Assembly: GCA_963814415.1 (NCBI GenBank)
Contig: CAWFCN010000002.1
Coordinates: 487,111-551,110, forward strand
DNA: 64,000 nt
Source: an uncultured Actinomycetes bacterium
GTDB taxonomy: Bacteria > Actinomycetota > Thermoleophilia > RBG-16-64-13
Direction: 5' to 3'
Shown: positions 1 through 64,000 of the stretch, one piece after another
How positions within the stretch are numbered: the first letter of the stretch is position 1
How the letters are laid out: each line of letters starts with the position of its first letter
Made by a program: the position numbers and the translations under genes
Notes under the pieces: model-generated
The model's database searches: none
The model's input: only the letters and a program-made list of their open reading frames with translations
Told to the model about the DNA's origin: nothing

Positions 1-349
1 CTGACCGCAGCACCGCATCCGCCCCCTCGGGCAGCGGAGCTCCAGTCATTATCCTGGCCGCCGTTTCTCTGGAGACAGGTTGACCGGCACAATGCCCCGC
101 CGCGATAGTCTCGGTGATTCGAAGTCTCACCGGACGTTCAGGCGTGGCCCCCTTTGTATCAGAAGCTACCAAGGCGAAGCCATCCATGGCCGAGTTGTCG
201 AAGGGGGGAACGTCATGAGCCGCGACTAGATCTTCAGCCAGCACCAGACCCAGACTCTCCGCTAGAGGGCGCGACTCGGCCCCCAGGGGCCTGGCTTCAG
301 CCAGCACTGTGGACAGAGCTTCTTCGATGGTGATCAAGCGAGCGGGCAA
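1..349 (-). CDS. moeA: Molybdopterin molybdenumtransferase MoeA, 5' part; the gene runs off the window start
   Basis: Minus-strand translation reads MPARLITIEEALSTVLAEARPLG...LAEDLVAAHDVPPFDNSAMDGFALVASD...RIMTGAPLPEGADAVLRS, which matches the MoeA N-terminal motifs. TTG start at 349 is preceded by GGAGGAGAGG. Not in the ORF track because it has no stop within the window. Confidence 0.6.
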   Translation of the reverse strand, partial: MPARLITIEEALSTVLAEARPLGAESRPLAESLGLVLAEDLVAAHDVPPFDNSAMDGFALVASDTKGATPERPVRLRITETIAAGHCAGQPVSRETAARIMTGAPLPEGADAVLRS

Positions 350-677
350 GGTCCTCTCCTCCGATCAGCCCCTTCCCTCCGCCCAGTTTTGCACTCTCTG
401 TATAAACCATTTGAAGGGTTTGGCCGATAGGAAGGATAGCATGAGTGATATGGGCCACAGACCGAAGCCAGAGCGAGCCATGATCTTCAGTACACGAGAA
501 TCACATCTTGACCGGAGTATGACAGGAGAGTTCAAACAGGGCTCACCTGGCGAACCGGAGCGTCTCCAGGTCATTTACCAGCTCGTTCGATCGGGCGACT
601 ACCACGTGCCGGCCTCTGCTATAGCCGACTGCATCATCGAGCGCATGATGGTCGACAAGCGAGGGACAGAATCCTGA
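309..677 (+). CDS. FlgM-like anti-sigma-28 factor; start uncertain (GTG 309 or ATG 327)
   Basis: C-terminus ERLQVIYQLVRSGDYHVPASAIADCIIERMM resembles the FlgM C-terminal helix pattern G-[TD]-Y-x-V-[DP]-x-x-x-[IL]-A-[DE]-x-[IL][IL]. Small ORF; its 5' end overlaps the moeA start on the opposite strand. Confidence 0.35.
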   Translation: MDRASSMVIKRAGKVLSSDQPLPSAQFCTLCINHLKGLADRKDSMSDMGHRPKPERAMIFSTRESHLDRSMTGEFKQGSPGEPERLQVIYQLVRSGDYHVPASAIADCIIERMMVDKRGTES

Positions 678-738
678 TTTGCCTCTAGGTCCCTGGGGGC
701 ATAGAATCGCTGACGCCCCCAGCGAACCGGAGTCGCGA

Positions 739-2598
739 ATGCCGCTCACAATCCGCCGTAGTCTCATAGACCTGGTGAGGCAGTGGCGTAAGATCGCCTA
801 TAGCCTCTGCCTCGGCCTGACCGTGCTCGCAAGCGCCGGCGTCTTTGTGTCCATTTCTTCACCTGGTGCGGTCGTGGGGCTCGCTTCCGGAGAGCCCTTC
901 TTCGATGCGGGCCGCGCCTACCGTGCCACCGAGGATATGTGGACCTACATCTCTACGCCCACGACGGACGGCACGACCCCTGACGTCTACACGTGGTTTG
1001 AAGAGCAGATGCCGGGGCCGAACATGGTGGAACGCGAGACCTTCGAGGCGCCCATGGGCACCAAGACCCAGCAGTTGACCAACTACCTGGTCAAGCTTGA
1101 CGGCGCGACAAGAGACATCATCCTTATCGCCGCTCCCAGGGATATGCCTACTGTGGTCAGGGTGCAGCCTCTCACGTACACAAGCGCCACTGGAGTGCTG
1201 CTGGAACTCATCAACGTGTACTCGGCGCGGCCCCACCAGAAGACGTTGGTCTTCTTGTCCACCGAGGACTCCGGCAACGGTGGTCTTGGCATTTCTCATT
1301 TCCTAGCGACCAGCGAGCTCGCCGGCAATGTGTCGGTGATCATCTCCATCAGTGGCTTGGGCAAGGTCGCCGCAGGCACGGAACGTGCGCACTCGCTCTC
1401 GGCCGGCGTGACGGCCGCGCGCAACACAACGCCAGGATGGCTACTGCAGCTCGTCGCTGCGGCCTTCGACAAATCACAGGTCGAATTGGTCGTGCCCGGC
1501 CTCTGGCGGCAGGCGGCCGACCGGGCCATGGCTCTGGCACAAGGCGACCAAATCGCGGGGCTGACCAGGGGCATCCCCTCGATAAGGCTCTATGACGACT
1601 CTCCCGGCAGCCCCAACACGACAGGCCTCCAGGCACACGGACCCTCTTTGGAGCGGCTGATACTTTCGCTAGACGCTGGCGCGGAGTTGCCAGGCGATCC
1701 TGGAACCGCGCTGCTGCTCAAGTCAGGCCGCTATCTGACCAACGGGGCCATCGCCCTCTTGGCGGTTCTGTGTCTGCTGCCGTCGCTTGCTGCTTTCTTG
1801 ATTTGGATGGGCACAGCGCGCTTCAAGTTCGTGGCGATCGTCCATCATCTACGCAATCTCGCCTCGTTCGCTCTGCCCCTGATGCTTACGCTACTCATGG
1901 CGTACTTCTTGTCTCTGGGCCGCCTCATACCGAACTATCGCTTCCAGGTCCCCACGGAGGGTGACGCGACTGAGCCACGCGTGGGACCCATTCTTATCCT
2001 GCTACTCGTCTTCATAGTCTCGTTCGTACTGTCCCGGCGTTTCTTGGGCTATCTGCGTCCCAAGGAGGCTAGGCCGGTGACGGAGATGGCCAAATTGGCC
2101 TCGGGTCTCTTTGCGGTGTTCATGGGACTGATGCTCATGACTGCGCGCTCGCCTTTTCTCATGCTCGTCTGTCTGAGTCTGGCCTGGACCTGGCCGCTTG
2201 TAACGTGTTTCGCGGAGCCCATATACCGCGGGGTGTTCGTCCGACGTAGGCTTTTCACTAACCTGCCGCTGCTGATAATCGGCTTGGTGATGCCCCTGGT
2301 CTTCTACGCCTATATCTCGTCGTGGCGAGGCGTCGGCTGGTTCAGCGCAGGCTGGTTCATGCTGGTCCAGTCGATGTCGGGCGCATACGGGCTTGCCGGT
2401 ACAGTCGGCTTCATATTCCTGGTGTCGGGCTTCGCCATACTACTGGGGGTACGGCGCATGAGAGTGGCCCCCGTCGAGTCGCTTGACTCGCGAGACGAGA
2501 TGAGCATGCTCGAACTGCCCACGCCCCGCTCAAGGCGCCGCAAGGATCGTGACAAGAACAGGGGCGACTTGCATCCGCCTTTGTCACCCTGGGGCTAG
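739..2598 (+). CDS. Polytopic membrane protein with an N-terminal M28-peptidase-like extracytoplasmic domain
   Basis: ORF 679..2598. Likely ATG start at 739 (MPLTIRRSL, then an N-terminal TM). LVFLSTEDSGNGGLGISHFLA resembles the M28 metal-binding region but has ED in place of EE. The C-terminal half is multi-TM. Confidence 0.5.
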   Translation: MPLTIRRSLIDLVRQWRKIAYSLCLGLTVLASAGVFVSISSPGAVVGLASGEPFFDAGRAYRATEDMWTYISTPTTDGTTPDVYTWFEEQMPGPNMVERETFEAPMGTKTQQLTNYLVKLDGATRDIILIAAPRDMPTVVRVQPLTYTSATGVLLELINVYSARPHQKTLVFLSTEDSGNGGLGISHFLATSELAGNVSVIISISGLGKVAAGTERAHSLSAGVTAARNTTPGWLLQLVAAAFDKSQVELVVPGLWRQAADRAMALAQGDQIAGLTRGIPSIRLYDDSPGSPNTTGLQAHGPSLERLILSLDAGAELPGDPGTALLLKSGRYLTNGAIALLAVLCLLPSLAAFLIWMGTARFKFVAIVHHLRNLASFALPLMLTLLMAYFLSLGRLIPNYRFQVPTEGDATEPRVGPILILLLVFIVSFVLSRRFLGYLRPKEARPVTEMAKLASGLFAVFMGLMLMTARSPFLMLVCLSLAWTWPLVTCFAEPIYRGVFVRRRLFTNLPLLIIGLVMPLVFYAYISSWRGVGWFSAGWFMLVQSMSGAYGLAGTVGFIFLVSGFAILLGVRRMRVAPVESLDSRDEMSMLELPTPRSRRRKDRDKNRGDLHPPLSPWG

Positions 2599-3527
2599 AA
2601 GAACTTCTTCCTCCAGAACACCACGGCCAGGATGGCGGAAATCCCAAAGGCCACGCCGAGAGTTATGGGGTAGCCGTAGGCCCAGTCCCCGAAGGGAACC
2701 TTGACATTCTGACCCCAGAACGAGAACACCACCGTCGGGATACCTAGGATGATGGTGAGTGATGTTAGGAGTTTCATGACCCGGTTGAGGTTGTTGGAGA
2801 TCACCGAGGTGAACGCATCCATCATGCCGGTCAAGATGTCTGTGTAGATCCTGGCCATCTCGGAAGCCTGCTTGGTCTCCACAAGGACATCCTCGAGTAG
2901 CTCTTGGTCTTCTTCGTACATCTTCACGGTCTTGGTGCGGTTGAGTTTCTGCAACACACCCTCGTTCGAGCGGAGCGACGTAGTGAAGTAGACCAGAGAC
3001 TTCTGCAGACTCAGCAGATCGAAGATCTCGGCGTTCTTCATAGAAGCGCGCAGTTCGCGCTCGATCTTGTCGGTCTCTCGGTCGATCCGGCCCAGGTAGC
3101 GCAGGTAGAACGCTGCCACTCGCTGAAGGATCTGCAGGAGCAGCCGAGTCTTCCAGAAGGTCGCGTAGCCACGCACGACACCGTGCTCGAACTCACCCAG
3201 GATGGGATTGGGCCGCAAGCACGTGGTTATGATGTAGTCAGGGTGGATGAGTATCCCTAGCGGGATGGTCTCATACCCCTGCTGATCTTCCTCCCGGACC
3301 AACACGGGGATATCCACGATGACGTGAGTCAGCCCATCCTCCACGTCTATACGCGATTTCTCCTCTTCGTCCAGAGGGCCTTTGAGAAGATCGAGCGGGA
3401 TCACCAGCTCCCGGCTGACCTGTTCCAGTTCCTCCACAGTGGGAGTTACAAGATCGATCCAGGAGCCGGGTTCGAACTCCTCCAATCGCTTCAGACCCGT
3501 TGGGGTCGTCTTGAGAATGGCAAGCAT
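2595..3527 (-). CDS. corA: CorA-family divalent cation (Mg2+/Co2+) transporter
   Basis: 310 aa with a soluble N-domain and two C-terminal TMs. FWGQNVKVPF is a GMN-like motif (GQN variant). Confidence 0.75.
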   Translation of the reverse strand: MLAILKTTPTGLKRLEEFEPGSWIDLVTPTVEELEQVSRELVIPLDLLKGPLDEEEKSRIDVEDGLTHVIVDIPVLVREEDQQGYETIPLGILIHPDYIITTCLRPNPILGEFEHGVVRGYATFWKTRLLLQILQRVAAFYLRYLGRIDRETDKIERELRASMKNAEIFDLLSLQKSLVYFTTSLRSNEGVLQKLNRTKTVKMYEEDQELLEDVLVETKQASEMARIYTDILTGMMDAFTSVISNNLNRVMKLLTSLTIILGIPTVVFSFWGQNVKVPFGDWAYGYPITLGVAFGISAILAVVFWRKKFF

Positions 3528-3631
3528 GACTCACCCCCTTCAACGGATAGGCGGACGCACCGCGTTCCACGTGATTCCATCCTTAGCTGGTCTGGGGCCG
3601 TGACGGCCCCTCGGTCGGCTTCTTAGGTCCC

Positions 3632-6600
3632 GTGCATTCTCTCACGAACTTCCTGCTCGCGCTATCATTCTGCCCCATGGTGGCCGCTCCCCAATCTATC
3701 GCGCGTGACCTGCGTTCGCTGGTCCGCGGGGACGTAGAGTTCGACTCGGTCAGTCGACACCTCTACTCCACCGACGCGGGCCTGACTCAGATCCTGCCTC
3801 TCGGGGTCGTTTCGCCACGGGACACCGCGGATGTCGTTCGGATCGTGACCTATGCGTCCGAGGTCGGTCTCTCAGTGATCCCCCGGGGCATGGGGTCTGG
3901 ACTGAACGGCGGCGCCGTGGGACCGGGCATCCAGATCGACTTCTCCCGATACATGAACTCGGTAGTGGAGATCGACCCCGAGGGCTCCTGGATCCGAGTG
4001 CAGCCAGGAGTGGTCCTTGCGAGACTGAACGCTTTACTTCGTCCCAGGGGAGTCTTCTTTCCGCCCGATCCGTCCAGCGAGAACCACTGCAGTCTGGGCG
4101 GCATGATCGGTACCAACGCCTCCGGCGCACGGACCGTTGCCTACGGCGCGACCAAAGACTTTGTGCGGGAACTAGAGGTGGTGATGGCGGACGGTAGCCT
4201 ACACCATTCCCGGCCAGCCACTTTGGACCACCTATCGGCGGACTCCAGGTCAGAGTCGCGCACTTTCGCCGCGGCCGCCTTCTCGACCGTGCTCGCTGAA
4301 TTGGCCGAGAAGCGTGACCTCATCGCCTCGCGCTTGCCCAAGGTGGTCAAGAACTCCTGCGGATACCGAGTCGAGACGCTCCTGGGCCATTTTCCGTCTG
4401 CGGACATACCCCTTCAGAAGCTCTTCGTGGGCGCCGAGGGCACTCTGGGGATCGTAACAGAGGCAACGCTGGGCATCTTGCCTTTGCCGGCAAGACGCGG
4501 CGTTGCGATGGCCTACTTTCCGACGGTCTTCGCCTCTGGAGAAGCGGTGCCCGGCATCCTTGCTCTGCTGCCCTCAGCTGTGGAGATCATGGACTCTCGG
4601 TTCCTCGACCTGGTAAGGAGACATGATCCCAAGGTGGACGCCATGCTTCCCTACGGTGCCGACACCGCGCTCCTGATCGAATTCGAAGGCGCCGACGGCA
4701 AGCAGTTGGACGAGAAGTTCGCGACGCTCGCGCGAAATCTCGACGGGAGCGCGGCCTTGCGACTCGTTCGCGCGGCTGACGAGTCAGAGGCCGAGTCTCT
4801 CTGGAGGATGCGCAGATCGGCTGTGCCCTTGATGCAGCGGTCTCCCGGACGCCGTCAACCCCTCCCGTTCGTGGAGGACATCACCGTGCCCCCTACCAAG
4901 GTCCCGGAGTGCATCGCGTTCTTGCAGAGGCTTTTTGACCGGGAAGGGATCCAGGCCGTCATGGTGGGCCACATCGGCGACGGGAACCTGCATACCCGGC
5001 CCCTACTGGACCCCAGAGACCCTCAAGACAGGGTGATCATGCAGCGGGTCTATGACGAGGTTGCCACGTACGTGCTGGGTGTGGGTGGGACCCTGTCGGG
5101 TGAACACGGGGACGGGCTGGTTCACACTCCTCGTTTGGAGGCCATGTACGGACCTGAGGTGTACCAGGTGTTCACCCACATCAAGGAGGCCTTCGACCCC
5201 CGCGGTGTCCTCAACCCCGGCAAGAAGACGGGGGAGCAACTATCCGACCACAAGCTTATGTCGCAGCCTCGGTACGGTGCCACGTACAAGACGAATCCTC
5301 AGCGGACAGTGTTGTGTTTTCCGGAGCACGGTTTCGAGAACGAGATAGAGCGATGCCACGGATGTGCCGCCTGCAAGAGCGCTGTAGGCACTACGATGTG
5401 CCCCGTATACAAGGCAACCGCTCGAGAGCAGGCCTCACCCAGAGCCAAGGCCAACCTGCTGCGCGCGGCCATCTCGGGCGGCCTTGACTCCGAGGGCGTC
5501 GACGCAGGACGCGTCGCCAAGGAAGTGATGGATCTCTGCATAGGTTGCGGCATGTGCGCGGTGGAATGCCCTTCTCGTGTGAATATCCCCAAGCTGGTAC
5601 TAGAGGCCAGGAGCAGGTATCGCCTGGCACACCATGCTGCCCTGGTCGATGCGTTACTCGGCCGCGCCGAAACGGTGGTCCGCGTCGGAGCCGCTCTCGC
5701 TCCCGTGGTCAATCCACTGCTCGGTCTTCGCGCCGTCCGGCTCGGTGCCCAACTGTTCACGGGCCTCGACCGACGCAGACCTCTCGGTCGCTTCGCTCGT
5801 CCGCCCTTTCACCGAGCAGCCGCCGGCCTACGGGTTCCGGCGCCCCTCCGGAGCCCAAGCGGTGTGGAGCCTGCCGCCGCCACTCCGGGTCCAGACCGCA
5901 CCGTGGCGTACTTCTACGACCTATTCGCCGACTACTATGATCCGGGGCTCCCGGAGGCGGTACTCAGAGTTCTGGACGCGCACGGCTGCCGCGTCGTGCT
6001 GCCACACCAGAGGGCCAGTGGTATCCCGGAGATGCTCTACGGATACGCCCGCCAGGCACAGAAGGTGGCCGGGGCCAACATCCAGGGCGCATTGGAACAT
6101 GTGCAGAAAGGGGCGATGCTGGTCAGCGCCGAGCCGACCGCGAGCTTCGCCTTCAAAGTCCACTATCCCGACTACTTGCACAGAGCCGCTTGCTCCCTGG
6201 TGGCAGACGCCACGCGAGACTTGGGTGAGTTCCTGGCCGCGGAGAGACGAGCCCACCCGGAGTCTGCACCCGCGGCAGGCCCGGTCGACATCAACGCGAT
6301 AGTCACGACTGGGCAATCGCGGTCAACTAACACCGGTTCCGTGCTTGTGGGTTACCACCAGCCCTGCCACCTCAAGGCGCAATCTGTCGACAGCCCAGGT
6401 CTCCATCTGTTGCGAGAGATCCCCGGCGTGCAGATTGTCGACCTCGCGGCCGGGTGCTGCGGCATGGCCGGGACTTTCGGCATGAAGAAGCGGAGCTACG
6501 ATCTGTCTATGTCTGTGGGAGAGCCGCTCTTCCGGCGGATCGTCGAAGCGAGCCCGGCGTTACTGGCAAGTGAGTGCAGCACCTGTCGGATGCAACTTGC

Positions 6601-6664
6601 CCACGCGACCGGTCTCCCTGTAGTGCACCCCGTCGTGTTGTTGGCGGCGGCCTACGGCGTCTAG
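3632..6664 (+). CDS. FAD-linked oxidase fused to an Fe-S/CCG-domain oxidoreductase (YdiJ / GlcD-GlcF fusion-like, 1010 aa)
   Basis: N-terminal FAD-binding PCMH-type motifs (RGMGSGLNGGAV), a FAD-oxidase C-domain, 2x CxxCxxC ferredoxin motifs (CHGCAACKS..CPV; CIGCGMCAVECP) and C-terminal cysteine-rich CCG domains. Architecture matches E. coli YdiJ (recalled from memory). Confidence 0.7.
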   Translation: MHSLTNFLLALSFCPMVAAPQSIARDLRSLVRGDVEFDSVSRHLYSTDAGLTQILPLGVVSPRDTADVVRIVTYASEVGLSVIPRGMGSGLNGGAVGPGIQIDFSRYMNSVVEIDPEGSWIRVQPGVVLARLNALLRPRGVFFPPDPSSENHCSLGGMIGTNASGARTVAYGATKDFVRELEVVMADGSLHHSRPATLDHLSADSRSESRTFAAAAFSTVLAELAEKRDLIASRLPKVVKNSCGYRVETLLGHFPSADIPLQKLFVGAEGTLGIVTEATLGILPLPARRGVAMAYFPTVFASGEAVPGILALLPSAVEIMDSRFLDLVRRHDPKVDAMLPYGADTALLIEFEGADGKQLDEKFATLARNLDGSAALRLVRAADESEAESLWRMRRSAVPLMQRSPGRRQPLPFVEDITVPPTKVPECIAFLQRLFDREGIQAVMVGHIGDGNLHTRPLLDPRDPQDRVIMQRVYDEVATYVLGVGGTLSGEHGDGLVHTPRLEAMYGPEVYQVFTHIKEAFDPRGVLNPGKKTGEQLSDHKLMSQPRYGATYKTNPQRTVLCFPEHGFENEIERCHGCAACKSAVGTTMCPVYKATAREQASPRAKANLLRAAISGGLDSEGVDAGRVAKEVMDLCIGCGMCAVECPSRVNIPKLVLEARSRYRLAHHAALVDALLGRAETVVRVGAALAPVVNPLLGLRAVRLGAQLFTGLDRRRPLGRFARPPFHRAAAGLRVPAPLRSPSGVEPAAATPGPDRTVAYFYDLFADYYDPGLPEAVLRVLDAHGCRVVLPHQRASGIPEMLYGYARQAQKVAGANIQGALEHVQKGAMLVSAEPTASFAFKVHYPDYLHRAACSLVADATRDLGEFLAAERRAHPESAPAAGPVDINAIVTTGQSRSTNTGSVLVGYHQPCHLKAQSVDSPGLHLLREIPGVQIVDLAAGCCGMAGTFGMKKRSYDLSMSVGEPLFRRIVEASPALLASECSTCRMQLAHATGLPVVHPVVLLAAAYGV

Positions 6665-6773
6665 ACCGCGGTCGATGCCTCGGTGCGAGTCTCGGCCGAG
6701 CCCAAGCGTGCCGATGATCGGATCTAGATCGATCGTCACAATGTCGGCCCTCTGTCTGCGGTCAGCCTACGAT

Positions 6774-6959
6774 TCACTTGTCGCTGTAGAGCACGCCGCC
6801 TTTGGCCCAGTTCTCTCGCGGGTGATCTTCGATGATCACGTCGACCTGGTTCTCGGTGGTGCCGGCATGCTTCACCACAGCAGCGGTGATGTCGCGAGCC
6901 AGCAGGCGCTTCTGCTCGACGCTTCGTCCTTCGAGCATCTTCACGATCACTAGTGGCAT
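6774..6959 (-). CDS. 4-oxalocrotonate tautomerase family protein
   Basis: 61 aa starting MPLVIVKMLEGRS with the catalytic Pro1 pattern. GGGAGG RBS upstream. Confidence 0.7.
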   Translation of the reverse strand: MPLVIVKMLEGRSVEQKRLLARDITAAVVKHAGTTENQVDVIIEDHPRENWAKGGVLYSDK

Positions 6960-7109
6960 TGCGGGGCCTCCCTCTGTGCGCCGCGTATGCGCCGGCGTCG
7001 TTCGTGGCGCTCCAAGTCCCGATTGTGTCCTACGAGTGCAGCCGGCCTGGCGGCCGGCTGCACGTCATCTCACCTCTATGCCGCGGGCTGATGCCCGGAT
7101 GTAGGGGCT

Positions 7110-7838
7110 CTATTTTGCCTTCCGGAACAGCTTGCGCCGGACGGCGGCCTTCTTGAGCCACTGGATACCCTCCGTGGGTAGTAGCTCCTTCGGACAAGCC
7201 TCGACGCAGTTCATGATGGTGTGGCAGCGATAGATGCCACGTTCGTTGTCCCAGCGCGGCATACGCTCCCGGTTGGCCTCGTCCCGCGAGTCCACCTCAA
7301 AACGGAAGGCCTTCAACAGGGCCGCCGGGCCTATGTAGTTCTCCTCGCCCCAAGCCGACGGACAGCTCGAGTAGCACGAACCGCAGAGGATGCAGTCCAC
7401 GGGCATGTCGATCTTCTTGCGGTCCTTGGGCGACTGGAGGATCTCCTTCTCCGGGTCCGGAGAGTTCCGGATAAGCCAAGGCTTGATGTACTCGTACTTG
7501 GCGAAGAAGGCGTCCATGTCCACGACCATGTCCTTGATGACCGTGAGATGCGGCATCGGGCCAACTGTGATCTCGTCGACATGAAGATGCTTCACGTTGG
7601 TCTGGCAGGCCAGCCGGTATGCGCCGTTGATGTACATCGCGCAACTACCGCACACAGATGCGCGGCAGCAGTACCTGAACGAGAGACTAGCGTCGAGGTA
7701 TTCCTGGATGTAGAACAGACCCTCGAGCACGGTGAGGTTCTCGCCCTCGTAGTGGACCGTGTACTCCTCCCAATGCGGCTCGGGGTTGTTCTGGTCCTGC
7801 GGATCTTGGCGCTTGAGACGAAACTTGATGTCAGGCAT
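7110..7838 (-). CDS. sdhB: Succinate dehydrogenase/fumarate reductase iron-sulfur subunit
   Basis: 2Fe-2S motif CRASVCGSCAM plus 4Fe-4S and 3Fe-4S cysteine clusters (CILCGSCYSSCP, CHTIMNCVEACPK). Confidence 0.9.
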   Translation of the reverse strand: MPDIKFRLKRQDPQDQNNPEPHWEEYTVHYEGENLTVLEGLFYIQEYLDASLSFRYCCRASVCGSCAMYINGAYRLACQTNVKHLHVDEITVGPMPHLTVIKDMVVDMDAFFAKYEYIKPWLIRNSPDPEKEILQSPKDRKKIDMPVDCILCGSCYSSCPSAWGEENYIGPAALLKAFRFEVDSRDEANRERMPRWDNERGIYRCHTIMNCVEACPKELLPTEGIQWLKKAAVRRKLFRKAK

Positions 7839-9547
7839 CAGTACTTCCGCTCCTGTAGCTCGAAGGGGCCAAGAGTGACTGGCTTGAACTCCAGACGAGG
7901 TACATCTTTACCTGCCTGGTAGTAGGCCAGGGTGTGCTTGAGCCAGTTCTTGTCGTCACGCGTGTTGAAGTCGGTCCGGAAGTGGGCCCCGCGAGACTCC
8001 TTGCGCTCCAACGCGCCCAAGCAGACGCACAGGGCCAGGTCGACCATGCCTTCGAACTCCACTGTACGGATCATGTCCACGTTGAAGACCTTGCCCGTCC
8101 AGCGCAGGCCGATGTTCTTGACCCGCTCCTTGACCGACATGACCTTCTCCAGACCGGCCTTCATCGTGGGCTCATCGCGGAACAGGAAGAAGTGCTCTTT
8201 CATAGCCGTGGTCATCTCGCCACGCAGGGCGTAAGCGTCTTCCGTGCCGGTGGTGCCTGCCAGCTTCTGGATCCTCTGCTCAAGTTGCTGAGTAGCCTCA
8301 TCGGCGGAGCGCGCATTGACCTTCTTGTCCTTGAGTCCAGCTAGGTAGCGCACCACTTCGGCGCCTGCGCGGCGACCGAACACGATGGTCTCAAGCAGCG
8401 AGTTGCCACCCAGTCGGTTGGCTCCGTGAACAGATACGCAAGCGCATTCGCCGGCCGCGTAGAGACCCGGTATGACCGTGGCCCCGTCGACGTTGGTGTC
8501 GATGCCGCCCATCCAGTAGTGCTGGCTGGGAACGACCGGGATCGGCGCTTCGATGGGATCGACACCCTCGAAGTGGATGGCTAGGTCGCGGATGCCCGGC
8601 AGGCGCTCCAGGATCTTCTCTGCACCCAGGTGGCGGAGGTCCAGCCACACGAAGTTGCCGCCGCCGATGCCACGACCTTCGTTGATCTCCGTCTGGATGG
8701 ACCGAGCCGTGATGTCGCGGGGCGCCAGCTCCATCGCCTTGGACGCGTAGTTGGCCATGAACCGCTCGCCCTTGTCGTTCAGCAAGTAGCCGCCCTCGCC
8801 GCGTGCACCCTCGGTCATGAGGATCTGTGTGGTGTAGAGGCCCGTCGGGTGGAACTGGACGAACTCCATGTCCTTGAGGGGTACGCCCGCCTCGAAGGCC
8901 ATGGTCATGCCGCCACCGGTGCTTATAAGGCTGTTGGTGGTGTTGCTGTACGTGCGTCCGGCGCCGCCGGTGGCTATGACGACCGCGTTCGCGGTGAACG
9001 CCTCGAAACCGCCGCGGGTCATGTCGTACGACACGACACCCTGGCAGACGCCTTCGTGAACTATCAGCTTGGCCACAAACTGCTCTACGTAGATCTTGAC
9101 CTGCAGCCTGTAGGCCTGCTCGACCAGGGTATGCAGCAAGTAGTGACCGGTCTTGTCGGCGCCGTAGCAGCAGCGCGGGAACCCGGCGCCGCCGAAGGGA
9201 CGCTGGGCGATGGTGCCGTCCTCGAAGCGAGAGAACGGGCAACCCCAGTGGTCCATGTCGTAGATGACACCCGGGGCGTCCTTGGCCATCTGGATGGCGC
9301 AGTCCTGGTCGACCAGGTAGTCGCCGCCCTTGACGGTGTCGAACGCATGTCTTTCTGGGCCGTCGTCCTTGCCGTCAGGATGGTTGCCAAGCGCGGCGTT
9401 GATACCACCCTGGGCCTGTCCGGAGTGGCTGCGGCCCGGGTGCACCTGGGAGAGGATGGCGACATCCACCCCAGCCTGTTTTGCTTCGATCGCGGCGCGG
9501 AGACCAGCTAGACCCCCACCCACAATGATTACGTCGTGATGAATCAT
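7838..9547 (-). CDS. sdhA: Succinate dehydrogenase flavoprotein subunit
   Basis: MIHHDVIIVGGGLAGLRAA FAD-binding fold; HSGQAQGG contains the covalent-FAD histidine region. Start taken at ATG 9547 rather than the longer ORF-track start (9631). Confidence 0.9.
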   Translation of the reverse strand: MIHHDVIIVGGGLAGLRAAIEAKQAGVDVAILSQVHPGRSHSGQAQGGINAALGNHPDGKDDGPERHAFDTVKGGDYLVDQDCAIQMAKDAPGVIYDMDHWGCPFSRFEDGTIAQRPFGGAGFPRCCYGADKTGHYLLHTLVEQAYRLQVKIYVEQFVAKLIVHEGVCQGVVSYDMTRGGFEAFTANAVVIATGGAGRTYSNTTNSLISTGGGMTMAFEAGVPLKDMEFVQFHPTGLYTTQILMTEGARGEGGYLLNDKGERFMANYASKAMELAPRDITARSIQTEINEGRGIGGGNFVWLDLRHLGAEKILERLPGIRDLAIHFEGVDPIEAPIPVVPSQHYWMGGIDTNVDGATVIPGLYAAGECACVSVHGANRLGGNSLLETIVFGRRAGAEVVRYLAGLKDKKVNARSADEATQQLEQRIQKLAGTTGTEDAYALRGEMTTAMKEHFFLFRDEPTMKAGLEKVMSVKERVKNIGLRWTGKVFNVDMIRTVEFEGMVDLALCVCLGALERKESRGAHFRTDFNTRDDKNWLKHTLAYYQAGKDVPRLEFKPVTLGPFELQERKY

Positions 9548-9549
9548 GT

Positions 9550-9930
9550 TCAGTTCACCCCCGGCACATAGCCGATCCAGGGCCAGAGTGCCCAGGCCCC
9601 GTACGCCGCGGCCGCAAGTCCGACGACCCACAGAACGATATTGAGACCCAGAGCCAGTTTGCGACGGCCGAACCAGTAGTCCATCAGCACCATGCGCAGG
9701 CCGTTCAGCGCGTGGTAGATGCCCGCGACGAGTAGGATGAGATCCACGGCCGTGTAGGCCCCGTGAGCTACCCGTTGTCCGATAGTGTCGTAGTTGACGT
9801 CACCGATGCTGAAGATGTGCGTGAAGATCAGGTGAGTGGCTAGGCAGACGATTAGTAGGACAGCTGTGATGCGCTGGAACAGCCAGGCCAGCATGCCGCC
9901 TTTGTGTGAGGTAGCAGTCTCCGCTTTCAC
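9550..9930 (-). CDS. sdhD: Succinate dehydrogenase membrane anchor subunit
   Basis: 126 aa, 3 TM, with a His heme ligand; position between sdhC and sdhA. Confidence 0.6.
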   Translation of the reverse strand: MKAETATSHKGGMLAWLFQRITAVLLIVCLATHLIFTHIFSIGDVNYDTIGQRVAHGAYTAVDLILLVAGIYHALNGLRMVLMDYWFGRRKLALGLNIVLWVVGLAAAAYGAWALWPWIGYVPGVN

Positions 9931-10337
9931 TACTTCACCCCCAGGCCGTTAATGAGATAGTCAAAGGCCACGTAGGCGAAGAACACGAGGCAGATCACGG
10001 CGACGGCCATACAGACCCAGAAGGTCGCCTTGTGCTGCTTGATCCCGACACCGAAGTCCATCAACACGATGCGCACGCCGTTCAGCGCGTGATAGAGCAC
10101 TGCCCAAACCAAAAGCAGGTCCAGCAGGATGGCTATCGGGCTCTCGAAGAATTCCATTATCGAATTGAGAGTCTCGCCATTCTCACCGAAACGGGCTGTG
10201 GAGATGACGCCGATGTGGACGAACAGATAGAAGACCAGCACCAGGCCGCTTATCCGGAAGAGCACCCAGGCCCACATGCCCGTCGCCTTCCAGAGACCGG
10301 CCCCCACGTTGGCCGTCTCGCGAGGTTTACCGCTCAA
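9930..10337 (-). CDS. sdhC: Succinate dehydrogenase cytochrome b subunit
   Basis: 135 aa, 3 TM with HALNGVRIV-type His. Start may be internal (MWAWVLF). Confidence 0.6.
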   Translation of the reverse strand: MSGKPRETANVGAGLWKATGMWAWVLFRISGLVLVFYLFVHIGVISTARFGENGETLNSIMEFFESPIAILLDLLLVWAVLYHALNGVRIVLMDFGVGIKQHKATFWVCMAVAVICLVFFAYVAFDYLINGLGVK

Positions 10338-10894
10338 GAGTCTCCCTTCCTTTCGTACTTCTTGCGACCTTCTACGTAGAGGTCGCCTCCGTACATGTCG
10401 TTTATCACCACCACGGGGAATTCCTTGACTTCGAGCTCTCGTATAGCTTCGGCCCCGAGATCATCGTAGGCAACCACCTTGGCCGAGACTATACGCTGCG
10501 CGAGCAGGGCGCCGGCGCCCCCGGTCGCGCCCAGGTACACGGCCTTGTCACGCTTGAGCGCCTCTCTCACGGCTTCATTGCGCGAGCCCTTGCCGATCAT
10601 GCCCTTCAGACCTAGCGCGGTGAGCTTGGGCGAGTATATGTCCATGCGACCCGAGGTGGTCGGTCCGGCGGAGCCGATCGCTTCGCCCGGCTTGGGGGGG
10701 GTGGGGCCGACAAAGTAGATGATCTGGCCTCTGAGGTCCACAGGCAGCGGCTCGCCCTTGTCTATCAGTTCGACCAGGCGTTTGTGCGCTGCGTCGCGAC
10801 CTGTGTAGATGATGCCCGTTATGAGTAGACGATCTCCAGCGTGCAGACTTTCGATCACCTCGTCGGTGATAGGAGTGGTGACAACGCGGTCCAT
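10334..10894 (-). CDS. Class I (Fe-S) fumarate hydratase / tartrate dehydratase beta subunit
   Basis: Fe-S hydro-lyase beta-type domain (GDRLLITGIIYTGRDAAHKRL..GPTPPKPGEAIG). Start MDRVV at 10894 overlaps the alpha-subunit stop (TAATG). Confidence 0.7.
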   Translation of the reverse strand: MDRVVTTPITDEVIESLHAGDRLLITGIIYTGRDAAHKRLVELIDKGEPLPVDLRGQIIYFVGPTPPKPGEAIGSAGPTTSGRMDIYSPKLTALGLKGMIGKGSRNEAVREALKRDKAVYLGATGGAGALLAQRIVSAKVVAYDDLGAEAIRELEVKEFPVVVINDMYGGDLYVEGRKKYERKGDS

Positions 10895-11739
10895 TACAGC
10901 ACCGCCTCCTTGTGACGAGCCGAGTGACATTGCACGTTCACCGCGACGGGCATACTGGCGATGTGACAGGGCAGCTCTTCTATGAAGACATCGATCACGG
11001 TGGTTGTGCCGCCCAGACCGGCCGGTCCTATGCCCAGAGCGTTGCAGCGCTTCTCTAGTTCGTCCTCCAACTCGGCTAGGCGGGGTTCGGGGTTGGTCGA
11101 GCCCACTTCGCGGAGCAGAGAGTGCTTTGCCATATAGGCGGCCTTCTCAAAAGTTCCGCCCAACCCCACACCCACGATTATTGGGGGACAGGGGTTCGGA
11201 CCGGCTTTGCTGACGGTGTCGACTATGAAGTCGATGGCGCCCTGCCGACCCTGGGACGGCTTGAGCATCCCGATGGCGCTCATGTTCTCCGCGCCGCCGC
11301 CCTTGGGGGCCACGATCACTCGCACTTTGCCGCCCGGCACGATGCGGGTATGCAGCATGGCGGGGGTGTTGTCGGTGGTGTTCTTTCGGGCTCCGATTGG
11401 ATCGGCTGCCGCGGACTTGCGCAAGAAGCCTTCGGCATAGCCCCGGCGGACGCCCTCGTCCACGGCTTCCTCGAGGCTACCGCCCACCAAGTGGACGTCT
11501 TGGCCCACTTCTAGGAACACGACCGCTAGGCCTGTGTCTTGGCACAGCGGGCGGTTGGTGTCCTTAGCAAGCTTGGCGTTCTCCAGAAGCTGGGAAAGGA
11601 TGTCGCGACCAGTCTCCGACTCCTCCCGCTTCAAAGCCTTCTCGAAAAAGGCCACCACATCGTCGCCCAGGTAGTTGCAGGCGTCGATCGCCAGTTTGGC
11701 GACCGCCTCGGTAACCCGCGCGACATCCAGTTCCCTCAC
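10894..11739 (-). CDS. Class I (Fe-S) fumarate hydratase / tartrate dehydratase alpha subunit
   Basis: Fe-S hydro-lyase alpha-type catalytic domain with Cys ligands (CQDTG...). GTG start at 11739 with GGGAGGA RBS; the ORF-track start 11862 is probably too long. Confidence 0.7.
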   Translation of the reverse strand: MRELDVARVTEAVAKLAIDACNYLGDDVVAFFEKALKREESETGRDILSQLLENAKLAKDTNRPLCQDTGLAVVFLEVGQDVHLVGGSLEEAVDEGVRRGYAEGFLRKSAAADPIGARKNTTDNTPAMLHTRIVPGGKVRVIVAPKGGGAENMSAIGMLKPSQGRQGAIDFIVDTVSKAGPNPCPPIIVGVGLGGTFEKAAYMAKHSLLREVGSTNPEPRLAELEDELEKRCNALGIGPAGLGGTTTVIDVFIEELPCHIASMPVAVNVQCHSARHKEAVL

Positions 11740-11888
11740 TTGTCCTCCCTGGATCGGTGTGGAATGAAACGATATATGTATACCAAAAACACGCTCGATG
11801 CGTACGATTCTCTCCGGTACACTAGAGGCCGCGACGACGCCGTCGTCGCGATGTGAAGCCATGCACAGTTACGGGACTCGAGGGGTTC

Positions 11889-12860
11889 ATGCGCGTTCTC
11901 TCCGGTATTCAGCCTTCGGGCAGGCCTCATTTGGGCAACTACTTCGGCGCCTTGCGCCAGTATATATCCCTCCAGGAGGGCAACGACCCCTTCTACTTCA
12001 TAGCCAGCTATCACGCTCTTACCGCTGTCCAAGATCCTGAGCTGATGCGTGAGTACACGATTGGTGTGGCCCTGGACTTCCTCGCGTTGGGCCTCGACCC
12101 AGCAAAGAGTGCTCTCTTCGCCCAGCAGGACGTGCCGGAGGTCACAGAGCTGGCCTGGATGCTCTCCTGTGTTACACCGATGGGTCTCCTGGAACGAGCG
12201 GTAAGCTACAAGGACAAAGTCGCCCAGGGGCTCGCGCCCAATCACGGTCTGTTCGCCTATCCCGTACTCCAAGCAGCGGATATCCTCATCTACCTATCTG
12301 AGATCGTCCCGGTGGGGCAGGACCAGAAACAGCACCTTGAGATCACGAGAGATATCGCCGGCAAGTTCAACCAGCAGTTCGGCGAAGTCTTCGTCCTTCC
12401 GGAGCCCTACATCCTGGACTCCACGGCTGTTGTCCCCGGCCTCGACGGACGCAAGATGTCCAAGAGCTACGGGAATGAGATAGGCATCTTCGACGAGGGT
12501 AAGGAACTAAAGAAGAAGATCATGTCCGTCGTCACCGACTCAGCGCCGGTGGACGCACCAAAAGACCCCGCGCAGTCGACCCCCTTCCAACTCTTGAGCC
12601 TTCTCGCCTCGGCTGATGAGACAGCTGAGTGGGAGACGAGGTACAAGAAGGGCGGCATGGGCTACGGCGAGGTCAAGACCCGCCTGCTGCAGCTGGTGGA
12701 CGAACACTTTGCTCCATACCGGGAGCGCCGCCGCGAACTGGCGGCCTCACCCGACTTTGTCATGGACGTACTCAAGGAGGGTGGAGCCCGCGCCCGAGCG
12801 GTGGCCCAAGAGGTCATGCACAAGGCCCGGGAGGCCACCGGGCTCACGACCACCTACTGA
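11889..12860 (+). CDS. trpS: Tryptophan--tRNA ligase
   Basis: Class I aaRS motifs: GIQPSGRPHLGNY (HIGH-like) and KMSKS (GRKMSKSYGN). Confidence 0.85.
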   Translation: MRVLSGIQPSGRPHLGNYFGALRQYISLQEGNDPFYFIASYHALTAVQDPELMREYTIGVALDFLALGLDPAKSALFAQQDVPEVTELAWMLSCVTPMGLLERAVSYKDKVAQGLAPNHGLFAYPVLQAADILIYLSEIVPVGQDQKQHLEITRDIAGKFNQQFGEVFVLPEPYILDSTAVVPGLDGRKMSKSYGNEIGIFDEGKELKKKIMSVVTDSAPVDAPKDPAQSTPFQLLSLLASADETAEWETRYKKGGMGYGEVKTRLLQLVDEHFAPYRERRRELAASPDFVMDVLKEGGARARAVAQEVMHKAREATGLTTTY

Positions 12861-12862
12861 CG

Positions 12863-13474
12863 GTGGAACTGTTCGACCTGACTCAACCTCTCGGGCCGGA
12901 CCTTCCTATCCAACCCGGCGATCCGCCACTGACCCTCCTGCGCACCTCGTCTCACGAGATCCATGGGTACGAGGTGACCCAAGTTTGCATGGGGTCTCAT
13001 ACCGGCACACACGTGGACGCACCCCGGCACTTTTATCCCCAGGCTGCGACGCTCGACCACTACTCGCTTGACCGATTCATAGGGCCCGGCGTGGTGCTCG
13101 ACTGCCGCTCGACGACGGACGCAGAGACCGGCGAAGGAGTGGCGGAGCAACTGCGCCGTTTCTCGTTCCCAAGCGGCGGTTCAGTGCTGCTCTGGACAGA
13201 GGGTGCTCTCGTGACCCTGGAGACCGCCTGCCTCCTGATCAGGGCTGGGACGAGGCTGGTGGGCACAGACGCTCCGAGCCTGGACGAGGAGCCCTACCCG
13301 GTGCACCGCTACCTCTTGGCTAGTGACGTACTCATCGTCGAGAACCTATGGGGCCTGGCCCGTCTCGGTGCGGGGCCAGTCAACTGCGCCTTCCTACCCT
13401 TGGCATTGGTGGGAACGGATGCCGCCCCCTTGAGAGCGGTAGCTTGGCGTACTACTGAGTCGGAGCAAGCGTAG
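12863..13474 (+). CDS. Putative cyclase / arylformamidase (KynB-like) family protein
   Basis: HTGTHVDAPRHF motif typical of the cyclase family. GTG start 2 nt after the trpS stop; start uncertain. Confidence 0.55.
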   Translation: MELFDLTQPLGPDLPIQPGDPPLTLLRTSSHEIHGYEVTQVCMGSHTGTHVDAPRHFYPQAATLDHYSLDRFIGPGVVLDCRSTTDAETGEGVAEQLRRFSFPSGGSVLLWTEGALVTLETACLLIRAGTRLVGTDAPSLDEEPYPVHRYLLASDVLIVENLWGLARLGAGPVNCAFLPLALVGTDAAPLRAVAWRTTESEQA

Positions 13475-14102
13475 CGGAGGTCTCCGCGGTAGTACTGGTC
13501 TCCATGGGTATGCCGACGAGAGTCGTGGTGACCTCGCCCACACCTTGACCCTTTGTGCTGGCATTGAAGGAGATGAGTCCCGAGTGCCACGCGGGGGTGT
13601 AGATGAGAGTCGGCTCTGCTCCGGTGGCCCCTCGGAAAGTCAAGACCAGGTCGATCGAGGTGCCGTATATGATGCTTCGGGGAGCGGGGCCGGACCGAGT
13701 GCGCTCCAGGGTGCTGATAGTGTTGCCTATGCGACAGACGAAGTCCTCGGGATCGATTCGCAGCGGGAACTGGCCTCGGTTCTCGACGCGGACATAAGCT
13801 TGGTAGAAGGTCACGCCAGCCGCCGGGGCCACGAGAGCCTCGTCGCTGAGCTTCTGAGCGGGAGAGACTGGCTGGAAAGCCGCTTGGAGCGAGTTGACCG
13901 TGATGACGGCGTCTCCGACAGACAGGCTGGCGTTGGGGCCGACGCCTCCACTGACGTCGCCCGAAGAGCCGCCACTCGAGAGGGCGGAGCCCGACCGGGT
14001 TCCTGTCGAGCCGCAGGCCGACGCTCCAAAGACGCAGACGACCGCCAAAGCGATCAACGCAATTCCGCGCCAGAGGGCGCGCCTGCTCTTGATCCCTGTC
14101 AT
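13452..14102 (-). CDS. Secreted lipoprotein, DUF4352-like (family number recalled from memory)
   Basis: Signal peptide with a lipobox (VFGASAC), a Gly/Ser-rich linker and a beta-rich domain with YVRVENRG. Confidence 0.5.
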   Translation of the reverse strand: MTGIKSRRALWRGIALIALAVVCVFGASACGSTGTRSGSALSSGGSSGDVSGGVGPNASLSVGDAVITVNSLQAAFQPVSPAQKLSDEALVAPAAGVTFYQAYVRVENRGQFPLRIDPEDFVCRIGNTISTLERTRSGPAPRSIIYGTSIDLVLTFRGATGAEPTLIYTPAWHSGLISFNASTKGQGVGEVTTTLVGIPMETSTTAETSATLAPTQ

Positions 14103-14149
14103 GTTGACTGCCTCCTCATTCCCATACGCAGTCAGTATATCCTCTACCT

Positions 14150-15073
14150 ATGCACGGACGAGTCCGAGTGGGCACGTGTTCCTGGACCGACCCCACCATG
14201 GTGCGGGCCTGGTACCCCGCGTCGGCGCGAACCGCCGAGGATAGGCTCCGCTACTACGCAAGCCTGTTCGACACCGTCGAGGTCGACTCGAGCTTCTACG
14301 GCCTACCCACTGCCGCGACAGCGACCGCCTGGGCCGAGCGGACCCCGGCCGACTTCACCTTCCATATCAAAGCTTTTGCCATGATGACTCGTCACGGCGT
14401 GCGACCAGAACAACTGCCTGCGGTCCTGCGGGCGAGCCATGGGTACGAGCTGGATCGGCAAGGCCGCGTCATCCACCCGTCGGTGGAGCTCAGAGAAGAG
14501 GTATTCAACCTCTTCGTCTCAGCCTTGGAGCCCCTGCGTGCTCAGGGCAAGCTCGGTCTTGTGCTCATGCAGTTCCCCCCATATTTCGATGCCAACGCGT
14601 CCAACCGGGACTACGTGTCCTACAGCGTCGGCCTTCTGACGCCGCTTAGGGCGGCCGTGGAGTTCAGGCACGCCTCATGGTTGCAGGGGGAAGCCGCCAC
14701 CCACACCCTAGGCTTGCTGACCGACCTCGGCGCCGCCTACGTTTGCGTCGACGAACCCCAGGTGGAGGCGGCCAACGTGCTACCCCCCCTGGCCGCCGTA
14801 ACCGCCGACACGGCCTACGTGCGCTTCCACGGACGAAACAGCACAACTTGGAACGTGCGCACCAGTTCCGCGGCGGAGAGGTTCAAATACCTCTACTCGC
14901 TTGGTGAACTGGAGGAGTGGGTGCAGCCCGTCCGCCACTTGACGGAGCAGGCCACCACCACCTACTTGATGTTTAACAACTGTTTCGCCGACTACGCGCC
15001 CAAGAACGCCCAGCAGATGCTCACGCTGTTCGACGACCTCGACGGGGTACCGCCCAGCAGCCCACCAGAATAG
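14150..15073 (+). CDS. DUF72 (UPF0759) family protein
   Basis: Conserved N-terminus VRVGTCSWTD...WYPA...LRYYASLFDTVEVDSSFYGLP. Confidence 0.75.
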   Translation: MHGRVRVGTCSWTDPTMVRAWYPASARTAEDRLRYYASLFDTVEVDSSFYGLPTAATATAWAERTPADFTFHIKAFAMMTRHGVRPEQLPAVLRASHGYELDRQGRVIHPSVELREEVFNLFVSALEPLRAQGKLGLVLMQFPPYFDANASNRDYVSYSVGLLTPLRAAVEFRHASWLQGEAATHTLGLLTDLGAAYVCVDEPQVEAANVLPPLAAVTADTAYVRFHGRNSTTWNVRTSSAAERFKYLYSLGELEEWVQPVRHLTEQATTTYLMFNNCFADYAPKNAQQMLTLFDDLDGVPPSSPPE

Positions 15074-15091
15074 GCCGGCGCCCGACTGACG

Positions 15092-16444
15092 TCAGATCTT
15101 TGGGAGGCGCTTCATGGCCTCCTTGATCTTCTCCTCGGGGTAGGCGTAGTCCTCAAGCTTGCCGTCAAAGTAGTTGTCGTAGGCCGCCATGTCGAAGTGC
15201 CCATGACCACTCAGGTTGAAGAGGATGTTCTTGGCTTCGCCCGTCCGCTTGCACTCTTCCGCCAATTGCCTCACGGCCGCGATGGCATGATTGCTCTCGG
15301 GCGCCGGGATTATTCCTTCGGACCGAGCGAAGCTGACGCCGGCGGTGAAGACGTCGGTCTGCATGACCGATACTGCCTCGACCAGACCGAGATGATAGGC
15401 ATGCGAAACCATGGGTGCCATTCCGTGATACCTGAGGCCGCCGGCGTGGATACCGGGAGGCACGAAGTCATGGCCTAGAGTGTCCATCTTGACAAGCGGC
15501 GTAAGCTTGGCCGTGTCTCCGTAGTCGAAGGCGTAAGCACCTTTGGTCATGCTCGGGCAGGCGGCTGGTTCGACCGCTATGCAGCGAGTCTTCTTGCCCT
15601 TTGTGATGTTCTCGCCGACGAAGGGGAAGGCTATGCCTGCAAAGTTCGATCCTCCGCCCACACAACCCACAACGAAGTCAGGGTAGGCGTCGGCCAGAGC
15701 CATCTGCTCCAACGCCTCTTGCCCGATCACCGTTTGATGCAGCAGGACATGGCTCAGCACCGAGCCCAAGGCGTAGTGCGTGTCGTCGCGCTGAGCGGCG
15801 ACTTCCACCGCCTCGCTGATGGCAATACCCAGGCTACCTGGGGAGTCTGGGTCTTCAGCCAAGACGGCACGACCGCTGGCTGTCGTGTCTGAGGGGCTGG
15901 GGATTACCTCCGCGCCCCAAACACGGATCATGCTGCGGCGGTATGGCTTCTGGTGATACGAAACCTTGACCATGTAGACGAGGCACTCCATGCCCATCAG
16001 CTGGCAGGCCAGCGATAGCGCGGAGCCCCACTGCCCGGCACCGGTCTCGGTGGTGAGCTTGGTTATGCCCTCCTGCTTGTTGTACCAGGCCTGCGCGATA
16101 GCCGTGTTGGGCTTGTGTGAGCCTGCGGGGCTGGCACCTTCATACTTGTAGTAGATCTTGGCTGGTGTGCCTAGGACCTTCTCCCACCGCGCTGCCCGCA
16201 ACAAGGGAGTAGGCCTCCAGAGCCGATAGATGTCGCGCACTTCCTCCGGGATGTCTATCATCCGCTCCGCTGACATCTCCTGCATTATCAGACCCATCGG
16301 AAAGAGTGGGGCCAGATCGTCAGGGCCTGCCGGCTGAAGCGTGCCGGGGTGCAGGGGCGGGGGCGGGGGAACGGTTAGATCAGCCGCGAGGTTGTACCAG
16401 GCGGTCGGTATTCTGTCCTCGGGCAGAAGGAACTTGGTGGTCAT
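15092..16444 (-). CDS. trpB: Tryptophan synthase beta chain, TrpB2 type (stand-alone)
   Basis: N-terminus [19 protein letters not shown], a PLP-binding lysine region and long TrpB2-type insertions. Start taken at internal ATG 16444. Confidence 0.85.
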
Positions 16445-16756
16445 GCCTTCCCTGCCTTTTGTCCTCGTGTTTGGCGTGCAGCTATGCAAAGTAACACAGG
16501 AGCAGGCAAGATGCATCGGCTACAGGGGGTCGGGTATGCTACTAGTTGCGGCACAAGGCTGCTGCAAGCCAAGGCAGTGATGATGGTCCCCCTCCGTCAG
16601 CTCACACCGGATTCCCTGGACTTCGTCCTCCTCTCTTTCGAGGGCCTGGACGAGTGCTCCATGGCAGTCGAACAAGGACGCTTTGCTCCTCACGTGGTAG
16701 CTTGACTGTCCGTGTAGGCCCAAAGCGAGCAACCGCTCAGGAGTTTCACAGCTAGC

Positions 16757-18040
16757 ATGAACAGCAAAAAAGCAAGGGGGAGCCAGAGACGGACCCCGGA
16801 CCGCTCCAGGCCTGCCGCACGGACTCCTAGCCCCAGGATCGCGAACACTCGCCCCAAGCCCGCACGTCCCGCGCCGAGTCCTCCCGCCTCAGCGTTGACT
16901 CCTGAAGCTCTCCTGGCCCTCTACAGGCCGGATCTTGCCGTCGTTCTCAGTGGGAACGGTTCCCCCTCCTACCGACACGGTCAGGTTCTCGAGCACCTTA
17001 TGCGCCCCGGCACACGAGCCTTTGCGGAGGCCACCCCACTCCCCGGGGAGACTAGGACTCTCCTGGACGCCGCGAGGGCGAGTACCCTCGAACTTGCCGG
17101 TCAAAGAACAGCGACCGATGGAACGGTCAAGCTTCTCCTCGCTTGTCGCGATGGCGCTCTCATAGAAACGGTACTAATGCCCTACCAAAGGCGCACCACG
17201 GTGTGCGTCTCCAGCCAGGCGGGTTGCCCCGTTGGATGTGGTTTCTGCGCCACCGGCGCAGGCGGGTTCCGGCGCAACCTGACGGTCGCTGAGATAGTGG
17301 ACCAGGTGCGCATGACCGCGGCTCTAGCCGGCGAGATTGGCAAGCGTCTGTCAAATGTCGTGTACATGGGCATGGGTGAACCTCTTCTGAATCTGCAGGC
17401 AGTGCTCGCCTCTATTCGGGTGCTCACACATCCGCGCGGGATGGCACTGGGTCACCGCTCTCTTTCGGTATCTACGATAGGAATACCCGCGGGCATTTTG
17501 AAGTTGGGCCACGCTGAGCCCCAAGTCAACCTTGCACTCTCACTACACGCGTCGTCCGACCACACGCGCGAGTTGCTTGTCCCGCCTCGGCACAGGCATT
17601 CTCTTGACGAGATCTTGACTGCCGCGTGGGAGCACTTTGCCATGACCCGTCGCAAGTTGATGGTGGAATATGTGCTGCTGCGTGGGGTCAACGACTCGAC
17701 CGACGACGCTCGGCGGTTGGCGGCGCTCTTGCGTGGTCACGTGGTCACCGTCAACTTGCTCTCATGGAACCCCGTACGTACAGATGGTGGCCCTAGTCGC
17801 ACGGTCTCATCTCGGCGAGCGGAAGCCCGTGAAGAACGTCGCCCGGCGTTCTTTCCCTCTCCTCCAGCTGCCGTCGCTGCTTTTCGAGACACCCTGGCCG
17901 ACGCCAAGATCGAAGTCACCGTGCGTGAGAGTCGGGGGGCAGACATCGAAGCCGCCTGCGGGCAACTAGCGGGAAGGCAGGCGTCGTACTGCGTGGGGGT
18001 GGATCAACCGCAAGCGTCACGGTCTGATGGTCTTACCTAG
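16757..18040 (+). CDS. rlmN: 23S rRNA m2A2503 / tRNA m2A37 methyltransferase RlmN (radical SAM)
   Basis: CVSSQAGCPVGCGFCATG radical-SAM cluster motif and C-terminal GADIEAACGQL. N-terminal ~45 aa Pro/Arg-rich extension; true start uncertain. Confidence 0.8.
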   Translation: MNSKKARGSQRRTPDRSRPAARTPSPRIANTRPKPARPAPSPPASALTPEALLALYRPDLAVVLSGNGSPSYRHGQVLEHLMRPGTRAFAEATPLPGETRTLLDAARASTLELAGQRTATDGTVKLLLACRDGALIETVLMPYQRRTTVCVSSQAGCPVGCGFCATGAGGFRRNLTVAEIVDQVRMTAALAGEIGKRLSNVVYMGMGEPLLNLQAVLASIRVLTHPRGMALGHRSLSVSTIGIPAGILKLGHAEPQVNLALSLHASSDHTRELLVPPRHRHSLDEILTAAWEHFAMTRRKLMVEYVLLRGVNDSTDDARRLAALLRGHVVTVNLLSWNPVRTDGGPSRTVSSRRAEAREERRPAFFPSPPAAVAAFRDTLADAKIEVTVRESRGADIEAACGQLAGRQASYCVGVDQPQASRSDGLT

Positions 18041-18558
18041 TACTCGATACCCCTGCGGGCAGGAACGCCCTGATCAAAGGCGTGTTTTACACTGCGCATC
18101 TCGGTGACCGTGTCGGCACGCTCCATCAGTTCCGGCGGCGCGTTCCGACCAGTTATGATCACAGACAGTCGCGGGGGCCTCTCTCCCAGAAGTGCTACTA
18201 CGTCCTGAACCGGGATGTAGCCCTCGGCTATCGCGCAGGTGAGTTCGTCCAGGACAAGCAGATCGTACCGGTCAGATAGAGAAAGGTCGCGCGAGAGCCT
18301 CCATGCCTCCTCGGCCAGCGCTCGGCACTCGCCAGGGTCCTCCGCCATCCACGTGAAGCCTGAACCTATGCGCGTTACTTCGACGTTCTCAAGACCGCTG
18401 AGTGCCTTTGCCTCGCCGTAGTCCCAGTTCCCTTTGATGAACTGCACCACGGCGACCTTGAGACCATGCCCTGCGGCTCGCACCACCGCCCCGAACGCCG
18501 CGGTAGTCTTGCCCTTGCCGTCACCCGTGTAGACGATGACCCTACCCTGACCAAGCAT
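18037..18558 (-). CDS. cobA: Cob(I)yrinic acid a,c-diamide adenosyltransferase (CobA/CobO/BtuR family)
   Basis: P-loop YTGDGKGKTTAAFG, VAVVQFIKG and DYGE motifs. Confidence 0.75.
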   Translation of the reverse strand: MLGQGRVIVYTGDGKGKTTAAFGAVVRAAGHGLKVAVVQFIKGNWDYGEAKALSGLENVEVTRIGSGFTWMAEDPGECRALAEEAWRLSRDLSLSDRYDLLVLDELTCAIAEGYIPVQDVVALLGERPPRLSVIITGRNAPPELMERADTVTEMRSVKHAFDQGVPARRGIEY

Positions 18559-18666
18559 GCTCTCTGCAGGCCTCCTCTGCACTTGCGCGCCTCGCGCTCT
18601 TGCTCAGCGCCGATCCCAAGACTCGTCGGCCGCAAGGAAGAGCGCCGGGCCGTGCCGGTATCCCGG

Positions 18667-19074
18667 CTAGTCCTTGGAGGGGTTGCTCGGCGCCACCTTG
18701 TTGCCGCTTGCTCCACCCGGACGACCCGGGGTGAGATCACCGGACATCGCGCCCAAAGAACCAGCAGAGGCGACCAAGGCCAGCATGACATCCGGTGCGA
18801 ACGGCGCCAGGACAACCGTGAGCTTGTCGAACTCGATCCTCATGGCGTCAAGGTACCCCGCTTGAACCTGGAGACCGAATCGCTGCACGGTGGATACCGT
18901 GTCTATTGCCAGGGCAGCTATGCTGGCGGTATCGACTCCGTCTCGCGCGGCGCGGCTGATCACCAGTCCTTGGTCCGACACCAGGAGCGCGGCCTGCATG
19001 CCCGGAATGGCTAGGTACTCCGCGAGCGCCGCCCTAAGCGGATTGTCTTGCTGGGCTTCGGCTTGCTCTTCCAC
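18667..19074 (-). CDS. Roadblock/LC7 (MglB-like) domain protein
   Basis: 135 aa; LLVSDQGLVISRA...AALAIDTVST pattern typical of Roadblock/LC7. Confidence 0.5.
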   Translation of the reverse strand: MEEQAEAQQDNPLRAALAEYLAIPGMQAALLVSDQGLVISRAARDGVDTASIAALAIDTVSTVQRFGLQVQAGYLDAMRIEFDKLTVVLAPFAPDVMLALVASAGSLGAMSGDLTPGRPGGASGNKVAPSNPSKD

Positions 19075-19389
19075 TCAGACCTCCTCGTTGATCCCAGCTT
19101 GAGAGAACTGCGCCCTCAACAGGGCGAGGGCGCGGTCCGCATGCGCTCGATCTGAATAGCAGATAGCCAGTCCCCCGGCTTGCGCGGCGATCTCGGAGAC
19201 GAACATCCCACTACGTTCGGGTATCGGATCGTCCGCCGCCATGGGGAGCAGGCCTTCAGTTGGCCAAGACACCATGGAATCGCCCGAAAGAAACAACTCG
19301 TTCGTCTCCGTCCGGCTGAGGGTGACCCTCACCGACACCTTCCAGCGCCCCGGTCCACCATCCTGGATGATTGCTGTCGAATAGCCCAT
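19075..19389 (-). CDS. Hypothetical protein, co-oriented and adjacent to the Roadblock gene
   Basis: 104-aa ORF with a 0-nt gap to the upstream gene; no recognised motif. Confidence 0.35.
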   Translation of the reverse strand: MGYSTAIIQDGGPGRWKVSVRVTLSRTETNELFLSGDSMVSWPTEGLLPMAADDPIPERSGMFVSEIAAQAGGLAICYSDRAHADRALALLRAQFSQAGINEEV

Positions 19390-19434
19390 ATCTCCATGTT
19401 ATAGCAAGTCAGCGGCCGGCGTTCCAGGACTCAG

Positions 19435-20298
19435 CTACCTCTTGAGTGCGAACGTCACCGTCACCGTGGCCGTGACGTCCAGGGTTCCTGCGCTGATAGG
19501 AGTCTCCGCGACGATGCCCGCGAAGTCACCCTTACCTGCAGACGTGTCCGAGTACAAGGGATAGACGGGCGTCTGAACGCCGCTTTCGCTTATCATGACC
19601 ACGTCGCCTAGATCGACTCCCAGAGAATCCGCCAGCGTTTCGGCCTTCTGTCGGGCGTTCTGCGCAGCCTTCTTGAGCGCCTCGGCCACGACTTTCGTGT
19701 CATCTGACAACTGCCAGACCGGTCCAGACACGTTGTTCGCGCCTGCCTCGATGGCAGCTGAGAGTAGCTTGCCCACCAGCTTCGGGTCCGACACGGTCAC
19801 GAGAATACTGTTCATGGCGCGATAGCCGGTCAGTTTCTCCTGACCCGTCTCGGTATAGGTACGGATGGCGTATACGGAGACGTTCGCAGTCTTGATGTCT
19901 TCTTCTTTCACGCCTTCGCGTTTGACACGCTCGACAACCTCGGACACCGACGAGGCGTTCTTGTTCATGGCTGCCGCGGGGTCTTTTCCGTCGCTTTCCA
20001 CGGCCAGCGTGAGAACCGCTTCGTCAGGAGCACTCTTGACCGTCGCGTTGCCGATGACGCTGATAGTGTCGAGAGACGTGGCAACTCCCGAGGTCCCTGG
20101 GACTACAACAGTGCTACGAGGAGAATCCGAGCATCCCAGTAGAGCGAACAAGAGCGTCATAGCCATGATGGCGGCTGCCACGACGATCATGGCGTTCCCT
20201 GCCGCCGAGACCCTTCGAGAGCAGAGGCTGTGCGGCCTCACCGCACGATTCCCTGAAGATTCGCCCCTTGTAGCTTCGTCCGAACTTAACATGAGCAC
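19435..20298 (-). CDS. SIMPL (DUF541) domain protein, membrane anchored
   Basis: N-terminal TM then a SIMPL-like domain (VIGNATVKSAPDEAVLTLAVESDGKD...). Confidence 0.6.
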   Translation of the reverse strand: MLMLSSDEATRGESSGNRAVRPHSLCSRRVSAAGNAMIVVAAAIMAMTLLFALLGCSDSPRSTVVVPGTSGVATSLDTISVIGNATVKSAPDEAVLTLAVESDGKDPAAAMNKNASSVSEVVERVKREGVKEEDIKTANVSVYAIRTYTETGQEKLTGYRAMNSILVTVSDPKLVGKLLSAAIEAGANNVSGPVWQLSDDTKVVAEALKKAAQNARQKAETLADSLGVDLGDVVMISESGVQTPVYPLYSDTSAGKGDFAGIVAETPISAGTLDVTATVTVTFALKR

Positions 20299-20417
20299 CC
20301 CTTTCCACTTAGCACCGGGTTCCGAGTACCAGCGGTCCGACTCCAGCGTCCGCGTGTGATGTGCTCGCCAGACGGGCGGTGCCCGCCTGCGGTTCCGGGT
20401 GAACCGCTCTCAAGTCG

Positions 20418-21306
20418 CTAGGAACGCAGTGCGCGGGCTATGCGACGGAGTTCGCCGTCGTCCTTGAAGGGCACTTCGACGACGCCGCCGGCCCCTCTGC
20501 TCTTCACACTGGCCTCCAGGCCGAAGAGGCCCACGAAAGCCTCTTTCACTTCGTCGACTAAATCATTGTCGAGTGAGAAGGCAGGCTTCTTCGCAACCAC
20601 CTTGGACACGTCGGCCGCGCGTCGCACCTCATCCTCGACCTGCCGCACAGACATCCCTTTTTCGATGGCTTTGCGGGCCAACTGAAGCTGCTTTCCCTTT
20701 TCGGATAGACCGAGAAGTGCACGGCCGTGGCCTTCACTCAAGGAACCGCTGGCGAGAGACTCCTGCACAGCCGCGGGCAGATCCAGCAAGCGCACCTTGT
20801 TGGCGATGGCGGAGCGGCTCTTACCTACCCTCGACGCCAAGTTCTCCTGAGTGACCCCCAGGTCCTCAAGAAGTACTTTGAGGGCATATGCCTCGTCTAC
20901 GGGGTTCAGCTGCTGACGCACGACATTCTCGACGAGGGCGAGTTCTAGGCTCTCTACGTCAGACGCGGTCCTTACAATAGCCGGTATCACGGTGAACCCG
21001 GCCTTCTGAGCGGCTCTCCATCGACGCTCGCCGGCTATCAACTCGTAACCGCCATCGACGGCGCGCACTATCACAGGTTGGACGATTCCAACCGCGGCGA
21101 TCGATGTAGCCAACTCATCCAGGGGGGCTGCATCTATGGCGCGGCGTGGCTGGCGGGGATTCCGGCGAATCTGATTCACCGGAAGGTCCAAGACGCCTAC
21201 CGAGCTGGCTGTCTCATGCTCCGCCGTGGGCTCCGCGCCTTCGAATGAGGCTAGTTCACCATCTTCGCCGAGCAGAGCGGCGAGGCCCCGGCCCAACCCC
21301 GTCTTC

Positions 21307-21314
<8 letters not shown>
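20418..21314 (-). CDS. parB: Chromosome partitioning protein ParB (Spo0J)
   Basis: MAKKTGLGRGLAALL start, ParB box (GERRWRAA) and an HTH. Intact. Confidence 0.85.
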
Positions 21315-22805
<1,491 letters not shown>

Positions 22806-22874
22806 GGGGTGGTCCTTCTCGGTCGTTTGCGGAGGGGGCAGATCGCGCTTGCAGCACAGTGGAACGTTGGCGAT

Positions 22875-22890
22875 TGTTTCACGTGAAACA
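22875..22890. promoter_or_regulatory. parS: parS centromere site, perfect 16-bp palindrome TGTTTCACGTGAAACA
   Basis: Exact match to the consensus parS, in the rsmG-jag intergenic region upstream of the rsmG-parA-parB operon. Confidence 0.7.
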
Positions 22891-23068
22891 TCAACCGCTG
22901 TGGTTTCGTCTCCCTAGAAGACCTAGGCCCCTCGTGGGTCACGCGGCGCCAATGGCCTCATCACTGCCCGCAAGCCAAAGCCACCCTAGGAGCCCCGCGG
23001 GGGCATGGCGCGCGCGCGCCGTGACCCTTGGACTGACCACACCGGCTTCTCCCGCCTAGCGCAGCCAC

Positions 23069-23884
23069 CTACCGAACCGGTGATATGACCACCGCGCGGT
23101 TTGGTTCGCGACCTTCGCTCTCCGTGCTGACATCCGTCCGGTCCCGCAAGGCCAGGTGCACGATCTTCCGCTCGGCCGACGTCATCGGGTTGAGCTGTGC
23201 CGGACGACCCCTCTTGACCACCTCGTCAGCCTTGTGAAGCGCAACTCTCTCGATCTGCTTGCGGCGCCTCTCCTTGTACCCTTCCGCGTCCACTTCCACG
23301 TGCTTCCGGGTCGCTCCTCCGGGGAAGGCGGCTATCCCGGCAAGGTACTCCAAAGCATCCAGCGTCTGGCCCCTGCGACCGATCAGAATGCCCAAGTCGT
23401 CCCCGCTGATATCTACAAGGAAGTCCTCGGCACCTTCGGTCACCCGCACCTGAGCCTTGAGACCCATCCCCCAAAGCACGCGCTCTACGAAGTACCTCAG
23501 GCGGGTCGCCACCGGCTTGTCTGCGGACATGTCGTCCTCAGATCCAGCGTAGCGTCCGCCCCATCCTTCGCGTGGGCCATCGTCGTCTTCCTCTTCGTCG
23601 GCGTAGTCGTCTTCGAGGAGTTCTCCGGGCTGTGTGTCCTTCTCCGGCCCAAAGAAATCAAAGTCCTCCCCTACCAAGGCCACCTCGACCACGGCGTCAA
23701 CCGCGCCCACCCCCATGAAACCTTCCTCGGGCGGGATAACGATGGTCACCTCATACTGGTCGTCGGCAAGCTCGCCCGGGGCGAAGTCCAGTTCCGCAAG
23801 TGCACGTTGTGTAGCCAGCTCCACCGTCCGTCCGCTGGCCCGCGCGACCTGCTGCCTAGCTCTTCTGTCCTTTCCTGTTGGCAC
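23069..23884 (-). CDS. jag: Jag/SpoIIIJ-associated RNA-binding protein (KH + R3H domains)
   Basis: C-terminal R3H motif (LNPMTSAERKIVHLAL), an acidic linker and a Jag_N-like N-terminus. GTG start overlaps the yidC 3' end. Confidence 0.7.
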   Translation of the reverse strand: MPTGKDRRARQQVARASGRTVELATQRALAELDFAPGELADDQYEVTIVIPPEEGFMGVGAVDAVVEVALVGEDFDFFGPEKDTQPGELLEDDYADEEEDDDGPREGWGGRYAGSEDDMSADKPVATRLRYFVERVLWGMGLKAQVRVTEGAEDFLVDISGDDLGILIGRRGQTLDALEYLAGIAAFPGGATRKHVEVDAEGYKERRRKQIERVALHKADEVVKRGRPAQLNPMTSAERKIVHLALRDRTDVSTESEGREPNRAVVISPVR

Positions 23885-24653
23885 CGCTCTTACCTCCGCT
23901 CTTTACCGCCGCCTGTGCAGCGGACTGCTTGCCGCCTCCCTTGGCCTTGGCTTCCTTCGCCTTGTCCTTCTCCAGAATCGCGGCCGCAGCGACCGGCACC
24001 GGCATGATCTTCTCCGCTACGAACTGCTGCGCGACACTCCAGACGTTGGTGGTGAACCAATACAGCATCAGACCAGCCGGCCACTTGTACATGAAGCTGA
24101 ACAGACCAAAGACCAGCGGCAAGACGAAGGCGATGACCCGCTGCTGCCCAGCGCTCTTTCGCCCCATCTGCCACGAGGACGCGAACTGGCTCGCCACGTA
24201 GGCCAGAAGCAGCCACAGATCGAACTTGGTGATGTCTCCGATCCACAACCACGAGACCGGCTGTCCGTGCCAGACCGTGGAGAAGGCGCCCGCGTCAATG
24301 TACGCGTTCACCGACCCTTGGTGCCGCAGCATGTAGTAGAGACCCAAGAACACCGGTAACTGCAGTAGAAGCGGAAGACAAGAGCCGAACGGACTTACCT
24401 TGTTCTCCCTGTAGAACTCCATGACCTTCTGATTCAGGAGAGCCCGGTCGTCCTTGTACTTCTCCTGCAGTAGTTTGAGGTGTGGTTGGAGAGCCTGCAT
24501 CGCCCGCATGCTCTTGATCTGCCTCCAGGTAAGCGGAATCAGCACTATGCGGATGATCACTGTCAGAAGCACTATCGCCCAAGACCAACTTATCCCCAGA
24601 CTCCCGTGAAGGAAGTCGAGTATGCTGAAGAAGAAATTGCTCAGTGTCGTCAT
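23856..24653 (-). CDS. yidC: Membrane protein insertase YidC (short Gram-positive/Oxa1-like form)
   Basis: IIRIVLIPLTWRQIKSMRAMQALQPHLKLLQEKYKDD and five TMs. A TAA stop lies in-frame 2 codons upstream of the ATG. Confidence 0.85.
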   Translation of the reverse strand: MTTLSNFFFSILDFLHGSLGISWSWAIVLLTVIIRIVLIPLTWRQIKSMRAMQALQPHLKLLQEKYKDDRALLNQKVMEFYRENKVSPFGSCLPLLLQLPVFLGLYYMLRHQGSVNAYIDAGAFSTVWHGQPVSWLWIGDITKFDLWLLLAYVASQFASSWQMGRKSAGQQRVIAFVLPLVFGLFSFMYKWPAGLMLYWFTTNVWSVAQQFVAEKIMPVPVAAAAILEKDKAKEAKAKGGGKQSAAQAAVKSGGKSGANRKGQKS

Positions 24654-24954
24654 GCCCGCTTACGCTCCGCCAGTTGTTCCGCAGACGCTTCTCTTCGCGC
24701 CGCGGGCCAGAAACAGCCTTCTGCTTCTCGACCGGGTCGTACCCGCCGTAGCTCAGAGGATTGCACCGCAGCAAGCGCCAGACTGCGAGAACTATGCCGC
24801 GCGCGGCCCCGAACTCACGCACCGCGTCGATCGCGTACTGCGAGCACGACGGATAGTACTTGCAGCGCCTAGGCACCAGGGGAGAAAGCAGCGTCTGATA
24901 ACCCTTCACGCCGGCGATCAACAAGGATCTAATGGGATTCCAATGGTACTTCAC
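24295..24954 (-). CDS. yidD: Membrane protein insertion efficiency factor YidD; the ORF has a ~140-aa C-terminal extension overlapping yidC (possible frameshift or missing stop)
   Basis: The N-terminal 78 aa match YidD (YQTLLSPLVPRRCKYYPSCSQYAIDAVREFG...CNPLSYGGYDPV). The rest is low-complexity and overlaps yidC by ~360 nt in another frame. Confidence 0.55.
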   Translation of the reverse strand: MKYHWNPIRSLLIAGVKGYQTLLSPLVPRRCKYYPSCSQYAIDAVREFGAARGIVLAVWRLLRCNPLSYGGYDPVEKQKAVSGPRREEKRLRNNWRSVSGHDDTEQFLLQHTRLPSRESGDKLVLGDSASDSDHPHSADSAYLEADQEHAGDAGSPTTPQTTAGEVQGRPGSPESEGHGVLQGEQGKSVRLLSSASTAVTGVLGSLLHAAAPRVGERVH

Positions 24955-25349
24955 GTGGTGGGCCGCCGCTCTTGCCCGGAACCAGTCAAAGAGGCCTTAC
25001 CGAATACCTCCACCATCTTCTCCTTCACCGCTCCAAGACCACCCGTCTGGAGCAGCTCGATCATCGGTGTCCGGGCCACGAACACAAGGTCCCACTCACC
25101 CTTGAGAGACTCACTGCACGAACGGAACGCTTCACGCAAGACCCGCTTCACACTGTTCCGCTCAACCGCTCCGCCCAACCGCTTCGAAACAGAGAAACCG
25201 ACCCTCTGGCCGGAGTCCTCGCCCGACACGCTGTTCCCTGGCCGCTCGAAGTAGTATAGAACTAGGTACTTGTTCGCAACACTCCGGCCCGCGCGGTAGA
25301 CGCGGGTGAAGTCCTCAGAGCGCGTCAGCCGGCCTCGGGACCGATTCAC
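24951..25349 (-). CDS. rnpA: Ribonuclease P protein component
   Basis: RnpA motifs (RLTRSEDFTRVY...VGFSVSKRLGGAVERNSVKRVLRE). Confidence 0.85.
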   Translation of the reverse strand: MNRSRGRLTRSEDFTRVYRAGRSVANKYLVLYYFERPGNSVSGEDSGQRVGFSVSKRLGGAVERNSVKRVLREAFRSCSESLKGEWDLVFVARTPMIELLQTGGLGAVKEKMVEVFGKASLTGSGQERRPTT

Positions 25350-25354
25350 ACTGG

Positions 25355-25489
25355 CTAGGCTGACAGCCGCTTACGGCCCTTCAAGCGTCTGCGCTTCAGC
25401 ACGGCACGCCCTGCGCGCGTGCTCATCCGCTCCCTGAAACCATGGGTCTTTTTGCGCTTGCGCTTGTTCGGCTGGTAGGTCCTCTTCAC
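25355..25489 (-). CDS. rpmH: 50S ribosomal protein L34
   Basis: Not in the ORF track (44 aa). Translated by hand as [47 protein letters not shown] start. Confidence 0.85.
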
Positions 25490-25734
25490 ATTTCCTCACT
25501 TGCGTCCGGACAGCGGTGCTATCACGGCCGGTCGAACGGCACGCTTACACCGACTCTAAGTGCGATCTCCGTCCCCAAGACAGCTTCCTGTCTCACCCGG
25601 GACACCGCTCCGCGAAATGCCTATACGGGCGAGCGCCGCAGTATACCAAGCGTCAGGAGCGCCCGTCAATCGCCCAAACTCGCCACCTGCGGGCCCACAA
25701 TTCCCCCTCACGCTCTAAGCGTACACAGGCCCCC

Positions 25735-26199
25735 TGTGGATACTGTGGAAAGCACTGTCTCCAGCCGCACGATTCGCCTAGGACGCGCCATGCGCCTGTG
25801 GACTGCTACCAATACCCGAACGCCACTGGCGCACCCTATCTGAGCAGCAGCACCCTTCGGCCAGCGGCTATGTTCCCGTCACGCCCCCTCGAGGTTCGTA
25901 CTCCGAACAAACTCGCCATCTCTTGAGTAACCCGAGAAGCGAAGAAACCTACATTACGCAGGCAAACCACAGACACCGAAATGGATTTCCCCATTTTCAA
26001 CAGAAAACTGGGACTATGCGGCCTTACTGTTCCAGGCTTCTCCACGTTTTGCACAGGTGTGGATAGTCCTGTGGATATCCTCCATCTTCGACCTGCAAAC
26101 CTACGGTCTTTGCAACGAGAAACCCTAAGCGCCAAACCCAGACCACAGCCCAAAGCACTGCACTTTCCGCACATCAACTGGTCCAACCCCTGTGGAAAA
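25735..26199. promoter_or_regulatory. oriC: Putative oriC DnaA-box cluster (upstream part of a bipartite origin)
   Basis: Six TGTGGAnAn boxes, all in the same orientation: TGTGGATAC 25735, TGTGGAAAG 25744, TGTGGACTG 25797, TGTGGATAG 26058, TGTGGATAT 26070 and TGTGGAAAA 26191. An AT-richer stretch lies near 25978-26020. Location is the classic rpmH-dnaA interval. Confidence 0.6.
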
Positions 26200-27064
26200 A
26201 CACCCTTCCTCTGGGTACAATGGCGCCGGGGTTCCGACACACAATCTCCTAGCCGATCCGCGAGGCCACTGTCGACCTGTGACCGCTGAAGACTCATCCC
26301 CATCCCGACGCAAACCGGCGCCCGTATCCCACGACGCCCCAACTCCCGGCGACCCGCCGCGTATCGCCGTCTACTCTGATCCTCACTCACCGCCCACGGT
26401 AGTCTCGATCGTAGACAGACAACTCGCGGAGGGTCCGCTGCCCGAACTCATCGAAGCCATCGCGGTCAGAGCCCACACCCTAGCCCAAGAGCAGGGGGGG
26501 CGTCTGCCCCTGGGTGTCTTTCGAGAACTCGTCTCGAATCTGGTCCATGCTTCCTTCGCCGATGTCATCATCACCATCCTGGATAGTGGGAACACCGTTC
26601 GCGTCAGCGACCGTGGACCGGGTATACCCGACAAGCAGGCCGCCCTCCGGCCAGGCTTCACCTCTGCCGACGCGTCCGCCCGCCGCTATATACGGGGCGT
26701 GGGCTCCGGTTTCTCGGTAGTGACCGAGACTTTGCGCACCCTGGGGGGCACGCTCGAGATAGAGGACAACCTCGGGACGGGCACGGTCGTCACCGCGCGT
26801 GTATCGGCCGACAGCAACGACCTTCTCACGCCTACGCCGCTCCCGTCATATAATCTCCCCGAGCGGCAACTCAAGACTCTGCTTCTGACGGTCGAGCTCG
26901 CTCCAGTCGGTCCCACTCGCGTCGCCCAGGAGCTAGGCGTGTCCACCTCAACCGCCTACCGAGACCTTGTCTCCCTGGAAGAGGCGGGCTATGTCGCTTC
27001 TGGAGACTCCGGCCACCGTTCGGTCACAGACCAAGGGTTGGCATATCTGACTAGCGTTCTATAA
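26192..27064 (+). CDS. GHKL/HATPase_c-like ATP-binding protein with a C-terminal winged-helix DNA-binding domain; start uncertain
   Basis: Bergerat-fold motifs (TVRVSDRGPGIP; GVGSGFSVVTETLRTLGGTLEIEDNLGTGTVVTARV) followed by an HTH (TRVAQELGVSTSTAYRDLVSLEEAGYV). The stop lies 15 nt before the dnaA GTG, and the annotated GTG start sits inside a DnaA box. Confidence 0.5.
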   Translation: MEKHPSSGYNGAGVPTHNLLADPRGHCRPVTAEDSSPSRRKPAPVSHDAPTPGDPPRIAVYSDPHSPPTVVSIVDRQLAEGPLPELIEAIAVRAHTLAQEQGGRLPLGVFRELVSNLVHASFADVIITILDSGNTVRVSDRGPGIPDKQAALRPGFTSADASARRYIRGVGSGFSVVTETLRTLGGTLEIEDNLGTGTVVTARVSADSNDLLTPTPLPSYNLPERQLKTLLLTVELAPVGPTRVAQELGVSTSTAYRDLVSLEEAGYVASGDSGHRSVTDQGLAYLTSVL

Positions 27065-27079
27065 GGGCGGGGAGAAGCA

Positions 27080-28576
27080 GTGGTGGAAACAGCAAGCGGA
27101 GACCCGATCTGGGAACAGGCCCTGCGCCTGATCGCCGACCAGGTCAATGAAGGGACCTTCCGCATCTGGTTCGAGCCCACGGTAGGGCTTGGTTTGGCCA
27201 ACGGCACCTACTCTGTGGGGGTCGCTTCCGACTTCGCCCGCGACTGGATCGACTCCCGCTTCAGGACGATAATGTCCGATGCTGTCTCCCAAGTTGTCGG
27301 CCAGCCCACCGCCTTCGACATAGTCGTCTCTCCGGTTCTTTCTCACGCCCCGTCTGTTGACCCATCCGCCGCGTTCACTGCGTCCAACGACCCTCCGGCC
27401 TCGGCCGCTAACCCCCCGGCCTCTCCTGCGCACCAACGCGCGGGGGTTTCTGGGCCCTCTAACAACTCGACCAGGCAGGCTAGCTTCAGACCCGCTGTCG
27501 CCAGTCCCGCATCCGCCTCACCGGCGCACAACAACGACCCGGTCGCGGCCGCCGGCCTCATGGCCAAGAACACCTTTGACAGTTTTGTGGTCGGCCAATC
27601 TAACCGTTTCGCCCACGCCGCTTCCTTGGCGGCTGCCGAGACCCCGGGTACTCAGTACAACCCCTTGTTCATCTACGGAGGCGTCGGCCTCGGCAAGACC
27701 CACCTCCTTCAGGCCATCGGCAACTACGCCCTTCGCAATCACCCCGGCATGAAAGTCCGCTGCCTCTCTGTAGAGACCTTCACAAACGACTTCATCAATT
27801 CTCTTCGTGACGACAGCATCGAGGGGTTCAAGAACAGATACCGCACAATCGATGTGCTCCTCATCGACGACATCCAGTTCCTACAGAAGAAGGAGCAGAC
27901 TCAAGAGGAGTTCTTTCACACCTTCAATGCTCTCTACGACGCTCAGAAGCAGATCGTCATCACTTCTGACAGACCCCCCAAGGGTCTCGCTACGCTCGAA
28001 GACCGTCTCGTCTCCAGGTTCGAGTGGGGACTCATCACGGACATACAACCTCCAGATCTTGAGACTCGGGTTGCGATCCTCCGCAAGAAGGTACGAGCTG
28101 AAGCTATCCCCCTCACCGACGACGACGTCCTTATGCTCATAGCGTCTCGTGTGCCTACGAACATCCGCGAGCTCGAGGGTTGTCTCACCCGCGTGGTCGC
28201 CTTCTCATCCTTCACAAAACGCCCTATCGACGTCCCTCTTGCAAACGAGGTTCTCAAGGACATTCCCGAGACACCCACATCCCGCATCACCATCGACATG
28301 ATCCTCTCGGCCGTTGCGGAATCCACGGGTGTATCTATTACGGAGATAACTGGTGACAAACGCTCGCGGTCGGTTGTCGAAAGCCGCCACCTTGCCATGT
28401 ACTTGACTCGCGAGCTCACCGACGCGAGCCTTCCAAAAATCGGCGACCACATCGGCGGTCGTGACCACACCACTGTCCTTCATGCGGTCGACAAGGTTTC
28501 GAAGCTTCTCCGTGAGGACCGCGACCTATACAACCGTGTCCAGCGTCTCACCGCCAAACTCAAGAGTGCGCGGTGA
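27080..28576 (+). CDS. dnaA: Chromosomal replication initiator protein DnaA
   Basis: Domain I, a long Pro/Ala/Ser-rich domain II, AAA+ Walker A GGVGLGKTHLLQAIGN, sensor motifs and a C-terminal DNA-binding domain. GGGGAGAAG RBS. Confidence 0.95.
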   Translation: MVETASGDPIWEQALRLIADQVNEGTFRIWFEPTVGLGLANGTYSVGVASDFARDWIDSRFRTIMSDAVSQVVGQPTAFDIVVSPVLSHAPSVDPSAAFTASNDPPASAANPPASPAHQRAGVSGPSNNSTRQASFRPAVASPASASPAHNNDPVAAAGLMAKNTFDSFVVGQSNRFAHAASLAAAETPGTQYNPLFIYGGVGLGKTHLLQAIGNYALRNHPGMKVRCLSVETFTNDFINSLRDDSIEGFKNRYRTIDVLLIDDIQFLQKKEQTQEEFFHTFNALYDAQKQIVITSDRPPKGLATLEDRLVSRFEWGLITDIQPPDLETRVAILRKKVRAEAIPLTDDDVLMLIASRVPTNIRELEGCLTRVVAFSSFTKRPIDVPLANEVLKDIPETPTSRITIDMILSAVAESTGVSITEITGDKRSRSVVESRHLAMYLTRELTDASLPKIGDHIGGRDHTTVLHAVDKVSKLLREDRDLYNRVQRLTAKLKSAR

Positions 28577-28685
28577 TCACTTACCCACACCCCCCTGTAG
28601 ATACCCGGTGCACCGAGTGTTCACATCCGGGCCTTCTCGCAGTTCTTCTTTCTGGGCGTCCCACTTCTCCGGACTTCTCCCCATT

Positions 28686-28820
28686 CTCTCCACAGGACGG
28701 TTTTTCCATCTCGTCTTCTCGACCCGCTGTCTCTGCACTCGACAAGCACTCTCCACATCTTCCACAATCCCTATTACACCGACTATATTTCTCACTAGAG
28801 ATTAATAATGGTAATAGCGA
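28686..28820. promoter_or_regulatory. oriC: dnaA-dnaN intergenic origin element: reversed DnaA boxes plus an AT-rich DNA-unwinding-element candidate
   Basis: CTCTCCACA at 28686 and 28749, TCTTCCACA at 28758 (7/9 to TTATCCACA, opposite orientation to the upstream cluster). The AT-rich 35-mer ctatatttctcactagagattaataatggtaatag at 28783-28817 stands out in a 65% GC genome. Confidence 0.5.
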
Positions 28821-28856
28821 GCAGCCTGCCCTCCAACGCAAGACTGAGGAGTCGCG

Positions 28857-29960
28857 ATGAGACTGATCACCACCAAACAAGCCCTGGTCGACTGTCTGGG
28901 GATCGTCGGCAAAGCGGTATCGTCGCGCACATCCATACAGGTGCTTTCAGGCGTGCTCCTCGAAGCGACAGACGAAGGCATCGTCCTGTCAGCCACCGAC
29001 ATGGAGATATCGTTGCGCGCTCCTCTGGCCGGCAAGGTGGAGCGCTCTGGCTCACTCGTGGTCCCAGCTCGTATCGCCGCAGATATTGCGAGAAGTCTTC
29101 CCGTGGGGGAAGTGATTCTTGAGCAGTCCCCGGGTGAGACCCAGATGGAGATCAGGGCCGCCGGCTCTGTCTTCGATCTTCATTCACTACCCGCCAGCGA
29201 CTTTCCACAATTGCCCGTCTGCTTGGGCGACCGGTTCGAAGTGAGCAAGGCTGCCTTCGTGGAGACTGTCGACCGGGTGGCTCCATCGGCCTCCAAGGAT
29301 GAGACTCGCCCGGTCCTCACCGGAGTCCTGATTCAATTCAACAAGACGTCTGTGCGGATGGTCGCCACAGACAGCTATCGCCTCAGCGTCAAAGAGACCC
29401 CACTCCAGTCCTCTGTCGCTTCCTCCGTCGAAGTCATAATCCCCGCGAGGACCCTCCTCGAACTTTCGAGAATCGCCGCCGCGGCGCCCGACGAGACTAT
29501 CTCCATCTTGCCTACCGAGAACCAGATACTCTTTGAGGTCGGTGGCATATCTCTGGTCTCTCGCCTTATCGACGGCCAGTTCCCCAACTACCGCCAGTTG
29601 ATCCCCGAGACGTTTGACCACGAGGTACCCGTCGACCATGACGAACTCCTCGAAGCCGTGCGTCGTGTGGGCCTACTCGCGCAGAAGAACACGCCCATCC
29701 GTATGCGGTTCAGCGACAACACCCTGTCGGTCTCCGCCGAATCTCAAGACGTCGGCAAAGCCAAAGAGACCATCCCCGTCCAGTACACGGCCGAAGAGAT
29801 CGAGATAGGTTTCAACCCAGAGTTTCTCGAAGCGGGTGTCGCCTCTGTCAAGGAGCAGGTCGTCTATCTGCGCTTCATCAGCCCTCTTCGGCCCGGGCTG
29901 GTAAAGGGCGCTGGTGACGACTTCATGTACTTGGTCATGCCCATCAGGCTGAACGACTAG
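28857..29960 (+). CDS. dnaN: DNA polymerase III beta sliding clamp
   Basis: 367 aa with three beta-clamp domains. GAGGAG RBS. Confidence 0.95.
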   Translation: MRLITTKQALVDCLGIVGKAVSSRTSIQVLSGVLLEATDEGIVLSATDMEISLRAPLAGKVERSGSLVVPARIAADIARSLPVGEVILEQSPGETQMEIRAAGSVFDLHSLPASDFPQLPVCLGDRFEVSKAAFVETVDRVAPSASKDETRPVLTGVLIQFNKTSVRMVATDSYRLSVKETPLQSSVASSVEVIIPARTLLELSRIAAAAPDETISILPTENQILFEVGGISLVSRLIDGQFPNYRQLIPETFDHEVPVDHDELLEAVRRVGLLAQKNTPIRMRFSDNTLSVSAESQDVGKAKETIPVQYTAEEIEIGFNPEFLEAGVASVKEQVVYLRFISPLRPGLVKGAGDDFMYLVMPIRLND

Positions 29961-29961
29961 C

Positions 29962-30225
29962 ATGGGCGCGCCTGCCGATCGCTCGTCGGCAGCGCAGCCG
30001 CCCACACCGGTCGCTGTCGAGCTGCCCATCACCCTCGGCCAATTCGTCAAGGTGGCCGGTCTCGCCGGCACCGGAGGAGAGGCCAAGCACCTCGTCCTAT
30101 CCGGTGAGGTCACGGTGAACCAGCAGAGCGAAATGCGCAGGGGACGCAACCTGGTCTTTGGAGACATTGTCGCGGTTGCCGATAGCAGCCCGGTCCTGGT
30201 CGCGCCCGACACAAACAAGGCGTAG
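29962..30225 (+). CDS. S4-domain RNA-binding protein (YaaA-like), between dnaN and recF
   Basis: 87 aa; LGQFVKVAGLAGTGGEAKHLVLSGEVTVN is an S4-like fold. Conserved synteny. Confidence 0.6.
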   Translation: MGAPADRSSAAQPPTPVAVELPITLGQFVKVAGLAGTGGEAKHLVLSGEVTVNQQSEMRRGRNLVFGDIVAVADSSPVLVAPDTNKA

Positions 30226-30255
30226 GCGGGCCCCGTGCTTCTCAGGAAACTGTGC

Positions 30256-31332
30256 ATGTCGAATCTCCGCTCGAAGGAATCGCTCGTTGTCGAGTTCGGC
30301 CCGGGTCTGAACATACTGGCGGGACCCAACGGCGCCGGCAAGACCACCGTCCTGGAGGCAGCGGTCCTGGCCCTCGACGGCGAGCAGTTACGCCCTGGGT
30401 CCTTGCGCGATCTCATCAGCCACGGCAAAGATCACTTGAGAGTCGAGCTAGACCTCGAGGAGGCGGGCGCTTCGGTCACAGCCGCTGCGGCATATTCGAG
30501 AGACGGCGAGCGACGCTTGAGCGCGGGCGATCTACCGTTGGCCGACAACTCCAGGTGGCGCGAGGCCATTCCCGTGCGCACCTTCATTCCCGACGACCTC
30601 CGGCTCATCAAAGGGAGCCCACGAAGGCGCAGGGCCTATCTGGACACTCTGGCCGGCAGGCGAGACCCCGCGTATCCGGTAGTGCTGAAACAATACGACG
30701 AGGCGCTGGCCCAACGAAACACTTTGCTTCGCTCCACTTGGGGCGGAGGCGACGACGCTGAGTTCGTTCCTTGGGAGAAGATGTTGGCCGAAAGCGGATT
30801 GGCCGTATGCGAACGGAGGTCCGCGACGTTGGCGGGGTTCATAGACGCATTCCAAGAGATGCACCAGGATCTTACGGCGGAACCGGTCGACGCTTTCCGC
30901 TTGACGTACAGAACCAACGCCGCGGGACTAGACGCCGAGAACTACCAGGCACGTCTGGCTGAGATGAGGAGCGCAGACCGCCAGCGGACATTCACACACC
31001 TCGGACCGCATAGGGACGACTTCAGGTTGATGCGGGCCGGACTTGACATGCGTGACTGTGCGTCTCAGGGGGAACAGAGGGCGGCTCTGCTCACCCTCGT
31101 CCTAGCAGAATGGGACAGCCTGCGAAGCGCCGGCCCCACACCGCTGCTCCTCTTGGACGACGTGATGAGTGAGCTGGACGAGACCCGTCGCCGAGCCCTA
31201 CTCAGGATCATAAGGCGAGGCGGACAAGTACTGGTCACCACGACTGACTTGCGCTACTTCTCGCAAGAGGAGCTTGACGCGGCCAGGGTGATCGAGTTGT
31301 CGCAGGGAGAGCCGATCGATGCCCGGCCCTGA
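30256..31332 (+). CDS. recF: DNA replication and repair protein RecF
   Basis: FGPGLNILAGPNGAGKTTVLEA Walker A, ABC signature and D-loop (LLLLDDVMSELD). Confidence 0.9.
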   Translation: MSNLRSKESLVVEFGPGLNILAGPNGAGKTTVLEAAVLALDGEQLRPGSLRDLISHGKDHLRVELDLEEAGASVTAAAAYSRDGERRLSAGDLPLADNSRWREAIPVRTFIPDDLRLIKGSPRRRRAYLDTLAGRRDPAYPVVLKQYDEALAQRNTLLRSTWGGGDDAEFVPWEKMLAESGLAVCERRSATLAGFIDAFQEMHQDLTAEPVDAFRLTYRTNAAGLDAENYQARLAEMRSADRQRTFTHLGPHRDDFRLMRAGLDMRDCASQGEQRAALLTLVLAEWDSLRSAGPTPLLLLDDVMSELDETRRRALLRIIRRGGQVLVTTTDLRYFSQEELDAARVIELSQGEPIDARP

Positions 31333-31876
31333 AGACTTCGACCGCGTCGGTAGTCTCTTGGGCGAGTTCTGCGAAGCCGCGGCTACGCCTGCCCCGGTGG
31401 ATGGCCAGGCGAACGACGAACAGCGCTCCGTAGGGCGCGGTGCCAGGACGACCCCTGGCGATGCGTCGCGGGCACTCGCCGGAGTGTGGCCCGCCGTCGT
31501 CGGAGCGGAGGTGGCCGCCAATGCTGCGCCGGTGCAACTCAAGGCAGGCAGGCTGGTGGTCAGCACCTCCTCGAGCGTTTGGGCCCAGACTCTGCAGTAC
31601 ATGAGCGTCGACCTGGCCGTGCGCCTGAACGAGCGTCTGGGAGAGGGAGTCGTGCGGCAGATAGTCTTCCGCCACGCGGGTTGGGAAGAGCGGCCGCCGG
31701 GAGAGACGGCCGACCGTCAGAGGCGTGAGACGGATGAAGCCGGGCCCTTGTCGCCGGAACAACAACAGGCCCTCGACGACCTCGACCGAGTGGATCTTCC
31801 CCCTGCCGTCCGTGGCCAGATCGAGCGTGCTATGCGGGCATCATTTGTCCGCACACAGCGAGATTCCGTTCGCTGA
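31319..31876 (+). CDS. dciA: DUF721 (DciA-like) protein; start overlaps the recF 3' end
   Basis: WPAVVGAEVAANAAPVQLKAGRLVVSTSSSVWAQTLQYMSVDLAVRLNERLGEGVVRQIVFR matches the DUF721 core (established family pattern). Confidence 0.6.
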   Translation: MPGPEDFDRVGSLLGEFCEAAATPAPVDGQANDEQRSVGRGARTTPGDASRALAGVWPAVVGAEVAANAAPVQLKAGRLVVSTSSSVWAQTLQYMSVDLAVRLNERLGEGVVRQIVFRHAGWEERPPGETADRQRRETDEAGPLSPEQQQALDDLDRVDLPPAVRGQIERAMRASFVRTQRDSVR

Positions 31877-32048
31877 CAGCGTATCAATGCGGCCGGGCCG
31901 AAAACCCGTGTGATATCATGTAAGCGTCGTGGTTCGTGTCATCGGCAGCGACGGGTGGGCATTTCTCCCTGCATTCCGAGAGCATTTCTAGGAGCCAGCG
32001 AACGCCCAAGACCGCGACGGTGACGCAAGCCAGTTGGCGGCGAGCTGA

Positions 32049-34178
<2,130 letters not shown>

Positions 34179-34194
34179 GTTGGGGAACGGAGCC

Positions 34195-36789
34195 ATGGAG
34201 ACACTCGAAGGCCGCGTGGAGCAGATAGAGATCGCGGACGAGATGCGTGCCTCGTATCTCGACTACGCCATGAGCGTCATAGTCGGCCGCGCTCTGCCTG
34301 ACGTAAGAGACGGGCTGAAGCCCGTGCACCGGCGCGTGCTCTTCGGCATGCACGACTCGGGCATGCGGCCGACAAGCCCGTATCGCAAGTGCGCCCGTGT
34401 CGTCGGCGATGTCATGGGTAACTTCCACCCCCACGGCGACTCCTCTATCTACGATGCCCTGGTCCGCATGGCCCAAGACTTCGCCATCCGCTGCCCGTTG
34501 GTCGATGGGCACGGCAACTTCGGGTCGGTCGACGGCGACGCGGCCGCGGCCATGCGCTACACCGAATGCCGCCTCAGCAAGATCGCCATGGAACTGCTGC
34601 GCGACATCGAAGCGGAGACGGTCGACTGGACCCCCAACTACGACGAGAGTCGCGAGGAGCCGAAAGTCCTGCCGGCCCGCTTCCCGAATCTCTTGGTCAA
34701 TGGCAGCTCAGGTATCGCCGTGGGCATGGCGACCAACATCCCTCCCCACAATCTGGGTGAGGCGATCGCGGCCACCGTGGCCTACATCGACGACCCGGGG
34801 CTGAGCAACGCGGAGTTGATGAAGTTCATAAAGGGCCCTGATTTTCCGACCGGTGGTCTCATCATGGGTAGCGCAGGTATCCGCGAAGGCTACGAGACCG
34901 GCCGAGGCAGGGTGGTCGTGCGGGCGAGGGCTCACACTGAACCACTCAAGCAGGGCAAAGTGGCGATCATAGTCACGGAGCTTCCCTACCAGGTCAACAA
35001 GGCGCAACTGATCGAGAAGATCGCAGACCTGGTGCGGGACAAGCATATCCCCGAGATATCCGACCTGCGCGACGAGTCCGACCGATCGGGCATGCGCATG
35101 GTGATCGAACTCAAGCGTGAAGCCATCCCCAAGGTGGTTCTGAACAAGCTTTTCAAACACAGCGCCATGCAGACTACCTTTGGCATGAACATGTTGGCGT
35201 TGGTCGACGGGGTCCCCAAGACCCTGTCGCTGCGCGACATGTTCCGCCACTATGTGGCGCACCAAAGAGACGTCATCGTCCGGCGCACCAAGTTCGAGCT
35301 CGACAAGGCCAAGAAGCGCGCTCATATCCTTGAAGGTCTGCTGATCGCCATCACCAACCTGGACGAAGTCATCAAGATCATCCGGTCGAGCGAGGATACC
35401 GAAGCGGCCAAGATGGGATTGATGACTCGCTTTGGTCTGAGTGACGAGCAGGCCCAAGCTATTGTCGACCTGCGTCTGCGCAACCTCACCGCCCTAGAGC
35501 GGCACAAGTTGGAAGAGGAACACCGCGACTTGTTGGAGCGCATCGCATACCTGGAGGGGCTGCTGGCCGACGAAAGCCTCATCCATGGTGTCATCAAGGA
35601 AGAGATGCTGGAGATCAAGCATATGTACACGGACGATCGCCGGACCGAGATCCTGCCGTCCGAGGACGAGATCGACATCGAGGACATGATCGCCGTCGAA
35701 GAGATGGTCATCTCCATCACGGCCTCGGGCTACGTTAAGAGGCTACCCGTGTCTACTTACCGCCTGCAGCATCGCGGCGGCGTCGGAGTCATGGGTATGG
35801 ACCACAAAGAGGGCGACTACATAGAGCACCTCTTCATCACCACGACGCATCACTTCCTATTGTTCATAACCTCGCGGGGCAAGATCTACCGGCAGAAGGT
35901 GCACGAGCTGCCCCTGGGCAGTCGGCAGAGCAAGGGCCGTCATGTCGCCAACCTACTTCCTCTCGCTCAGGGGGAGCGGATCAAGGCCGTCATCGCGACC
36001 AAAGACTACTCAGACGCGAAGTACTTGGCGTTCGCGACCCGCCGGGGCATCGTCAAGAAGACCCGCTTCCTCGACTACGCGACCAGCCTGAAGGCCGACG
36101 GCATCATAGCCATCAACCTGGAAGAGGACGACGAGCTCGTCGCCGTGGCCCATACCAGCGGTCATGATGACCTGATCTTGGTCTCGAGCGAGGGCAAGGC
36201 CATCCGCTTCCACGAATATGACGTACGACCCACCGGGCGCAACACCATGGGGGTCACGGGTATGCGCCTTCCCGAAGCCCACACTCTTCTCGGCATGGCG
36301 GTCGCCGAGGATGACGCCGATATCTTCTGTGCCACCAAGGAAGGCTACGGCAAGCGCACCCCTGTCTCCAGCTACCCGACGCAGAAGCGGGGGGGTCAAG
36401 GGGTCATAACCATCAAGGACAGTCCCGACCGGGGCGACCTGGTGGGTGTTGCCACAGTCCGTAACAATCATGAACTGCTGCTGATGAGCCAAGAGGGCAC
36501 GGTCATACGAGTGCCGGTGCAGAGCGTACGCACCACAGGACGGAACACCATGGGCGTCCGGGTGATGAACCTGCGGGGAGCCGACAAGGTCTCTAGCATG
36601 GCCCGGCTCGTAGGCGACACTCCTACCAGCGGGCAGGGGAACGGAGACGCAAACGGTCTCGAAGCCTCCGGCGAGTACGAGCCGTTCGATGACGAAGACT
36701 CCATGTCGGACGCTCTAGGTGATGAGGGAGACGCTGACGACTCAGCTCCCTCCGACGACGACGAGACCGGAGAAGACCTAGAGCCGTAG
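34195..36789 (+). CDS. gyrA: DNA gyrase subunit A
   Basis: [31 protein letters not shown], active-site Tyr region, GyrA-box-containing C-terminal beta-pinwheel, and an acidic C-terminal tail. Confidence 0.95.
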
Positions 36790-36855
36790 TACGCTCTGCT
36801 ATCATTCGCCGCACGATGGGTGGACAGCCACTCGCGGCAAGAAGGAGCAAGGCTA

Positions 36856-37542
36856 ATGGTCTTTTGGGATTGGACACTCATACTACTGCTGCCGGCGTTC
36901 GTTCTCGGACTCTACGCGCAGGCCAAGGTCACCTCGACCTTCAAACGGTATTCACAGATTGCCTCCTCCCGAGGTCTCACTGGAACACAGGCGGCTCGCC
37001 TCGTACTGGACGGAGGAGGGCTCTATCAGGTGGGCATCGAGGTGGCCGGCGGGCGTCTGTCAGACCACTACGACCCGCGCACGAGGTCGCTCAGCCTCAG
37101 CCCCGACGTCGGCAACAGTACGTCTTTGGCCGCTCTCGGTGTGGCGGCGCACGAGGCAGGGCACGCTTTGCAGCATGCTCAAGGCTACGCGGCCTTCAGA
37201 GTCAGGAGTGCGTTGGTGCCGGTGGCCAACATAGGTTCGAATCTGGGCATTCTCATCTTCATAGTGGGCGCAATCTTCGGAGCCTCGCAGGGCGTGCCCT
37301 GGCTCATGAACGTAGGCATCGTGCTCTTCTCAGCGGCCGTGCTCTTCACTTTGGTCACTCTGCCGGTCGAATTCAACGCCTCCAGTAGGGCGATCAAGGA
37401 GCTGACGAACAAGAGCATCCTCATGGGTGCCGAGTTGGAAGGTGCAAAGAAGGTGCTAAGCGCGGCCGCTCTTACATATGTGGCCGCCGCGCTCACGGCC
37501 ATATTGACCTTGCTGCGGCTTATCCTCATAAGTCGAAGGTAG
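36856..37542 (+). CDS. YugP-like membrane zinc metallopeptidase (Zn_peptidase_2 family)
   Basis: HEXXH (AAHEAGHALQHAQ) flanked by TM segments. ATG 36856 preferred over ORF-track start 36820. Confidence 0.6.
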   Translation: MVFWDWTLILLLPAFVLGLYAQAKVTSTFKRYSQIASSRGLTGTQAARLVLDGGGLYQVGIEVAGGRLSDHYDPRTRSLSLSPDVGNSTSLAALGVAAHEAGHALQHAQGYAAFRVRSALVPVANIGSNLGILIFIVGAIFGASQGVPWLMNVGIVLFSAAVLFTLVTLPVEFNASSRAIKELTNKSILMGAELEGAKKVLSAAALTYVAAALTAILTLLRLILISRR

Positions 37543-37588
37543 TCGGCTACCCGGTCTAGCGCGCCGACGGTCGGGAAGGGGGATAGAC

Positions 37589-38932
37589 ATGTCAGCGCCC
37601 CGGGTGCTGCTGATTCCGACGCATCACACCGGCCTGGCCGACGCCATCGCGGCGGTCGTGTCGGAGATCGCGGCCTCCAAGGGGCGCGAGGTTCGCTATC
37701 ACCATATCGGACCCCAAGCCCCGATCGCGGCCTGGGACAGGTGGGGGGGTGCGGTCTTTGTCGACCCCGCGCTCACGAGTGAAGAGACCCTGCTCAGCCT
37801 GTATGAGGTCGCGGCACGGCATGCCGATATATCGTTGCTCTCATCGGACACCGGACTCCTGGACCGCACCGCGGGTGTCGATTGGGTGCCGGCCGACCTA
37901 GCCGGCCTGCTGGACTGCCCGGTGGTGGTGGTCATGGATTGCAGGGGTTGGGGTACCGGGATTAAGCTGCAGACCACGGGCATCAAGACTCACGCCCGAA
38001 CGGCTGGCCTGCTGGGCGCGATCCTCTCCGGCGTGTCGGACCAGGAGCACTACTCACTGCTCAAGAAGACGCTCGCGGAGGACGGCATCCGCGTCTTCGG
38101 CTGTCTGTACGAGGGCCAAGGTCTCGGGTGGGACTCGACTGCACCATCGGCCTGGGGTCTCCCCATACCCGCCGACATACAGCAAGCGGTGGCCCAACAA
38201 GTAGACGTCGCCGGGCTCTTGGCGTTGGCCGGTCAGCGCGGGTTCCTGGCTGCCCATAACCGTCTGTCGGATCACGGTACTGACGGCCCGGTCGTGCTTG
38301 TCGCAAGCGGCAACGGCTTCACGCAGTGGAGCCGAGACTCGGTAGAGATCCTTCGGTCTGCCGGGGCACAGGTCCGGCGGTTGGATCTTCTGGAGGACTC
38401 CGTCTTGCCGACCGAGGCCTCCGGTCTGATCCTGGCGGGCACTCTCTGGCCCGATACCATCCAGGACATAGCCATGAACACGACGCTCCTAGAAGACGTA
38501 GCCACCAAGGTGAAAGGCGGGCTTCCCACGCTGGCTCTCGGCGGAGGGATGCTTCTACTTCTAAGCAGACTGCAGGACACCTTTGGTCGGACCTCGGAGT
38601 TGGCGGGCGTGATCCCGGCGCAAGGCGAGATACTTTGGGATCTGGAATCCCCGGCATACGTCGAGGTGAACACCCTCCAAGACAACGTGTTGCTGAAGAA
38701 GGGCATGAAGTTGACGGGATGGACCTTCAGTGAGGTCGAACTCACCGGAGAAGGACAGTCCTGGGAGCCTCCGCTATCGCTTCGCGGGGCGGGGACGAAC
38801 ACAGAACGGCGCGAGACCTTCGGTCATGACGCCCTCCTGTGTTCTCCAGCGATGGTGCACCTGGGGGCAGAGCGCGGCATGGCGAGCCGTTATGTAGAGC
38901 ACTGCAAGGTCTATGCGGCGGGGGTCGCGTAA
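37589..38932 (+). CDS. CbiA/CobB/CobQ-like (cobyrinic acid a,c-diamide synthase family) protein with degenerate P-loop and no GATase cysteine; likely a pseudoenzyme
   Basis: Overall CbiA architecture (N-terminal ParA/MinD-like fold plus C-terminal GATase1-like). THHTGLADA stands where GxxGxGKT is expected, and LALGGGMLLL where the catalytic ECGGLMYL is expected. Confidence 0.45.
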   Translation: MSAPRVLLIPTHHTGLADAIAAVVSEIAASKGREVRYHHIGPQAPIAAWDRWGGAVFVDPALTSEETLLSLYEVAARHADISLLSSDTGLLDRTAGVDWVPADLAGLLDCPVVVVMDCRGWGTGIKLQTTGIKTHARTAGLLGAILSGVSDQEHYSLLKKTLAEDGIRVFGCLYEGQGLGWDSTAPSAWGLPIPADIQQAVAQQVDVAGLLALAGQRGFLAAHNRLSDHGTDGPVVLVASGNGFTQWSRDSVEILRSAGAQVRRLDLLEDSVLPTEASGLILAGTLWPDTIQDIAMNTTLLEDVATKVKGGLPTLALGGGMLLLLSRLQDTFGRTSELAGVIPAQGEILWDLESPAYVEVNTLQDNVLLKKGMKLTGWTFSEVELTGEGQSWEPPLSLRGAGTNTERRETFGHDALLCSPAMVHLGAERGMASRYVEHCKVYAAGVA

Positions 38933-39047
38933 GCGATCGGGGGGGCAGTTCACTAAAGGGGCAGTAGAATAGCAGTCTGCTCTGAGGGCACCGGCTCCTG
39001 GTCTAGGGTCGCAGGGCAGTAGGGAACGGGAATCACAAGGAGGGAAA

Positions 39048-39347
39048 GTGGCCGAAGGAAGCATCGATCCGGTAATACGGAACTACCGCGAGAAGATCTC
39101 GGACAACGATCTGAAGATACTCGAAGCACTCAACAAGAGGCTATCTCTTGTCAGGAGTCTGTGGGAGTACAAACAATCCCACGGCATCAGCTTCTACGAC
39201 GCAGCTCAGGAAGACTGGGTCGTCACCTACCTGGCCCGCGCGAATCGTGGTCCTCTCTCCAACGATGGGCTCCGCGAGATATACACCCTGATTCTCCAGC
39301 GGATCAAGGCGGAAGCGGCAGTCGCCGACGAAGCCAAGGAGAAGTAG
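39048..39347 (+). CDS. Chorismate mutase (AroQ class)
   Basis: IRNYREKISDNDLKILEALNKRLSLVRSLWEYK matches the AroQ helix-1/2 pattern. Confidence 0.65.
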   Translation: MAEGSIDPVIRNYREKISDNDLKILEALNKRLSLVRSLWEYKQSHGISFYDAAQEDWVVTYLARANRGPLSNDGLREIYTLILQRIKAEAAVADEAKEK

Positions 39348-39348
39348 C

Positions 39349-39834
39349 CTAGAAGTCCTGTGGTGAGACCTCGTCCAGGAACTCACGGAACTCCTTGACG
39401 ATTTCCTCGACGTCGCCTATCTCTTGCTCGAACTCTATGCCGTTGGCGTTTATCAGCGCCGTGGAGACGTAGATGGGCGAGTCGGTTCTGACGGCCAGCG
39501 CGATCGCGTCTGACGGGCGAGAGTCCACTTGGACCTCCCGACCCTCCACCTCAAGTTGGATAAGGGCGTAAAAGGTGTTCTCGCGTAGCTCGGTGATCAC
39601 CACGGCAGTGACGGCCGCCGATAGCCTCTCGATCACAGAGGCAAGGAGGTCGTGGGTCATGGGACGGGGGAGGTCGGCATTCTGAAGTTTCATGAGGATG
39701 GCGGCTGCCTCGGGGTGACCGATCCAGATGGGCAAGAAGCGGTTCTTGTTCTCGACCTTCAGCAGCACGATGGGCTGCTTGCTGGCCACATCGAAACTTA
39801 CCCCGTAGATGGTGACTCTCTCGATGTCTTCCAT
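39349..39834 (-). CDS. Bifunctional nuclease family (DUF151/BFN) protein
   Basis: VSFDVASKQPIVLLKVENKNRFLPIWIGHPEAAAIL is a BFN-domain pattern. ATG at 39834 preferred. Confidence 0.6.
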   Translation of the reverse strand: MEDIERVTIYGVSFDVASKQPIVLLKVENKNRFLPIWIGHPEAAAILMKLQNADLPRPMTHDLLASVIERLSAAVTAVVITELRENTFYALIQLEVEGREVQVDSRPSDAIALAVRTDSPIYVSTALINANGIEFEQEIGDVEEIVKEFREFLDEVSPQDF

Positions 39835-39951
39835 GGTCTCCTCACGCTGGCACCCGTGCGCGCCTGACCTTAGGTTACCGCGCGGCAGTCCCGGCGTCAT
39901 CAGGCGGTGGGTACCAGGCCGGGAACCCGACGGGGCGGGCGGGCGCCTTTC

Positions 39952-39979
39952 TTGACATCAACTGGAATGCCGGTAAACT
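39952..39979 (+). promoter_or_regulatory. Sigma-70-like promoter for the tRNA-Ile/tRNA-Ala genes
   Basis: TTGACA (39952) - 16 nt - TAAACT (39974), ending 10 nt before the tRNA 5' end. Confidence 0.45.
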
Positions 39980-39989
39980 TCCGGCGCAT

Positions 39990-40066
<77 letters not shown>

Positions 40067-40103
40067 CTATTCTCACGTCGCCACGCTCCTGCTCGATCCG
40101 CTT

Positions 40104-40179
40104 GGGGGATTAGCTCAGTTGGGAGAGCGCCGCCTTTGCACGGCGGAGGTCGCCGGTTCGACCCCGGTATCCTCCACCT
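40104..40179 (+). tRNA. tRNA-Ala (anticodon TGC) with the G3:U70 identity pair
   Basis: GGGGGATTAGCTCAGTTGGGAGAGCGCCGCCTTTGCACGGCGGAGGTCGCCGGTTCGACCCCGGTATCCTCCACC. Confidence 0.9.
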
Positions 40180-40340
40180 TCCGGATCGGGCGTGGACGAC
40201 ACTGACCCCGGGCGTCAAGCAGACCCGCAGAGACACGTTGCCATCGTACGCTGTTGGCGTACCAGTTCGTTTCATAGTCCGGTAACAGCAATGTACATTG
40301 CAATGGTAAGACCGTTCGCCTATACTCACATTAGGCTCGA

Positions 40341-41318
40341 ATGAAAGCACTAAAGACAGCCAGAAAAGCACACGTGACCGAGCGTCAGAAGGCCTGGGCC
40401 AGATTGGCGCTTCTGACGGTCGTGGGGATGGTGTGCCCTCCGCTGGCAGCGGCCAAGTCGATTGCTGTGTGGGGCGTATACCTCGTCGTAGTAGTCCTCT
40501 ACTCACTCTGGACCGTGCGCATCACCCGAACGGGGAAGCGCGATAGGCATCTGGGCTACGTGCTGTGCGTCACCGATGCCGTCGTCTTGGTCCCTATCCT
40601 GGTCTGGAGCATAGGCATTGCGATGCGGGTGGTGCTGGTCGTGCTCTGGGCGGCCGGTGCCGCGACCACCTGGAGAACAGCTGTGGCCGAAGAGCAAGCC
40701 TCGCGAAAGAAGAGGCGCTCGCGAGAGCTCGCGAACTCAGCACGGCACAGGCTGCACCACGAACACGCAAAAGCGGGCGGGCAGGATGCCCCATTGGAGC
40801 GCTCGATCCGCGCGCGGCTGCGGGCCCTGCAGTTGGAGAAGACCAGGTTCGCGATCGTGCTCCTCAGAGTCGCCGGGCACGACGAGCTGGTGGCCAGCCG
40901 CGGACTGGATGCCAGCAAGGAGCTGCTACGGGAGATCGGACGCAGAGGGCTGCGTTTGCTAGGTCCCGACGCTCAACTCTTCGTGCTGCCCGGGGGCCGG
41001 ATGGCCTTTGTCTTCGCGACTGATTCTGCATCGGAGCGCGCTCGTCCGGCGGATCACCGCGATGCGGCCCGGATAGACCCCTACGATGTCGAAAGTCTGG
41101 CGATGGCTCTGGCTCGCAAGGCCTGCGACGATGCCGTAAGAGGACGCCCGGTGGAGTGCGTCGTGGGGTGGGCGTCCGCCCCGGCCGACGGGACCACCGC
41201 CGACGACCTCATGTACGCCGCCGAGAGCGGGGCTCTGAGCAGCGCCGCGTTCCGAAGGGTCGGCGGAGCCCGGTTGACCGTCGCGGAACCAGAGAGGAAG
41301 CGCGCGGTCGCGGGATAG
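40341..41318 (+). CDS. Membrane-anchored protein with a degenerate GGDEF-like domain (GGRMAF in place of GGDEF)
   Basis: 3 N-terminal TMs and a coiled-coil region. RFAIVLLRVAGHDELVASRGLDASKELLREIGRRGLRLLGPDAQLFVLPGGRMAFVF aligns to the GGDEF fold, but the catalytic DE is lost. Confidence 0.5.
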   Translation: MKALKTARKAHVTERQKAWARLALLTVVGMVCPPLAAAKSIAVWGVYLVVVVLYSLWTVRITRTGKRDRHLGYVLCVTDAVVLVPILVWSIGIAMRVVLVVLWAAGAATTWRTAVAEEQASRKKRRSRELANSARHRLHHEHAKAGGQDAPLERSIRARLRALQLEKTRFAIVLLRVAGHDELVASRGLDASKELLREIGRRGLRLLGPDAQLFVLPGGRMAFVFATDSASERARPADHRDAARIDPYDVESLAMALARKACDDAVRGRPVECVVGWASAPADGTTADDLMYAAESGALSSAAFRRVGGARLTVAEPERKRAVAG

Positions 41319-41353
41319 TCGCGCGTTGCGGGGCCTGTGGTACAGTTCCCCGA

Positions 41354-42298
41354 ATGGACCCCCCAGACCTGAAACACAAGAAGATCGGCGTCCTCATGGG
41401 CGGTCTCTCGGGCGAGCGGGAAGTGTCGCTACGATCGGGTGCCAATTGCCTGCGCGCGCTCTGCGCAAAGGGCTATGATGCCGTACCCATAGACGCGATC
41501 CGCGACGTGGCCGAGCGCTTGGACGAGGAGCAGATCGAGGTGGCCTTTCTGGCCCTGCACGGGCGCTATGGGGAAGACGGCACCGTCCAGGGTCTTCTGG
41601 AGATCATGGGCATCCCCTATACAGGTTCGGGTGTCCTCGCGTCCGCCCTGGGTATGAACAAGGTCGCCGCCAAGAAGGTGGTCATGAGCAGTGGCCTCCA
41701 GTCTCCTGCGTACTGCGAGATCGGCAGGGACGAACCTGCCGCGGCCGCGGCTGCGCGGGTCGCAGCGGAATTGGGCCTGCCCGTCATGCTGAAACCTCTA
41801 GAGGAGGGGTCGAGTCTGGGTGTCGCCAAGTGCTCCGACCAGGTGACCTTGAGCTCTTCAATCAAAGCTGCCAGCGCCGACTACGGGCCTGTGTTCGCGG
41901 AGCGCTTTGTCCCGGGACGGGAGATCACGGTGGGTGTGCTGCAGCGGCCGGTAGGACTCGAGACCCTACCCATTCTTGAACTGGTGCCCAAGAACGACTT
42001 CTACGACTACGAAGCCAAGTACACCGAGGGTCTGACCGAGTTCGTACTTCCCGCTCCCCTGCCTCCTGCCGTGTACGCGGCGGCCGAGCGCCTTGCGGTG
42101 TCTTCCTTCCAGGCCATCGGCTGCCGGGGCTACGCCAGGGTGGACCTCATGGTGGACGACAAAGGCGAGCCTTGGTTCATCGAGGTGAACACTCTCCCCG
42201 GCATGACCGACACCTCCGACCTGCCCGCCCAAGCCAAAGCGGCTGGTATTTCGTATGAAGACTTGGTGGAGACCATCCTTCTCACCGCTATTGCCTGA
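41354..42298 (+). CDS. ddl: D-alanine--D-alanine ligase
   Basis: KIGVLMGGLSGEREVSLRSG N-terminus, ATP-grasp motifs and C-terminal EVNTLPGMT. Confidence 0.9.
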   Translation: MDPPDLKHKKIGVLMGGLSGEREVSLRSGANCLRALCAKGYDAVPIDAIRDVAERLDEEQIEVAFLALHGRYGEDGTVQGLLEIMGIPYTGSGVLASALGMNKVAAKKVVMSSGLQSPAYCEIGRDEPAAAAAARVAAELGLPVMLKPLEEGSSLGVAKCSDQVTLSSSIKAASADYGPVFAERFVPGREITVGVLQRPVGLETLPILELVPKNDFYDYEAKYTEGLTEFVLPAPLPPAVYAAAERLAVSSFQAIGCRGYARVDLMVDDKGEPWFIEVNTLPGMTDTSDLPAQAKAAGISYEDLVETILLTAIA

Positions 42299-43154
42299 CG
42301 TGGACGCTGACTGTGGTTTGTCACCTGCAGGCCTGGTGGACGCGCATGTGCACGTGTTCCCTCCCGATCTGATCGCGCGCAGAGAGGCCTACCTCGACAA
42401 GGACCCGCGCTTCGCCTCGCTCTACGCCTCCCCGACGGCGCGTATGGCCACCGCGGACGAGGTGCTGGAGCAGATGGACGAGAGCGGCACCGACCTCTCC
42501 ATAGTCTTTGGGTTCGCGTTCAGAGACCTCGGGCTCTGCCGAGAGGTCAACGACTACGTCATCGAGACAGTGCGCTCTCACTCCGGGCGTCTTGCCGGCT
42601 TGGCCTGCGTGCCGGTGGCCTCGCCTGGTGCGGGCAGAGAACTCGAGCGGTGTCTGGATGCTGGGTTGCGGGGCTGTGGGGAATTGGCTCCGGCCTCCGG
42701 AGACGGTGAGGAACTCGCGAGCCTGGCTCTCGTCGCTGGATATCTGCGCGAGCGAGGCCTTCCGCTGGTGGTCCACGCGAGCGAACCTGTCGGCCATGAG
42801 TATCCCGGCAAGGGCCGGTTCACGCCCGAGGCCGGTGTGGCCCTAGCCCGCGCGTACCCGGGTCTGGACCTCGTTCTCTCCCATCTGGGAGGTGGCGTGT
42901 TCGTGTATGAGTTGATGCCCGAAGTGCGCGAGACATTGGCCAGCGTCTACTACGACACCGCCGCGGTACCCTATCTCTACTCGCCGAAGGTCTACGAGGT
43001 CGCCCTTCTGGCCGCCGGTCCGCAGAAGCTGATCTTTGGGAGTGACTACCCGCTGGTGCATCCGTCCAGATGTGCCAAGGGTCTCGAAAGCCTGCCACTC
43101 GAACACCAACAGGCGATACGGGTAGACAACGCTAGGAGGATCTTCCGGCTATGA
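42255..43154 (+). CDS. Amidohydrolase-2 family metal-dependent hydrolase (TIM barrel)
   Basis: VDAHVHVFPP start motif and HLGGG...D metal ligands. Start uncertain; overlaps the ddl end. Confidence 0.6.
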   Translation: MKTWWRPSFSPLLPDVDADCGLSPAGLVDAHVHVFPPDLIARREAYLDKDPRFASLYASPTARMATADEVLEQMDESGTDLSIVFGFAFRDLGLCREVNDYVIETVRSHSGRLAGLACVPVASPGAGRELERCLDAGLRGCGELAPASGDGEELASLALVAGYLRERGLPLVVHASEPVGHEYPGKGRFTPEAGVALARAYPGLDLVLSHLGGGVFVYELMPEVRETLASVYYDTAAVPYLYSPKVYEVALLAAGPQKLIFGSDYPLVHPSRCAKGLESLPLEHQQAIRVDNARRIFRL

Positions 43155-43963
43155 GCAGTGAAGACCCGGGTAACAGCAGCACGCGCGAGCTTCTGGAGAA
43201 GCTGGCCTCTGGACAGGCGGGTGTGGAAGAGACACTGCAGAGTCTGCGCCTTCTACAGATAGACAGCCTGGATGACTTCGCTCGCCTTGACGTCAATCGC
43301 GACCGTCGCAAAGGCGTACCTGAGGTCATCTATGCCTCGGGCAAGACCGACCGGGCACTCGAAGCGATAGTGCGCCGGCTACTCGACTCCCGCGGGCTGG
43401 CGTTGGCCAGCCGCCTGGACGACGTCCGCGCTGAGAATCTCCGCCTGGCTTTGTCAGAAGGTGAAAACGCGGTGACCGGCCTGGCCTTCGACTACACGTC
43501 GGACGCAGGGGTGCTCTCGTGCCGCACACCTGCCTACCGGCCCCCGGAGGAGAGAGGATGTGTGGGTCTTCTAACGGCAGGAACTTCGGACATCCCCGTC
43601 GCGGAGGAGGCGGCCCTGGTCGCTACCCACATGGGGTGCCGAGTGGAGCGAGGTTACGACGTCGGCGTCGCGGGGTTGCATCGGCTGGTCGAGCCTCTCG
43701 GCCGTATGCTGAGAAGCGGGGCCGGAGTCTTGGTGGTAGTGGCCGGCATGGAGGGAGCTCTGCCCTCCGTGGTCTCGGGACTAGTGGACGTGCCCGTGAT
43801 CGGGGTACCGACCTCCACCGGGTACGGGCTCGGAGGAGACGGCACGGCCGCACTGTATTCGATACTCCAGACCTGCTCTCCTGGGGTCGCCGCGGTGAAC
43901 ATAGACAATGGAATAGGCGCGGGGGCACTCGCGGCTCTGATAGCTCGCGGCCGGGTCACCTGA
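43151..43963 (+). CDS. larB: LarB-like (PurE-related) nickel-pincer cofactor biosynthesis carboxylase/hydrolase
   Basis: N-terminal LDxxRxxRxGxPEV(IY) motif and C-terminal PurE-like GMEGALPSVVSGLVDVPVIGVPTS. Confidence 0.65.
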   Translation: MSSEDPGNSSTRELLEKLASGQAGVEETLQSLRLLQIDSLDDFARLDVNRDRRKGVPEVIYASGKTDRALEAIVRRLLDSRGLALASRLDDVRAENLRLALSEGENAVTGLAFDYTSDAGVLSCRTPAYRPPEERGCVGLLTAGTSDIPVAEEAALVATHMGCRVERGYDVGVAGLHRLVEPLGRMLRSGAGVLVVVAGMEGALPSVVSGLVDVPVIGVPTSTGYGLGGDGTAALYSILQTCSPGVAAVNIDNGIGAGALAALIARGRVT

Positions 43964-44045
43964 GCAGAGTCCGGTTGGAAGCGGCACAGGCTTTCCGCTA
44001 GAATAGCCGCATTCCCTTCTATGCCACAGCCCGATGGGAGGCACG

Positions 44046-44537
44046 ATGGCCCGCATAATCGACGATCGCGGACGCTTGTTCGGCAAGGTCAATATCGTGG
44101 ACATCCTGGTGCTGGTCGTCGTGATCGCCGTGGCTGTCTTCGTGGGTCTCCGCGCGACTGATGACAGAGTGGATACCGTGCCGGTTAGTATCAGCTTTCT
44201 GGTACAGCCTACGGAATCTCAAGCCCTCGCCGGGTTCACGACTCTTGGCCCCTTGAAAGACATAGCCGGCCGGACCCTTGGCACCATCGAGAAGGCCGAC
44301 ATCGTACAACCGGACCCGGTGCATTTTGGCAACACCGACAAGGACTACGAGCTGTACATACCGTCCGCACCTGAAGTACTACTGCTGGTGTCGGCCGAAG
44401 GGACCGTGTCCGGTACCGATGTGCACGTCGGCTCTGTCGTATTGCGTGTAGGTGCCGAGATGAGGCTCATCGGACCTGGGTGGGAAGGCATCGCCCAGAT
44501 AGTCAAAGTGGACCGAGGCGCGGCGCCCACCAAGTAG
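44046..44537 (+). CDS. DUF4330-like small membrane-anchored protein (family number recalled from memory)
   Basis: MARIIDDRGRLFGKVNIVDILVLVVVIAV N-terminus. First gene of the glycan cluster. Confidence 0.45.
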   Translation: MARIIDDRGRLFGKVNIVDILVLVVVIAVAVFVGLRATDDRVDTVPVSISFLVQPTESQALAGFTTLGPLKDIAGRTLGTIEKADIVQPDPVHFGNTDKDYELYIPSAPEVLLLVSAEGTVSGTDVHVGSVVLRVGAEMRLIGPGWEGIAQIVKVDRGAAPTK

Positions 44538-44546
44538 CGCGCGACA

Positions 44547-46490
44547 ATGCACCTCTTCACGAACTCGTTGTTATTCCGAGCCGGCGGGGGCCTGCTCACC
44601 TGGTCTACCAACGCAGCTCGTCATTCGCTTACCGCGCGCTCTCTACGCGGAGCAACGCGGACGTTAGGCAGGGTGTTCGCTTCCAGCCTGGTGTTTGGTA
44701 CCAGCCGCCTCTCGTCCTTACCGCTGGCGGCCGACGGTCTGCCACTCAGCGTTCGGGTCATCTCGCGTCCATACGTACGGGTGCGCGCAGCACTGGCGGA
44801 TGGCGCTATCGATCCTTTCAGACGCCGGCTGGGGATCTGGAGCGCGCATTCGACCTTCAGCAAAGGCGCATGGATTCGCCTAGTCGGCGCGGCTCTGATT
44901 GGAACGGGCTGTGGCGGCGTCATACTCGCGGGCCTCGGAAGGGCGACCACAGCACTTGTCCCAGTTGTCCTGATACTGGCGGGACTGCTGGCCCTGGTGT
45001 GGGGACCGCGCCTAGCGCTGTCGTTTAGAGATAGTCTGGTCTTCCGCAGATTCTTCGCTTCGCCAGGGGGTGGACCCCTCTCGGTCGAGCAGACCGTTCT
45101 CGCCCATCATGGCCGTTTGGTTATGGGCACGGGGATCGCGGTCTGTGCCGCCTTGGGACTGCTGGCCAGCCTGGTAGGCAAGTCAGGTCCGGTTTGGCTC
45201 GTGGTCCTTGTCCTGGCGATCAGCGCGGCCGTGCTCCTGCTGAAACGTCCGGAGGCCGTGCTACTCGCGGTAGCCGCCTTCCCCTGGCTGGACTGGCTGG
45301 CGCGAAGGAAGCTAGGCGGACTAGGAGCCGGCTGGGACGAGGGTCTGCTTCTGCTGTCCCTTCTCTTGGTGGTCTGGGGGGCCCTGGTTACAGGCAGGCT
45401 TCGCCTGCGCACCGTGCCCATAACCCTCCCGGCGATGGTCGCTCTGGCGGCCGCAGTCGGGTCCATCGTTGTGAACGGGGTACCGCAAGACGTGGGCGTG
45501 TTTGCTCTGCGAGTCGTTTGCGAGCCTGTGCTCTTCTTCTTTGCGGGCTTCCTGCTTTTCACGACCGCGCGCTGGTTGCGGTGGATCGTGGCTGTGTTCC
45601 AGGTCTCGACGGTGGGTCTGGCGGCACATGGACTCTACCAGTATGCGGCGCGCATCCAAACGCCAACGCGCTGGGTAGATGCCACCGAGACTGACATCAT
45701 CACCCGGGCCTTCTCCGTGATCGGCAATCCAAACGGGCTGGGAGCAGTGCTGGTCATCGGCTGCCTGGTGGCCCTCGCTCTGCTGCTTTCGCCAAGCGTG
45801 AGCAAGGCGTCGCGCTTCGTGCTGGGTATCGCGTTGGTGATCCAGTTGGGCGGAGTGGCGGTGACCTTCAGTCGAGGGAGCTGGATAGGGCTGGTCTGTG
45901 GCATAGTCGCGTTGTTGGTGCTGGCCTACAGGAAGTACTTGGTACCGGCGGGGCTGGTGGCTCTGGTGGGAGTCTTCGCCGCACCCGGCGTGTTCGTGAA
46001 CAGATTCCTGCTGATATTCAGCGGAACATACCTGGGCAAATCAGCGGTCGATGGCCGTACGTACAGGTGGACCGCCGCCCTTGATCAGATAGCCGCACAC
46101 CCTTGGTTCGGCATGGGCCTAGGCACTTTCGGAGGGTCGGCGGCGGAGAGGTTCCAGTACTGGTCCATCTGGGTGGACAACTACTATCTGCAGATGGGCG
46201 CCGAAGGCGGACTCCTGTTGCTGGCATCGTTCGCGTGGCTGCTGACCCGCGTGGGCAAGGGTCTCGTAAAGGGATTCCGAGTGGCCGGAGACCCGTTCGC
46301 ACGGGCATTGGCCGCCGGCGTGTTCGGGGCGTTCGTGGCGACCATCGTGATCAACGTGTTCGTGAGTGTCTTCGAGACACTGTCGGTGGGGGCAGCCTTC
46401 TGGTTGTTGTCGGGTGTGGCTACCTCGGCCGCCTTTGCGTCCGGTGCGGACCGGGGTCACGCAGAGGTCTCTCCGGCGGACTCGCGATGA
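44547..46490 (+). CDS. O-antigen ligase/polymerase (Wzy_C) family polytopic membrane protein
   Basis: More than 10 TMs. TFSRGSWIGLVCGIVALLVLAY and a downstream periplasmic loop are typical of Wzy_C. N-terminal ~190 aa extension of unclear validity. Confidence 0.6.
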   Translation: MHLFTNSLLFRAGGGLLTWSTNAARHSLTARSLRGATRTLGRVFASSLVFGTSRLSSLPLAADGLPLSVRVISRPYVRVRAALADGAIDPFRRRLGIWSAHSTFSKGAWIRLVGAALIGTGCGGVILAGLGRATTALVPVVLILAGLLALVWGPRLALSFRDSLVFRRFFASPGGGPLSVEQTVLAHHGRLVMGTGIAVCAALGLLASLVGKSGPVWLVVLVLAISAAVLLLKRPEAVLLAVAAFPWLDWLARRKLGGLGAGWDEGLLLLSLLLVVWGALVTGRLRLRTVPITLPAMVALAAAVGSIVVNGVPQDVGVFALRVVCEPVLFFFAGFLLFTTARWLRWIVAVFQVSTVGLAAHGLYQYAARIQTPTRWVDATETDIITRAFSVIGNPNGLGAVLVIGCLVALALLLSPSVSKASRFVLGIALVIQLGGVAVTFSRGSWIGLVCGIVALLVLAYRKYLVPAGLVALVGVFAAPGVFVNRFLLIFSGTYLGKSAVDGRTYRWTAALDQIAAHPWFGMGLGTFGGSAAERFQYWSIWVDNYYLQMGAEGGLLLLASFAWLLTRVGKGLVKGFRVAGDPFARALAAGVFGAFVATIVINVFVSVFETLSVGAAFWLLSGVATSAAFASGADRGHAEVSPADSR

Positions 46491-47365
46491 GAAAGATAAG
46501 AGTCACTGCAGTGGAGATAGCCGCGCTCACCAGCGACGAATTCCGTACGGCGGTAGTCGAGTCGCTTCGCGGGTCGCGGTCGATGGCAGTGGCCAAGGTA
46601 AACGCCGAGTTCTTGCTTAGGGCCTTGGATGACCAAGAGTTCCAACAGTTTCTGAATAGCACCGGCGTCAACATCGCGGACGGCGTGGGAGTATTGTGGG
46701 CCGCCCGGTTCTTGACTCTCAAGAGCACGAAGATGCCAGGGCTGCGGCACCTGCAGGTGCTATGGCAGGCCGCATACTCACTCGTCAGCCTCGCCATGTT
46801 CCCCGCTTTCTGCCGCACGCCCATACCTGAGCGCATCCCGGGCGTGGACGCGCTCTACGTGATGCTGCAAGCGGCTCAAGAGGCCGACGTGTCCGTGTAC
46901 TTCTTGGGCGCGGGGCAGCAGGTCAACGCCAAGGCCAGGATGGAGATTCAGGCGCGGATGCCAAGGCTGAAGATCGCTGGAGGACGCGATGGCTATTCCG
47001 AAGACTGCGACGCCGTCCTGCGAGAGATAGACGACTCTGGGGCAGCGTTGCTGGTCGTGGCGCTGGGAAGTCCCAAGCAGGAGTACTGGATGCGCGACCA
47101 CCTGAGCAAACTGCGTGGCGTGAAGGTAGCGGTTGGAGAGGGCGGATCGCTGGATTTCATAGCGGGTGACTTCCGTCGGGCGCCCGACTGGCTTCAGGCC
47201 CTTGGCCTCGAGTGGTTCTGGCGGTTGTTCATGAACCGCAACAGGACTGGGTCGATCTCCAGGGCCCGCAGGATTTGGAACGCGGTGCCTGTCTTCGTGT
47301 GCCGCGTGATTCAATGGAGGCTGAAGCATGGAAGCCCCAGGTCTGAGGCACGGGAGTCCATATGA
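46487..47365 (+). CDS. WecB/TagA/CpsF family glycosyltransferase (GT26)
   Basis: VNIADGVGVLWAARFL...YFLGAGQQV...LLVVALGSPKQEYW. ATGA overlap with the upstream gene. Confidence 0.8.
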   Translation: MRKIRVTAVEIAALTSDEFRTAVVESLRGSRSMAVAKVNAEFLLRALDDQEFQQFLNSTGVNIADGVGVLWAARFLTLKSTKMPGLRHLQVLWQAAYSLVSLAMFPAFCRTPIPERIPGVDALYVMLQAAQEADVSVYFLGAGQQVNAKARMEIQARMPRLKIAGGRDGYSEDCDAVLREIDDSGAALLVVALGSPKQEYWMRDHLSKLRGVKVAVGEGGSLDFIAGDFRRAPDWLQALGLEWFWRLFMNRNRTGSISRARRIWNAVPVFVCRVIQWRLKHGSPRSEARESI

Positions 47366-48516
47366 AGAAGATCGCTGTGCTCTACAGCGGGGGCCGTCAT
47401 TGGGGCGGCATCGAGACGTATCTTGCGAACCTCTTCAAACTGTACGACAGGAAGCAGATGCAGCTGGTCCTCATCAGCCTGGGGGAGTGGGATCTGACCA
47501 GGGCTTTCCGTCAAGCAGGTCTGTCACCTCTCTTAAGAGTGTTGCCGGGCAGGAGGATAAGGCCCAAGACGATCCTTGATCTGTCGCGACTCATCCGGGC
47601 CGAGCACCTCGGGCTGGTCGTCTCGCATGGGACTGTAGCGAACGCCTACGCGAGGCTAGCCGCCCTGGTGGCGAGAGCACCGAGTCTAGTGGTCGTACAC
47701 AGCGATATGGCGCTCGACTATCCGTCGAGCACGCGCTGGGCCTACAAGTTCTCGGACCGATGCCTACGTCGCTTGACCACCAGATACGTGGCCGTCTCCT
47801 GGAACTTGAAGTCGAAGATGGTCAAGTCGGGAATCAATGGCGACGACGTTACAGTCATATACAACGGGGTGAACACCGCGGGCAGAATGCCAAGACCGAT
47901 CCGAGTCTCATCCGGCGGACCCGCCGCGGGCGAAACAGGCGAATCGTGGGCCGGCGGCGAGACTGGAGAGTCAGAGGAGGCGATCCTACTCGCCTCCGTG
48001 GGGCGACTGCACCCGGTGAAGAACTTCGATGGCCTGATCAGGGCCATGTCCCTTCTGCCGGCCCGGGTGCGGTTGACGGTATGGGGCGACGGAGGCGAGA
48101 GGGAGAAGCTCCGGGCCATTGTGGATTCCCTGGCGCTAGGCGATAGGGTCACACTTCCTGGCGAGTCGCAGAACATGGGGGACGCGCTGGAAGGTGTGGA
48201 CATCTACGTTCAACCATCGAAGAGCGAAGGATTCGGTTTCGCAGTCGCTGAGGCCATGCTGCACGGCAAGCCTGTAGTGGTCACGCCTTGCGGAGGGCTG
48301 CCGGAGCAAGTGGATAACGGAGTGACAGGCTTGGTGGCCGACGATTACAGCCCCGAGGCCCTGGCCAGGGCGATAGTGCCCCTCATCAACAATCACTCTC
48401 TGGCGGCGAGACTGGGCGAGGCGGGTAGGCGCGCAGCGCAAGAGAAGTGTTCGATGCAGAAGTGGCTCGCAGATACCACGAAAGTCTTATGCGATACTGC
48501 ACGAGGAACCACATGA
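47362..48516 (+). CDS. Glycosyltransferase family 4 (GT-B, group 1)
   Basis: C-terminal GT1 domain (LASVGRLHPVKNFDGLIRA...QPSKSEGFGFAVAEAMLHGKPVV). Contains an unusual GETGESWAGGETGES insert. ATGA coupling. Confidence 0.8.
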   Translation: MKKIAVLYSGGRHWGGIETYLANLFKLYDRKQMQLVLISLGEWDLTRAFRQAGLSPLLRVLPGRRIRPKTILDLSRLIRAEHLGLVVSHGTVANAYARLAALVARAPSLVVVHSDMALDYPSSTRWAYKFSDRCLRRLTTRYVAVSWNLKSKMVKSGINGDDVTVIYNGVNTAGRMPRPIRVSSGGPAAGETGESWAGGETGESEEAILLASVGRLHPVKNFDGLIRAMSLLPARVRLTVWGDGGEREKLRAIVDSLALGDRVTLPGESQNMGDALEGVDIYVQPSKSEGFGFAVAEAMLHGKPVVVTPCGGLPEQVDNGVTGLVADDYSPEALARAIVPLINNHSLAARLGEAGRRAAQEKCSMQKWLADTTKVLCDTARGTT

Positions 48517-49724
48517 GCAAGATGATCCAACAAAGAGAGATCGTTTGTCTGTCATCGCTTGACTGGGACGTTTGTTGGACCAGCAAGCAACAGATCATGT
48601 ACAGGCTCTCTGAATCCAATCGGGTGCTCTATATCGAGGAACCGGTGACCATGCTGGCGCCTTTGGTCGTGCCCGCTCACTGGAGGCGATGGAAAGCGCT
48701 CATTCCGCGGATTCGTCGGCAGGGCGCGCAACTCTGGACCCTCACCCTCCCTCCGCTCCTTCCGTTCGGCAACAAGAGTCGGAGTATCAACAGCCTCAAC
48801 CAGGCCGTCGTGGCGAGCTACGTGCGCTGGGCCATGAAGAAGCTGTCGTTCTCGAGTGACTACATACTGTGGACATATCTTCCCCAGACCCTGGCTGTGC
48901 TCCACCGTCTGCGCCGCGCGAGTGGAGGCAGTGCGCCCGCACTCGCCATATACCATTGCGTGGATGAACATTCGGCCTTCCCGGGTCACTTCATCTCACC
49001 TGAGCTGGTGAAGGCCTACGACGACGCACTGACCAAAGAAGTCGACCTGGTAATCACCACTTCTGAGAGTCTCCGCGAATCGCGCGAGGCTCTCAACCCG
49101 CGCACCTACACGGTGCTCAACGCGGCCGATGTGGAGCTCTTCAACCAGGCGCTCACCCCAGACCTCAGTGAGCCTGCCGACCTGGTAGGTATCCCGTCGC
49201 CTCGACTGGGCGTGGTGGGCGTCCATGACCATCGACTTGACGTAGATGCGCTGGAAGCACTGGAACAGGCCGACTCTTCGTGGCAGGTCTTGCTCATCGG
49301 GCCCCTGCGGGTCAGTCATGCGGACGACATCAGGCTGCGACGCCTTTCGAGCGTTCATGTGCTTGGCGCGAAACCACGGCAAGAACTCCCGTCGTACCTC
49401 AAGGGGTTGAGCGCCGCTCTTATCCCGTATAAGCCTGGTGAACTGACTCGCAACATCTTCCCCCTGAAGCTGTTTGAATACTTGGCGGCCGGACTGCCCG
49501 TGATCGCAGGTGGGCTGCCGGAACTGAGGCGCTACCCCGGTATGGTGTGGCTGGCCGAGAGCGCGAAGGACTACCCTGGACTTGTCCGTGCTGCTATCGT
49601 CGAGGACACTGCCGCCAAACGCGCCGAGAGAGTCTCTCTGGCGGCGGAAAACTCCTGGGATCGCCGGGTAGCAGATATCTCGGCTCTGGTAGAGGCAGCG
49701 CTAGCGAGGAATGCTCAGCGCTAG
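48513..49724 (+). CDS. Glycosyltransferase family 4-like
   Basis: EX7E-like motif NIFPLKLFEYLAAGLPVIAG. ATG 48513 (MSKMIQQ) overlaps the upstream stop (ATGA). Confidence 0.7.
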   Translation: MSKMIQQREIVCLSSLDWDVCWTSKQQIMYRLSESNRVLYIEEPVTMLAPLVVPAHWRRWKALIPRIRRQGAQLWTLTLPPLLPFGNKSRSINSLNQAVVASYVRWAMKKLSFSSDYILWTYLPQTLAVLHRLRRASGGSAPALAIYHCVDEHSAFPGHFISPELVKAYDDALTKEVDLVITTSESLRESREALNPRTYTVLNAADVELFNQALTPDLSEPADLVGIPSPRLGVVGVHDHRLDVDALEALEQADSSWQVLLIGPLRVSHADDIRLRRLSSVHVLGAKPRQELPSYLKGLSAALIPYKPGELTRNIFPLKLFEYLAAGLPVIAGGLPELRRYPGMVWLAESAKDYPGLVRAAIVEDTAAKRAERVSLAAENSWDRRVADISALVEAALARNAQR

Positions 49725-49801
49725 AGCATCGGCCTCCGGGTCTTTGATTCTCAAACAGGCAGGAAAACTCACATCGCCGACGTAAGGAACTAGGACTGTG
49801 G

Positions 49802-49830
49802 TTGAACAGTCCGATGGGGGTGGGTATGCT
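49802..49830 (+). promoter_or_regulatory. Sigma-70-like promoter upstream of the SpoIID-repeat gene
   Basis: TTGAAC (49802) - 17 nt - TATGCT (49825). Flanked by a direct repeat CACATCGCC(T)GACGT at 49770 and 49847. Confidence 0.4.
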
Positions 49831-49919
49831 CCGCACTCCAAACGATCACATCGCCTGACGTCGGATACCACCACCGCACCTGTCTCGGCTGCGCGCCCTG
49901 AACAACGGAGGAAGATAAG

Positions 49920-52900
49920 TTGAAGCTTCAAAACCCTCTCGTCAAACACGGACGCCCTGGATCGGACTGGCATCACTCGCGCCGCCTGCGTCGAGCAACT
50001 CTCTCGGTCCTTACTGTGGCTATTGTTGTCGCATTCACTACGGTGTTTGCCCAGCCGGTCTCGGCAGCCACGGGTGACTTTGTTATCCAGGGCCGCGGGT
50101 ACGGCCACGGGGTAGGCATGAGTCAATGGGGAGCATGGGAAGCAGCAAGAGAAGGCAAGACGTACGCCGAGATCCTTGCCTTCTACTACCCTGGCTCGAT
50201 GCCGGACACGGCCCCGGGCGGAACCACGATCAAAGTGCGCATCTCCAAGGATCCGGCCACGACCACCTACGACGACCACTACTACCGTGTCTATCTGAAA
50301 CCGGTTGCGACCACAGCGGTCCTCCGGTTACAGAACTTGGGGTCGCCCGACGTGGACGTGCCCCTAACGGTGGGACAAGTCGTCGAGACTCTGTATGCCC
50401 CGGTGTCCGGAGTGGGACATGTCTGGGTGGCCGGCCGCGGCGCGTATGACCATGTCTACGTGATCCCGGATTTCGACACAGGGAGAGTGGCGGTCTCCAT
50501 GCAGGTGAGCAGTGTCGCCCCCGCCACCACATACCGAGAGTACTGGGGCAGCATGAATGTCGAGCCCATGGGTGAGGGGGAAGTCTACCTGAACAACTAC
50601 GTGCTCTTGGACAAGTACGTTCGGGGCGTAGCTGAGATCAAACCCGAATGGGCGAACAGCAGCTACACCAATCTCTATGCCATCGAGGCAGTGAAGGCCC
50701 AGGCCGTGGCCGCTCGCACCTACGCCTATGCCGAATACCTCAATGCTGGTTACGTCAACGACGACACCAGGGACATCTACTACAGGGGCTATGCCTTCGA
50801 GGTGGCCAACCCCGGGGCGGCTCAGGCAGCCACAGACACCGCCGGCGAGATACTCTCCTACGGCGGCACCCTCTACAAGACATACTTCTCTGCCCACTCC
50901 GGCGGCTACACCACCGCAAGTGCCTGGAACGACTCGCCGCCGTTCTACCTGGAGTCGAACCCTGACCCGTACAGCCGTGCCGCTCCGCCCACTGGTCTGG
51001 TGACCGGAATAGCTCCGGGCTATTCCTGGAGCGTAACCTACACTCCCGTCGATCTGAGTACCAAGCTGATAGGTAGCGGGTACATCGACAACGTGGGCAC
51101 GGTGACCCAGTTGGAGATCATCGCGCGAGACACCACGGACCCGGAGAGCCACGTCACCGCCGTACGGGTCACCGGTACCCTGGGCATCGACACTATCTCC
51201 GGGCGTAACTTCAAAGCCGCGTTGGGCCTCCGCTCCACCCTCTTCAATGTGGTGCTCTATGGAAGCCCGATTCGCACCGATTCTACCAACTCCAACATCG
51301 CATATCTTGGCGCCTGGTCGACGGCCTACAATGTCTATGCATTCGGGGGCAGCTACGCGCTCGCCGACGGCCCTGCCAAGGCGTCCGTGAGCTTCGATGG
51401 CACATACCTGGCGCTTGTGGCCAGGACGGCCCCCAACAACGGGAAGGCCTTGGTGTCCTTGGATGGTGGGCCGGGAGTCCCGGTGGACTTCTACAGCCCG
51501 ACGGTCAAGCACGGGCAGCAGGTATACAACACCGGTAGTCTCACCAGCGGGGCACACACCGTCACTATCGAGTGGACCGGCACCAAGAACTTCCTCGCGA
51601 CGGGTACCATCATAGGCCTCGACGCCGTGGATGTGGTCGGGACGATCACCCCAAGCCCGGACATCCCTCCGCGATACGGGGAAGCCAACACCAATCTGGC
51701 CTATGGGGGACCGTGGAGTGTCACCAGCAGCTCGCTGGCGACGGATGGCTCGCTGAAGCTACTCAATTCACCCGGATCTGTGACGGCTACGTTCACCGGC
51801 ACCTACTTGGCCTGGGTGACCAAGACAGCGCCCACCTGTGGCAAGGCCAAGGTGACTTTGGACGGCGGAGGTTCGACTATGGTCGACCTCTACAGTGCCG
51901 CCGAGGCGAACAGACAGATCGTCTACAACACAGGCTTCCTCGCCCCCGGTGCGCATACAGTGACCATAGAGTGGACCGGCACCAAGAACGGAGCAGCAAG
52001 CAACTATCAGATAGGCGCCGACGCCTTCGACGTCATCGGTACGCTGACGCTCGCGCCTCCTGCTCCCGCATATCCGACTCGCTACCAACAAAACGACGCG
52101 CTCATCACCTACCTCGGCACGTGGGCCGGTAGCAGCGTGGCTTCAGCTTCGGGTGGCTCCATCATCTCCTCGAGCGCCACCGACGGCCAAGTCACCATCT
52201 GTTTCCACGGCACAGGACTAGCCTTGCTGGCCAATACAGGCCCCAATCTAGGCATCGCCGCAGTGACCCTGGGCGGGGTGCCCGAACCGCCGGTGGACTT
52301 CTATAGCGTAGGCACCCTGTACCAACAGGAGGTCTACGATACCGGACCATTGCCCGAGGGCGACTATACCCTGGTAATCAAGCCTGATGGAACCAAGAAC
52401 GCAGCTTCCAGCGGCTATGCCATCGACATAGACGCCTTGGACATCTTCGGCGAGCTGACGGCCGCTCCGGCCCCGACGCGCTACCAGCAGGCGGAGTCGA
52501 ACCTCACGTACGTGGGGTCCTGGAGGACCGGCTACTCAGCGGGCGCCTCCCTCGGCAGCTACATCTACCTGAACTCAGGTGGGTCGGTGACAGTGAGTTT
52601 CGACGGCACCTATCTCGCGTGGGTAGCGAAGAAGAGCAACCAGTATGGGGTCGCGTGGGTCCGTCTGGATGGGGGAACACCACAATCGGTCGATCTTTAC
52701 AGTGCGACCACCATGTACAAGCAGACGGTCTGGAACACCGGAGTCTTGGCCCCTGGGACGCACACTCTATGCATCTCATGGTCCGGGTTCAAAAACCCGA
52801 AGTCGTACGCAACCAACGTCGGTTTCGATGCCTTTGATATCTTGGGGACCCTCAACCCGGCTCCCGCCCCGCCAGCTATGCCGTCGCGCTATCAGCAGAA

Positions 52901-53270
52901 CAACTCGAAACTCGTCTACAGCGGCGCCTGGGCTGGCGCCTACTCCTTCTGGGCGAGTGGGGGTAGTCTCCGGTTCCTCAACGCCGCCGGCTCGGTGACT
53001 GCGAACTTCAACGGGACATATCTCTCCTGGGTTGCCAGAAAGCACCCTGTCTACGGAATAGCCACCGTAACCCTTGACGGCGGAGCGCCAATCTCTGTCG
53101 ACCTATACAGATCGGCCTCGCTCGACCAGGTGAACGTATACGACACAGGCATCCTGGCGCCGGGGAATCACACAGTCGTCATCACATGGACAGGCACAAA
53201 GAACGCCTCAGCTACCAACACCTACATAAGTAGCGACGCCTTTGACGTGATCGGAACCCTTGTGCCGTAG
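49920..53270 (+). CDS. Secreted protein: SpoIID/LytB domain followed by 5 tandem copies of an uncharacterised ~130-aa module
   Basis: TTG start with GGAGGAAG RBS and an RR-containing signal peptide. SpoIID motifs (GYGHGVGMSQWGA; EAVKAQAVAARTYA; YFSAHSGGYT). The repeats share Y.G.W...ASGGS...F.GTYL.WVA...YG.A.V.LDGG.P..VDLYS...Q.VYNTG.L.PG.HT..I.WTGTKN...DA.DV.GTL. Confidence 0.75.
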   Translation: MKLQNPLVKHGRPGSDWHHSRRLRRATLSVLTVAIVVAFTTVFAQPVSAATGDFVIQGRGYGHGVGMSQWGAWEAAREGKTYAEILAFYYPGSMPDTAPGGTTIKVRISKDPATTTYDDHYYRVYLKPVATTAVLRLQNLGSPDVDVPLTVGQVVETLYAPVSGVGHVWVAGRGAYDHVYVIPDFDTGRVAVSMQVSSVAPATTYREYWGSMNVEPMGEGEVYLNNYVLLDKYVRGVAEIKPEWANSSYTNLYAIEAVKAQAVAARTYAYAEYLNAGYVNDDTRDIYYRGYAFEVANPGAAQAATDTAGEILSYGGTLYKTYFSAHSGGYTTASAWNDSPPFYLESNPDPYSRAAPPTGLVTGIAPGYSWSVTYTPVDLSTKLIGSGYIDNVGTVTQLEIIARDTTDPESHVTAVRVTGTLGIDTISGRNFKAALGLRSTLFNVVLYGSPIRTDSTNSNIAYLGAWSTAYNVYAFGGSYALADGPAKASVSFDGTYLALVARTAPNNGKALVSLDGGPGVPVDFYSPTVKHGQQVYNTGSLTSGAHTVTIEWTGTKNFLATGTIIGLDAVDVVGTITPSPDIPPRYGEANTNLAYGGPWSVTSSSLATDGSLKLLNSPGSVTATFTGTYLAWVTKTAPTCGKAKVTLDGGGSTMVDLYSAAEANRQIVYNTGFLAPGAHTVTIEWTGTKNGAASNYQIGADAFDVIGTLTLAPPAPAYPTRYQQNDALITYLGTWAGSSVASASGGSIISSSATDGQVTICFHGTGLALLANTGPNLGIAAVTLGGVPEPPVDFYSVGTLYQQEVYDTGPLPEGDYTLVIKPDGTKNAASSGYAIDIDALDIFGELTAAPAPTRYQQAESNLTYVGSWRTGYSAGASLGSYIYLNSGGSVTVSFDGTYLAWVAKKSNQYGVAWVRLDGGTPQSVDLYSATTMYKQTVWNTGVLAPGTHTLCISWSGFKNPKSYATNVGFDAFDILGTLNPAPAPPAMPSRYQQNNSKLVYSGAWAGAYSFWASGGSLRFLNAAGSVTANFNGTYLSWVARKHPVYGIATVTLDGGAPISVDLYRSASLDQVNVYDTGILAPGNHTVVITWTGTKNASATNTYISSDAFDVIGTLVP
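51290..53267 (+). repeat. 5 x ~396-nt in-frame tandem repeats encoding the ~130-aa module
   Basis: The protein-level repeats start at NIAYLGAWSTAY, RYGEANTNLAYGGPW, RYQQNDALITYLGTW, RYQQAESNLTYVGSW and RYQQNNSKLVYSGAW. Confidence 0.7.
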
Positions 53271-53451
53271 AGCGGCTTTTCAGGCGGAATAGTCTGAGCG
53301 CTGGGCCCACCCTGTGGTGGGCCCAGCGCTCATTTCGTTCTATGTGCAGAGCCGGCGGCTCAGGTGCGCAGACGGTTTTGCCGATAGGATAACGGGGCTA
53401 TTTGCAGCCGCACATGAGATGATGTCCGGGCCGAGCATAGAGGAGGCTACC

Positions 53452-55638
53452 GTGTCAGCTATCGGCCGCCAGGCCAAGACGACCCCATCGATCCGCGGGG
53501 GTCGTACCCTCGCAGTCCTCGTCACATTGTTGGTGTTGGGTGTGTGCTCCGTGGCCGGACTCTGGGCTGCTCCGGCCCAAGCCGCCACCACCGCTCTCAG
53601 CAGCGAAGAACTAGAGTTCCTCTCTCTGATGAACGACTACCGTGTCGCCAATGGCGTCGCACCCTTGCTTATCTCGGACAAACTCATGCTATCCGCGGAC
53701 CGGCACAGCTCCGACATGGCCAAGTACTGGTTCTTCGACCACAAGACCAAGAAGTCAGACTGGTTCACCGTCGGTTCCTACCCGTGGGATCGTATGAAGA
53801 AGTGCGGCTACAGCTACTACACGTACATGGGCGAGAACATTGCGGCGGGCCAGATTACCGCGCAGTGGGTGTTCGACGACTTCAAGTATTCCACCATGGG
53901 CCACAACGAGGCCATGCTGAACCCCAGCTATAAGGTGGTGGGCGTATCTCAGGTGTTCCGTAGCGGCTCGCAGTACGAGTACTACTGGACCATCGATTTC
54001 GGTGGCTACATAGATCCGACGGCCCACGACCCCGCGATGTTTCAGCAGAACGATTCCAGACTGACTCGTCTAGGGAGCTGGGCGGGCGTCTACAGGAGCT
54101 CAGCCTCGTACGGCAACTTTGTCACCGCCAAGTCAAGGGGGGACGCTATCCTGGCCGGGTTCACAGGCGCCACCATCGAGGTCGTTGCCGAGATGGGCCC
54201 GCAATACGGAAGAGCCAAAATAAGCGTGGACGGGAACGCCCCGGAGGTAGTGAACCTCTATTCCCCCACTACCTTGCCCCAGCAGACGGTCTGGCGGAGT
54301 GGCTCTCCACTGGACGAGACTGTGCCGCACACTTTGCTCATCGAATGGGATTATGAGAACAACTCCGCTGGTCAACTGATAAGCGTGGATGCGCTGCGAG
54401 TGTTGAAGGCTGACGGAGACCCGGGCGACTTGACCCAAGCCCCCTTGCCCAAGAGGCATGAGCAGGACAATCCTGCCATCCGCTATGTCGGCCCGTGGGC
54501 TACGAGCTGGAGTGGGTCGGCCTCTAACGGAAGCTTCGCATACGCGGGCGCGCCGGGTGCAGCGGTAAGCGTGAAGTTCACAGGCACCTATCTATCCTGG
54601 ATCGCGAAGAAGAACCCATACTATGGGAAAGCCCGCGTCAGCCTCGACGGGAGTGCTCCGGTCACCGTCGACCTCTATAGCCCATACAGCACGTTCAAGC
54701 AGAGCGTCTACGGCACTGGGTTCCTGGAAGACACGGAACATACTCTCAGCATCTACTGGGACGACAAAGCCCGCAAGATCAACGTGGACGCCTTCGACGT
54801 TTTCGGTGCTGACTTCGCCGAGGTCGATTTGACTGCGGCTCTCGATGATCCGGTGCCCATCAATTGGCTGTACGAGAACACAGACTCGAGGATAGGCTAT
54901 CTCGGGCCATGGACGACCGGGTTCACCAGCTTAGCCTCTGGCGGTAGCCACAAATACTCCTGCATCAAAGGGGCCGTGGCTGTGGTCAAGTTCACCGGCA
55001 CTTCGATCGAGCTCCTGGGCAGGACGGGGCCAGCCTACAGCACGGCGCTGATCAGTTTGGACGGAGCAGGCCCCGAGTTGGTCGACCTCCACGGCGACAC
55101 GAACGAGTTCAAGTCCATCTACAGCAATCCCAGCCCCCTTGAGTACAAGGAGCACACGCTTACCATCCAAGCAACCGGCTACGACGCAACGTCAGGCGGG
55201 TACGCACTCAGCATCGACGCGCTCAAGATAACTGGGACAATGACCGAGGCCGCCAAGACTACTCGTGTCCAGCAGACCAACCCGATGTTCGCGTACGAGG
55301 GCCGCTGGGCCACCCGCTACATCTCAGCGGCCTCGTATGGCAGCTTCAAGTACGCGAATTCCCCTGGGGCAGCGGTCACAGTCACGTTCGACGGCACGTT
55401 CTTTGCCTGGGTGGCCAAGGTTGGCCCCACATACGGCCGGGCCTTGGTGAGCGTCGACGACGGTGAGCCCACGACTGTGAGTCTCTACAGCTCTAGGAAC
55501 GCCTACAAGAGACAGGTCTTCGCGACGGGCTTGCTTGACCCAGGCACCCACCACGTCACTATCAGGTGGTCGGAGGACAACGCCGCCGGAAGGTACATCA
55601 GCGTGGACGCGGCCGACATAGTGATCGTCACGCGGTAG
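53452..55638 (+). CDS. Secreted protein: CAP/SCP (YkwD-like) domain followed by 4 tandem copies of the same ~130-aa module
   Basis: GTG 53452 with a GAGGAGG RBS and a signal peptide (RGGRTLAVLVTLLVLGVCSVAGLWAAPAQA). CAP motifs (NDYRVANGV...HSSDMAKYWFFDHK...GENIAAGQ...MGHNEAMLNPSYKVVGVS). The repeats are homologous to those of the upstream gene. Confidence 0.7.
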   Translation: MSAIGRQAKTTPSIRGGRTLAVLVTLLVLGVCSVAGLWAAPAQAATTALSSEELEFLSLMNDYRVANGVAPLLISDKLMLSADRHSSDMAKYWFFDHKTKKSDWFTVGSYPWDRMKKCGYSYYTYMGENIAAGQITAQWVFDDFKYSTMGHNEAMLNPSYKVVGVSQVFRSGSQYEYYWTIDFGGYIDPTAHDPAMFQQNDSRLTRLGSWAGVYRSSASYGNFVTAKSRGDAILAGFTGATIEVVAEMGPQYGRAKISVDGNAPEVVNLYSPTTLPQQTVWRSGSPLDETVPHTLLIEWDYENNSAGQLISVDALRVLKADGDPGDLTQAPLPKRHEQDNPAIRYVGPWATSWSGSASNGSFAYAGAPGAAVSVKFTGTYLSWIAKKNPYYGKARVSLDGSAPVTVDLYSPYSTFKQSVYGTGFLEDTEHTLSIYWDDKARKINVDAFDVFGADFAEVDLTAALDDPVPINWLYENTDSRIGYLGPWTTGFTSLASGGSHKYSCIKGAVAVVKFTGTSIELLGRTGPAYSTALISLDGAGPELVDLHGDTNEFKSIYSNPSPLEYKEHTLTIQATGYDATSGGYALSIDALKITGTMTEAAKTTRVQQTNPMFAYEGRWATRYISAASYGSFKYANSPGAAVTVTFDGTFFAWVAKVGPTYGRALVSVDDGEPTTVSLYSSRNAYKRQVFATGLLDPGTHHVTIRWSEDNAAGRYISVDAADIVIVTR
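54040..55635 (+). repeat. 4 x ~399-nt in-frame tandem repeats encoding the ~130-aa module
   Basis: The protein-level repeats start at FQQNDSRLTRLGSWAGVY, HEQDNPAIRYVGPW, LYENTDSRIGYLGPW and VQQTNPMFAYEGRW. Confidence 0.7.
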
Positions 55639-55721
55639 CCCTTGGCTAGGGATCGAGGGGCCGGGGCGCGCGTTGCGATACACTTCACACGGTCTGTATC
55701 AGCGCGCAGGAGGCCGGGCGA

Positions 55722-56498
55722 GTGATAGTCGTATTCTTCGCGGACGTCATAGGCAAGCCCGGTCGGGACCTGCTCATCAAGCGGCTGCCGGAGCTGCGCA
55801 AGCGCTTCGGGGCCGATGCCGTCGTCGCTAACGGCGAGAACGTCACCGATGGCACGGGCATACGGCCCAGCCACGCGGAAGCCCTTCTGACGGCCGGCGT
55901 GGACGTCATCACCACGGGCAACCACATCTGGCGGCAGCGCGATGTCTACCGATACCTGGACGAACAGCCCAGACTCATACGACCCTACAACTTCTTGGCC
56001 TCTAGCCCTGGCCGTGGGATCACGGTGGTGGACACTACCGCCGGCCGGCTGGGAGTCGTCAATCTCAGCGGCCAGCTGTTCTTGAATCCGGCGCGGTCAC
56101 CCTTCGAGGCCGTTGACCAAGCGCTCGAAGAGTTGCACGGGGTGTGCTGCGTGCTGGTGGACCTGCACGCAGAAGCGACCAGCGAGAAGGTCGCCATGGG
56201 TTGGCATCTCGATGGTCGGGTCAGCGCCGTCATCGGCACTCACACCCACGTGAGGACGGCGGACGCGAGAGTGCTACCCGGTGGCACCGCCTACATAACC
56301 GATGCAGGTATGTGCGGTCCGAGAGACTCGGTCATAGGAGTTAAGAAAGAGCTCGTGCTCGAACGCTTTCTCACCCAGATGCCGGTGCGGTTCGAGGTGG
56401 CCGACGGTGACGTATGGCTGGAGGGAGTCGTGGTCGAGATCGGCTCCGACGGTCATGCTCTGCGGATAGAGTACTTTGAAGTGGGAGCGGCCGCTTAG
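55722..56498 (+). CDS. ymdB: YmdB-like metallophosphoesterase (TIGR00282 family, 2',3'-cNMP phosphodiesterase-like)
   Basis: VIVVFFADVIGKPGRDLL...NGENVTDGTGI...TTGNHIW and GTHTHV metallophosphatase motifs. Confidence 0.75.
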   Translation: MIVVFFADVIGKPGRDLLIKRLPELRKRFGADAVVANGENVTDGTGIRPSHAEALLTAGVDVITTGNHIWRQRDVYRYLDEQPRLIRPYNFLASSPGRGITVVDTTAGRLGVVNLSGQLFLNPARSPFEAVDQALEELHGVCCVLVDLHAEATSEKVAMGWHLDGRVSAVIGTHTHVRTADARVLPGGTAYITDAGMCGPRDSVIGVKKELVLERFLTQMPVRFEVADGDVWLEGVVVEIGSDGHALRIEYFEVGAAA

Positions 56499-56521
56499 CC
56501 CGGAGTGCCGCGGCGGGTGTC

Positions 56522-57862
56522 CTACAGCTCTCCCGCCAGGTCATGAAAGACCAACCCGGTCGGCAGTTTGGGATAGAAGAACGTGGTCTTCTGCGGCATG
56601 CGCTCGCCACCAAAGGCGACTTCGCATACCTGATCGAGCCCGGTGGGGTTCATAAAGAAGCCCACCTGATATTCACCGGCCTCAAGCCGCGCGAAGGCGT
56701 CGGCTGCGTCCTTGAAGTAGGTCACATGCTTCTCGGCAGCCATGTCCGAGGCGGAGACGCCCAGGGTCTTCTCCAGCACAAGCGTCTGGAGGATGGCCAC
56801 GTCCAATTCCTGGTAGGCGCCACTGTGGTCGGTGGACACATGCGCTTTGGCTCTATCTGCGAGACAGAAACCGTAGGGAGCGTCCAGCACAGTACCCCAG
56901 ACACCGAATGCGCCTTGCGCGTGCCTCTTGAGGTAGGCCGCTATGGAGTCCCGCGCGGCGCCGGCACCAGCGCGCGCCGTACCAGGGGCGCCGGCGCTTA
57001 GCCTCTCCACCTCAAAGGTAGCCGCCAGTGAACCCGGCAGGCCGGCCACGGCGCCTTCGGGGAGGCCGTGTAGCAGGCGGTGTGTGGGGTAGATGGCCAG
57101 GGCGGGATCGCACTTGTTGACCAGGTAGACAAGGCAGTAGTCAAAGGCAGGAGAGGCTTCGTGGTGCTCGCCGGCCACCTTGCTGCGTGCCTGTCGATAG
57201 CGGAGCGCGGTCTCGTATCTATGGTGCCCGTCCGCGATCAGGAAGCGTTCCGTCGCAAGGACCCGCGTGACCAGGGCGCACAGGTCAGGATCGGCCGTGG
57301 GCCACAGCCGCGTCATATTGCCGGCCTCATCCGATGTGGTGGCGGACGGCTCATCCGGACCAAGCGACGCTTTCCACGCCGCGGTTATCTCGTCCCCCGG
57401 AAGGTCGTACAGCATGAATACCGGGCTGAGACTCATGGCGGTCGCGTCCATCAACTGGAAGCGGTCCTCTTTGGGACCGGTCAGCGTATGCTCGTGCGGA
57501 TAGACCACACCCTCCCCGAACTCAGTCAGTCTCATAGCCGCGAGTACGCCGTGGCGGCGCCCTGCCTGTCCATCGGGTCCCGTGAAGCTCTCCTCGACAA
57601 AGGTGACGGAGGGGTCTGAGTCTCGCACCAAGACGCCCGTGCGCTTCCAGTCGGCCAGCAGCGCCGCCGCCCTGGTGTATTGGTTGCCTGAACCGGTGTC
57701 CCCAGGGTCGGTGACGCCCAAGTCGACGCGGACCACGTTATGCGGGCTGCGGGCATAGAGGGCGGACTGCAGGTCAGGGCTCACGATGTCGTAGGGAGGC
57801 GCCACCAAGCTGGACAGGTCGCCAGCAGTCGGCGAATAGCGCCAAGCGCGGAATGGGACCAC
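56522..57862 (-). CDS. DUF1015 family protein
   Basis: N-terminus MVPFRAWRYSP...VAPPYDIVS is typical of DUF1015. Confidence 0.7.
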   Translation of the reverse strand: MVPFRAWRYSPTAGDLSSLVAPPYDIVSPDLQSALYARSPHNVVRVDLGVTDPGDTGSGNQYTRAAALLADWKRTGVLVRDSDPSVTFVEESFTGPDGQAGRRHGVLAAMRLTEFGEGVVYPHEHTLTGPKEDRFQLMDATAMSLSPVFMLYDLPGDEITAAWKASLGPDEPSATTSDEAGNMTRLWPTADPDLCALVTRVLATERFLIADGHHRYETALRYRQARSKVAGEHHEASPAFDYCLVYLVNKCDPALAIYPTHRLLHGLPEGAVAGLPGSLAATFEVERLSAGAPGTARAGAGAARDSIAAYLKRHAQGAFGVWGTVLDAPYGFCLADRAKAHVSTDHSGAYQELDVAILQTLVLEKTLGVSASDMAAEKHVTYFKDAADAFARLEAGEYQVGFFMNPTGLDQVCEVAFGGERMPQKTTFFYPKLPTGLVFHDLAGEL

Positions 57863-58081
57863 AGTGTCCAGATAGGTCTCCTCGGATGCGGGGTTGCCGA
57901 CCGGCAGTGCCTGAATGATATCACCGAGGGTAAGGCCCTCTCCACGCAGGCCTGGAGACGTGACGGCGGAATAGGTTGCGCGGGCGTTCGCCTGCCGCTA
58001 GATTGGAAAGAGAATGGAATCGGCCGGACCGCCTCGCCTCAGGATCGGGCGGCTTGGAGCCTCACAAGGGAGGGCACACCA

Positions 58082-58363
58082 ATGGGGTTGAAGGACACGA
58101 TATCCGCCGGACTCCGTAGATTCGGCGAAGAGGCCGAGAAGGCGCTCGACAAGGGCAAGACGAAGGTCGAGGAACTCCAGACCGAGCTGCAGATGGATGG
58201 CCTCGCGAAGAAACTGGGCTATCTGACCTATGACCAGCACCGCGGCCGCAAGGTCGACGAGGCCACCCGAGTCAAACTGCTGATGGACCTTGCTCGTCTT
58301 GAGGACGTCCTGGCGAAAGCCAAGGCCGAGGCCGCGGCCAGAGCGGTATCCAACAAGAGCTAA
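58082..58363 (+). CDS. Small coiled-coil hypothetical protein (93 aa)
   Basis: ATG 58082 with an AGGGAGGG RBS; the track ORF 57740.. is a longer upstream extension. Heptad-like EEAEKALDKGKTKVEELQTELQ. Confidence 0.45.
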   Translation: MGLKDTISAGLRRFGEEAEKALDKGKTKVEELQTELQMDGLAKKLGYLTYDQHRGRKVDEATRVKLLMDLARLEDVLAKAKAEAAARAVSNKS

Positions 58364-58755
58364 GCCAGAGTCACAAAAGTCTCGAACGCCGGTGGGGCAT
58401 CCAGATGGCGCCTTACGGCGCAGGTCTCGGCCGCACGGATCACGGCATCCCGATACTTCTCAGGGAAGCCGGGGGCCAGCTTTATCTCCATCGAGATCTT
58501 GGAGACCAGTTTGGTCTGGGGGTCGCGCTCCTGCGTCATGACGATGCCGGCTCCCTCAGTCGGCAGGCCCCTCTGCTGCAGAAAGCTCAGCACATAGACT
58601 CCCGCGCAGGTTCCCAAAGAAGCGAGGAACAGGTCGAACGGCGCCGGGGCACTGTCTTCGCCGCCGGCACTGACGGGCTGGTCGGTATGGATGACAAAAC
58701 CCTTGTACTGAGCGTCGACGCGCATCTTGCCTGGGAAAGAGATCTGCATGTCCAC
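58360..58755 (-). CDS. osmC: OsmC/Ohr family peroxiredoxin-like protein
   Basis: 131 aa, two conserved Cys (GTCAGVYVLSFLQ...AETCAVRRHL). Confidence 0.7.
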   Translation of the reverse strand: MDMQISFPGKMRVDAQYKGFVIHTDQPVSAGGEDSAPAPFDLFLASLGTCAGVYVLSFLQQRGLPTEGAGIVMTQERDPQTKLVSKISMEIKLAPGFPEKYRDAVIRAAETCAVRRHLDAPPAFETFVTLA

Positions 58756-58859
58756 AGCGGTTCTCCTGCTAGAAGGCTACTTGATCATCAAGCAGAGCAT
58801 AGCGCAGCCAAAGGTCACAGTGGACAAGCAGGCAAGTGAAGACGTAGCGCGGTGAGAAG

Positions 58860-59216
58860 CTAGTGCCCGGCCGACCGTATTCTATCGGTCTGCGCGCGGT
58901 GGGCGAAGTCCAGGCCGCCAGGCTCGGTGGAGAGGGAGCTCAGCTCCGCCAGAGCCTCCAACATCCAGACGAATCCTTCCTCGATGGCCAAAGAGAGATA
59001 GAGCAGTTGCGGACGCTCGAGGGTGGTCTCCTGCCCGAACCCGCACTCAGGACACCATAGGACGACGTGCCAAGATGACTCGCCCTCTTGTCTCCAGTCA
59101 ACCGCCTGGACCAGAGGCGAACTGCACGACCGACAGAACACGTTGGGCGTGACGAGCTTTGAGATGGGGCTGTCTCCTTCATGCTTCACACCCCATATAT
59201 CGACTAAACGGTGCAT
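58860..59216 (-). CDS. Hypothetical zinc-ribbon-containing protein
   Basis: CRSC...CPEC pairs; 118 aa. Confidence 0.4.
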   Translation of the reverse strand: MHRLVDIWGVKHEGDSPISKLVTPNVFCRSCSSPLVQAVDWRQEGESSWHVVLWCPECGFGQETTLERPQLLYLSLAIEEGFVWMLEALAELSSLSTEPGGLDFAHRAQTDRIRSAGH

Positions 59217-59220
59217 AGGT

Positions 59221-60630
59221 TTAGAGACTACCCAAGACGAGGTCGCCTATAGCCGTGTTGTCTATGTAGCTGCCACGAACAGGGTCTATCAGCTTGGCAC
59301 CGTCTCGCAGCTGCCCGCTGTTGACGCCGATGGCGTAGAGAGGGACTAGCTGGTTCGTGTGGCCGGCGCTGTGCCAAGTCACCCCCGGCATCGCTCCTGG
59401 GCCTCTATCGGTTACGGGCGCGAAGATCGGGCGGCCGTCAACGGTACCAGCTCCTGGTCCCCAGAGCATGCCCGTTTCGTGGTCGGCGGTGACGATCAGG
59501 AGAGTGTCCCGCCACCCACCGTTGGCGAGCACCCAATCGGTGACACTGCGCACCGCATCGACAAAGGCCGCCTGCTCCTCGATCATTCGGCCGGTCTCGC
59601 CTAGGTGGCCCGCCCAATCGACACCCCCGGCCTCCACCATGAGGAAGAACCCGTCGGGATCCTCATCCAAGACGTTGAGAGCGCCGGCAACCATGGTGCT
59701 GAGGTCCGGGACAGTGCTGTTGAGCGGCACTGCGTAGGGCGCGGCCAGAAGGCTGCCGCTGCGAGCCTGCTGGAGAGTTGAGAACACCTGGGCGGTCCCG
59801 CAGACCCGCGCAGGAGTCTCTGTGGCTGTGGCAAGAGACTCGAACTCCGCCTTGGTCTGTATGAGCGTCCACGGATCGGGCCTGCCGTCCCCGTCCGCGT
59901 CGGCCACGGACAGGCTCTCCGGATGTGAGTTCTTCAATCCCGCCCACAATGACTGGCCGCCTACATAGGAAGCGTCGTTGACGGACGCGCGGCCATCGTT
60001 GTCAAAGTCGGGGTTCCCGGCACCCATTACTACGTCCACCGCGCTGTCCATGATCATCTGTCTCGCGATCTCCGCATAGTCGTTACGATCAGCCGCATGG
60101 GCTACGAATGAGGCCGGCGTCGCGTGGCTCCACGGCACTGTGGTCACGACGCCAGTCGATTTGCCCAAAGCCTCCGCGCGTTCGGTGACCGTGCGGACGG
60201 GGGCGCCGCTCGGGTCCACGCCCACGGCCCCTATGAGGGTCTTGACGCCCGAGGCCAACGCAGTAGCAGCCGCCGCGGAATCGGTGACCACAGAGTCCAT
60301 GCAGTAGCTGAAGTCCTGCCACATGAGCGCCGGGTCATAGCCAGGGACATCTAGCGAGACTTCGTAGGGATAGGTCGTGACGCCCAGTTGGACGGGGAAA
60401 CCCTCGAAGACCGACCTAACGCCCAGATAGTAGTCGGTCGCTTGTACGTGGCCATAGCCACAGCCGTCGCTGATCATCACGATGACGTTTCTGGCGGTGG
60501 CTCGCTCCTGTTGGAAGGTGTGCACCGTTGTCGGCGTGGCCCTGCCGCAGGCGAAAAGACCCACGGTGAGGGCCAAGAGAAGCGCCACGGCAGACGCGCG
60601 CATCATCGCAAAGCGGAAGGAACCTCTCAT
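59221..60630 (-). CDS. phoA: Alkaline phosphatase (PhoA family), lipoprotein/secreted
   Basis: VIVMISDGCGYG, DSAAAATALASGVKT (active-site Ser) and metal ligands. Signal peptide with LFACG lipobox. ATG 60630 (or 60606) preferred over track start 60870. Confidence 0.8.
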   Translation of the reverse strand: MRGSFRFAMMRASAVALLLALTVGLFACGRATPTTVHTFQQERATARNVIVMISDGCGYGHVQATDYYLGVRSVFEGFPVQLGVTTYPYEVSLDVPGYDPALMWQDFSYCMDSVVTDSAAAATALASGVKTLIGAVGVDPSGAPVRTVTERAEALGKSTGVVTTVPWSHATPASFVAHAADRNDYAEIARQMIMDSAVDVVMGAGNPDFDNDGRASVNDASYVGGQSLWAGLKNSHPESLSVADADGDGRPDPWTLIQTKAEFESLATATETPARVCGTAQVFSTLQQARSGSLLAAPYAVPLNSTVPDLSTMVAGALNVLDEDPDGFFLMVEAGGVDWAGHLGETGRMIEEQAAFVDAVRSVTDWVLANGGWRDTLLIVTADHETGMLWGPGAGTVDGRPIFAPVTDRGPGAMPGVTWHSAGHTNQLVPLYAIGVNSGQLRDGAKLIDPVRGSYIDNTAIGDLVLGSL

Positions 60631-60736
60631 CGGGGGCGATGTTACACCCTTGGTTGTATTCAATACGGGCCTTCCCACAGCTACTTTGCACTTCCCAGCT
60701 GGGGAACAAGTAGTAAGCCGAGTGGAGGGACAGAGT

Positions 60737-61024
60737 ATGAACAGTGTGCACTTGATAGGCAGGCTGGCCACGGACGTAGACGTCAAGGAGGTGAACGGTG
60801 GCTCCAAGGTCAGCAGCTTCATACTGGCCGTCGACCGCAACGCCGAAGAAGCCGACTTCTTCAGAGTCAAAGCGTGGAACTCTCAGGCCGAGGCGGCCGG
60901 TGACCATTTGGGCAAAGGGCGGCGCATAGCGGTTGAAGGCTCCCTGCGTCAGGACGTCTACGAGAAAGAGGGAGAAGAACGCAAAGCGGTCTCCGTGGTG
61001 GCCAGGAGGCTTGAGTACCTGTAG
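60737..61024 (+). CDS. ssb: Single-stranded DNA-binding protein-like OB-fold protein lacking the acidic C-terminal tail
   Basis: MNSVHLIGRLATDVDVKEVNGGSKVSSFILAVDR...FFRVKAWNSQAEAAGDHLGKGRRIAVEGSLRQDVYEKEGE matches the SSB OB fold. 96 aa, no DDDIPF-type tail. Confidence 0.6.
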   Translation: MNSVHLIGRLATDVDVKEVNGGSKVSSFILAVDRNAEEADFFRVKAWNSQAEAAGDHLGKGRRIAVEGSLRQDVYEKEGEERKAVSVVARRLEYL

Positions 61025-61130
61025 GTAGCTGCCTGTGTGAGAGCCCGGCGCCCCGCGCGGCGCCGGCGCTCCGGCGGGCACTAGTAGCGAAACTGAGCAG
61101 ATTCCTGCGGAGGGGACGAGAGGCGAGAAA

Positions 61131-64000
61131 ATGCACGCCGTTGACAGCCTGGTTCCTGTTGATACGATGACTCCCGCGGACAAACACACGTTCGCGGAGC
61201 GCCCGCTATGCCGGCCCATGGGGGGAGGTTCGGTGGCAAACGCGCCAGAGGTCTCGGAGAATCAAGCAAGGGCCATGACGGCCCGGCTGGGTCTACCTCA
61301 GACCGGCTTCCTGCTCGACCGCAGACGCCTTCGCCTTGCGGTACAGCCCATCTGCGCTGGAGGGGTCTTGAGTCTGGTGGCCGGCCCCGGCTGCGGCAAG
61401 TCCGCCTTCATCATGGAGCTTCTGTCCTCGGTGGAAGCACGGAGGGTCTTCCTGGCCCTTGACGAGGGTGATCGCGATCCGGCCCGGTTTCTCACCTATC
61501 TGCTCACCAGCCTTGGCGCTCTCGCTCCCGGTTCCAGCAGGGCGCGCTCCTTGGACTGGCCGGGCGCTGAGGGGATGGATGACTCCTTTACCGAACTTAT
61601 TGAGCGCGTCGTGGAGACGATCAAAGAGCAGGCCGGTATGAAGACGTTCTTGGCCATCGACGACCTTCACTTCGTGGACGAGTCGCCCACCGCATCCCTC
61701 GCTATCGAGCTGATCATGCGTAGGCTCCCCGCGACGTGGACGCTCGTCCTGTCATCGCGGCAGCCGCTGTCATCGCGGCTCGACGGACTTGTCACGGGTA
61801 GCCGTCACATCAGACTGGACGCTCGCTCGCTGCGGCTGACCCCGAGCGAGATAGGGGCCTGGGCCAAGGACAATTGGGGGGCCAGTCTTCAACTGGCAGA
61901 CGCAAGGGCCTTGTGGCGGCTGACCCAGGGCTGGCCCGCGGCGCTGGTGTTGTTAGGGCAACGGCTGTTGTCGGCCGGCACGCCGGTGACCCGTCGAGAG
62001 GTCGTAGACGTCATAGCCCAGGGCCGAGACCTACGCACCTACTTGGAGCGCGATATCGTCTCGGGTCTGAGCGCCGGCGCAGCGGAAGTGCTGCTGACCG
62101 CGGGCCTGCTGCCGCGGGTCACACTTCCCCGCGACCGTTGCGTCTTCGCCCACAGCAAGTCCGACTGTGGCGCGGTGCTCGAGGATCTCGTTTCCAAAGG
62201 CTTCCTGGTGACAAGGTTCGGGCGGCACAGCTACGTGGTCCATCCCTTGGTAAGAGCCTTCGCCGAGCGCGAGCTTCTTCGCAGCCGCGAAGGCACCGTC
62301 CTAGCCGAGCAAGTGGCACGACACTTAGAGAAGACCGGGGAGAACTACCACGCCGCTCACCTGTACATGTGCATAGGGCGCTTGGACGAAGCGTGCCGGC
62401 CCCTGCGCCTGCTGGCCCTCGCCTCCTTGAACGCAGCGGCAAGTTTTGCCTGGGAGGAGTGGTCGGGTCTGGCGCCCAAACACGCGGGGGATGAGGGTAC
62501 GCGAAGCCCGTGGCTCCTCGTGGGCAGGGCGAGGGCTCTACAACAGCGGTCGGAGTACCGAGAGGCATCGCAACTCTACGAGACAGCGGCGCGTCTTCTC
62601 TCAGCAGAGGGCGACAGAGAGGGGCTGTTGCTCGCTCTGCTTGGCTCATCCTTCTGCCTGTACATGCATGGTCGCTGGGAGGATAGTCTCGCAGTCTTGA
62701 ACCGCTGCCGCTCCGTCGCGAGGACAGCCGGAGAGAGGGCTGAGGTGTTGGTAGCGGAGGGGCACGTCCTGATCAGCCTCTGTAGGTGGGACGAGGGTGT
62801 GGAGGACTGGGAGAAAGCGATAATCCTAGCGCCGGAAGATCGCCGGGCGTCGCTGATCTCTCGCGTTCATCTGGGGCGCGCCAGATTGTTTCATTCTCTG
62901 GGCCACTACCGGTTGGCGAAGCAGTGGGCCGACAAGGCTACGAGCACCGAAGGTACCCCGAGCCCGGCTACGCGCGTGATGGCTCTGAACGGGGCCTCCT
63001 TGCTCGCGTGTCTTACCGGCGACTACGGGGCGGCAGAGAGACTTGGTGGGGAGTGCCGCCGCTTGGCAGCTGCTCACCGCCTCACTTTCATGGATGGCTC
63101 GTGTCTGCTCGGACAGGCGGACGTCTCCCTGGGCAGGTGGGACTATCGGTCGGCGGTGGTCAAATGCAGAGAGGCCCAGAGACTGGTCGCGAAGACCGGC
63201 GATGCGGAGGGGGCCTACTGGGCCGAGCAGATGTTGGGAGACCTCTGCCGCTGCAACCGCAACTCCGAGCGCGCCCTGCAACACCATCGGGCCGCGCTGG
63301 AGATCGCTCTCACAAATCGCCTGGGTGTGGCGGAGCGCGCCCGGACCCAGGCAGGGCAGGCGATGGACCTCGTGCTGTTGGGCAGGGAATCCGAGGCTCG
63401 AACTGTGCTTGAAGAGACCATTCGTATCAGCCGTCAGTGGGGTCTCAAGGCATCGTTGGTGCCTTCGCTCCTGTACCTAGGATGGCTTCACGCGAAGCAG
63501 GGGCGGGAGCACGAAGCCGCCTGTTGCCTGAGCGAGACGATGCGTGTGGCGGAAGAACACGATCACATCCACTTCTTCAACCAGGAGGCCAGAGTCGCGG
63601 TACCGATCTTTGCTCTGTGCGAAAGGTTCGGGACCGGGGGGTTCTTGAGGGAGAGGGTCATCCCCCTGCTGCCTGCGCGTCTACAGGAGTATTTCTTCGC
63701 TCTGGCTGAGGGGGACATGTACCCGACCGACTGCGTTCTGGGAGCCCCTCGGCGCGGTTCCGGCTCACCCCCCAAGTGGACGGTGGGCGCCGGACCGGCG
63801 GGAGACGACAACGCGCTGGTCGCCGCACGTATCGGCCTGCTCACCGACCGCGAGCGCGAGATCCTCAAAGCAATGTCGGGAGGCATGCCCAACAAGGTCA
63901 TCGGCGCGCGTCTCTTCATCTCCGAAAAGACCGTCAAGACCCACGCCAACCACATCTTCCGCAAGCTGGAGGTCACAAACCGTCTGCAGGCCACTCTGGC
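61131..64000 (+). CDS. LAL/MalT-like large ATP-binding LuxR-family transcriptional regulator; 3' end runs off the window
   Basis: Open frame with no stop from 61029 to the window end, so it is absent from the ORF track. ATG 61131 after GAGAGG. Walker A LVAGPGCGKSAF at ~61370, a long TPR-like middle, and a C-terminal LuxR HTH LTDREREILKAMSGGMPNKVIGARLFISEKTVKTHANHIFRKLEV at 63840-64000. Confidence 0.75.
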   Translation, partial: MHAVDSLVPVDTMTPADKHTFAERPLCRPMGGGSVANAPEVSENQARAMTARLGLPQTGFLLDRRRLRLAVQPICAGGVLSLVAGPGCGKSAFIMELLSSVEARRVFLALDEGDRDPARFLTYLLTSLGALAPGSSRARSLDWPGAEGMDDSFTELIERVVETIKEQAGMKTFLAIDDLHFVDESPTASLAIELIMRRLPATWTLVLSSRQPLSSRLDGLVTGSRHIRLDARSLRLTPSEIGAWAKDNWGASLQLADARALWRLTQGWPAALVLLGQRLLSAGTPVTRREVVDVIAQGRDLRTYLERDIVSGLSAGAAEVLLTAGLLPRVTLPRDRCVFAHSKSDCGAVLEDLVSKGFLVTRFGRHSYVVHPLVRAFAERELLRSREGTVLAEQVARHLEKTGENYHAAHLYMCIGRLDEACRPLRLLALASLNAAASFAWEEWSGLAPKHAGDEGTRSPWLLVGRARALQQRSEYREASQLYETAARLLSAEGDREGLLLALLGSSFCLYMHGRWEDSLAVLNRCRSVARTAGERAEVLVAEGHVLISLCRWDEGVEDWEKAIILAPEDRRASLISRVHLGRARLFHSLGHYRLAKQWADKATSTEGTPSPATRVMALNGASLLACLTGDYGAAERLGGECRRLAAAHRLTFMDGSCLLGQADVSLGRWDYRSAVVKCREAQRLVAKTGDAEGAYWAEQMLGDLCRCNRNSERALQHHRAALEIALTNRLGVAERARTQAGQAMDLVLLGRESEARTVLEETIRISRQWGLKASLVPSLLYLGWLHAKQGREHEAACCLSETMRVAEEHDHIHFFNQEARVAVPIFALCERFGTGGFLRERVIPLLPARLQEYFFALAEGDMYPTDCVLGAPRRGSGSPPKWTVGAGPAGDDNALVAARIGLLTDREREILKAMSGGMPNKVIGARLFISEKTVKTHANHIFRKLEVTNRLQATL

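Follow-up and report, generated by a model that had tools for sequence, protein, structure and literature searches.

Divided replication origins are, by the published definition, made of DnaA-box clusters that flank a spacer gene, usually dnaA, with the unwinding element in one of them (PMC4285127). In B. subtilis (incA/incB and incC) and C. difficile (oriC1 and oriC2) the clusters lie on both sides of dnaA in an rnpA-rpmH-dnaA-dnaN context and the unwinding element is found on the dnaN side only, and in H. pylori the sub-regions oriC1 and oriC2 are split by dnaA. For all three species the same order of elements has been described, a DnaA box followed by a GC spacer, trios and an AT-rich stretch (PMC8287927, PMC7561715, PMC8235120). 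H. pylori carries the fused boxes ts1/ts2, a GC-rich spacer and trios, and its DNA starts to unwind a few nucleotides past the proximal box (PMC8235120). In B. subtilis a distal incC box, located at least 44 bp upstream of the box pair, acts through a loop (PMC6669920). Outside its oriC this organism also carries DnaA-box clusters with a regulatory role. The actinobacterial origins studied by experiment, those of Mycobacterium and Streptomyces, are located in the dnaA-dnaN spacer. The Streptomyces origin is classed among the continuous ones (PMC4285127).

Here, we have analyzed a 64-kb stretch of DNA (64,000 nt, termed the window) from an uncultured soil member of the Thermoleophilia (RBG-16-64-13 / Gaiellales-like). 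An earlier note on this DNA had proposed a Bacillus-type split origin around dnaA. Judged from its sequence, the locus is very likely the chromosomal origin region, with probable unwinding in the dnaA-dnaN spacer and an upstream box array on the operon promoter that would be at least autoregulatory.

Results

The window contains the gene order rnpA-rpmH / dnaA-dnaN-recF-dciA-gyrB (Pfam assignments), an origin-type order except that rpmH and dnaA are separated by an extra gene, and the coding strand switches at 25.4-26.2 kb. The gene for ribosomal protein L34, rpmH (25355..25489, minus strand), was assigned by reading its translation, which is 84-98% identical in relatives (tblastn), and it is the first gene of a leftward block rpmH-rnpA-yidD-yidC, in which the other three were assigned by Pfam. 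Its promoter, TTGACG-18-TATACT (25640..25669, minus strand; 10/12 matches in the promoter scan), appears as the conserved block GAAGTATACAAG...CGTCAA in 29 relatives. On the plus strand, dnaA (27080..28576; Pfam Bac_DnaA 4.7e-73, Bac_DnaA_C, DnaA_N) encodes a protein with intact Walker A and B motifs that keeps the box-binding signature IGGRDHTTV. The beta clamp gene dnaN (28857..29960, plus strand) encodes three Pfam DNA_pol3_beta domains and has a Shine-Dalgarno sequence, GAGGAG at 28848, that is conserved in the alignment.

The extra gene, hatp (26279..27064, plus strand), encodes a 261-aa protein with a GHKL ATPase domain (HATPase_c, Pfam 2.7e-13) and a C-terminal winged helix-turn-helix (HTH_IclR, 3.4e-6). 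Its GTG start at 26279 is supported by an identical 261-aa protein, P0001, its stop codon lies 15 nt ahead of the dnaA start, and the two genes are probably co-transcribed. Across 28 homologues there is no variation in the ATP-binding motifs (N, G1, G2) or the HTH, and hatp is directly upstream of dnaA in every related locus that carries it. The fold matches histidine-kinase catalytic domains and the uncharacterised 3lmm, and nothing else. The earlier note, which placed the upstream boxes between rpmH and dnaA, missed this conserved gene; the boxes therefore do not adjoin dnaA but lie on the promoter of a two-gene operon.

The cumulative GC-skew minimum, calculated inside the 64-kb window only, falls at 30102, which is 1.3 kb rightward from the unwinding element described below. 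Most of the local skew comes from an unexplained C-rich block at 22-30 kb. At 4-fold sites hatp-dnaA is more C-rich on the plus strand than dnaN-recF in 37/38 genomes, consistent, as weak evidence, with a switch that falls between dnaA and dnaN; the difference between dnaA and dnaN is confined to the clade with the extra gene and is confounded by codon bias.

The sequence features at both DnaA-box clusters are real and go beyond chance. In the window TGTGGANA occurs 16 times compared with 5.55 expected, a count reached in 0 of 100 shuffles, and 9 of the 29 TCCACA hexamers fall into the two intergenic regions (1.7% of the bases). With up to 2 mismatches allowed, there are 8 boxes in the upstream region (1.29 expected) and 6 in the dnaA-dnaN spacer (0.46 expected). 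We scored a box as retained in a relative when the aligned position showed a box with no more than 3 mismatches, and assigned it to the strand on which it reads TTATCCACA. Alignment of 28-32 relatives (DnaA 60-89% identical) revealed ten conserved positions upstream and six in the spacer. At control positions a box is kept in only 0-3 of 28 relatives upstream and 0-9 of 32 in the spacer, and the box densities in the relatives are 8.3 and 13.7 per kb, compared with 1.7 per kb in coding DNA. The forms that occur most often among the conserved boxes are TTTTCCACA, TTATCCACA, GTATCCACA and TCTTCCACA. The upstream and spacer boxes listed in the earlier note were all recovered at their positions. 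Its description of the upstream cluster as six TGTGGAnAn boxes in one orientation fits five of these six, the exception being TGTGGACTG, and it missed four conserved boxes of the opposite orientation (25985, 25994, 26038 and 26047).

The ten upstream boxes, b1 to b10, extend over 25735-26199. The distal group on the minus strand (25735..25805) consists of b1 (TGTGGATAC, 25735), the abutting b2 (TGTGGAAAG, 25744) and b3 (TGTGGACTG, 25797), which are kept in 22, 21 and 24 of 28 relatives and are separated from the remaining boxes by a spacer of variable length. Two abutting weak boxes on the plus strand, b4 (ATTTCCCCA) and b5 (TTTTCAACA), occupy 25985..26002 within the conserved block TtTCCCCAtTTTCAACAGaAAa and are kept in 28 and 27 of 28 relatives. 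A C at box position 7 marks low-affinity boxes that are preferred by ATP-bound DnaA (PMC8235120), and b4 carries such a C. A convergent module of four boxes follows (26038..26078), with b6 (TTCTCCACG, 26038) and b7 (TTTTGCACA, 26047) on the plus strand and b8 (TGTGGATAG, 26058) and b9 (TGTGGATAT, 26070) on the minus strand, at start-to-start spacings of 9, 11 and 12 nt; b8 and b9 are the tandem pair 3 nt apart that had been pointed out before. Both b7 and b9 have at most 2 mismatches in all 28 relatives, and the b7-b8-b9 module together with CCTGCAAA is shared by the Gaiella clade, where the extra gene is absent, and by a distant clade.

The last box of the array, b10 (TGTGGAAAA, 26191-26199), overlaps the -35 element of the hatp/dnaA operon promoter TGGAAA-17-TACAAT (26191..26223, plus strand; promoter scan). 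It reads TTTTCCACA in 26/28 relatives, and in 27/29 it is followed by TACAAT or TAGAAT at exactly 17 nt. The distance from b9 to b10 is 121 nt in about 27/32 relatives and that from b4/b5 to b10 is fixed at 195 nt; the spacings of 11, 12, 121 and 195 nt are kept across relatives. Where 1.4-1.6 kb are inserted beside rpmH, the cluster stays with the operon. Since b10 covers the -35 element, we predict that DnaA at minimum controls its own synthesis.

The dnaA-dnaN spacer (28577-28856) is 280 bp long. Its distal boxes (28581..28694) are c1 (TTACCCACA, 28581, plus strand), the reversed c2 (TGTAGATAC, 28596), the weak c3 (TGTTCACAT, around 28618), whose orientation is ambiguous, and c5 (CTCTCCACA, 28686, plus strand), kept in 25, 28, 28 and 28 of 32 relatives, respectively. 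A neighbouring TTCTCCCCA at 28675 is not conserved (9/32). The proximal boxes c6 (CTCTCCACA, 28749) and c7 (TCTTCCACA, 28758) form an abutting pair on the plus strand (28749..28766) that adjoins the unwinding element, both oriented with TTATCCACA reading towards the AT-rich region, and c5 lies 72 nt upstream of c7. While c7 is retained in 32/32 relatives, in 15 of them as exact TCTTCCACA, c6 is degenerate (TGTTAACA in many relatives) and kept in 25/32. An equivalent pair (CGTCTTCCCC GTCGTCCACA) is found in the Gaiella clade. The two copies of CTCTCCACA and the TCTTCCACA named in the earlier note are present, and two reversed boxes (28596 and around 28618) had escaped it.

Duplex stability and GC content place a predicted AT-rich DNA unwinding element at 28771..28817. 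Within it, the 45-mer 28771-28815 has the lowest duplex stability in the 64 kb (-50.0 kcal/mol, z = 5.2; the next has 3.1), and 28782-28816, with 22.9% GC, is the lowest 35-mer in the window (next lowest 31.4%). The very low GC stretch reported earlier is therefore confirmed as an extreme, but it does not lie immediately before dnaN, which starts 40 nt later at 28857. In 64/67 relatives, Gaiella clade included, the 45-mer of lowest stability at the locus falls into the 120 nt that precede dnaN. The spacer layout recurs in about 65 related Thermoleophilia/Gaiellales genomes, and the core common to both clades is a weak box, a strong box, 4-5 nt, CTA..., an AT-rich stretch and dnaN. A comparable AT-rich stretch is absent from the upstream region, where the best 45-mer reaches -61.4 kcal/mol.

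Two triplets that resemble DnaA-trios (28771..28776, minus strand; top 5'-CTA TTA-3', bottom 3'-GAT AAT-5') begin 4 nt after c7, past the spacer ATCC, and the sequence CTAYTAC at +4 is conserved in most relatives. Trio definition and strand convention were taken from PMC8287927, PMC7561715 and PMC8235120. A run of at least 3 consensus trios after c7 was not found here, and the run length is 2 in 26/32 sequences and 3 in only 5 (shuffle p ~0.3). At the dnaN-side edge of the unwinding element the top strand carries the triplets TAA TAA TGG TAA TAG (28803..28817), which are trio-like in mirror orientation. Uninterrupted TA(A/G) runs comprise at least 3 triplets in 18/32 sequences and at least 4 in 11/32; they start 37-48 nt (mostly 37-41) after c7, with a shuffle p < 0.01 in 12/32. 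To the right of them no conserved box was found in the alignment of relatives.

The promoter scan further revealed a dnaN promoter-like element, TCCACA-17-TATATT (28761..28789, plus strand), that overlaps c7 and the trio-like triplets. TAnnnT at exactly 17 nt past the box hexamer occurs in 26/33 sequences, with a background rate of 0.029; in the Gaiella clade sequences inspected the element was not seen.

Discussion

Gene order, strand switch, the cumulative skew minimum inside the window, conserved boxes, a 45-mer with z = 5.2 and its recurrence in 64/67 loci all support the earlier proposal of an origin region with the unwinding element beside dnaN. The locus has what is expected of an oriC, namely an intergenic box cluster, an AT-rich element beside the boxes and the matching gene context. 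From these sequence features we regard it as highly probable that the dnaA-dnaN spacer is the unwinding module of oriC. DnaA would bind the conserved spacer boxes, among which the c6/c7 pair points into the adjacent DNA. Beyond c7 there follow the 4-nt spacer, the two trio-like triplets and then the AT-rich stretch of about 45 bp (28771-28817), which a DnaA-ATP oligomer is expected to melt, as anatomy and conservation suggest. The helicase might then be loaded with the help of the nearby-encoded DciA. The ten-box upstream cluster (25735-26199) would represent a second putative DnaA-binding array with fixed geometry that at least lets DnaA regulate its own synthesis, and it may also support initiation through a loop to the spacer, in the manner of Bacillus or Helicobacter.

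The divided origins of B. subtilis and C. difficile share with this locus the rnpA-rpmH-dnaA-dnaN context, the box clusters on both sides of dnaA and the unwinding element on the dnaN side only, as well as two boxes that are fused or abut, with a short GC-containing spacer behind them, then triplets of the 5'-CTA type and an AT-rich stretch; with c5, 72 bp upstream, there is also a further box ahead of the pair as in B. subtilis. However, two genes separate the clusters here, the extra one encoding a GHKL ATPase-wHTH protein, a predicted dnaN promoter overlaps the proximal box, and the genome has 61% GC. B. subtilis has six trios (PMC8235120) compared with two consensus trios here, and it uses DnaD/DnaB/DnaI in place of DciA. 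The order of box, spacer, trio-like triplets and AT-rich DNA matches that of B. subtilis, H. pylori and C. difficile. The phylogenetically remote H. pylori likewise has sub-regions split by dnaA and fused boxes beside the unwinding element, then a spacer and trios, but these are 4-5 functional trios, and its box consensus is TCATTCACA (PMC4285127) and not TT(A/T)TCCACA as here.

The continuous origins of Mycobacterium and Streptomyces, from the same phylum, share the dnaA-dnaN location and the downstream recF and DciA-family genes. With its boxes and unwinding element, the spacer studied here might in principle suffice by itself. It measures 280 bp, compared with up to about 950 bp in Streptomyces, and unlike in these genera a large conserved ten-box array is also present upstream of the dnaA operon. 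The high-affinity box TTGTCCACA of Mycobacterium and Streptomyces (PMC4285127) is not one of the commonest conserved forms.

Several features of the basal unwinding system (BUS; Richardson/Pelliciari/Murray) are recognizable, namely box orientation, the tandem partner, GAT as the triplet next to the box and AT-rich DNA past it. For c7 the orientation was inferred from the layout of R1 and the DUE in E. coli and from the statement on the 5'-tail in PMC8287927: c7 (TCTTCCACA at 28758) has 2 mismatches and is oriented towards the unwinding element. Its partner c6 at 28749 abuts it, where fused boxes or a gap of up to 3 bp are described, and the spacer of 4 nt (4-5 nt in relatives) is within the limit of 16 bp. 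The strict rule fails because only two consensus trios, CTA TTA, follow the boxes, where at least 3 consecutive 3'-NAN-5' triplets (consensus GAT) on the 5'-tail strand are called for. The opposite-strand trio-like run at the far edge of the unwinding element is outside the described system.

How far the upstream array takes part in initiation is less certain. A bipartite origin of the Bacillus/Helicobacter type, in which both clusters are required, DnaA bridges them, the 2.3 kb of hatp and dnaA are looped out and unwinding occurs on the dnaN side only, is in our view a serious, if tentative, alternative. The published definition of a divided origin fits, as the clusters at 25735-26199 and 28581-28766 are separated by hatp and dnaA and the low-stability outlier is confined to the dnaN-side region. 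An array of ten conserved, rigidly spaced sites over about 210 bp exceeds what a simple repressor site needs, and the b7-b9 module is older than the split of the clades with and without the extra gene. Against this stands the exact position of b10 on the operon -35 element: the array travels with the promoter, and autoregulation could explain it. On their own, DnaA boxes on the operon promoter would be explained as a DnaA autoregulatory site. A box over the -35 element of the promoter driving dnaA, with further boxes upstream, is the known pattern of dnaA-promoter autoregulation, although the rigid ten-site arrangement, the distal group and the second gene ahead of dnaA are not part of that pattern. 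The distal b1-b3 are set off by the variable-length spacer, the sub-regions are 2.3 kb and two genes apart and not split by dnaA alone, and the studied actinobacterial origins sit in the dnaA-dnaN spacer. Of the Bacillus-type split origin proposed earlier, the two clusters and the single unwinding element stand, while the intervening two genes and b10 on the operon -35 (27/29 relatives) depart from it.

A more radical view would be that the spacer core serves only as a dnaN promoter under DnaA control, its 5' leader being AT-rich, and that replication starts elsewhere, which we consider very improbable. A -35/-10 promoter for dnaN can likewise be read in the most conserved spacer block, hence part of its conservation may reflect transcription, and the trio-like run is no longer than chance predicts. 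Yet six conserved boxes across 190 bp exceed the need of a promoter, and promoter spacers do not usually show the conservation seen for CTAYTAC between -35 and -10. In the Gaiella clade the box pair, the CTA triplet and the AT-rich stretch are retained with no -10-like hexamer present, in 64/67 genomes no part of the locus is thermodynamically more extreme than this stretch, and gene-orientation switch and skew minimum are both local. Under the favored reading of the spacer as unwinding module, DnaA occupancy of c7 would probably affect dnaN transcription too, since the promoter overlaps this box. Unwinding in the rpmH-side region with the spacer boxes as auxiliary sites is the least plausible option: more boxes, the coding-strand switch and a conserved block at 25938-26017 (43.8% GC, the third-lowest 80-mer in the window) are found there, but its least stable 45-mer has a z of only about 2 compared with 5.2 in the spacer, no AT-rich stretch follows any upstream box pair, and the 4-fold-site skew in 37/38 genomes speaks weakly against it.

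It is also conceivable, albeit quite unlikely, that the locus is a three-part origin unit in which hatp, fixed between the upstream box array and dnaA, encodes a regulator that is specific to the lineage, depends on ATP and acts on initiation or on DnaA itself, and in which mirror-image trio-like triplets flank the unwinding element, CTA-YTA beside the boxes and a TA(A/G) run of the other strand on the dnaN side. If true, initiator filaments or a second factor might use these triplets to contact both strands. The probable dnaA-linked origin described here is of the ordinary kind, in a new lineage and with two unusual details.

Gene order and composition around dnaA

For an analysis of sequence only, the evidence that the window holds the origin region is strong, because gene order, a switch of the coding strand, a skew minimum within the window, two conserved arrays of DnaA boxes and a single conserved unwinding element all point to it. 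As an origin, this dnaA-linked oriC is expected rather than surprising. Pfam and ORF analysis place yidC, yidD, rnpA and rpmH (25355-25489) on the minus strand, followed by a 789-bp intergenic region (IG1, 25490-26278). On the plus strand then lie a gene for a 261-aa protein that we term ATPase-HTH (26279-27064), dnaA (27080-28576), the 280-bp dnaA-dnaN spacer (IG2, 28577-28856), dnaN (28857-29960), recF, a DciA-family gene and gyrB. The DciA-family gene (31319-31876, plus strand; PF05258, 1.1e-17), between recF and gyrB, implies that helicase loading would be of the DciA type and not the DnaC/DnaI type. Further downstream, tRNA-Ile(GAT) and tRNA-Ala(TGC) genes lie 38 nt apart (39990-40178, plus strand). 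This pairing is usual in 16S-23S spacers, but no rRNA match was found anywhere in the 64-kb window.

For comparison, a DnaA protein scan with one genome per species yielded 80 loci, and relatives were sorted into three groups by tblastn with the window's proteins. All 80 loci come from metagenome-assembled genomes labelled Thermoleophilia, Gaiellales or Actinomycetota, with RBG_16_64_13 carrying the closest DnaA (89% identical).

The coding strand flips at 25.4-26.2 kb, and the cumulative GC skew, calculated within the 64-kb window only, reaches its minimum at 30102. This minimum ends a steep fall across an 8-kb block (22000-30000) that covers genes of both strands and in which the plus strand is strongly C-rich (skew -0.14 to -0.20 versus about +/-0.05 elsewhere in the window). 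At 4-fold sites the skew is dominated by a coding-strand preference for C-ending codons. At these sites the plus strand is richer in C over the ATPase-HTH gene and dnaA than over dnaN and recF in 37 of the 38 genomes with the gene (mean difference 0.20), which lends weak support to a compositional switch between dnaA and dnaN. We give this difference little weight, since the Gaiella clade lacks it and codon use particular to these genes could produce it.

DnaA boxes are enriched well above chance. Each of the boxes listed in the earlier note lies at its reported position. Five of the six upstream boxes follow the proposed TGTGGAnAn pattern, while TGTGGACTG does not fit it. The motif TGTGGANA occurs 16 times in the window versus 5.55 expected, and 9 of 29 TCCACA hexamers fall within IG1 and IG2, together 1.7% of the window. 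Boxes with at most two mismatches number 8 in IG1 (1.29 expected) and 6 in IG2 (0.46 expected). A second cluster at 48120-48967 (~850 bp; seven box-like 9-mers with at most two mismatches) is probably due to chance; this region reads as coding. No Rfam non-coding RNA matched at E <= 1 within 25300-29000, which spans both intergenic regions.

The dnaA-dnaN spacer as putative unwinding module

IG2 is probably the unwinding module of the origin. The low-GC stretch noticed earlier in front of dnaN is indeed the lowest-GC 35-mer in the window (22.9%, next 31.4%), and 28771-28815 has the lowest stability of any 45-mer when calculated from nearest-neighbour energies (z = 5.2, next 3.1). Of 67 related loci (each ~9.5 kb), 64 have their least stable 45-mer ending at most 120 nt upstream of dnaN. 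These sequence features make 28771-28817 the favoured position for the unwinding site. Six box positions in IG2 are conserved (28581, 28596, about 28618, 28686, 28749 and 28758), each being present with at most three mismatches in 25-32 of 32 relatives, compared with 0-9 of 32 at control positions. An alignment of 33 genomes gives the order of the core as a degenerate box, TCTTCCACA, 4-5 nt, CTA-YTA-C and CTATATTTCT, followed by AT-rich DNA that ends in TAATAG and by the dnaN ribosome-binding site GAGGAG. The same layout is seen in the Gaiella clade, with CGTCTTCCCC, GTCGTCCACA, CTCC and CTA... preceding AT-rich DNA.

The orientation of the boxes was judged from the R1-DUE arrangement of E. 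coli, which served as a guide, and from a published requirement for a 5' tail. Oligomer formation requires a 5' tail that bears DnaA-trios, the triplets of the basal unwinding system (PMC8287927). In B. subtilis, H. pylori and C. difficile a fused box pair faces AT-rich DNA across a short spacer and bottom-strand 3'-GAT-5' triplets, and the order of box pair, spacer and triplets in IG2 matches that of these three species. The published rule for such searches demands a minimum of three consecutive trios within 16 bp (PMC8287927). By this strict rule the search fails, as only two consecutive consensus trios follow the abutting boxes at 28749 and 28758 (CTA TTA, 28771-28776), a run no longer than in shuffled sequences, and the region therefore cannot be assigned to the basal unwinding system on this basis. 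Even so, the triplets are conserved in position (+4) and in sequence, which argues for a function.

At the dnaN-side edge of the AT-rich element there are also top-strand TA(A/G) triplets (28803-28817), which are trio-like and lie on the strand opposite to that expected for the abutting pair. In the window their run is broken (TAA TAA TGG TAA TAG); unbroken runs of at least three occur in 18 of 32 sequences and of at least four in 11 of 32. The run starts at +37 to +41 from the proximal box (28758 in the window) in L008, L010, L011, L015, L016, L017 and other related loci, and the aligned relatives contain no conserved box beyond it.

Part of the conservation of IG2 may serve transcription, since the spacing of a putative dnaN promoter is kept in relatives. 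TCCACA-17-TATATT (28761-28789), which overlaps the proximal box, resembles a sigma-70-type promoter, and 26 of 33 sequences have TAnnnT exactly 17 nt away (background rate 0.029). However, both the box pair and the AT-rich stretch are retained in the Gaiella clade, where no -10-like hexamer accompanies them, and thus a promoter cannot be the whole explanation. A hairpin or cruciform between CTATTAC (28770) and GTAATAG (28811) was rejected, with an exact complement of at least 6 nt in only 13 of 32 sequences and inconsistent covariation; we treat this complementarity as a by-product of the mirrored trio-like triplets.

The upstream box array

The array in IG1 certainly looks like a DnaA-binding structure, and it is very likely that DnaA binds there. 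The earlier description of a box cluster upstream of dnaA overlooked the intervening 261-aa gene, so the array precedes a two-gene unit. In the alignment of IG1 from 29 genomes, a promoter-like rpmH element on the minus strand (TTGACG-18-TATACT, 25640-25669), aligned in relatives, is followed by a distal box group (25735, 25744 and 25797), which a spacer of variable length parts from a rigid proximal unit. This unit comprises two weak boxes that abut each other (25985 and 25994), a convergent four-box module (26038, 26047, 26058 and 26070) and a box at 26191 overlapping the -35 element of a putative promoter with the -10 element TACAAT (26218-26223). Of 29 relatives, 27 have the 26191 box with TACAAT or TAGAAT at 17 nt. 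The spacings of the proximal array hold to within 1-2 nt across about 27 of 32 genomes: they are 11 and 12 nt inside the module, and the 26191 box follows the 26070 box at 121 nt and the 25994 block at 195 nt. Between the boxes, the sequence is conserved only in part. Such near-constant spacing suggests one structured nucleoprotein complex. The Gaiella clade and a distant clade also have the boxes at 26047, 26058 and 26070 followed by CCTGCAAA, and hence the module predates the gain or loss of the ATPase-HTH gene. In three relatives (L016, L017 and L036) the rpmH promoter is separated from the distal boxes by an additional 1.4-1.6 kb, and in L016 a 412-aa ORF with an integrase core (rve) domain within this DNA (L016:944-2182) suggests a transposase or insertion element. 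Despite these insertions the array remains beside the dnaA-side operon, which argues that it belongs with that operon.

Because the array sits on the operon promoter, its minimal reading is autoregulation of the ATPase-HTH/dnaA operon. Reviews describe divided origins as two box clusters with a spacer gene between them, one cluster holding the unwinding element (PMC4285127). The Bacillus-type split origin proposed in the earlier note agrees with this in structure, in that two clusters are separated by spacer genes and one contains the unwinding element; in function, such an origin would need both halves and DnaA bridging them. The size and rigid geometry of the array are compatible with an oriC1-like role. 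In IG1 no stretch of DNA stands out for low duplex stability. We regard it as somewhat doubtful that IG1 acts as one half of the origin, whether required or stimulatory.

The ATPase-HTH gene

The 261-aa product combines a GHKL-type ATPase domain (HATPase_c, 2.7e-13) with a C-terminal winged helix-turn-helix, and its GTG start at 26279 is confirmed by an identical 261-aa protein in a public collection. By tblastn, all 36 close relatives have the gene immediately in front of dnaA (41-76% identical), as does the distant clade (36-41%); it is missing from the Gaiella clade, in which about 300-350 bp separate rpmH from dnaA. The ATP-binding motifs (E83/N87, D111-G113-G115 and G140-G142-G144) and the helix-turn-helix are invariant in 28 homologues. 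Among 753 homologues at E <= 0.001 there is no characterised relative, and their names are only generic, such as "anti-sigma regulatory factor (Ser/Thr protein kinase)" or "ATP-binding protein". The matches to an AlphaFold model (pLDDT 73) are catalytic domains of histidine kinases and 3lmm, an uncharacterised protein of C. diphtheriae; NCBIfam, PDB sequence search and Foldseek added no functional name beyond these generic ATPase-domain matches and 3lmm. Pfam detects no phospho-acceptor (HisKA) domain. The 15-nt gap to dnaA and the lack of a predicted terminator between the two genes suggest co-transcription. Given the fixed place of the gene between the box array and dnaA, a putative role in initiation control is a reasonable guess.

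Implications

The region differs from textbook dnaA-linked origins in its two-gene spacer, in putative promoters that overlap key boxes on both sides, and in a trio run that is short and is joined by mirror-oriented triplets where the unwinding element ends on its far side. In the literature library searched, no paper dealt with replication origins of Thermoleophilia or Gaiella. The arrangement of a box pair, a short spacer, a GAT-type triplet and AT-rich DNA reaches into deep-branching Actinomycetota, although the published trio rule fails there. The ATPase-HTH gene keeps its place beside dnaA in two deep clades and is a candidate for a regulator of replication. For a widespread uncultured lineage of soils and sediments, the analysis provides a well-supported origin annotation whose parts are placed to the nucleotide.

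Follow-up and report, generated by a model that had tools for sequence, protein, structure and literature searches.

Tandem jelly-roll modules on secreted wall-active proteins of an uncultured actinobacterial lineage as candidate envelope-binding arrays

Introduction

Several bacterial wall anchors are known as pairs of a protein module and an envelope polymer: pyruvylated SCWP is recognized by SLH domains, PSII by CWB2 repeats, and teichoic acid by choline-binding repeats. Two of these modules, SLH and the CWB2 repeats found in Cwp proteins of Clostridioides difficile, are the functional analogues with which we compare a module that occurs in tandem in the products of two adjacent genes (A and B) of an uncultured actinobacterium.

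The closest structural relatives of this module are beta-jelly-roll domains. The N-terminal jelly-roll of CE2 esterases (PF17996, CE2_N; structures 2waa, 2wao, and 4xvh) occurs as one N-terminal copy and has an SGNH esterase as partner, whereas in A and B the module forms C-terminal tandem arrays and the heads are SpoIID and CAP domains. The C-terminal beta-sandwich of BT_2959 (3nqh), a “glycosyl hydrolase” of Bacteroides thetaiotaomicron, is 17% identical to the module; in contrast to the tandem copies described here, it occurs once, joined to a glycoside-hydrolase domain, and its host is a Gram-negative gut species. It has Tyr where the module has His101. Neither relative has a demonstrated ligand of its own, which counts against a glycan-binding reading of the module. 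CBM35, CBM6, CBM36, and CBM84 have the jelly-roll fold in common with the module, but the repeats of A and B lack sequence-level membership in these families, and the partners of the module are peptidoglycan enzymes rather than polysaccharide depolymerases. The xanthan-binding MiXBM (7ehg) has been assigned to CBM84 (PMC10881899). A more distant structural match is the CBM35 of Ape1 (8gld), a peptidoglycan O-acetylesterase whose single copy packs against the catalytic domain and gives the active-site cleft its shape (bioRxiv 10.1101/2021.09.23.461501).

Here, we analyzed a 64-kb window, meaning the whole stretch of DNA that contains A and B, together with homologues from databases. The module, for which databases offer no dedicated model, is common on wall enzymes of this lineage. 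Literature searches on PF17996/CE2_N and on SpoIID with carbohydrate-binding module and Actinobacteria returned no paper on the module.

Results

The products of A (1116 aa) and B (728 aa) (Table 1) match the database-called proteins P0202 and P0169, respectively, without any difference, and one 634,367-bp NCBI/ENA contig encodes both; this identity supports the start assigned to gene B. Both have predicted signal peptides consisting of a basic stretch, a 15-residue hydrophobic core (mean Kyte-Doolittle 2.55 in A and 2.83 in B), and an AxA site. The head of A scores 142.4 bits against TIGR02669 SpoIID/LytB (cut-off, 83.3) and 40 bits against Pfam SpoIID (cut-off, 23), and the head of B scores 49.1 bits against Pfam CAP (cut-off, 21.1) and a subthreshold 65.8 bits against the YkwD-family model TIGR02909 (cut-off, 171). 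In A, model positions 3-129 of TIGR02669 fall on residues 225-355 and positions 288-333 of TIGR02870 on residues 48-93; the GHGVGMSQWGA motif is N-terminal in A and near the C-terminus in the full-length SpoIID model. Pro/Ala-rich linkers lie between head and array. A scan for sigma-70-type promoters around the two genes returned no site. A preliminary description of this DNA had read two co-oriented genes for signal-peptide proteins with SpoIID/LytB-like and CAP/YkwD-like heads, and the ORFs, predicted signal peptides, and profile matches bear this out.

Table 1. Positions in the window of genes A and B, their parts, and the upstream cluster
Feature	Position	Strand	Basis or remark
Upstream glycan-synthesis cluster	44034..49724	+	Context of A and B
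DUF4330	44034-44537	+	Upstream cluster
Wzy_C-like	44547-46490	+	Upstream cluster
WecG/TagA GT26	46619-47365	+	Upstream cluster
GT4	47362-48516	+	Upstream cluster
GT4-like	48447-49724	+	Upstream cluster
Gene A, secreted SpoIID/LytB-domain protein with 5 C-terminal module copies	49920..53270	+	ORF; 1116 aa
Predicted signal peptide of A	49920..50066	+	Residues 1-49, RRLRR n-region, VSA-A site after residue 49; sequence reading and hydrophobicity window
SpoIID/LytB head of A	50067..51257	+	TIGR02669, TIGR02870, and Pfam SpoIID matches
Module copy A1	51258..51653	+	Repeat profile
Module copy A2	51657..52052	+	Repeat profile
Module copy A3	52065..52463	+	Repeat profile
Module copy A4	52464..52859	+	Repeat profile; part of modelled di-repeat
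Module copy A5	52872..53267	+	Repeat profile; modelled with AlphaFold2
Terminator-like hairpin between A and B	53295..53332	+	17-bp stem, 13 G-C pairs, T-rich tail
Gene B, secreted CAP/YkwD-like protein with 4 C-terminal module copies	53452..55638	+	ORF; 728 aa
Predicted signal peptide of B	53452..53583	+	Residues 1-44, AQA-A site after residue 44; sequence reading and hydrophobicity window
CAP domain of B	53620..54000	+	Residues 57-183; Pfam CAP
Module copy B1	54043..54420	+	Repeat profile
Module copy B2	54439..54819	+	Repeat profile; top single-copy CE2_N score, 24.1 bits
Module copy B3	54853..55248	+	Repeat profile
Module copy B4	55249..55635	+	Repeat profile

With a profile made from all nine copies, five are recovered in A and four in B, neither more nor fewer, and the 64-kb window contains no further copies. 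The module is all-beta and about 130 aa long, and the consensus of the nine copies agrees with the shared residue pattern reported in the preliminary description, as do the copy numbers. The start given there, position 51290, is correct for the conserved core but not for the module, which begins about 30 nt earlier. Pairwise identity among the copies is 28-55%, and even the low-identity pair A5 and B3 (28-30%) aligns at a BLASTP E value of 1e-16. Across 700 copies, seven positions are close to invariant: W20 (99%), F47 (97%), G49 (98%), G63 (99%), D70 (96%), H101 (98%), and D123 (99%). A3 is the sole copy in A and B that lacks Asp70 (Gly) and His101 (Tyr). In orthologues, the residue signature is kept at each array position, and repeats are 56-65% identical at the same position (diagonal) versus 39-54% off the diagonal. 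This positional orthology implies that each copy is individually maintained, and because of it we rejected recent duplication or concerted evolution of the repeats.

The module has a CBM-type beta-jelly-roll fold and is remote kin of Pfam CE2_N and of the 3nqh C-terminal domain. AlphaFold2 models reached pLDDT 97.3 and pTM 0.90 for A5 and pLDDT 94.7 and pTM 0.83 for the di-repeat. The predicted fold superposes on the CE2 N-domain and has the jelly-roll of CBM35 and CBM6; its structural neighbours are CAZyme CBMs, with CE2 and Ape1 among its relatives. Foldseek with the di-repeat model found no solved tandem arrangement (TMq at most 0.38). The repeat profile matches 3nqh at E=1.7e-7; it missed 7ehg, and no sequence similarity to the MiXBM or PspXan9 modules of CBM84 was found. 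Against PF17996, the whole proteins score 58.0 (A) and 49.4 bits (B), above the gathering score of 27.9, whereas the single repeats all fall below it (in order, 14.1, 16.4, none, 18.6, 20.0, 12.1, 24.1, none, and 19.8 bits), and the alignment covers only profile positions ~10-87 of 108. Of 52 representative homologues, 51 match PF17996 at E<=1e-5, and homologues already carry this tag in public precomputed annotation, flagged “faint.” The CE2 architecture pairs the jelly-roll with an SGNH/GDSL esterase, and neither A nor B has an SGNH or GDSL match.

None of the repeats of A or B matches Pfam CBM_35 or CBM_6 at E<=1, and CBM_35 matches only 2 of the 52 homologues. Likewise, Pfam gave no match to CWB2, SLH, LysM, SH3b, choline-binding, or PG_binding_1 in A and B (E<=1) or in single repeats, in line with the earlier view that the module is none of the standard wall-binding repeats. 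It had also been called uncharacterized, which holds insofar as it lacks a family model of its own but not for its fold, which can be classified, nor for the faint PF17996 tags that exist. Matches to Big_3_5 (at most 26.5 bits versus 35.5), Pyocin_S, Shr-like_HID, P_ac_wall_RPT, PCNA_C, and Trp_ring were below cut-off or partial and were rejected. A PDB match to 6xi1 (“flagellin hook IN motif”) is confined to a 35-residue hairpin (..HT.TI..TG.ND) and hence does not indicate domain homology.

A single-repeat profile search of a word-indexed protein database returned just 18 short fragments; the family became visible in an exhaustive search of cluster representatives (50% identity), of which 17,050 matched, including 1,727 at E<=1e-30. 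They come almost entirely from metagenomes and Actinomycetota MAGs, and arrays range from 2 to 14 copies. The module is present in 51 of the 52 representatives, which also contain NlpC/P60 (6), CAP (5), Amidase_3 (4), and YkuD (4) domains and one each of M23, SpoIID, GH3, and CE4. Among the best 120 homologues of B, about 47 have CAP, 29 NlpC/P60, 9 SpoIID, 5 Amidase_3, and 1 M23, and M23, Amidase_3, and C39 heads recur in a further set; the hits of both sets are all unnamed metagenome or MAG proteins. The layout of an enzymatic or CAP head plus a repeat array, noted earlier for A and B, is therefore recurrent. CWB2 is also present in 21 of the 29 NlpC/P60 proteins, and PG_binding_1 and SLH are likewise found alongside the module within the same proteins. 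The module can also lie between two catalytic domains (NlpC/P60-module-Amidase_3), and it is found in adhesin-like giants rich in TIG/Ig domains, the longest of 5149 aa; a few homologues have GH3, CE4, GDSL, CBM_35, cohesin, or F5/8-type-C domains. Many paralogues occur per genome (five loci in MAG CAWAOX01 alone), and orthologues differ in copy number (SpoIID proteins, 757-1131 aa; CAP proteins, 458-748 aa).

The pair sits directly downstream of a glycan-synthesis cluster, as first described, and this arrangement is kept in eight related genomes (L001-L004 and L046-L049), so that co-occurrence in relatives, whose absence would have spoken against a link, was found. The kept order is (Epimerase_2)-DUF4330-Wzy_C-WecG-GT4-(MurJ)-SpoIID_module-CAP_module-...-YmdB, with Wzy_C and MurJ in the cluster of some of these genomes. 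Inside the block, L046 lacks SpoIID, both L046 and L049 have MurJ, and L047 has an additional, inserted module protein of 2062 aa. The block is part of a core region ~20 kb from dnaA/oriC, and the syntenic genomes all come from a single lineage, with YmdB 80-86% identical among them.

Discussion

On balance, we favor the view that the arrays are multivalent glycan-binding modules that target secreted wall enzymes and CAP proteins to the cell envelope. Each unit would belong to a distant, lineage-expanded branch of the CE2-N/CBM35/CBM84 superfamily, and fairly rigid arrays would give multivalent, avidity-based affinity for an envelope glycan, presumably the producer's own, with peptidoglycan strands or a wall-linked polysaccharide as candidates. 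Through such binding, a single-membrane (monoderm) actinobacterium would hold its exported peptidoglycan-remodelling enzymes and CAP proteins on the wall and position them. The near-invariant Trp20, Asp70, Asp78, Tyr80, His101, and Asp123 may form a binding site, a Ca2+ site, or both. In the NlpC/P60 proteins that have both, retention may not require the module because CWB2 is itself an established anchor, and the presence of CWB2 in many homologues weakens the case for the module as sole anchor. Furthermore, modules between catalytic domains and in giant TIG/Ig-rich proteins suit a structural role equally well.

Nested within the envelope-glycan explanation is a narrower one that we put forward only tentatively, namely that the array attaches the proteins non-covalently to a single, specific secondary cell-wall polymer, the product of the neighbouring WecG/TagA-GT4-Wzy_C(-MurJ, UDP-GlcNAc 2-epimerase) locus, much as CWB2 pairs with PSII or SLH with pyruvylated SCWP. 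Gene order persists despite gene gain and loss inside the block, and Epimerase_2 together with WecG/TagA is the chemistry by which teichoic-acid and SCWP pathways make their ManNAc linkage unit. Of 38 other (non-SpoIID) module loci, 5 have a WecG-like gene within 10 kb, compared with about 1 expected by our rough estimate, yet the remaining 33 have none nearby. Given a single lineage and a core region near oriC, the order may be inherited rather than functional. Moreover, a scan of window ORFs revealed neither an LCP ligase nor a priming phosphotransferase, and it could be the co-occurring CWB2 domains that bind the polymer instead. It is equally speculative that the arrays are the signature wall anchor of this largely uncultured lineage, with a ManNAc-containing polymer from the Epimerase_2/WecG/GT4/Wzy_C/MurJ locus as predicted ligand.

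Alternatively, the array could be a rigid, non-binding spacer or stalk that projects or spaces catalytic heads through a thick wall, or a surface lattice, with anchoring left to CWB2, SLH, or PG_binding_1. The di-repeat pTM suggests that inter-domain geometry may be fixed, and the co-occurring anchors, internal placement, and mixing with TIG/Ig-type domains all agree with this. We consider it rather unlikely, since a Trp, a His, and three Asp retained in ~98% of 700 copies exceed the usual needs of fold maintenance, A and B have no other recognizable anchor, and the fold class is that of binding modules.

Binding of foreign material, i.e., environmental polysaccharides or other cells, for nutrient capture or adhesion would parallel CBM35 and CBM84 on glycoside hydrolases and lyases and could account for the CAZyme CBM neighbours and the few homologues with GH3, CE4, GDSL, CBM_35, cohesin, or F5/8-type-C domains; it seems improbable because the main partners (NlpC/P60, Amidase_3, M23, YkuD, and SpoIID) act on the cell's own peptidoglycan and are not polysaccharide depolymerases. 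Least credible is a catalysis-assisting jelly-roll packed on the head as part of the substrate cleft, as in the structural relatives CE2 and Ape1 (the active site of Ape1 is formed in part by loops of its CBM35; bioRxiv 10.1101/2021.09.23.461501), given 2-14 copies on either side of at least 10 unrelated head types, copy numbers that differ between orthologues, and Pro/Ala-rich linkers that part head from array.

If the arrays bind the envelope, they represent a new carbohydrate-binding family, possibly with a new ligand, and a means of retaining and positioning peptidoglycan hydrolases in a large, uncultured branch of Actinomycetota; the profile and conserved residues would then be a handle for annotating thousands of unnamed proteins. 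Were the ManNAc-polymer proposal true, the module would be a further, independently evolved counterpart of the SLH, CWB2, and choline-binding anchors and merit a new CBM family. If it is a mere spacer, this is a useful annotation of a common repeat, yet biologically ordinary. Per-domain Pfam thresholds miss the repeats, and with a model made for them soil and sediment metagenomes would be better annotated.

Compared with CWB2 and SLH, the envelope-binding reading finds parallels in layout: a repeated non-catalytic module shared by numerous secreted paralogues whose heads differ widely and include wall hydrolases in particular, and some module genes clustered beside a wall-polymer synthesis locus. 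Unlike those systems, the module has an unrelated fold, its wall binding is a prediction, and CWB2 itself co-occurs with it in many homologues; three copies are typical of CWB2 in Cwp proteins, whereas the number of modules varies.

Module genes

Two adjacent, co-oriented genes, here called gene A and gene B, encode proteins in which different heads are joined to tandem copies of one all-beta module of ~130 residues. Both open reading frames stand as first described, and their products (1116 and 728 aa) are byte-identical to the database-called proteins P0202 and P0169, which lie on one 634,367-bp NCBI/ENA contig; this identity settles the start of gene B at 53452. The heads are likewise as proposed, SpoIID/LytB in gene A (TIGR02669, 142 bits versus a cutoff of 83; also Pfam SpoIID) and CAP in gene B (PF00188, 49 bits versus 21), with the YkwD-family match falling below its cutoff. 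Both N termini resemble Sec-type signal peptides, as read from the sequence, each with a basic n-region, a 15-residue hydrophobic core and a predicted AxA site after residue 49 (A) or 44 (B).

The head of gene A appears circularly permuted when set against the full-length SpoIID model. The GHGVGMSQWGA motif, near the C terminus of TIGR02870 (positions 288 to 333 of 338), corresponds to residues 48 to 93 of the product, and the N-terminal half of TIGR02669 to residues 225 to 355, with ~130 unassigned residues between. A hairpin 25 nt past the gene A stop is likely an intrinsic terminator, and the two genes are therefore probably on separate transcripts; it also overlaps a longer alternative open reading frame start at 53314.

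Coordinates of features in the window
Feature	Position	Strand	Remark
ORF	679-2598		639 aa, no Pfam match
parB	20418-21335	minus	
dnaA	27080-28576		followed by dnaN, recF, gyrB, gyrA
gyrA	34180-36789		
ORF	37589-38932		447 aa, no Pfam match
tRNA-Ile(GAT) and tRNA-Ala(TGC)	39990-40178		
ORF	40341-41318		325 aa, no Pfam match
Gene A	49920-53270		SpoIID/LytB head, five module copies
Head of gene A	50067-51257		
Terminator-like hairpin	53295-53332		perfect 17-bp stem, G+C-rich, T-rich tail
Gene B	53452-55638		CAP head, four module copies
ORF	57740-58363		207 aa, no Pfam match

A profile of the repeats returned exactly the five and four copies counted in the preliminary description and none in the rest of the 64-kb window, and the sequence pattern proposed there re-emerged as the computed consensus. 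The nine copies are 28 to 55% identical in pairs; the fifth of gene A and third of gene B, at 28% in the pairwise matrix, match by BLASTP at an E value of 1e-16. Among these copies, D70 and H101 (module numbering) are lost only in the third of gene A.

Fold and sequence relatives

The list of structural relatives is led by the C-terminal domain of BT_2959 (3nqh; 16.9) and the N-domain of a CE2 esterase (2waa; 15.7), followed by the xanthan-binding MiXBM (7ehg; 13.7, 23% identity), several CBM35s (about 12), CBM6/36 (9 to 10) and the peptidoglycan O-acetylesterase Ape1 (8gld; 8.9). A review places MiXBM in CBM84 (PMC10881899). The profile of the repeats also matched 3nqh by sequence (E value, 1.7e-7).

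The sole relevant Pfam family is PF17996 (CE2_N), whose threshold of 27.9 bits is passed by summed scores (58 for A and 49 for B); when the nine repeats were scanned singly, the single-copy test failed at 12 to 24 bits, with two copies giving no match. CE2_N was matched in 51 of 52 representative homologues that we scanned, and public precomputed annotation tags homologues with PF17996 as “faint” matches only. Sequence tests for membership in CBM35/6 and CBM84 failed. A profile from a larger alignment matched 6xi1 (“flagellin hook IN motif”; E value, 9.9e-9), which we rejected as a domain homologue because the match covers only a 35-residue beta-hairpin, at module positions 80 to 114. The hairpin motif, repeated in 6xi1, reads Y....v....L..g.HT.TI..TG.ND/NAA, and the likeness probably reflects convergence or a shared hairpin.

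The module is none of the established wall-binding repeats, as the preliminary description held. Its label “uncharacterised” survives in a narrower sense, that the module has no dedicated model or name, since the fold class is already known. The module is not categorically new; its best description is a new and very abundant family of sequences inside a known fold superfamily, used in an architectural context that is new: tandem arrays carried by the peptidoglycan enzymes of Actinomycetota not yet cultured.

Family size, conservation and domain partners

When 1.84 billion cluster representatives were searched exhaustively with HMMER, 17,050 proteins had the module at an E value of ≤1e-3, 8,822 at ≤1e-10 and 1,727 at ≤1e-30; the best 150 matches have 3 to 14 copies per protein, in proteins no longer than 5149 aa. 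Almost all sources are metagenomes or MAGs of Actinomycetota, each MAG supplying several loci. A few sources are labeled Eubacteriales, and just one source name, “C40 family peptidase [Coriobacteriales bacterium],” is informative. Across 700 full-length copies, W20 (99%), F47 (97%), G49 (98%), G63 (99%), D70 (96%), H101 (98%) and D123 (99%) are nearly invariant, S29, D78 and Y80 reach 87% each, and position 8 is E, Q or D in 98% in total. A structural Ca2+ site is typical of CBM6/35 folds, and, by this likeness, E8 (first strand) and D123 (last strand) are candidates to form one.

The conserved signature is present at every array position of orthologues, and repeats from different species are 56 to 65% identical at the same position versus 39 to 54% at different positions; the arrays are therefore old, with each copy individually maintained. 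A two-repeat model (pLDDT 94.7, pTM 0.83) suggests that the geometry between repeats is fairly fixed, even with Pro/Ala-rich linkers; we found no solved structure with the same tandem arrangement.

In the 52 representatives, other domains were TIG (13 proteins), NlpC/P60 (6), CAP (5), Amidase_3, Cohesin and YkuD with PG_binding_1 (4 each), PD40 (3), and GH3, CE4, M23, SpoIID, S8 and GDSL (1 each). The best 120 homologues of gene B included ~47 with CAP, 29 with NlpC/P60 (21 also with CWB2, and most of those with TIG), 9 with SpoIID, 5 with Amidase_3, 3 with S8, and 1 each with M23 and CE4, and a third search added many M23, C39-like and M28 partners and one SLH. The module is C-terminal or internal, as in CWB2-TIG-NlpC/P60-module (four to five copies) and NlpC/P60-module-Amidase_3.

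A second recurrent gene pair, at seven loci (L005, L007, L009, L011, L012, L019 and L021), joins an M23 gene with two copies to a four- to five-copy module gene, echoing the SpoIID/CAP pair of the window. In L005 (pair at 9392-14702), the locus scanned with Pfam, the second gene encodes CWB2-TIG-NlpC/P60 with five copies; in Actinomycetota MAGs, therefore, the module occurs side by side with CWB2, an established wall anchor. Giant proteins of 2000 to 5100 aa (L047, 12403-18591; database proteins P0019 [5149 aa], P0024 and P0150) combine up to 14 copies with TIG and repeated ~90-aa Ig-like units (DTTAPVT...Y.S.D..GN.E). At another locus, L014, an N-terminal unit matches CHB_HEX_C_1.

Genomic neighborhood

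The window spans the chromosomal origin region (20418-40178), with the cumulative GC-skew minimum near 28 to 30 kb. Gene A is preceded by genes for Ddl, an amidohydrolase, an AIRC-like product, DUF4330, a Wzy_C-like protein, WecG/TagA (GT26) and two transferases of GT4 type, and gene B is followed by YmdB and DUF1015. This block recurs, with internal flux, in the syntenic loci L001 to L004 and L046 to L049: some carry UDP-GlcNAc 2-epimerase and a MurJ-type flippase, L046 lacks SpoIID, and in L047 a 2062-aa TIG-module protein is inserted in the SpoIID/CAP block. Repeat number varies as well (SpoIID proteins, 757 to 1131 aa; CAP proteins, 458 to 748 aa).

Four sizeable window ORFs with coding-like GC3 had no Pfam match at an E value of ≤1e-4 or 1e-3. 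Between the CAP-module gene and ymdB, L046 to L049 share a minus-strand gene pair, with Golvesin_C (PF25275) in four of four and a neighbor with a faint NHL match in three (none in L049), and also small SHOCT-domain genes; tblastn, limited to the window's own neighbor genes as queries, found no such genes there.

Proposed function

On balance, we favor a reading in which the array binds glycan, targeting exported enzymes to the cell envelope and retaining them there by avidity, on the combined weight of the binding-module fold, the conserved Trp/His/Asp signature in every copy, the multivalency of the arrays, partners that overwhelmingly act on the producer's own peptidoglycan, and the many paralogues per genome.

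The ligand might be peptidoglycan; alternatively, it might be a dedicated polymer made by the adjacent glycan-synthesis locus, a version that we propose only tentatively. The co-occurrence named in the preliminary description was found, in that L001 to L004 and L046 to L049 keep the glycan block together with the module genes, all in close relatives (YmdB 80 to 86% identical). However, of the 38 module loci elsewhere, just 5 have a WecG-like gene within 10 kb, and no LCP ligase or priming transferase was found among the window ORFs scanned.

The main rival, that the array is a rigid, nonbinding spacer, draws on the co-occurrence of CWB2, SLH and PG_binding_1 with the module, on internal module positions and on the high pTM of the two-repeat model; set against the signature kept in every copy, it seems unlikely to us. 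Binding of foreign polysaccharides, which is improbable, and a CE2/Ape1-style part in catalysis, which we scarcely credit, agree poorly with the range of partners and with the variation in copy number.

The finding is useful and testable, and it would become notable should the module turn out to anchor proteins throughout the lineage. In its presumed working, the module would most resemble a CBM, or the wall-binding repeats CWB2 and SLH.
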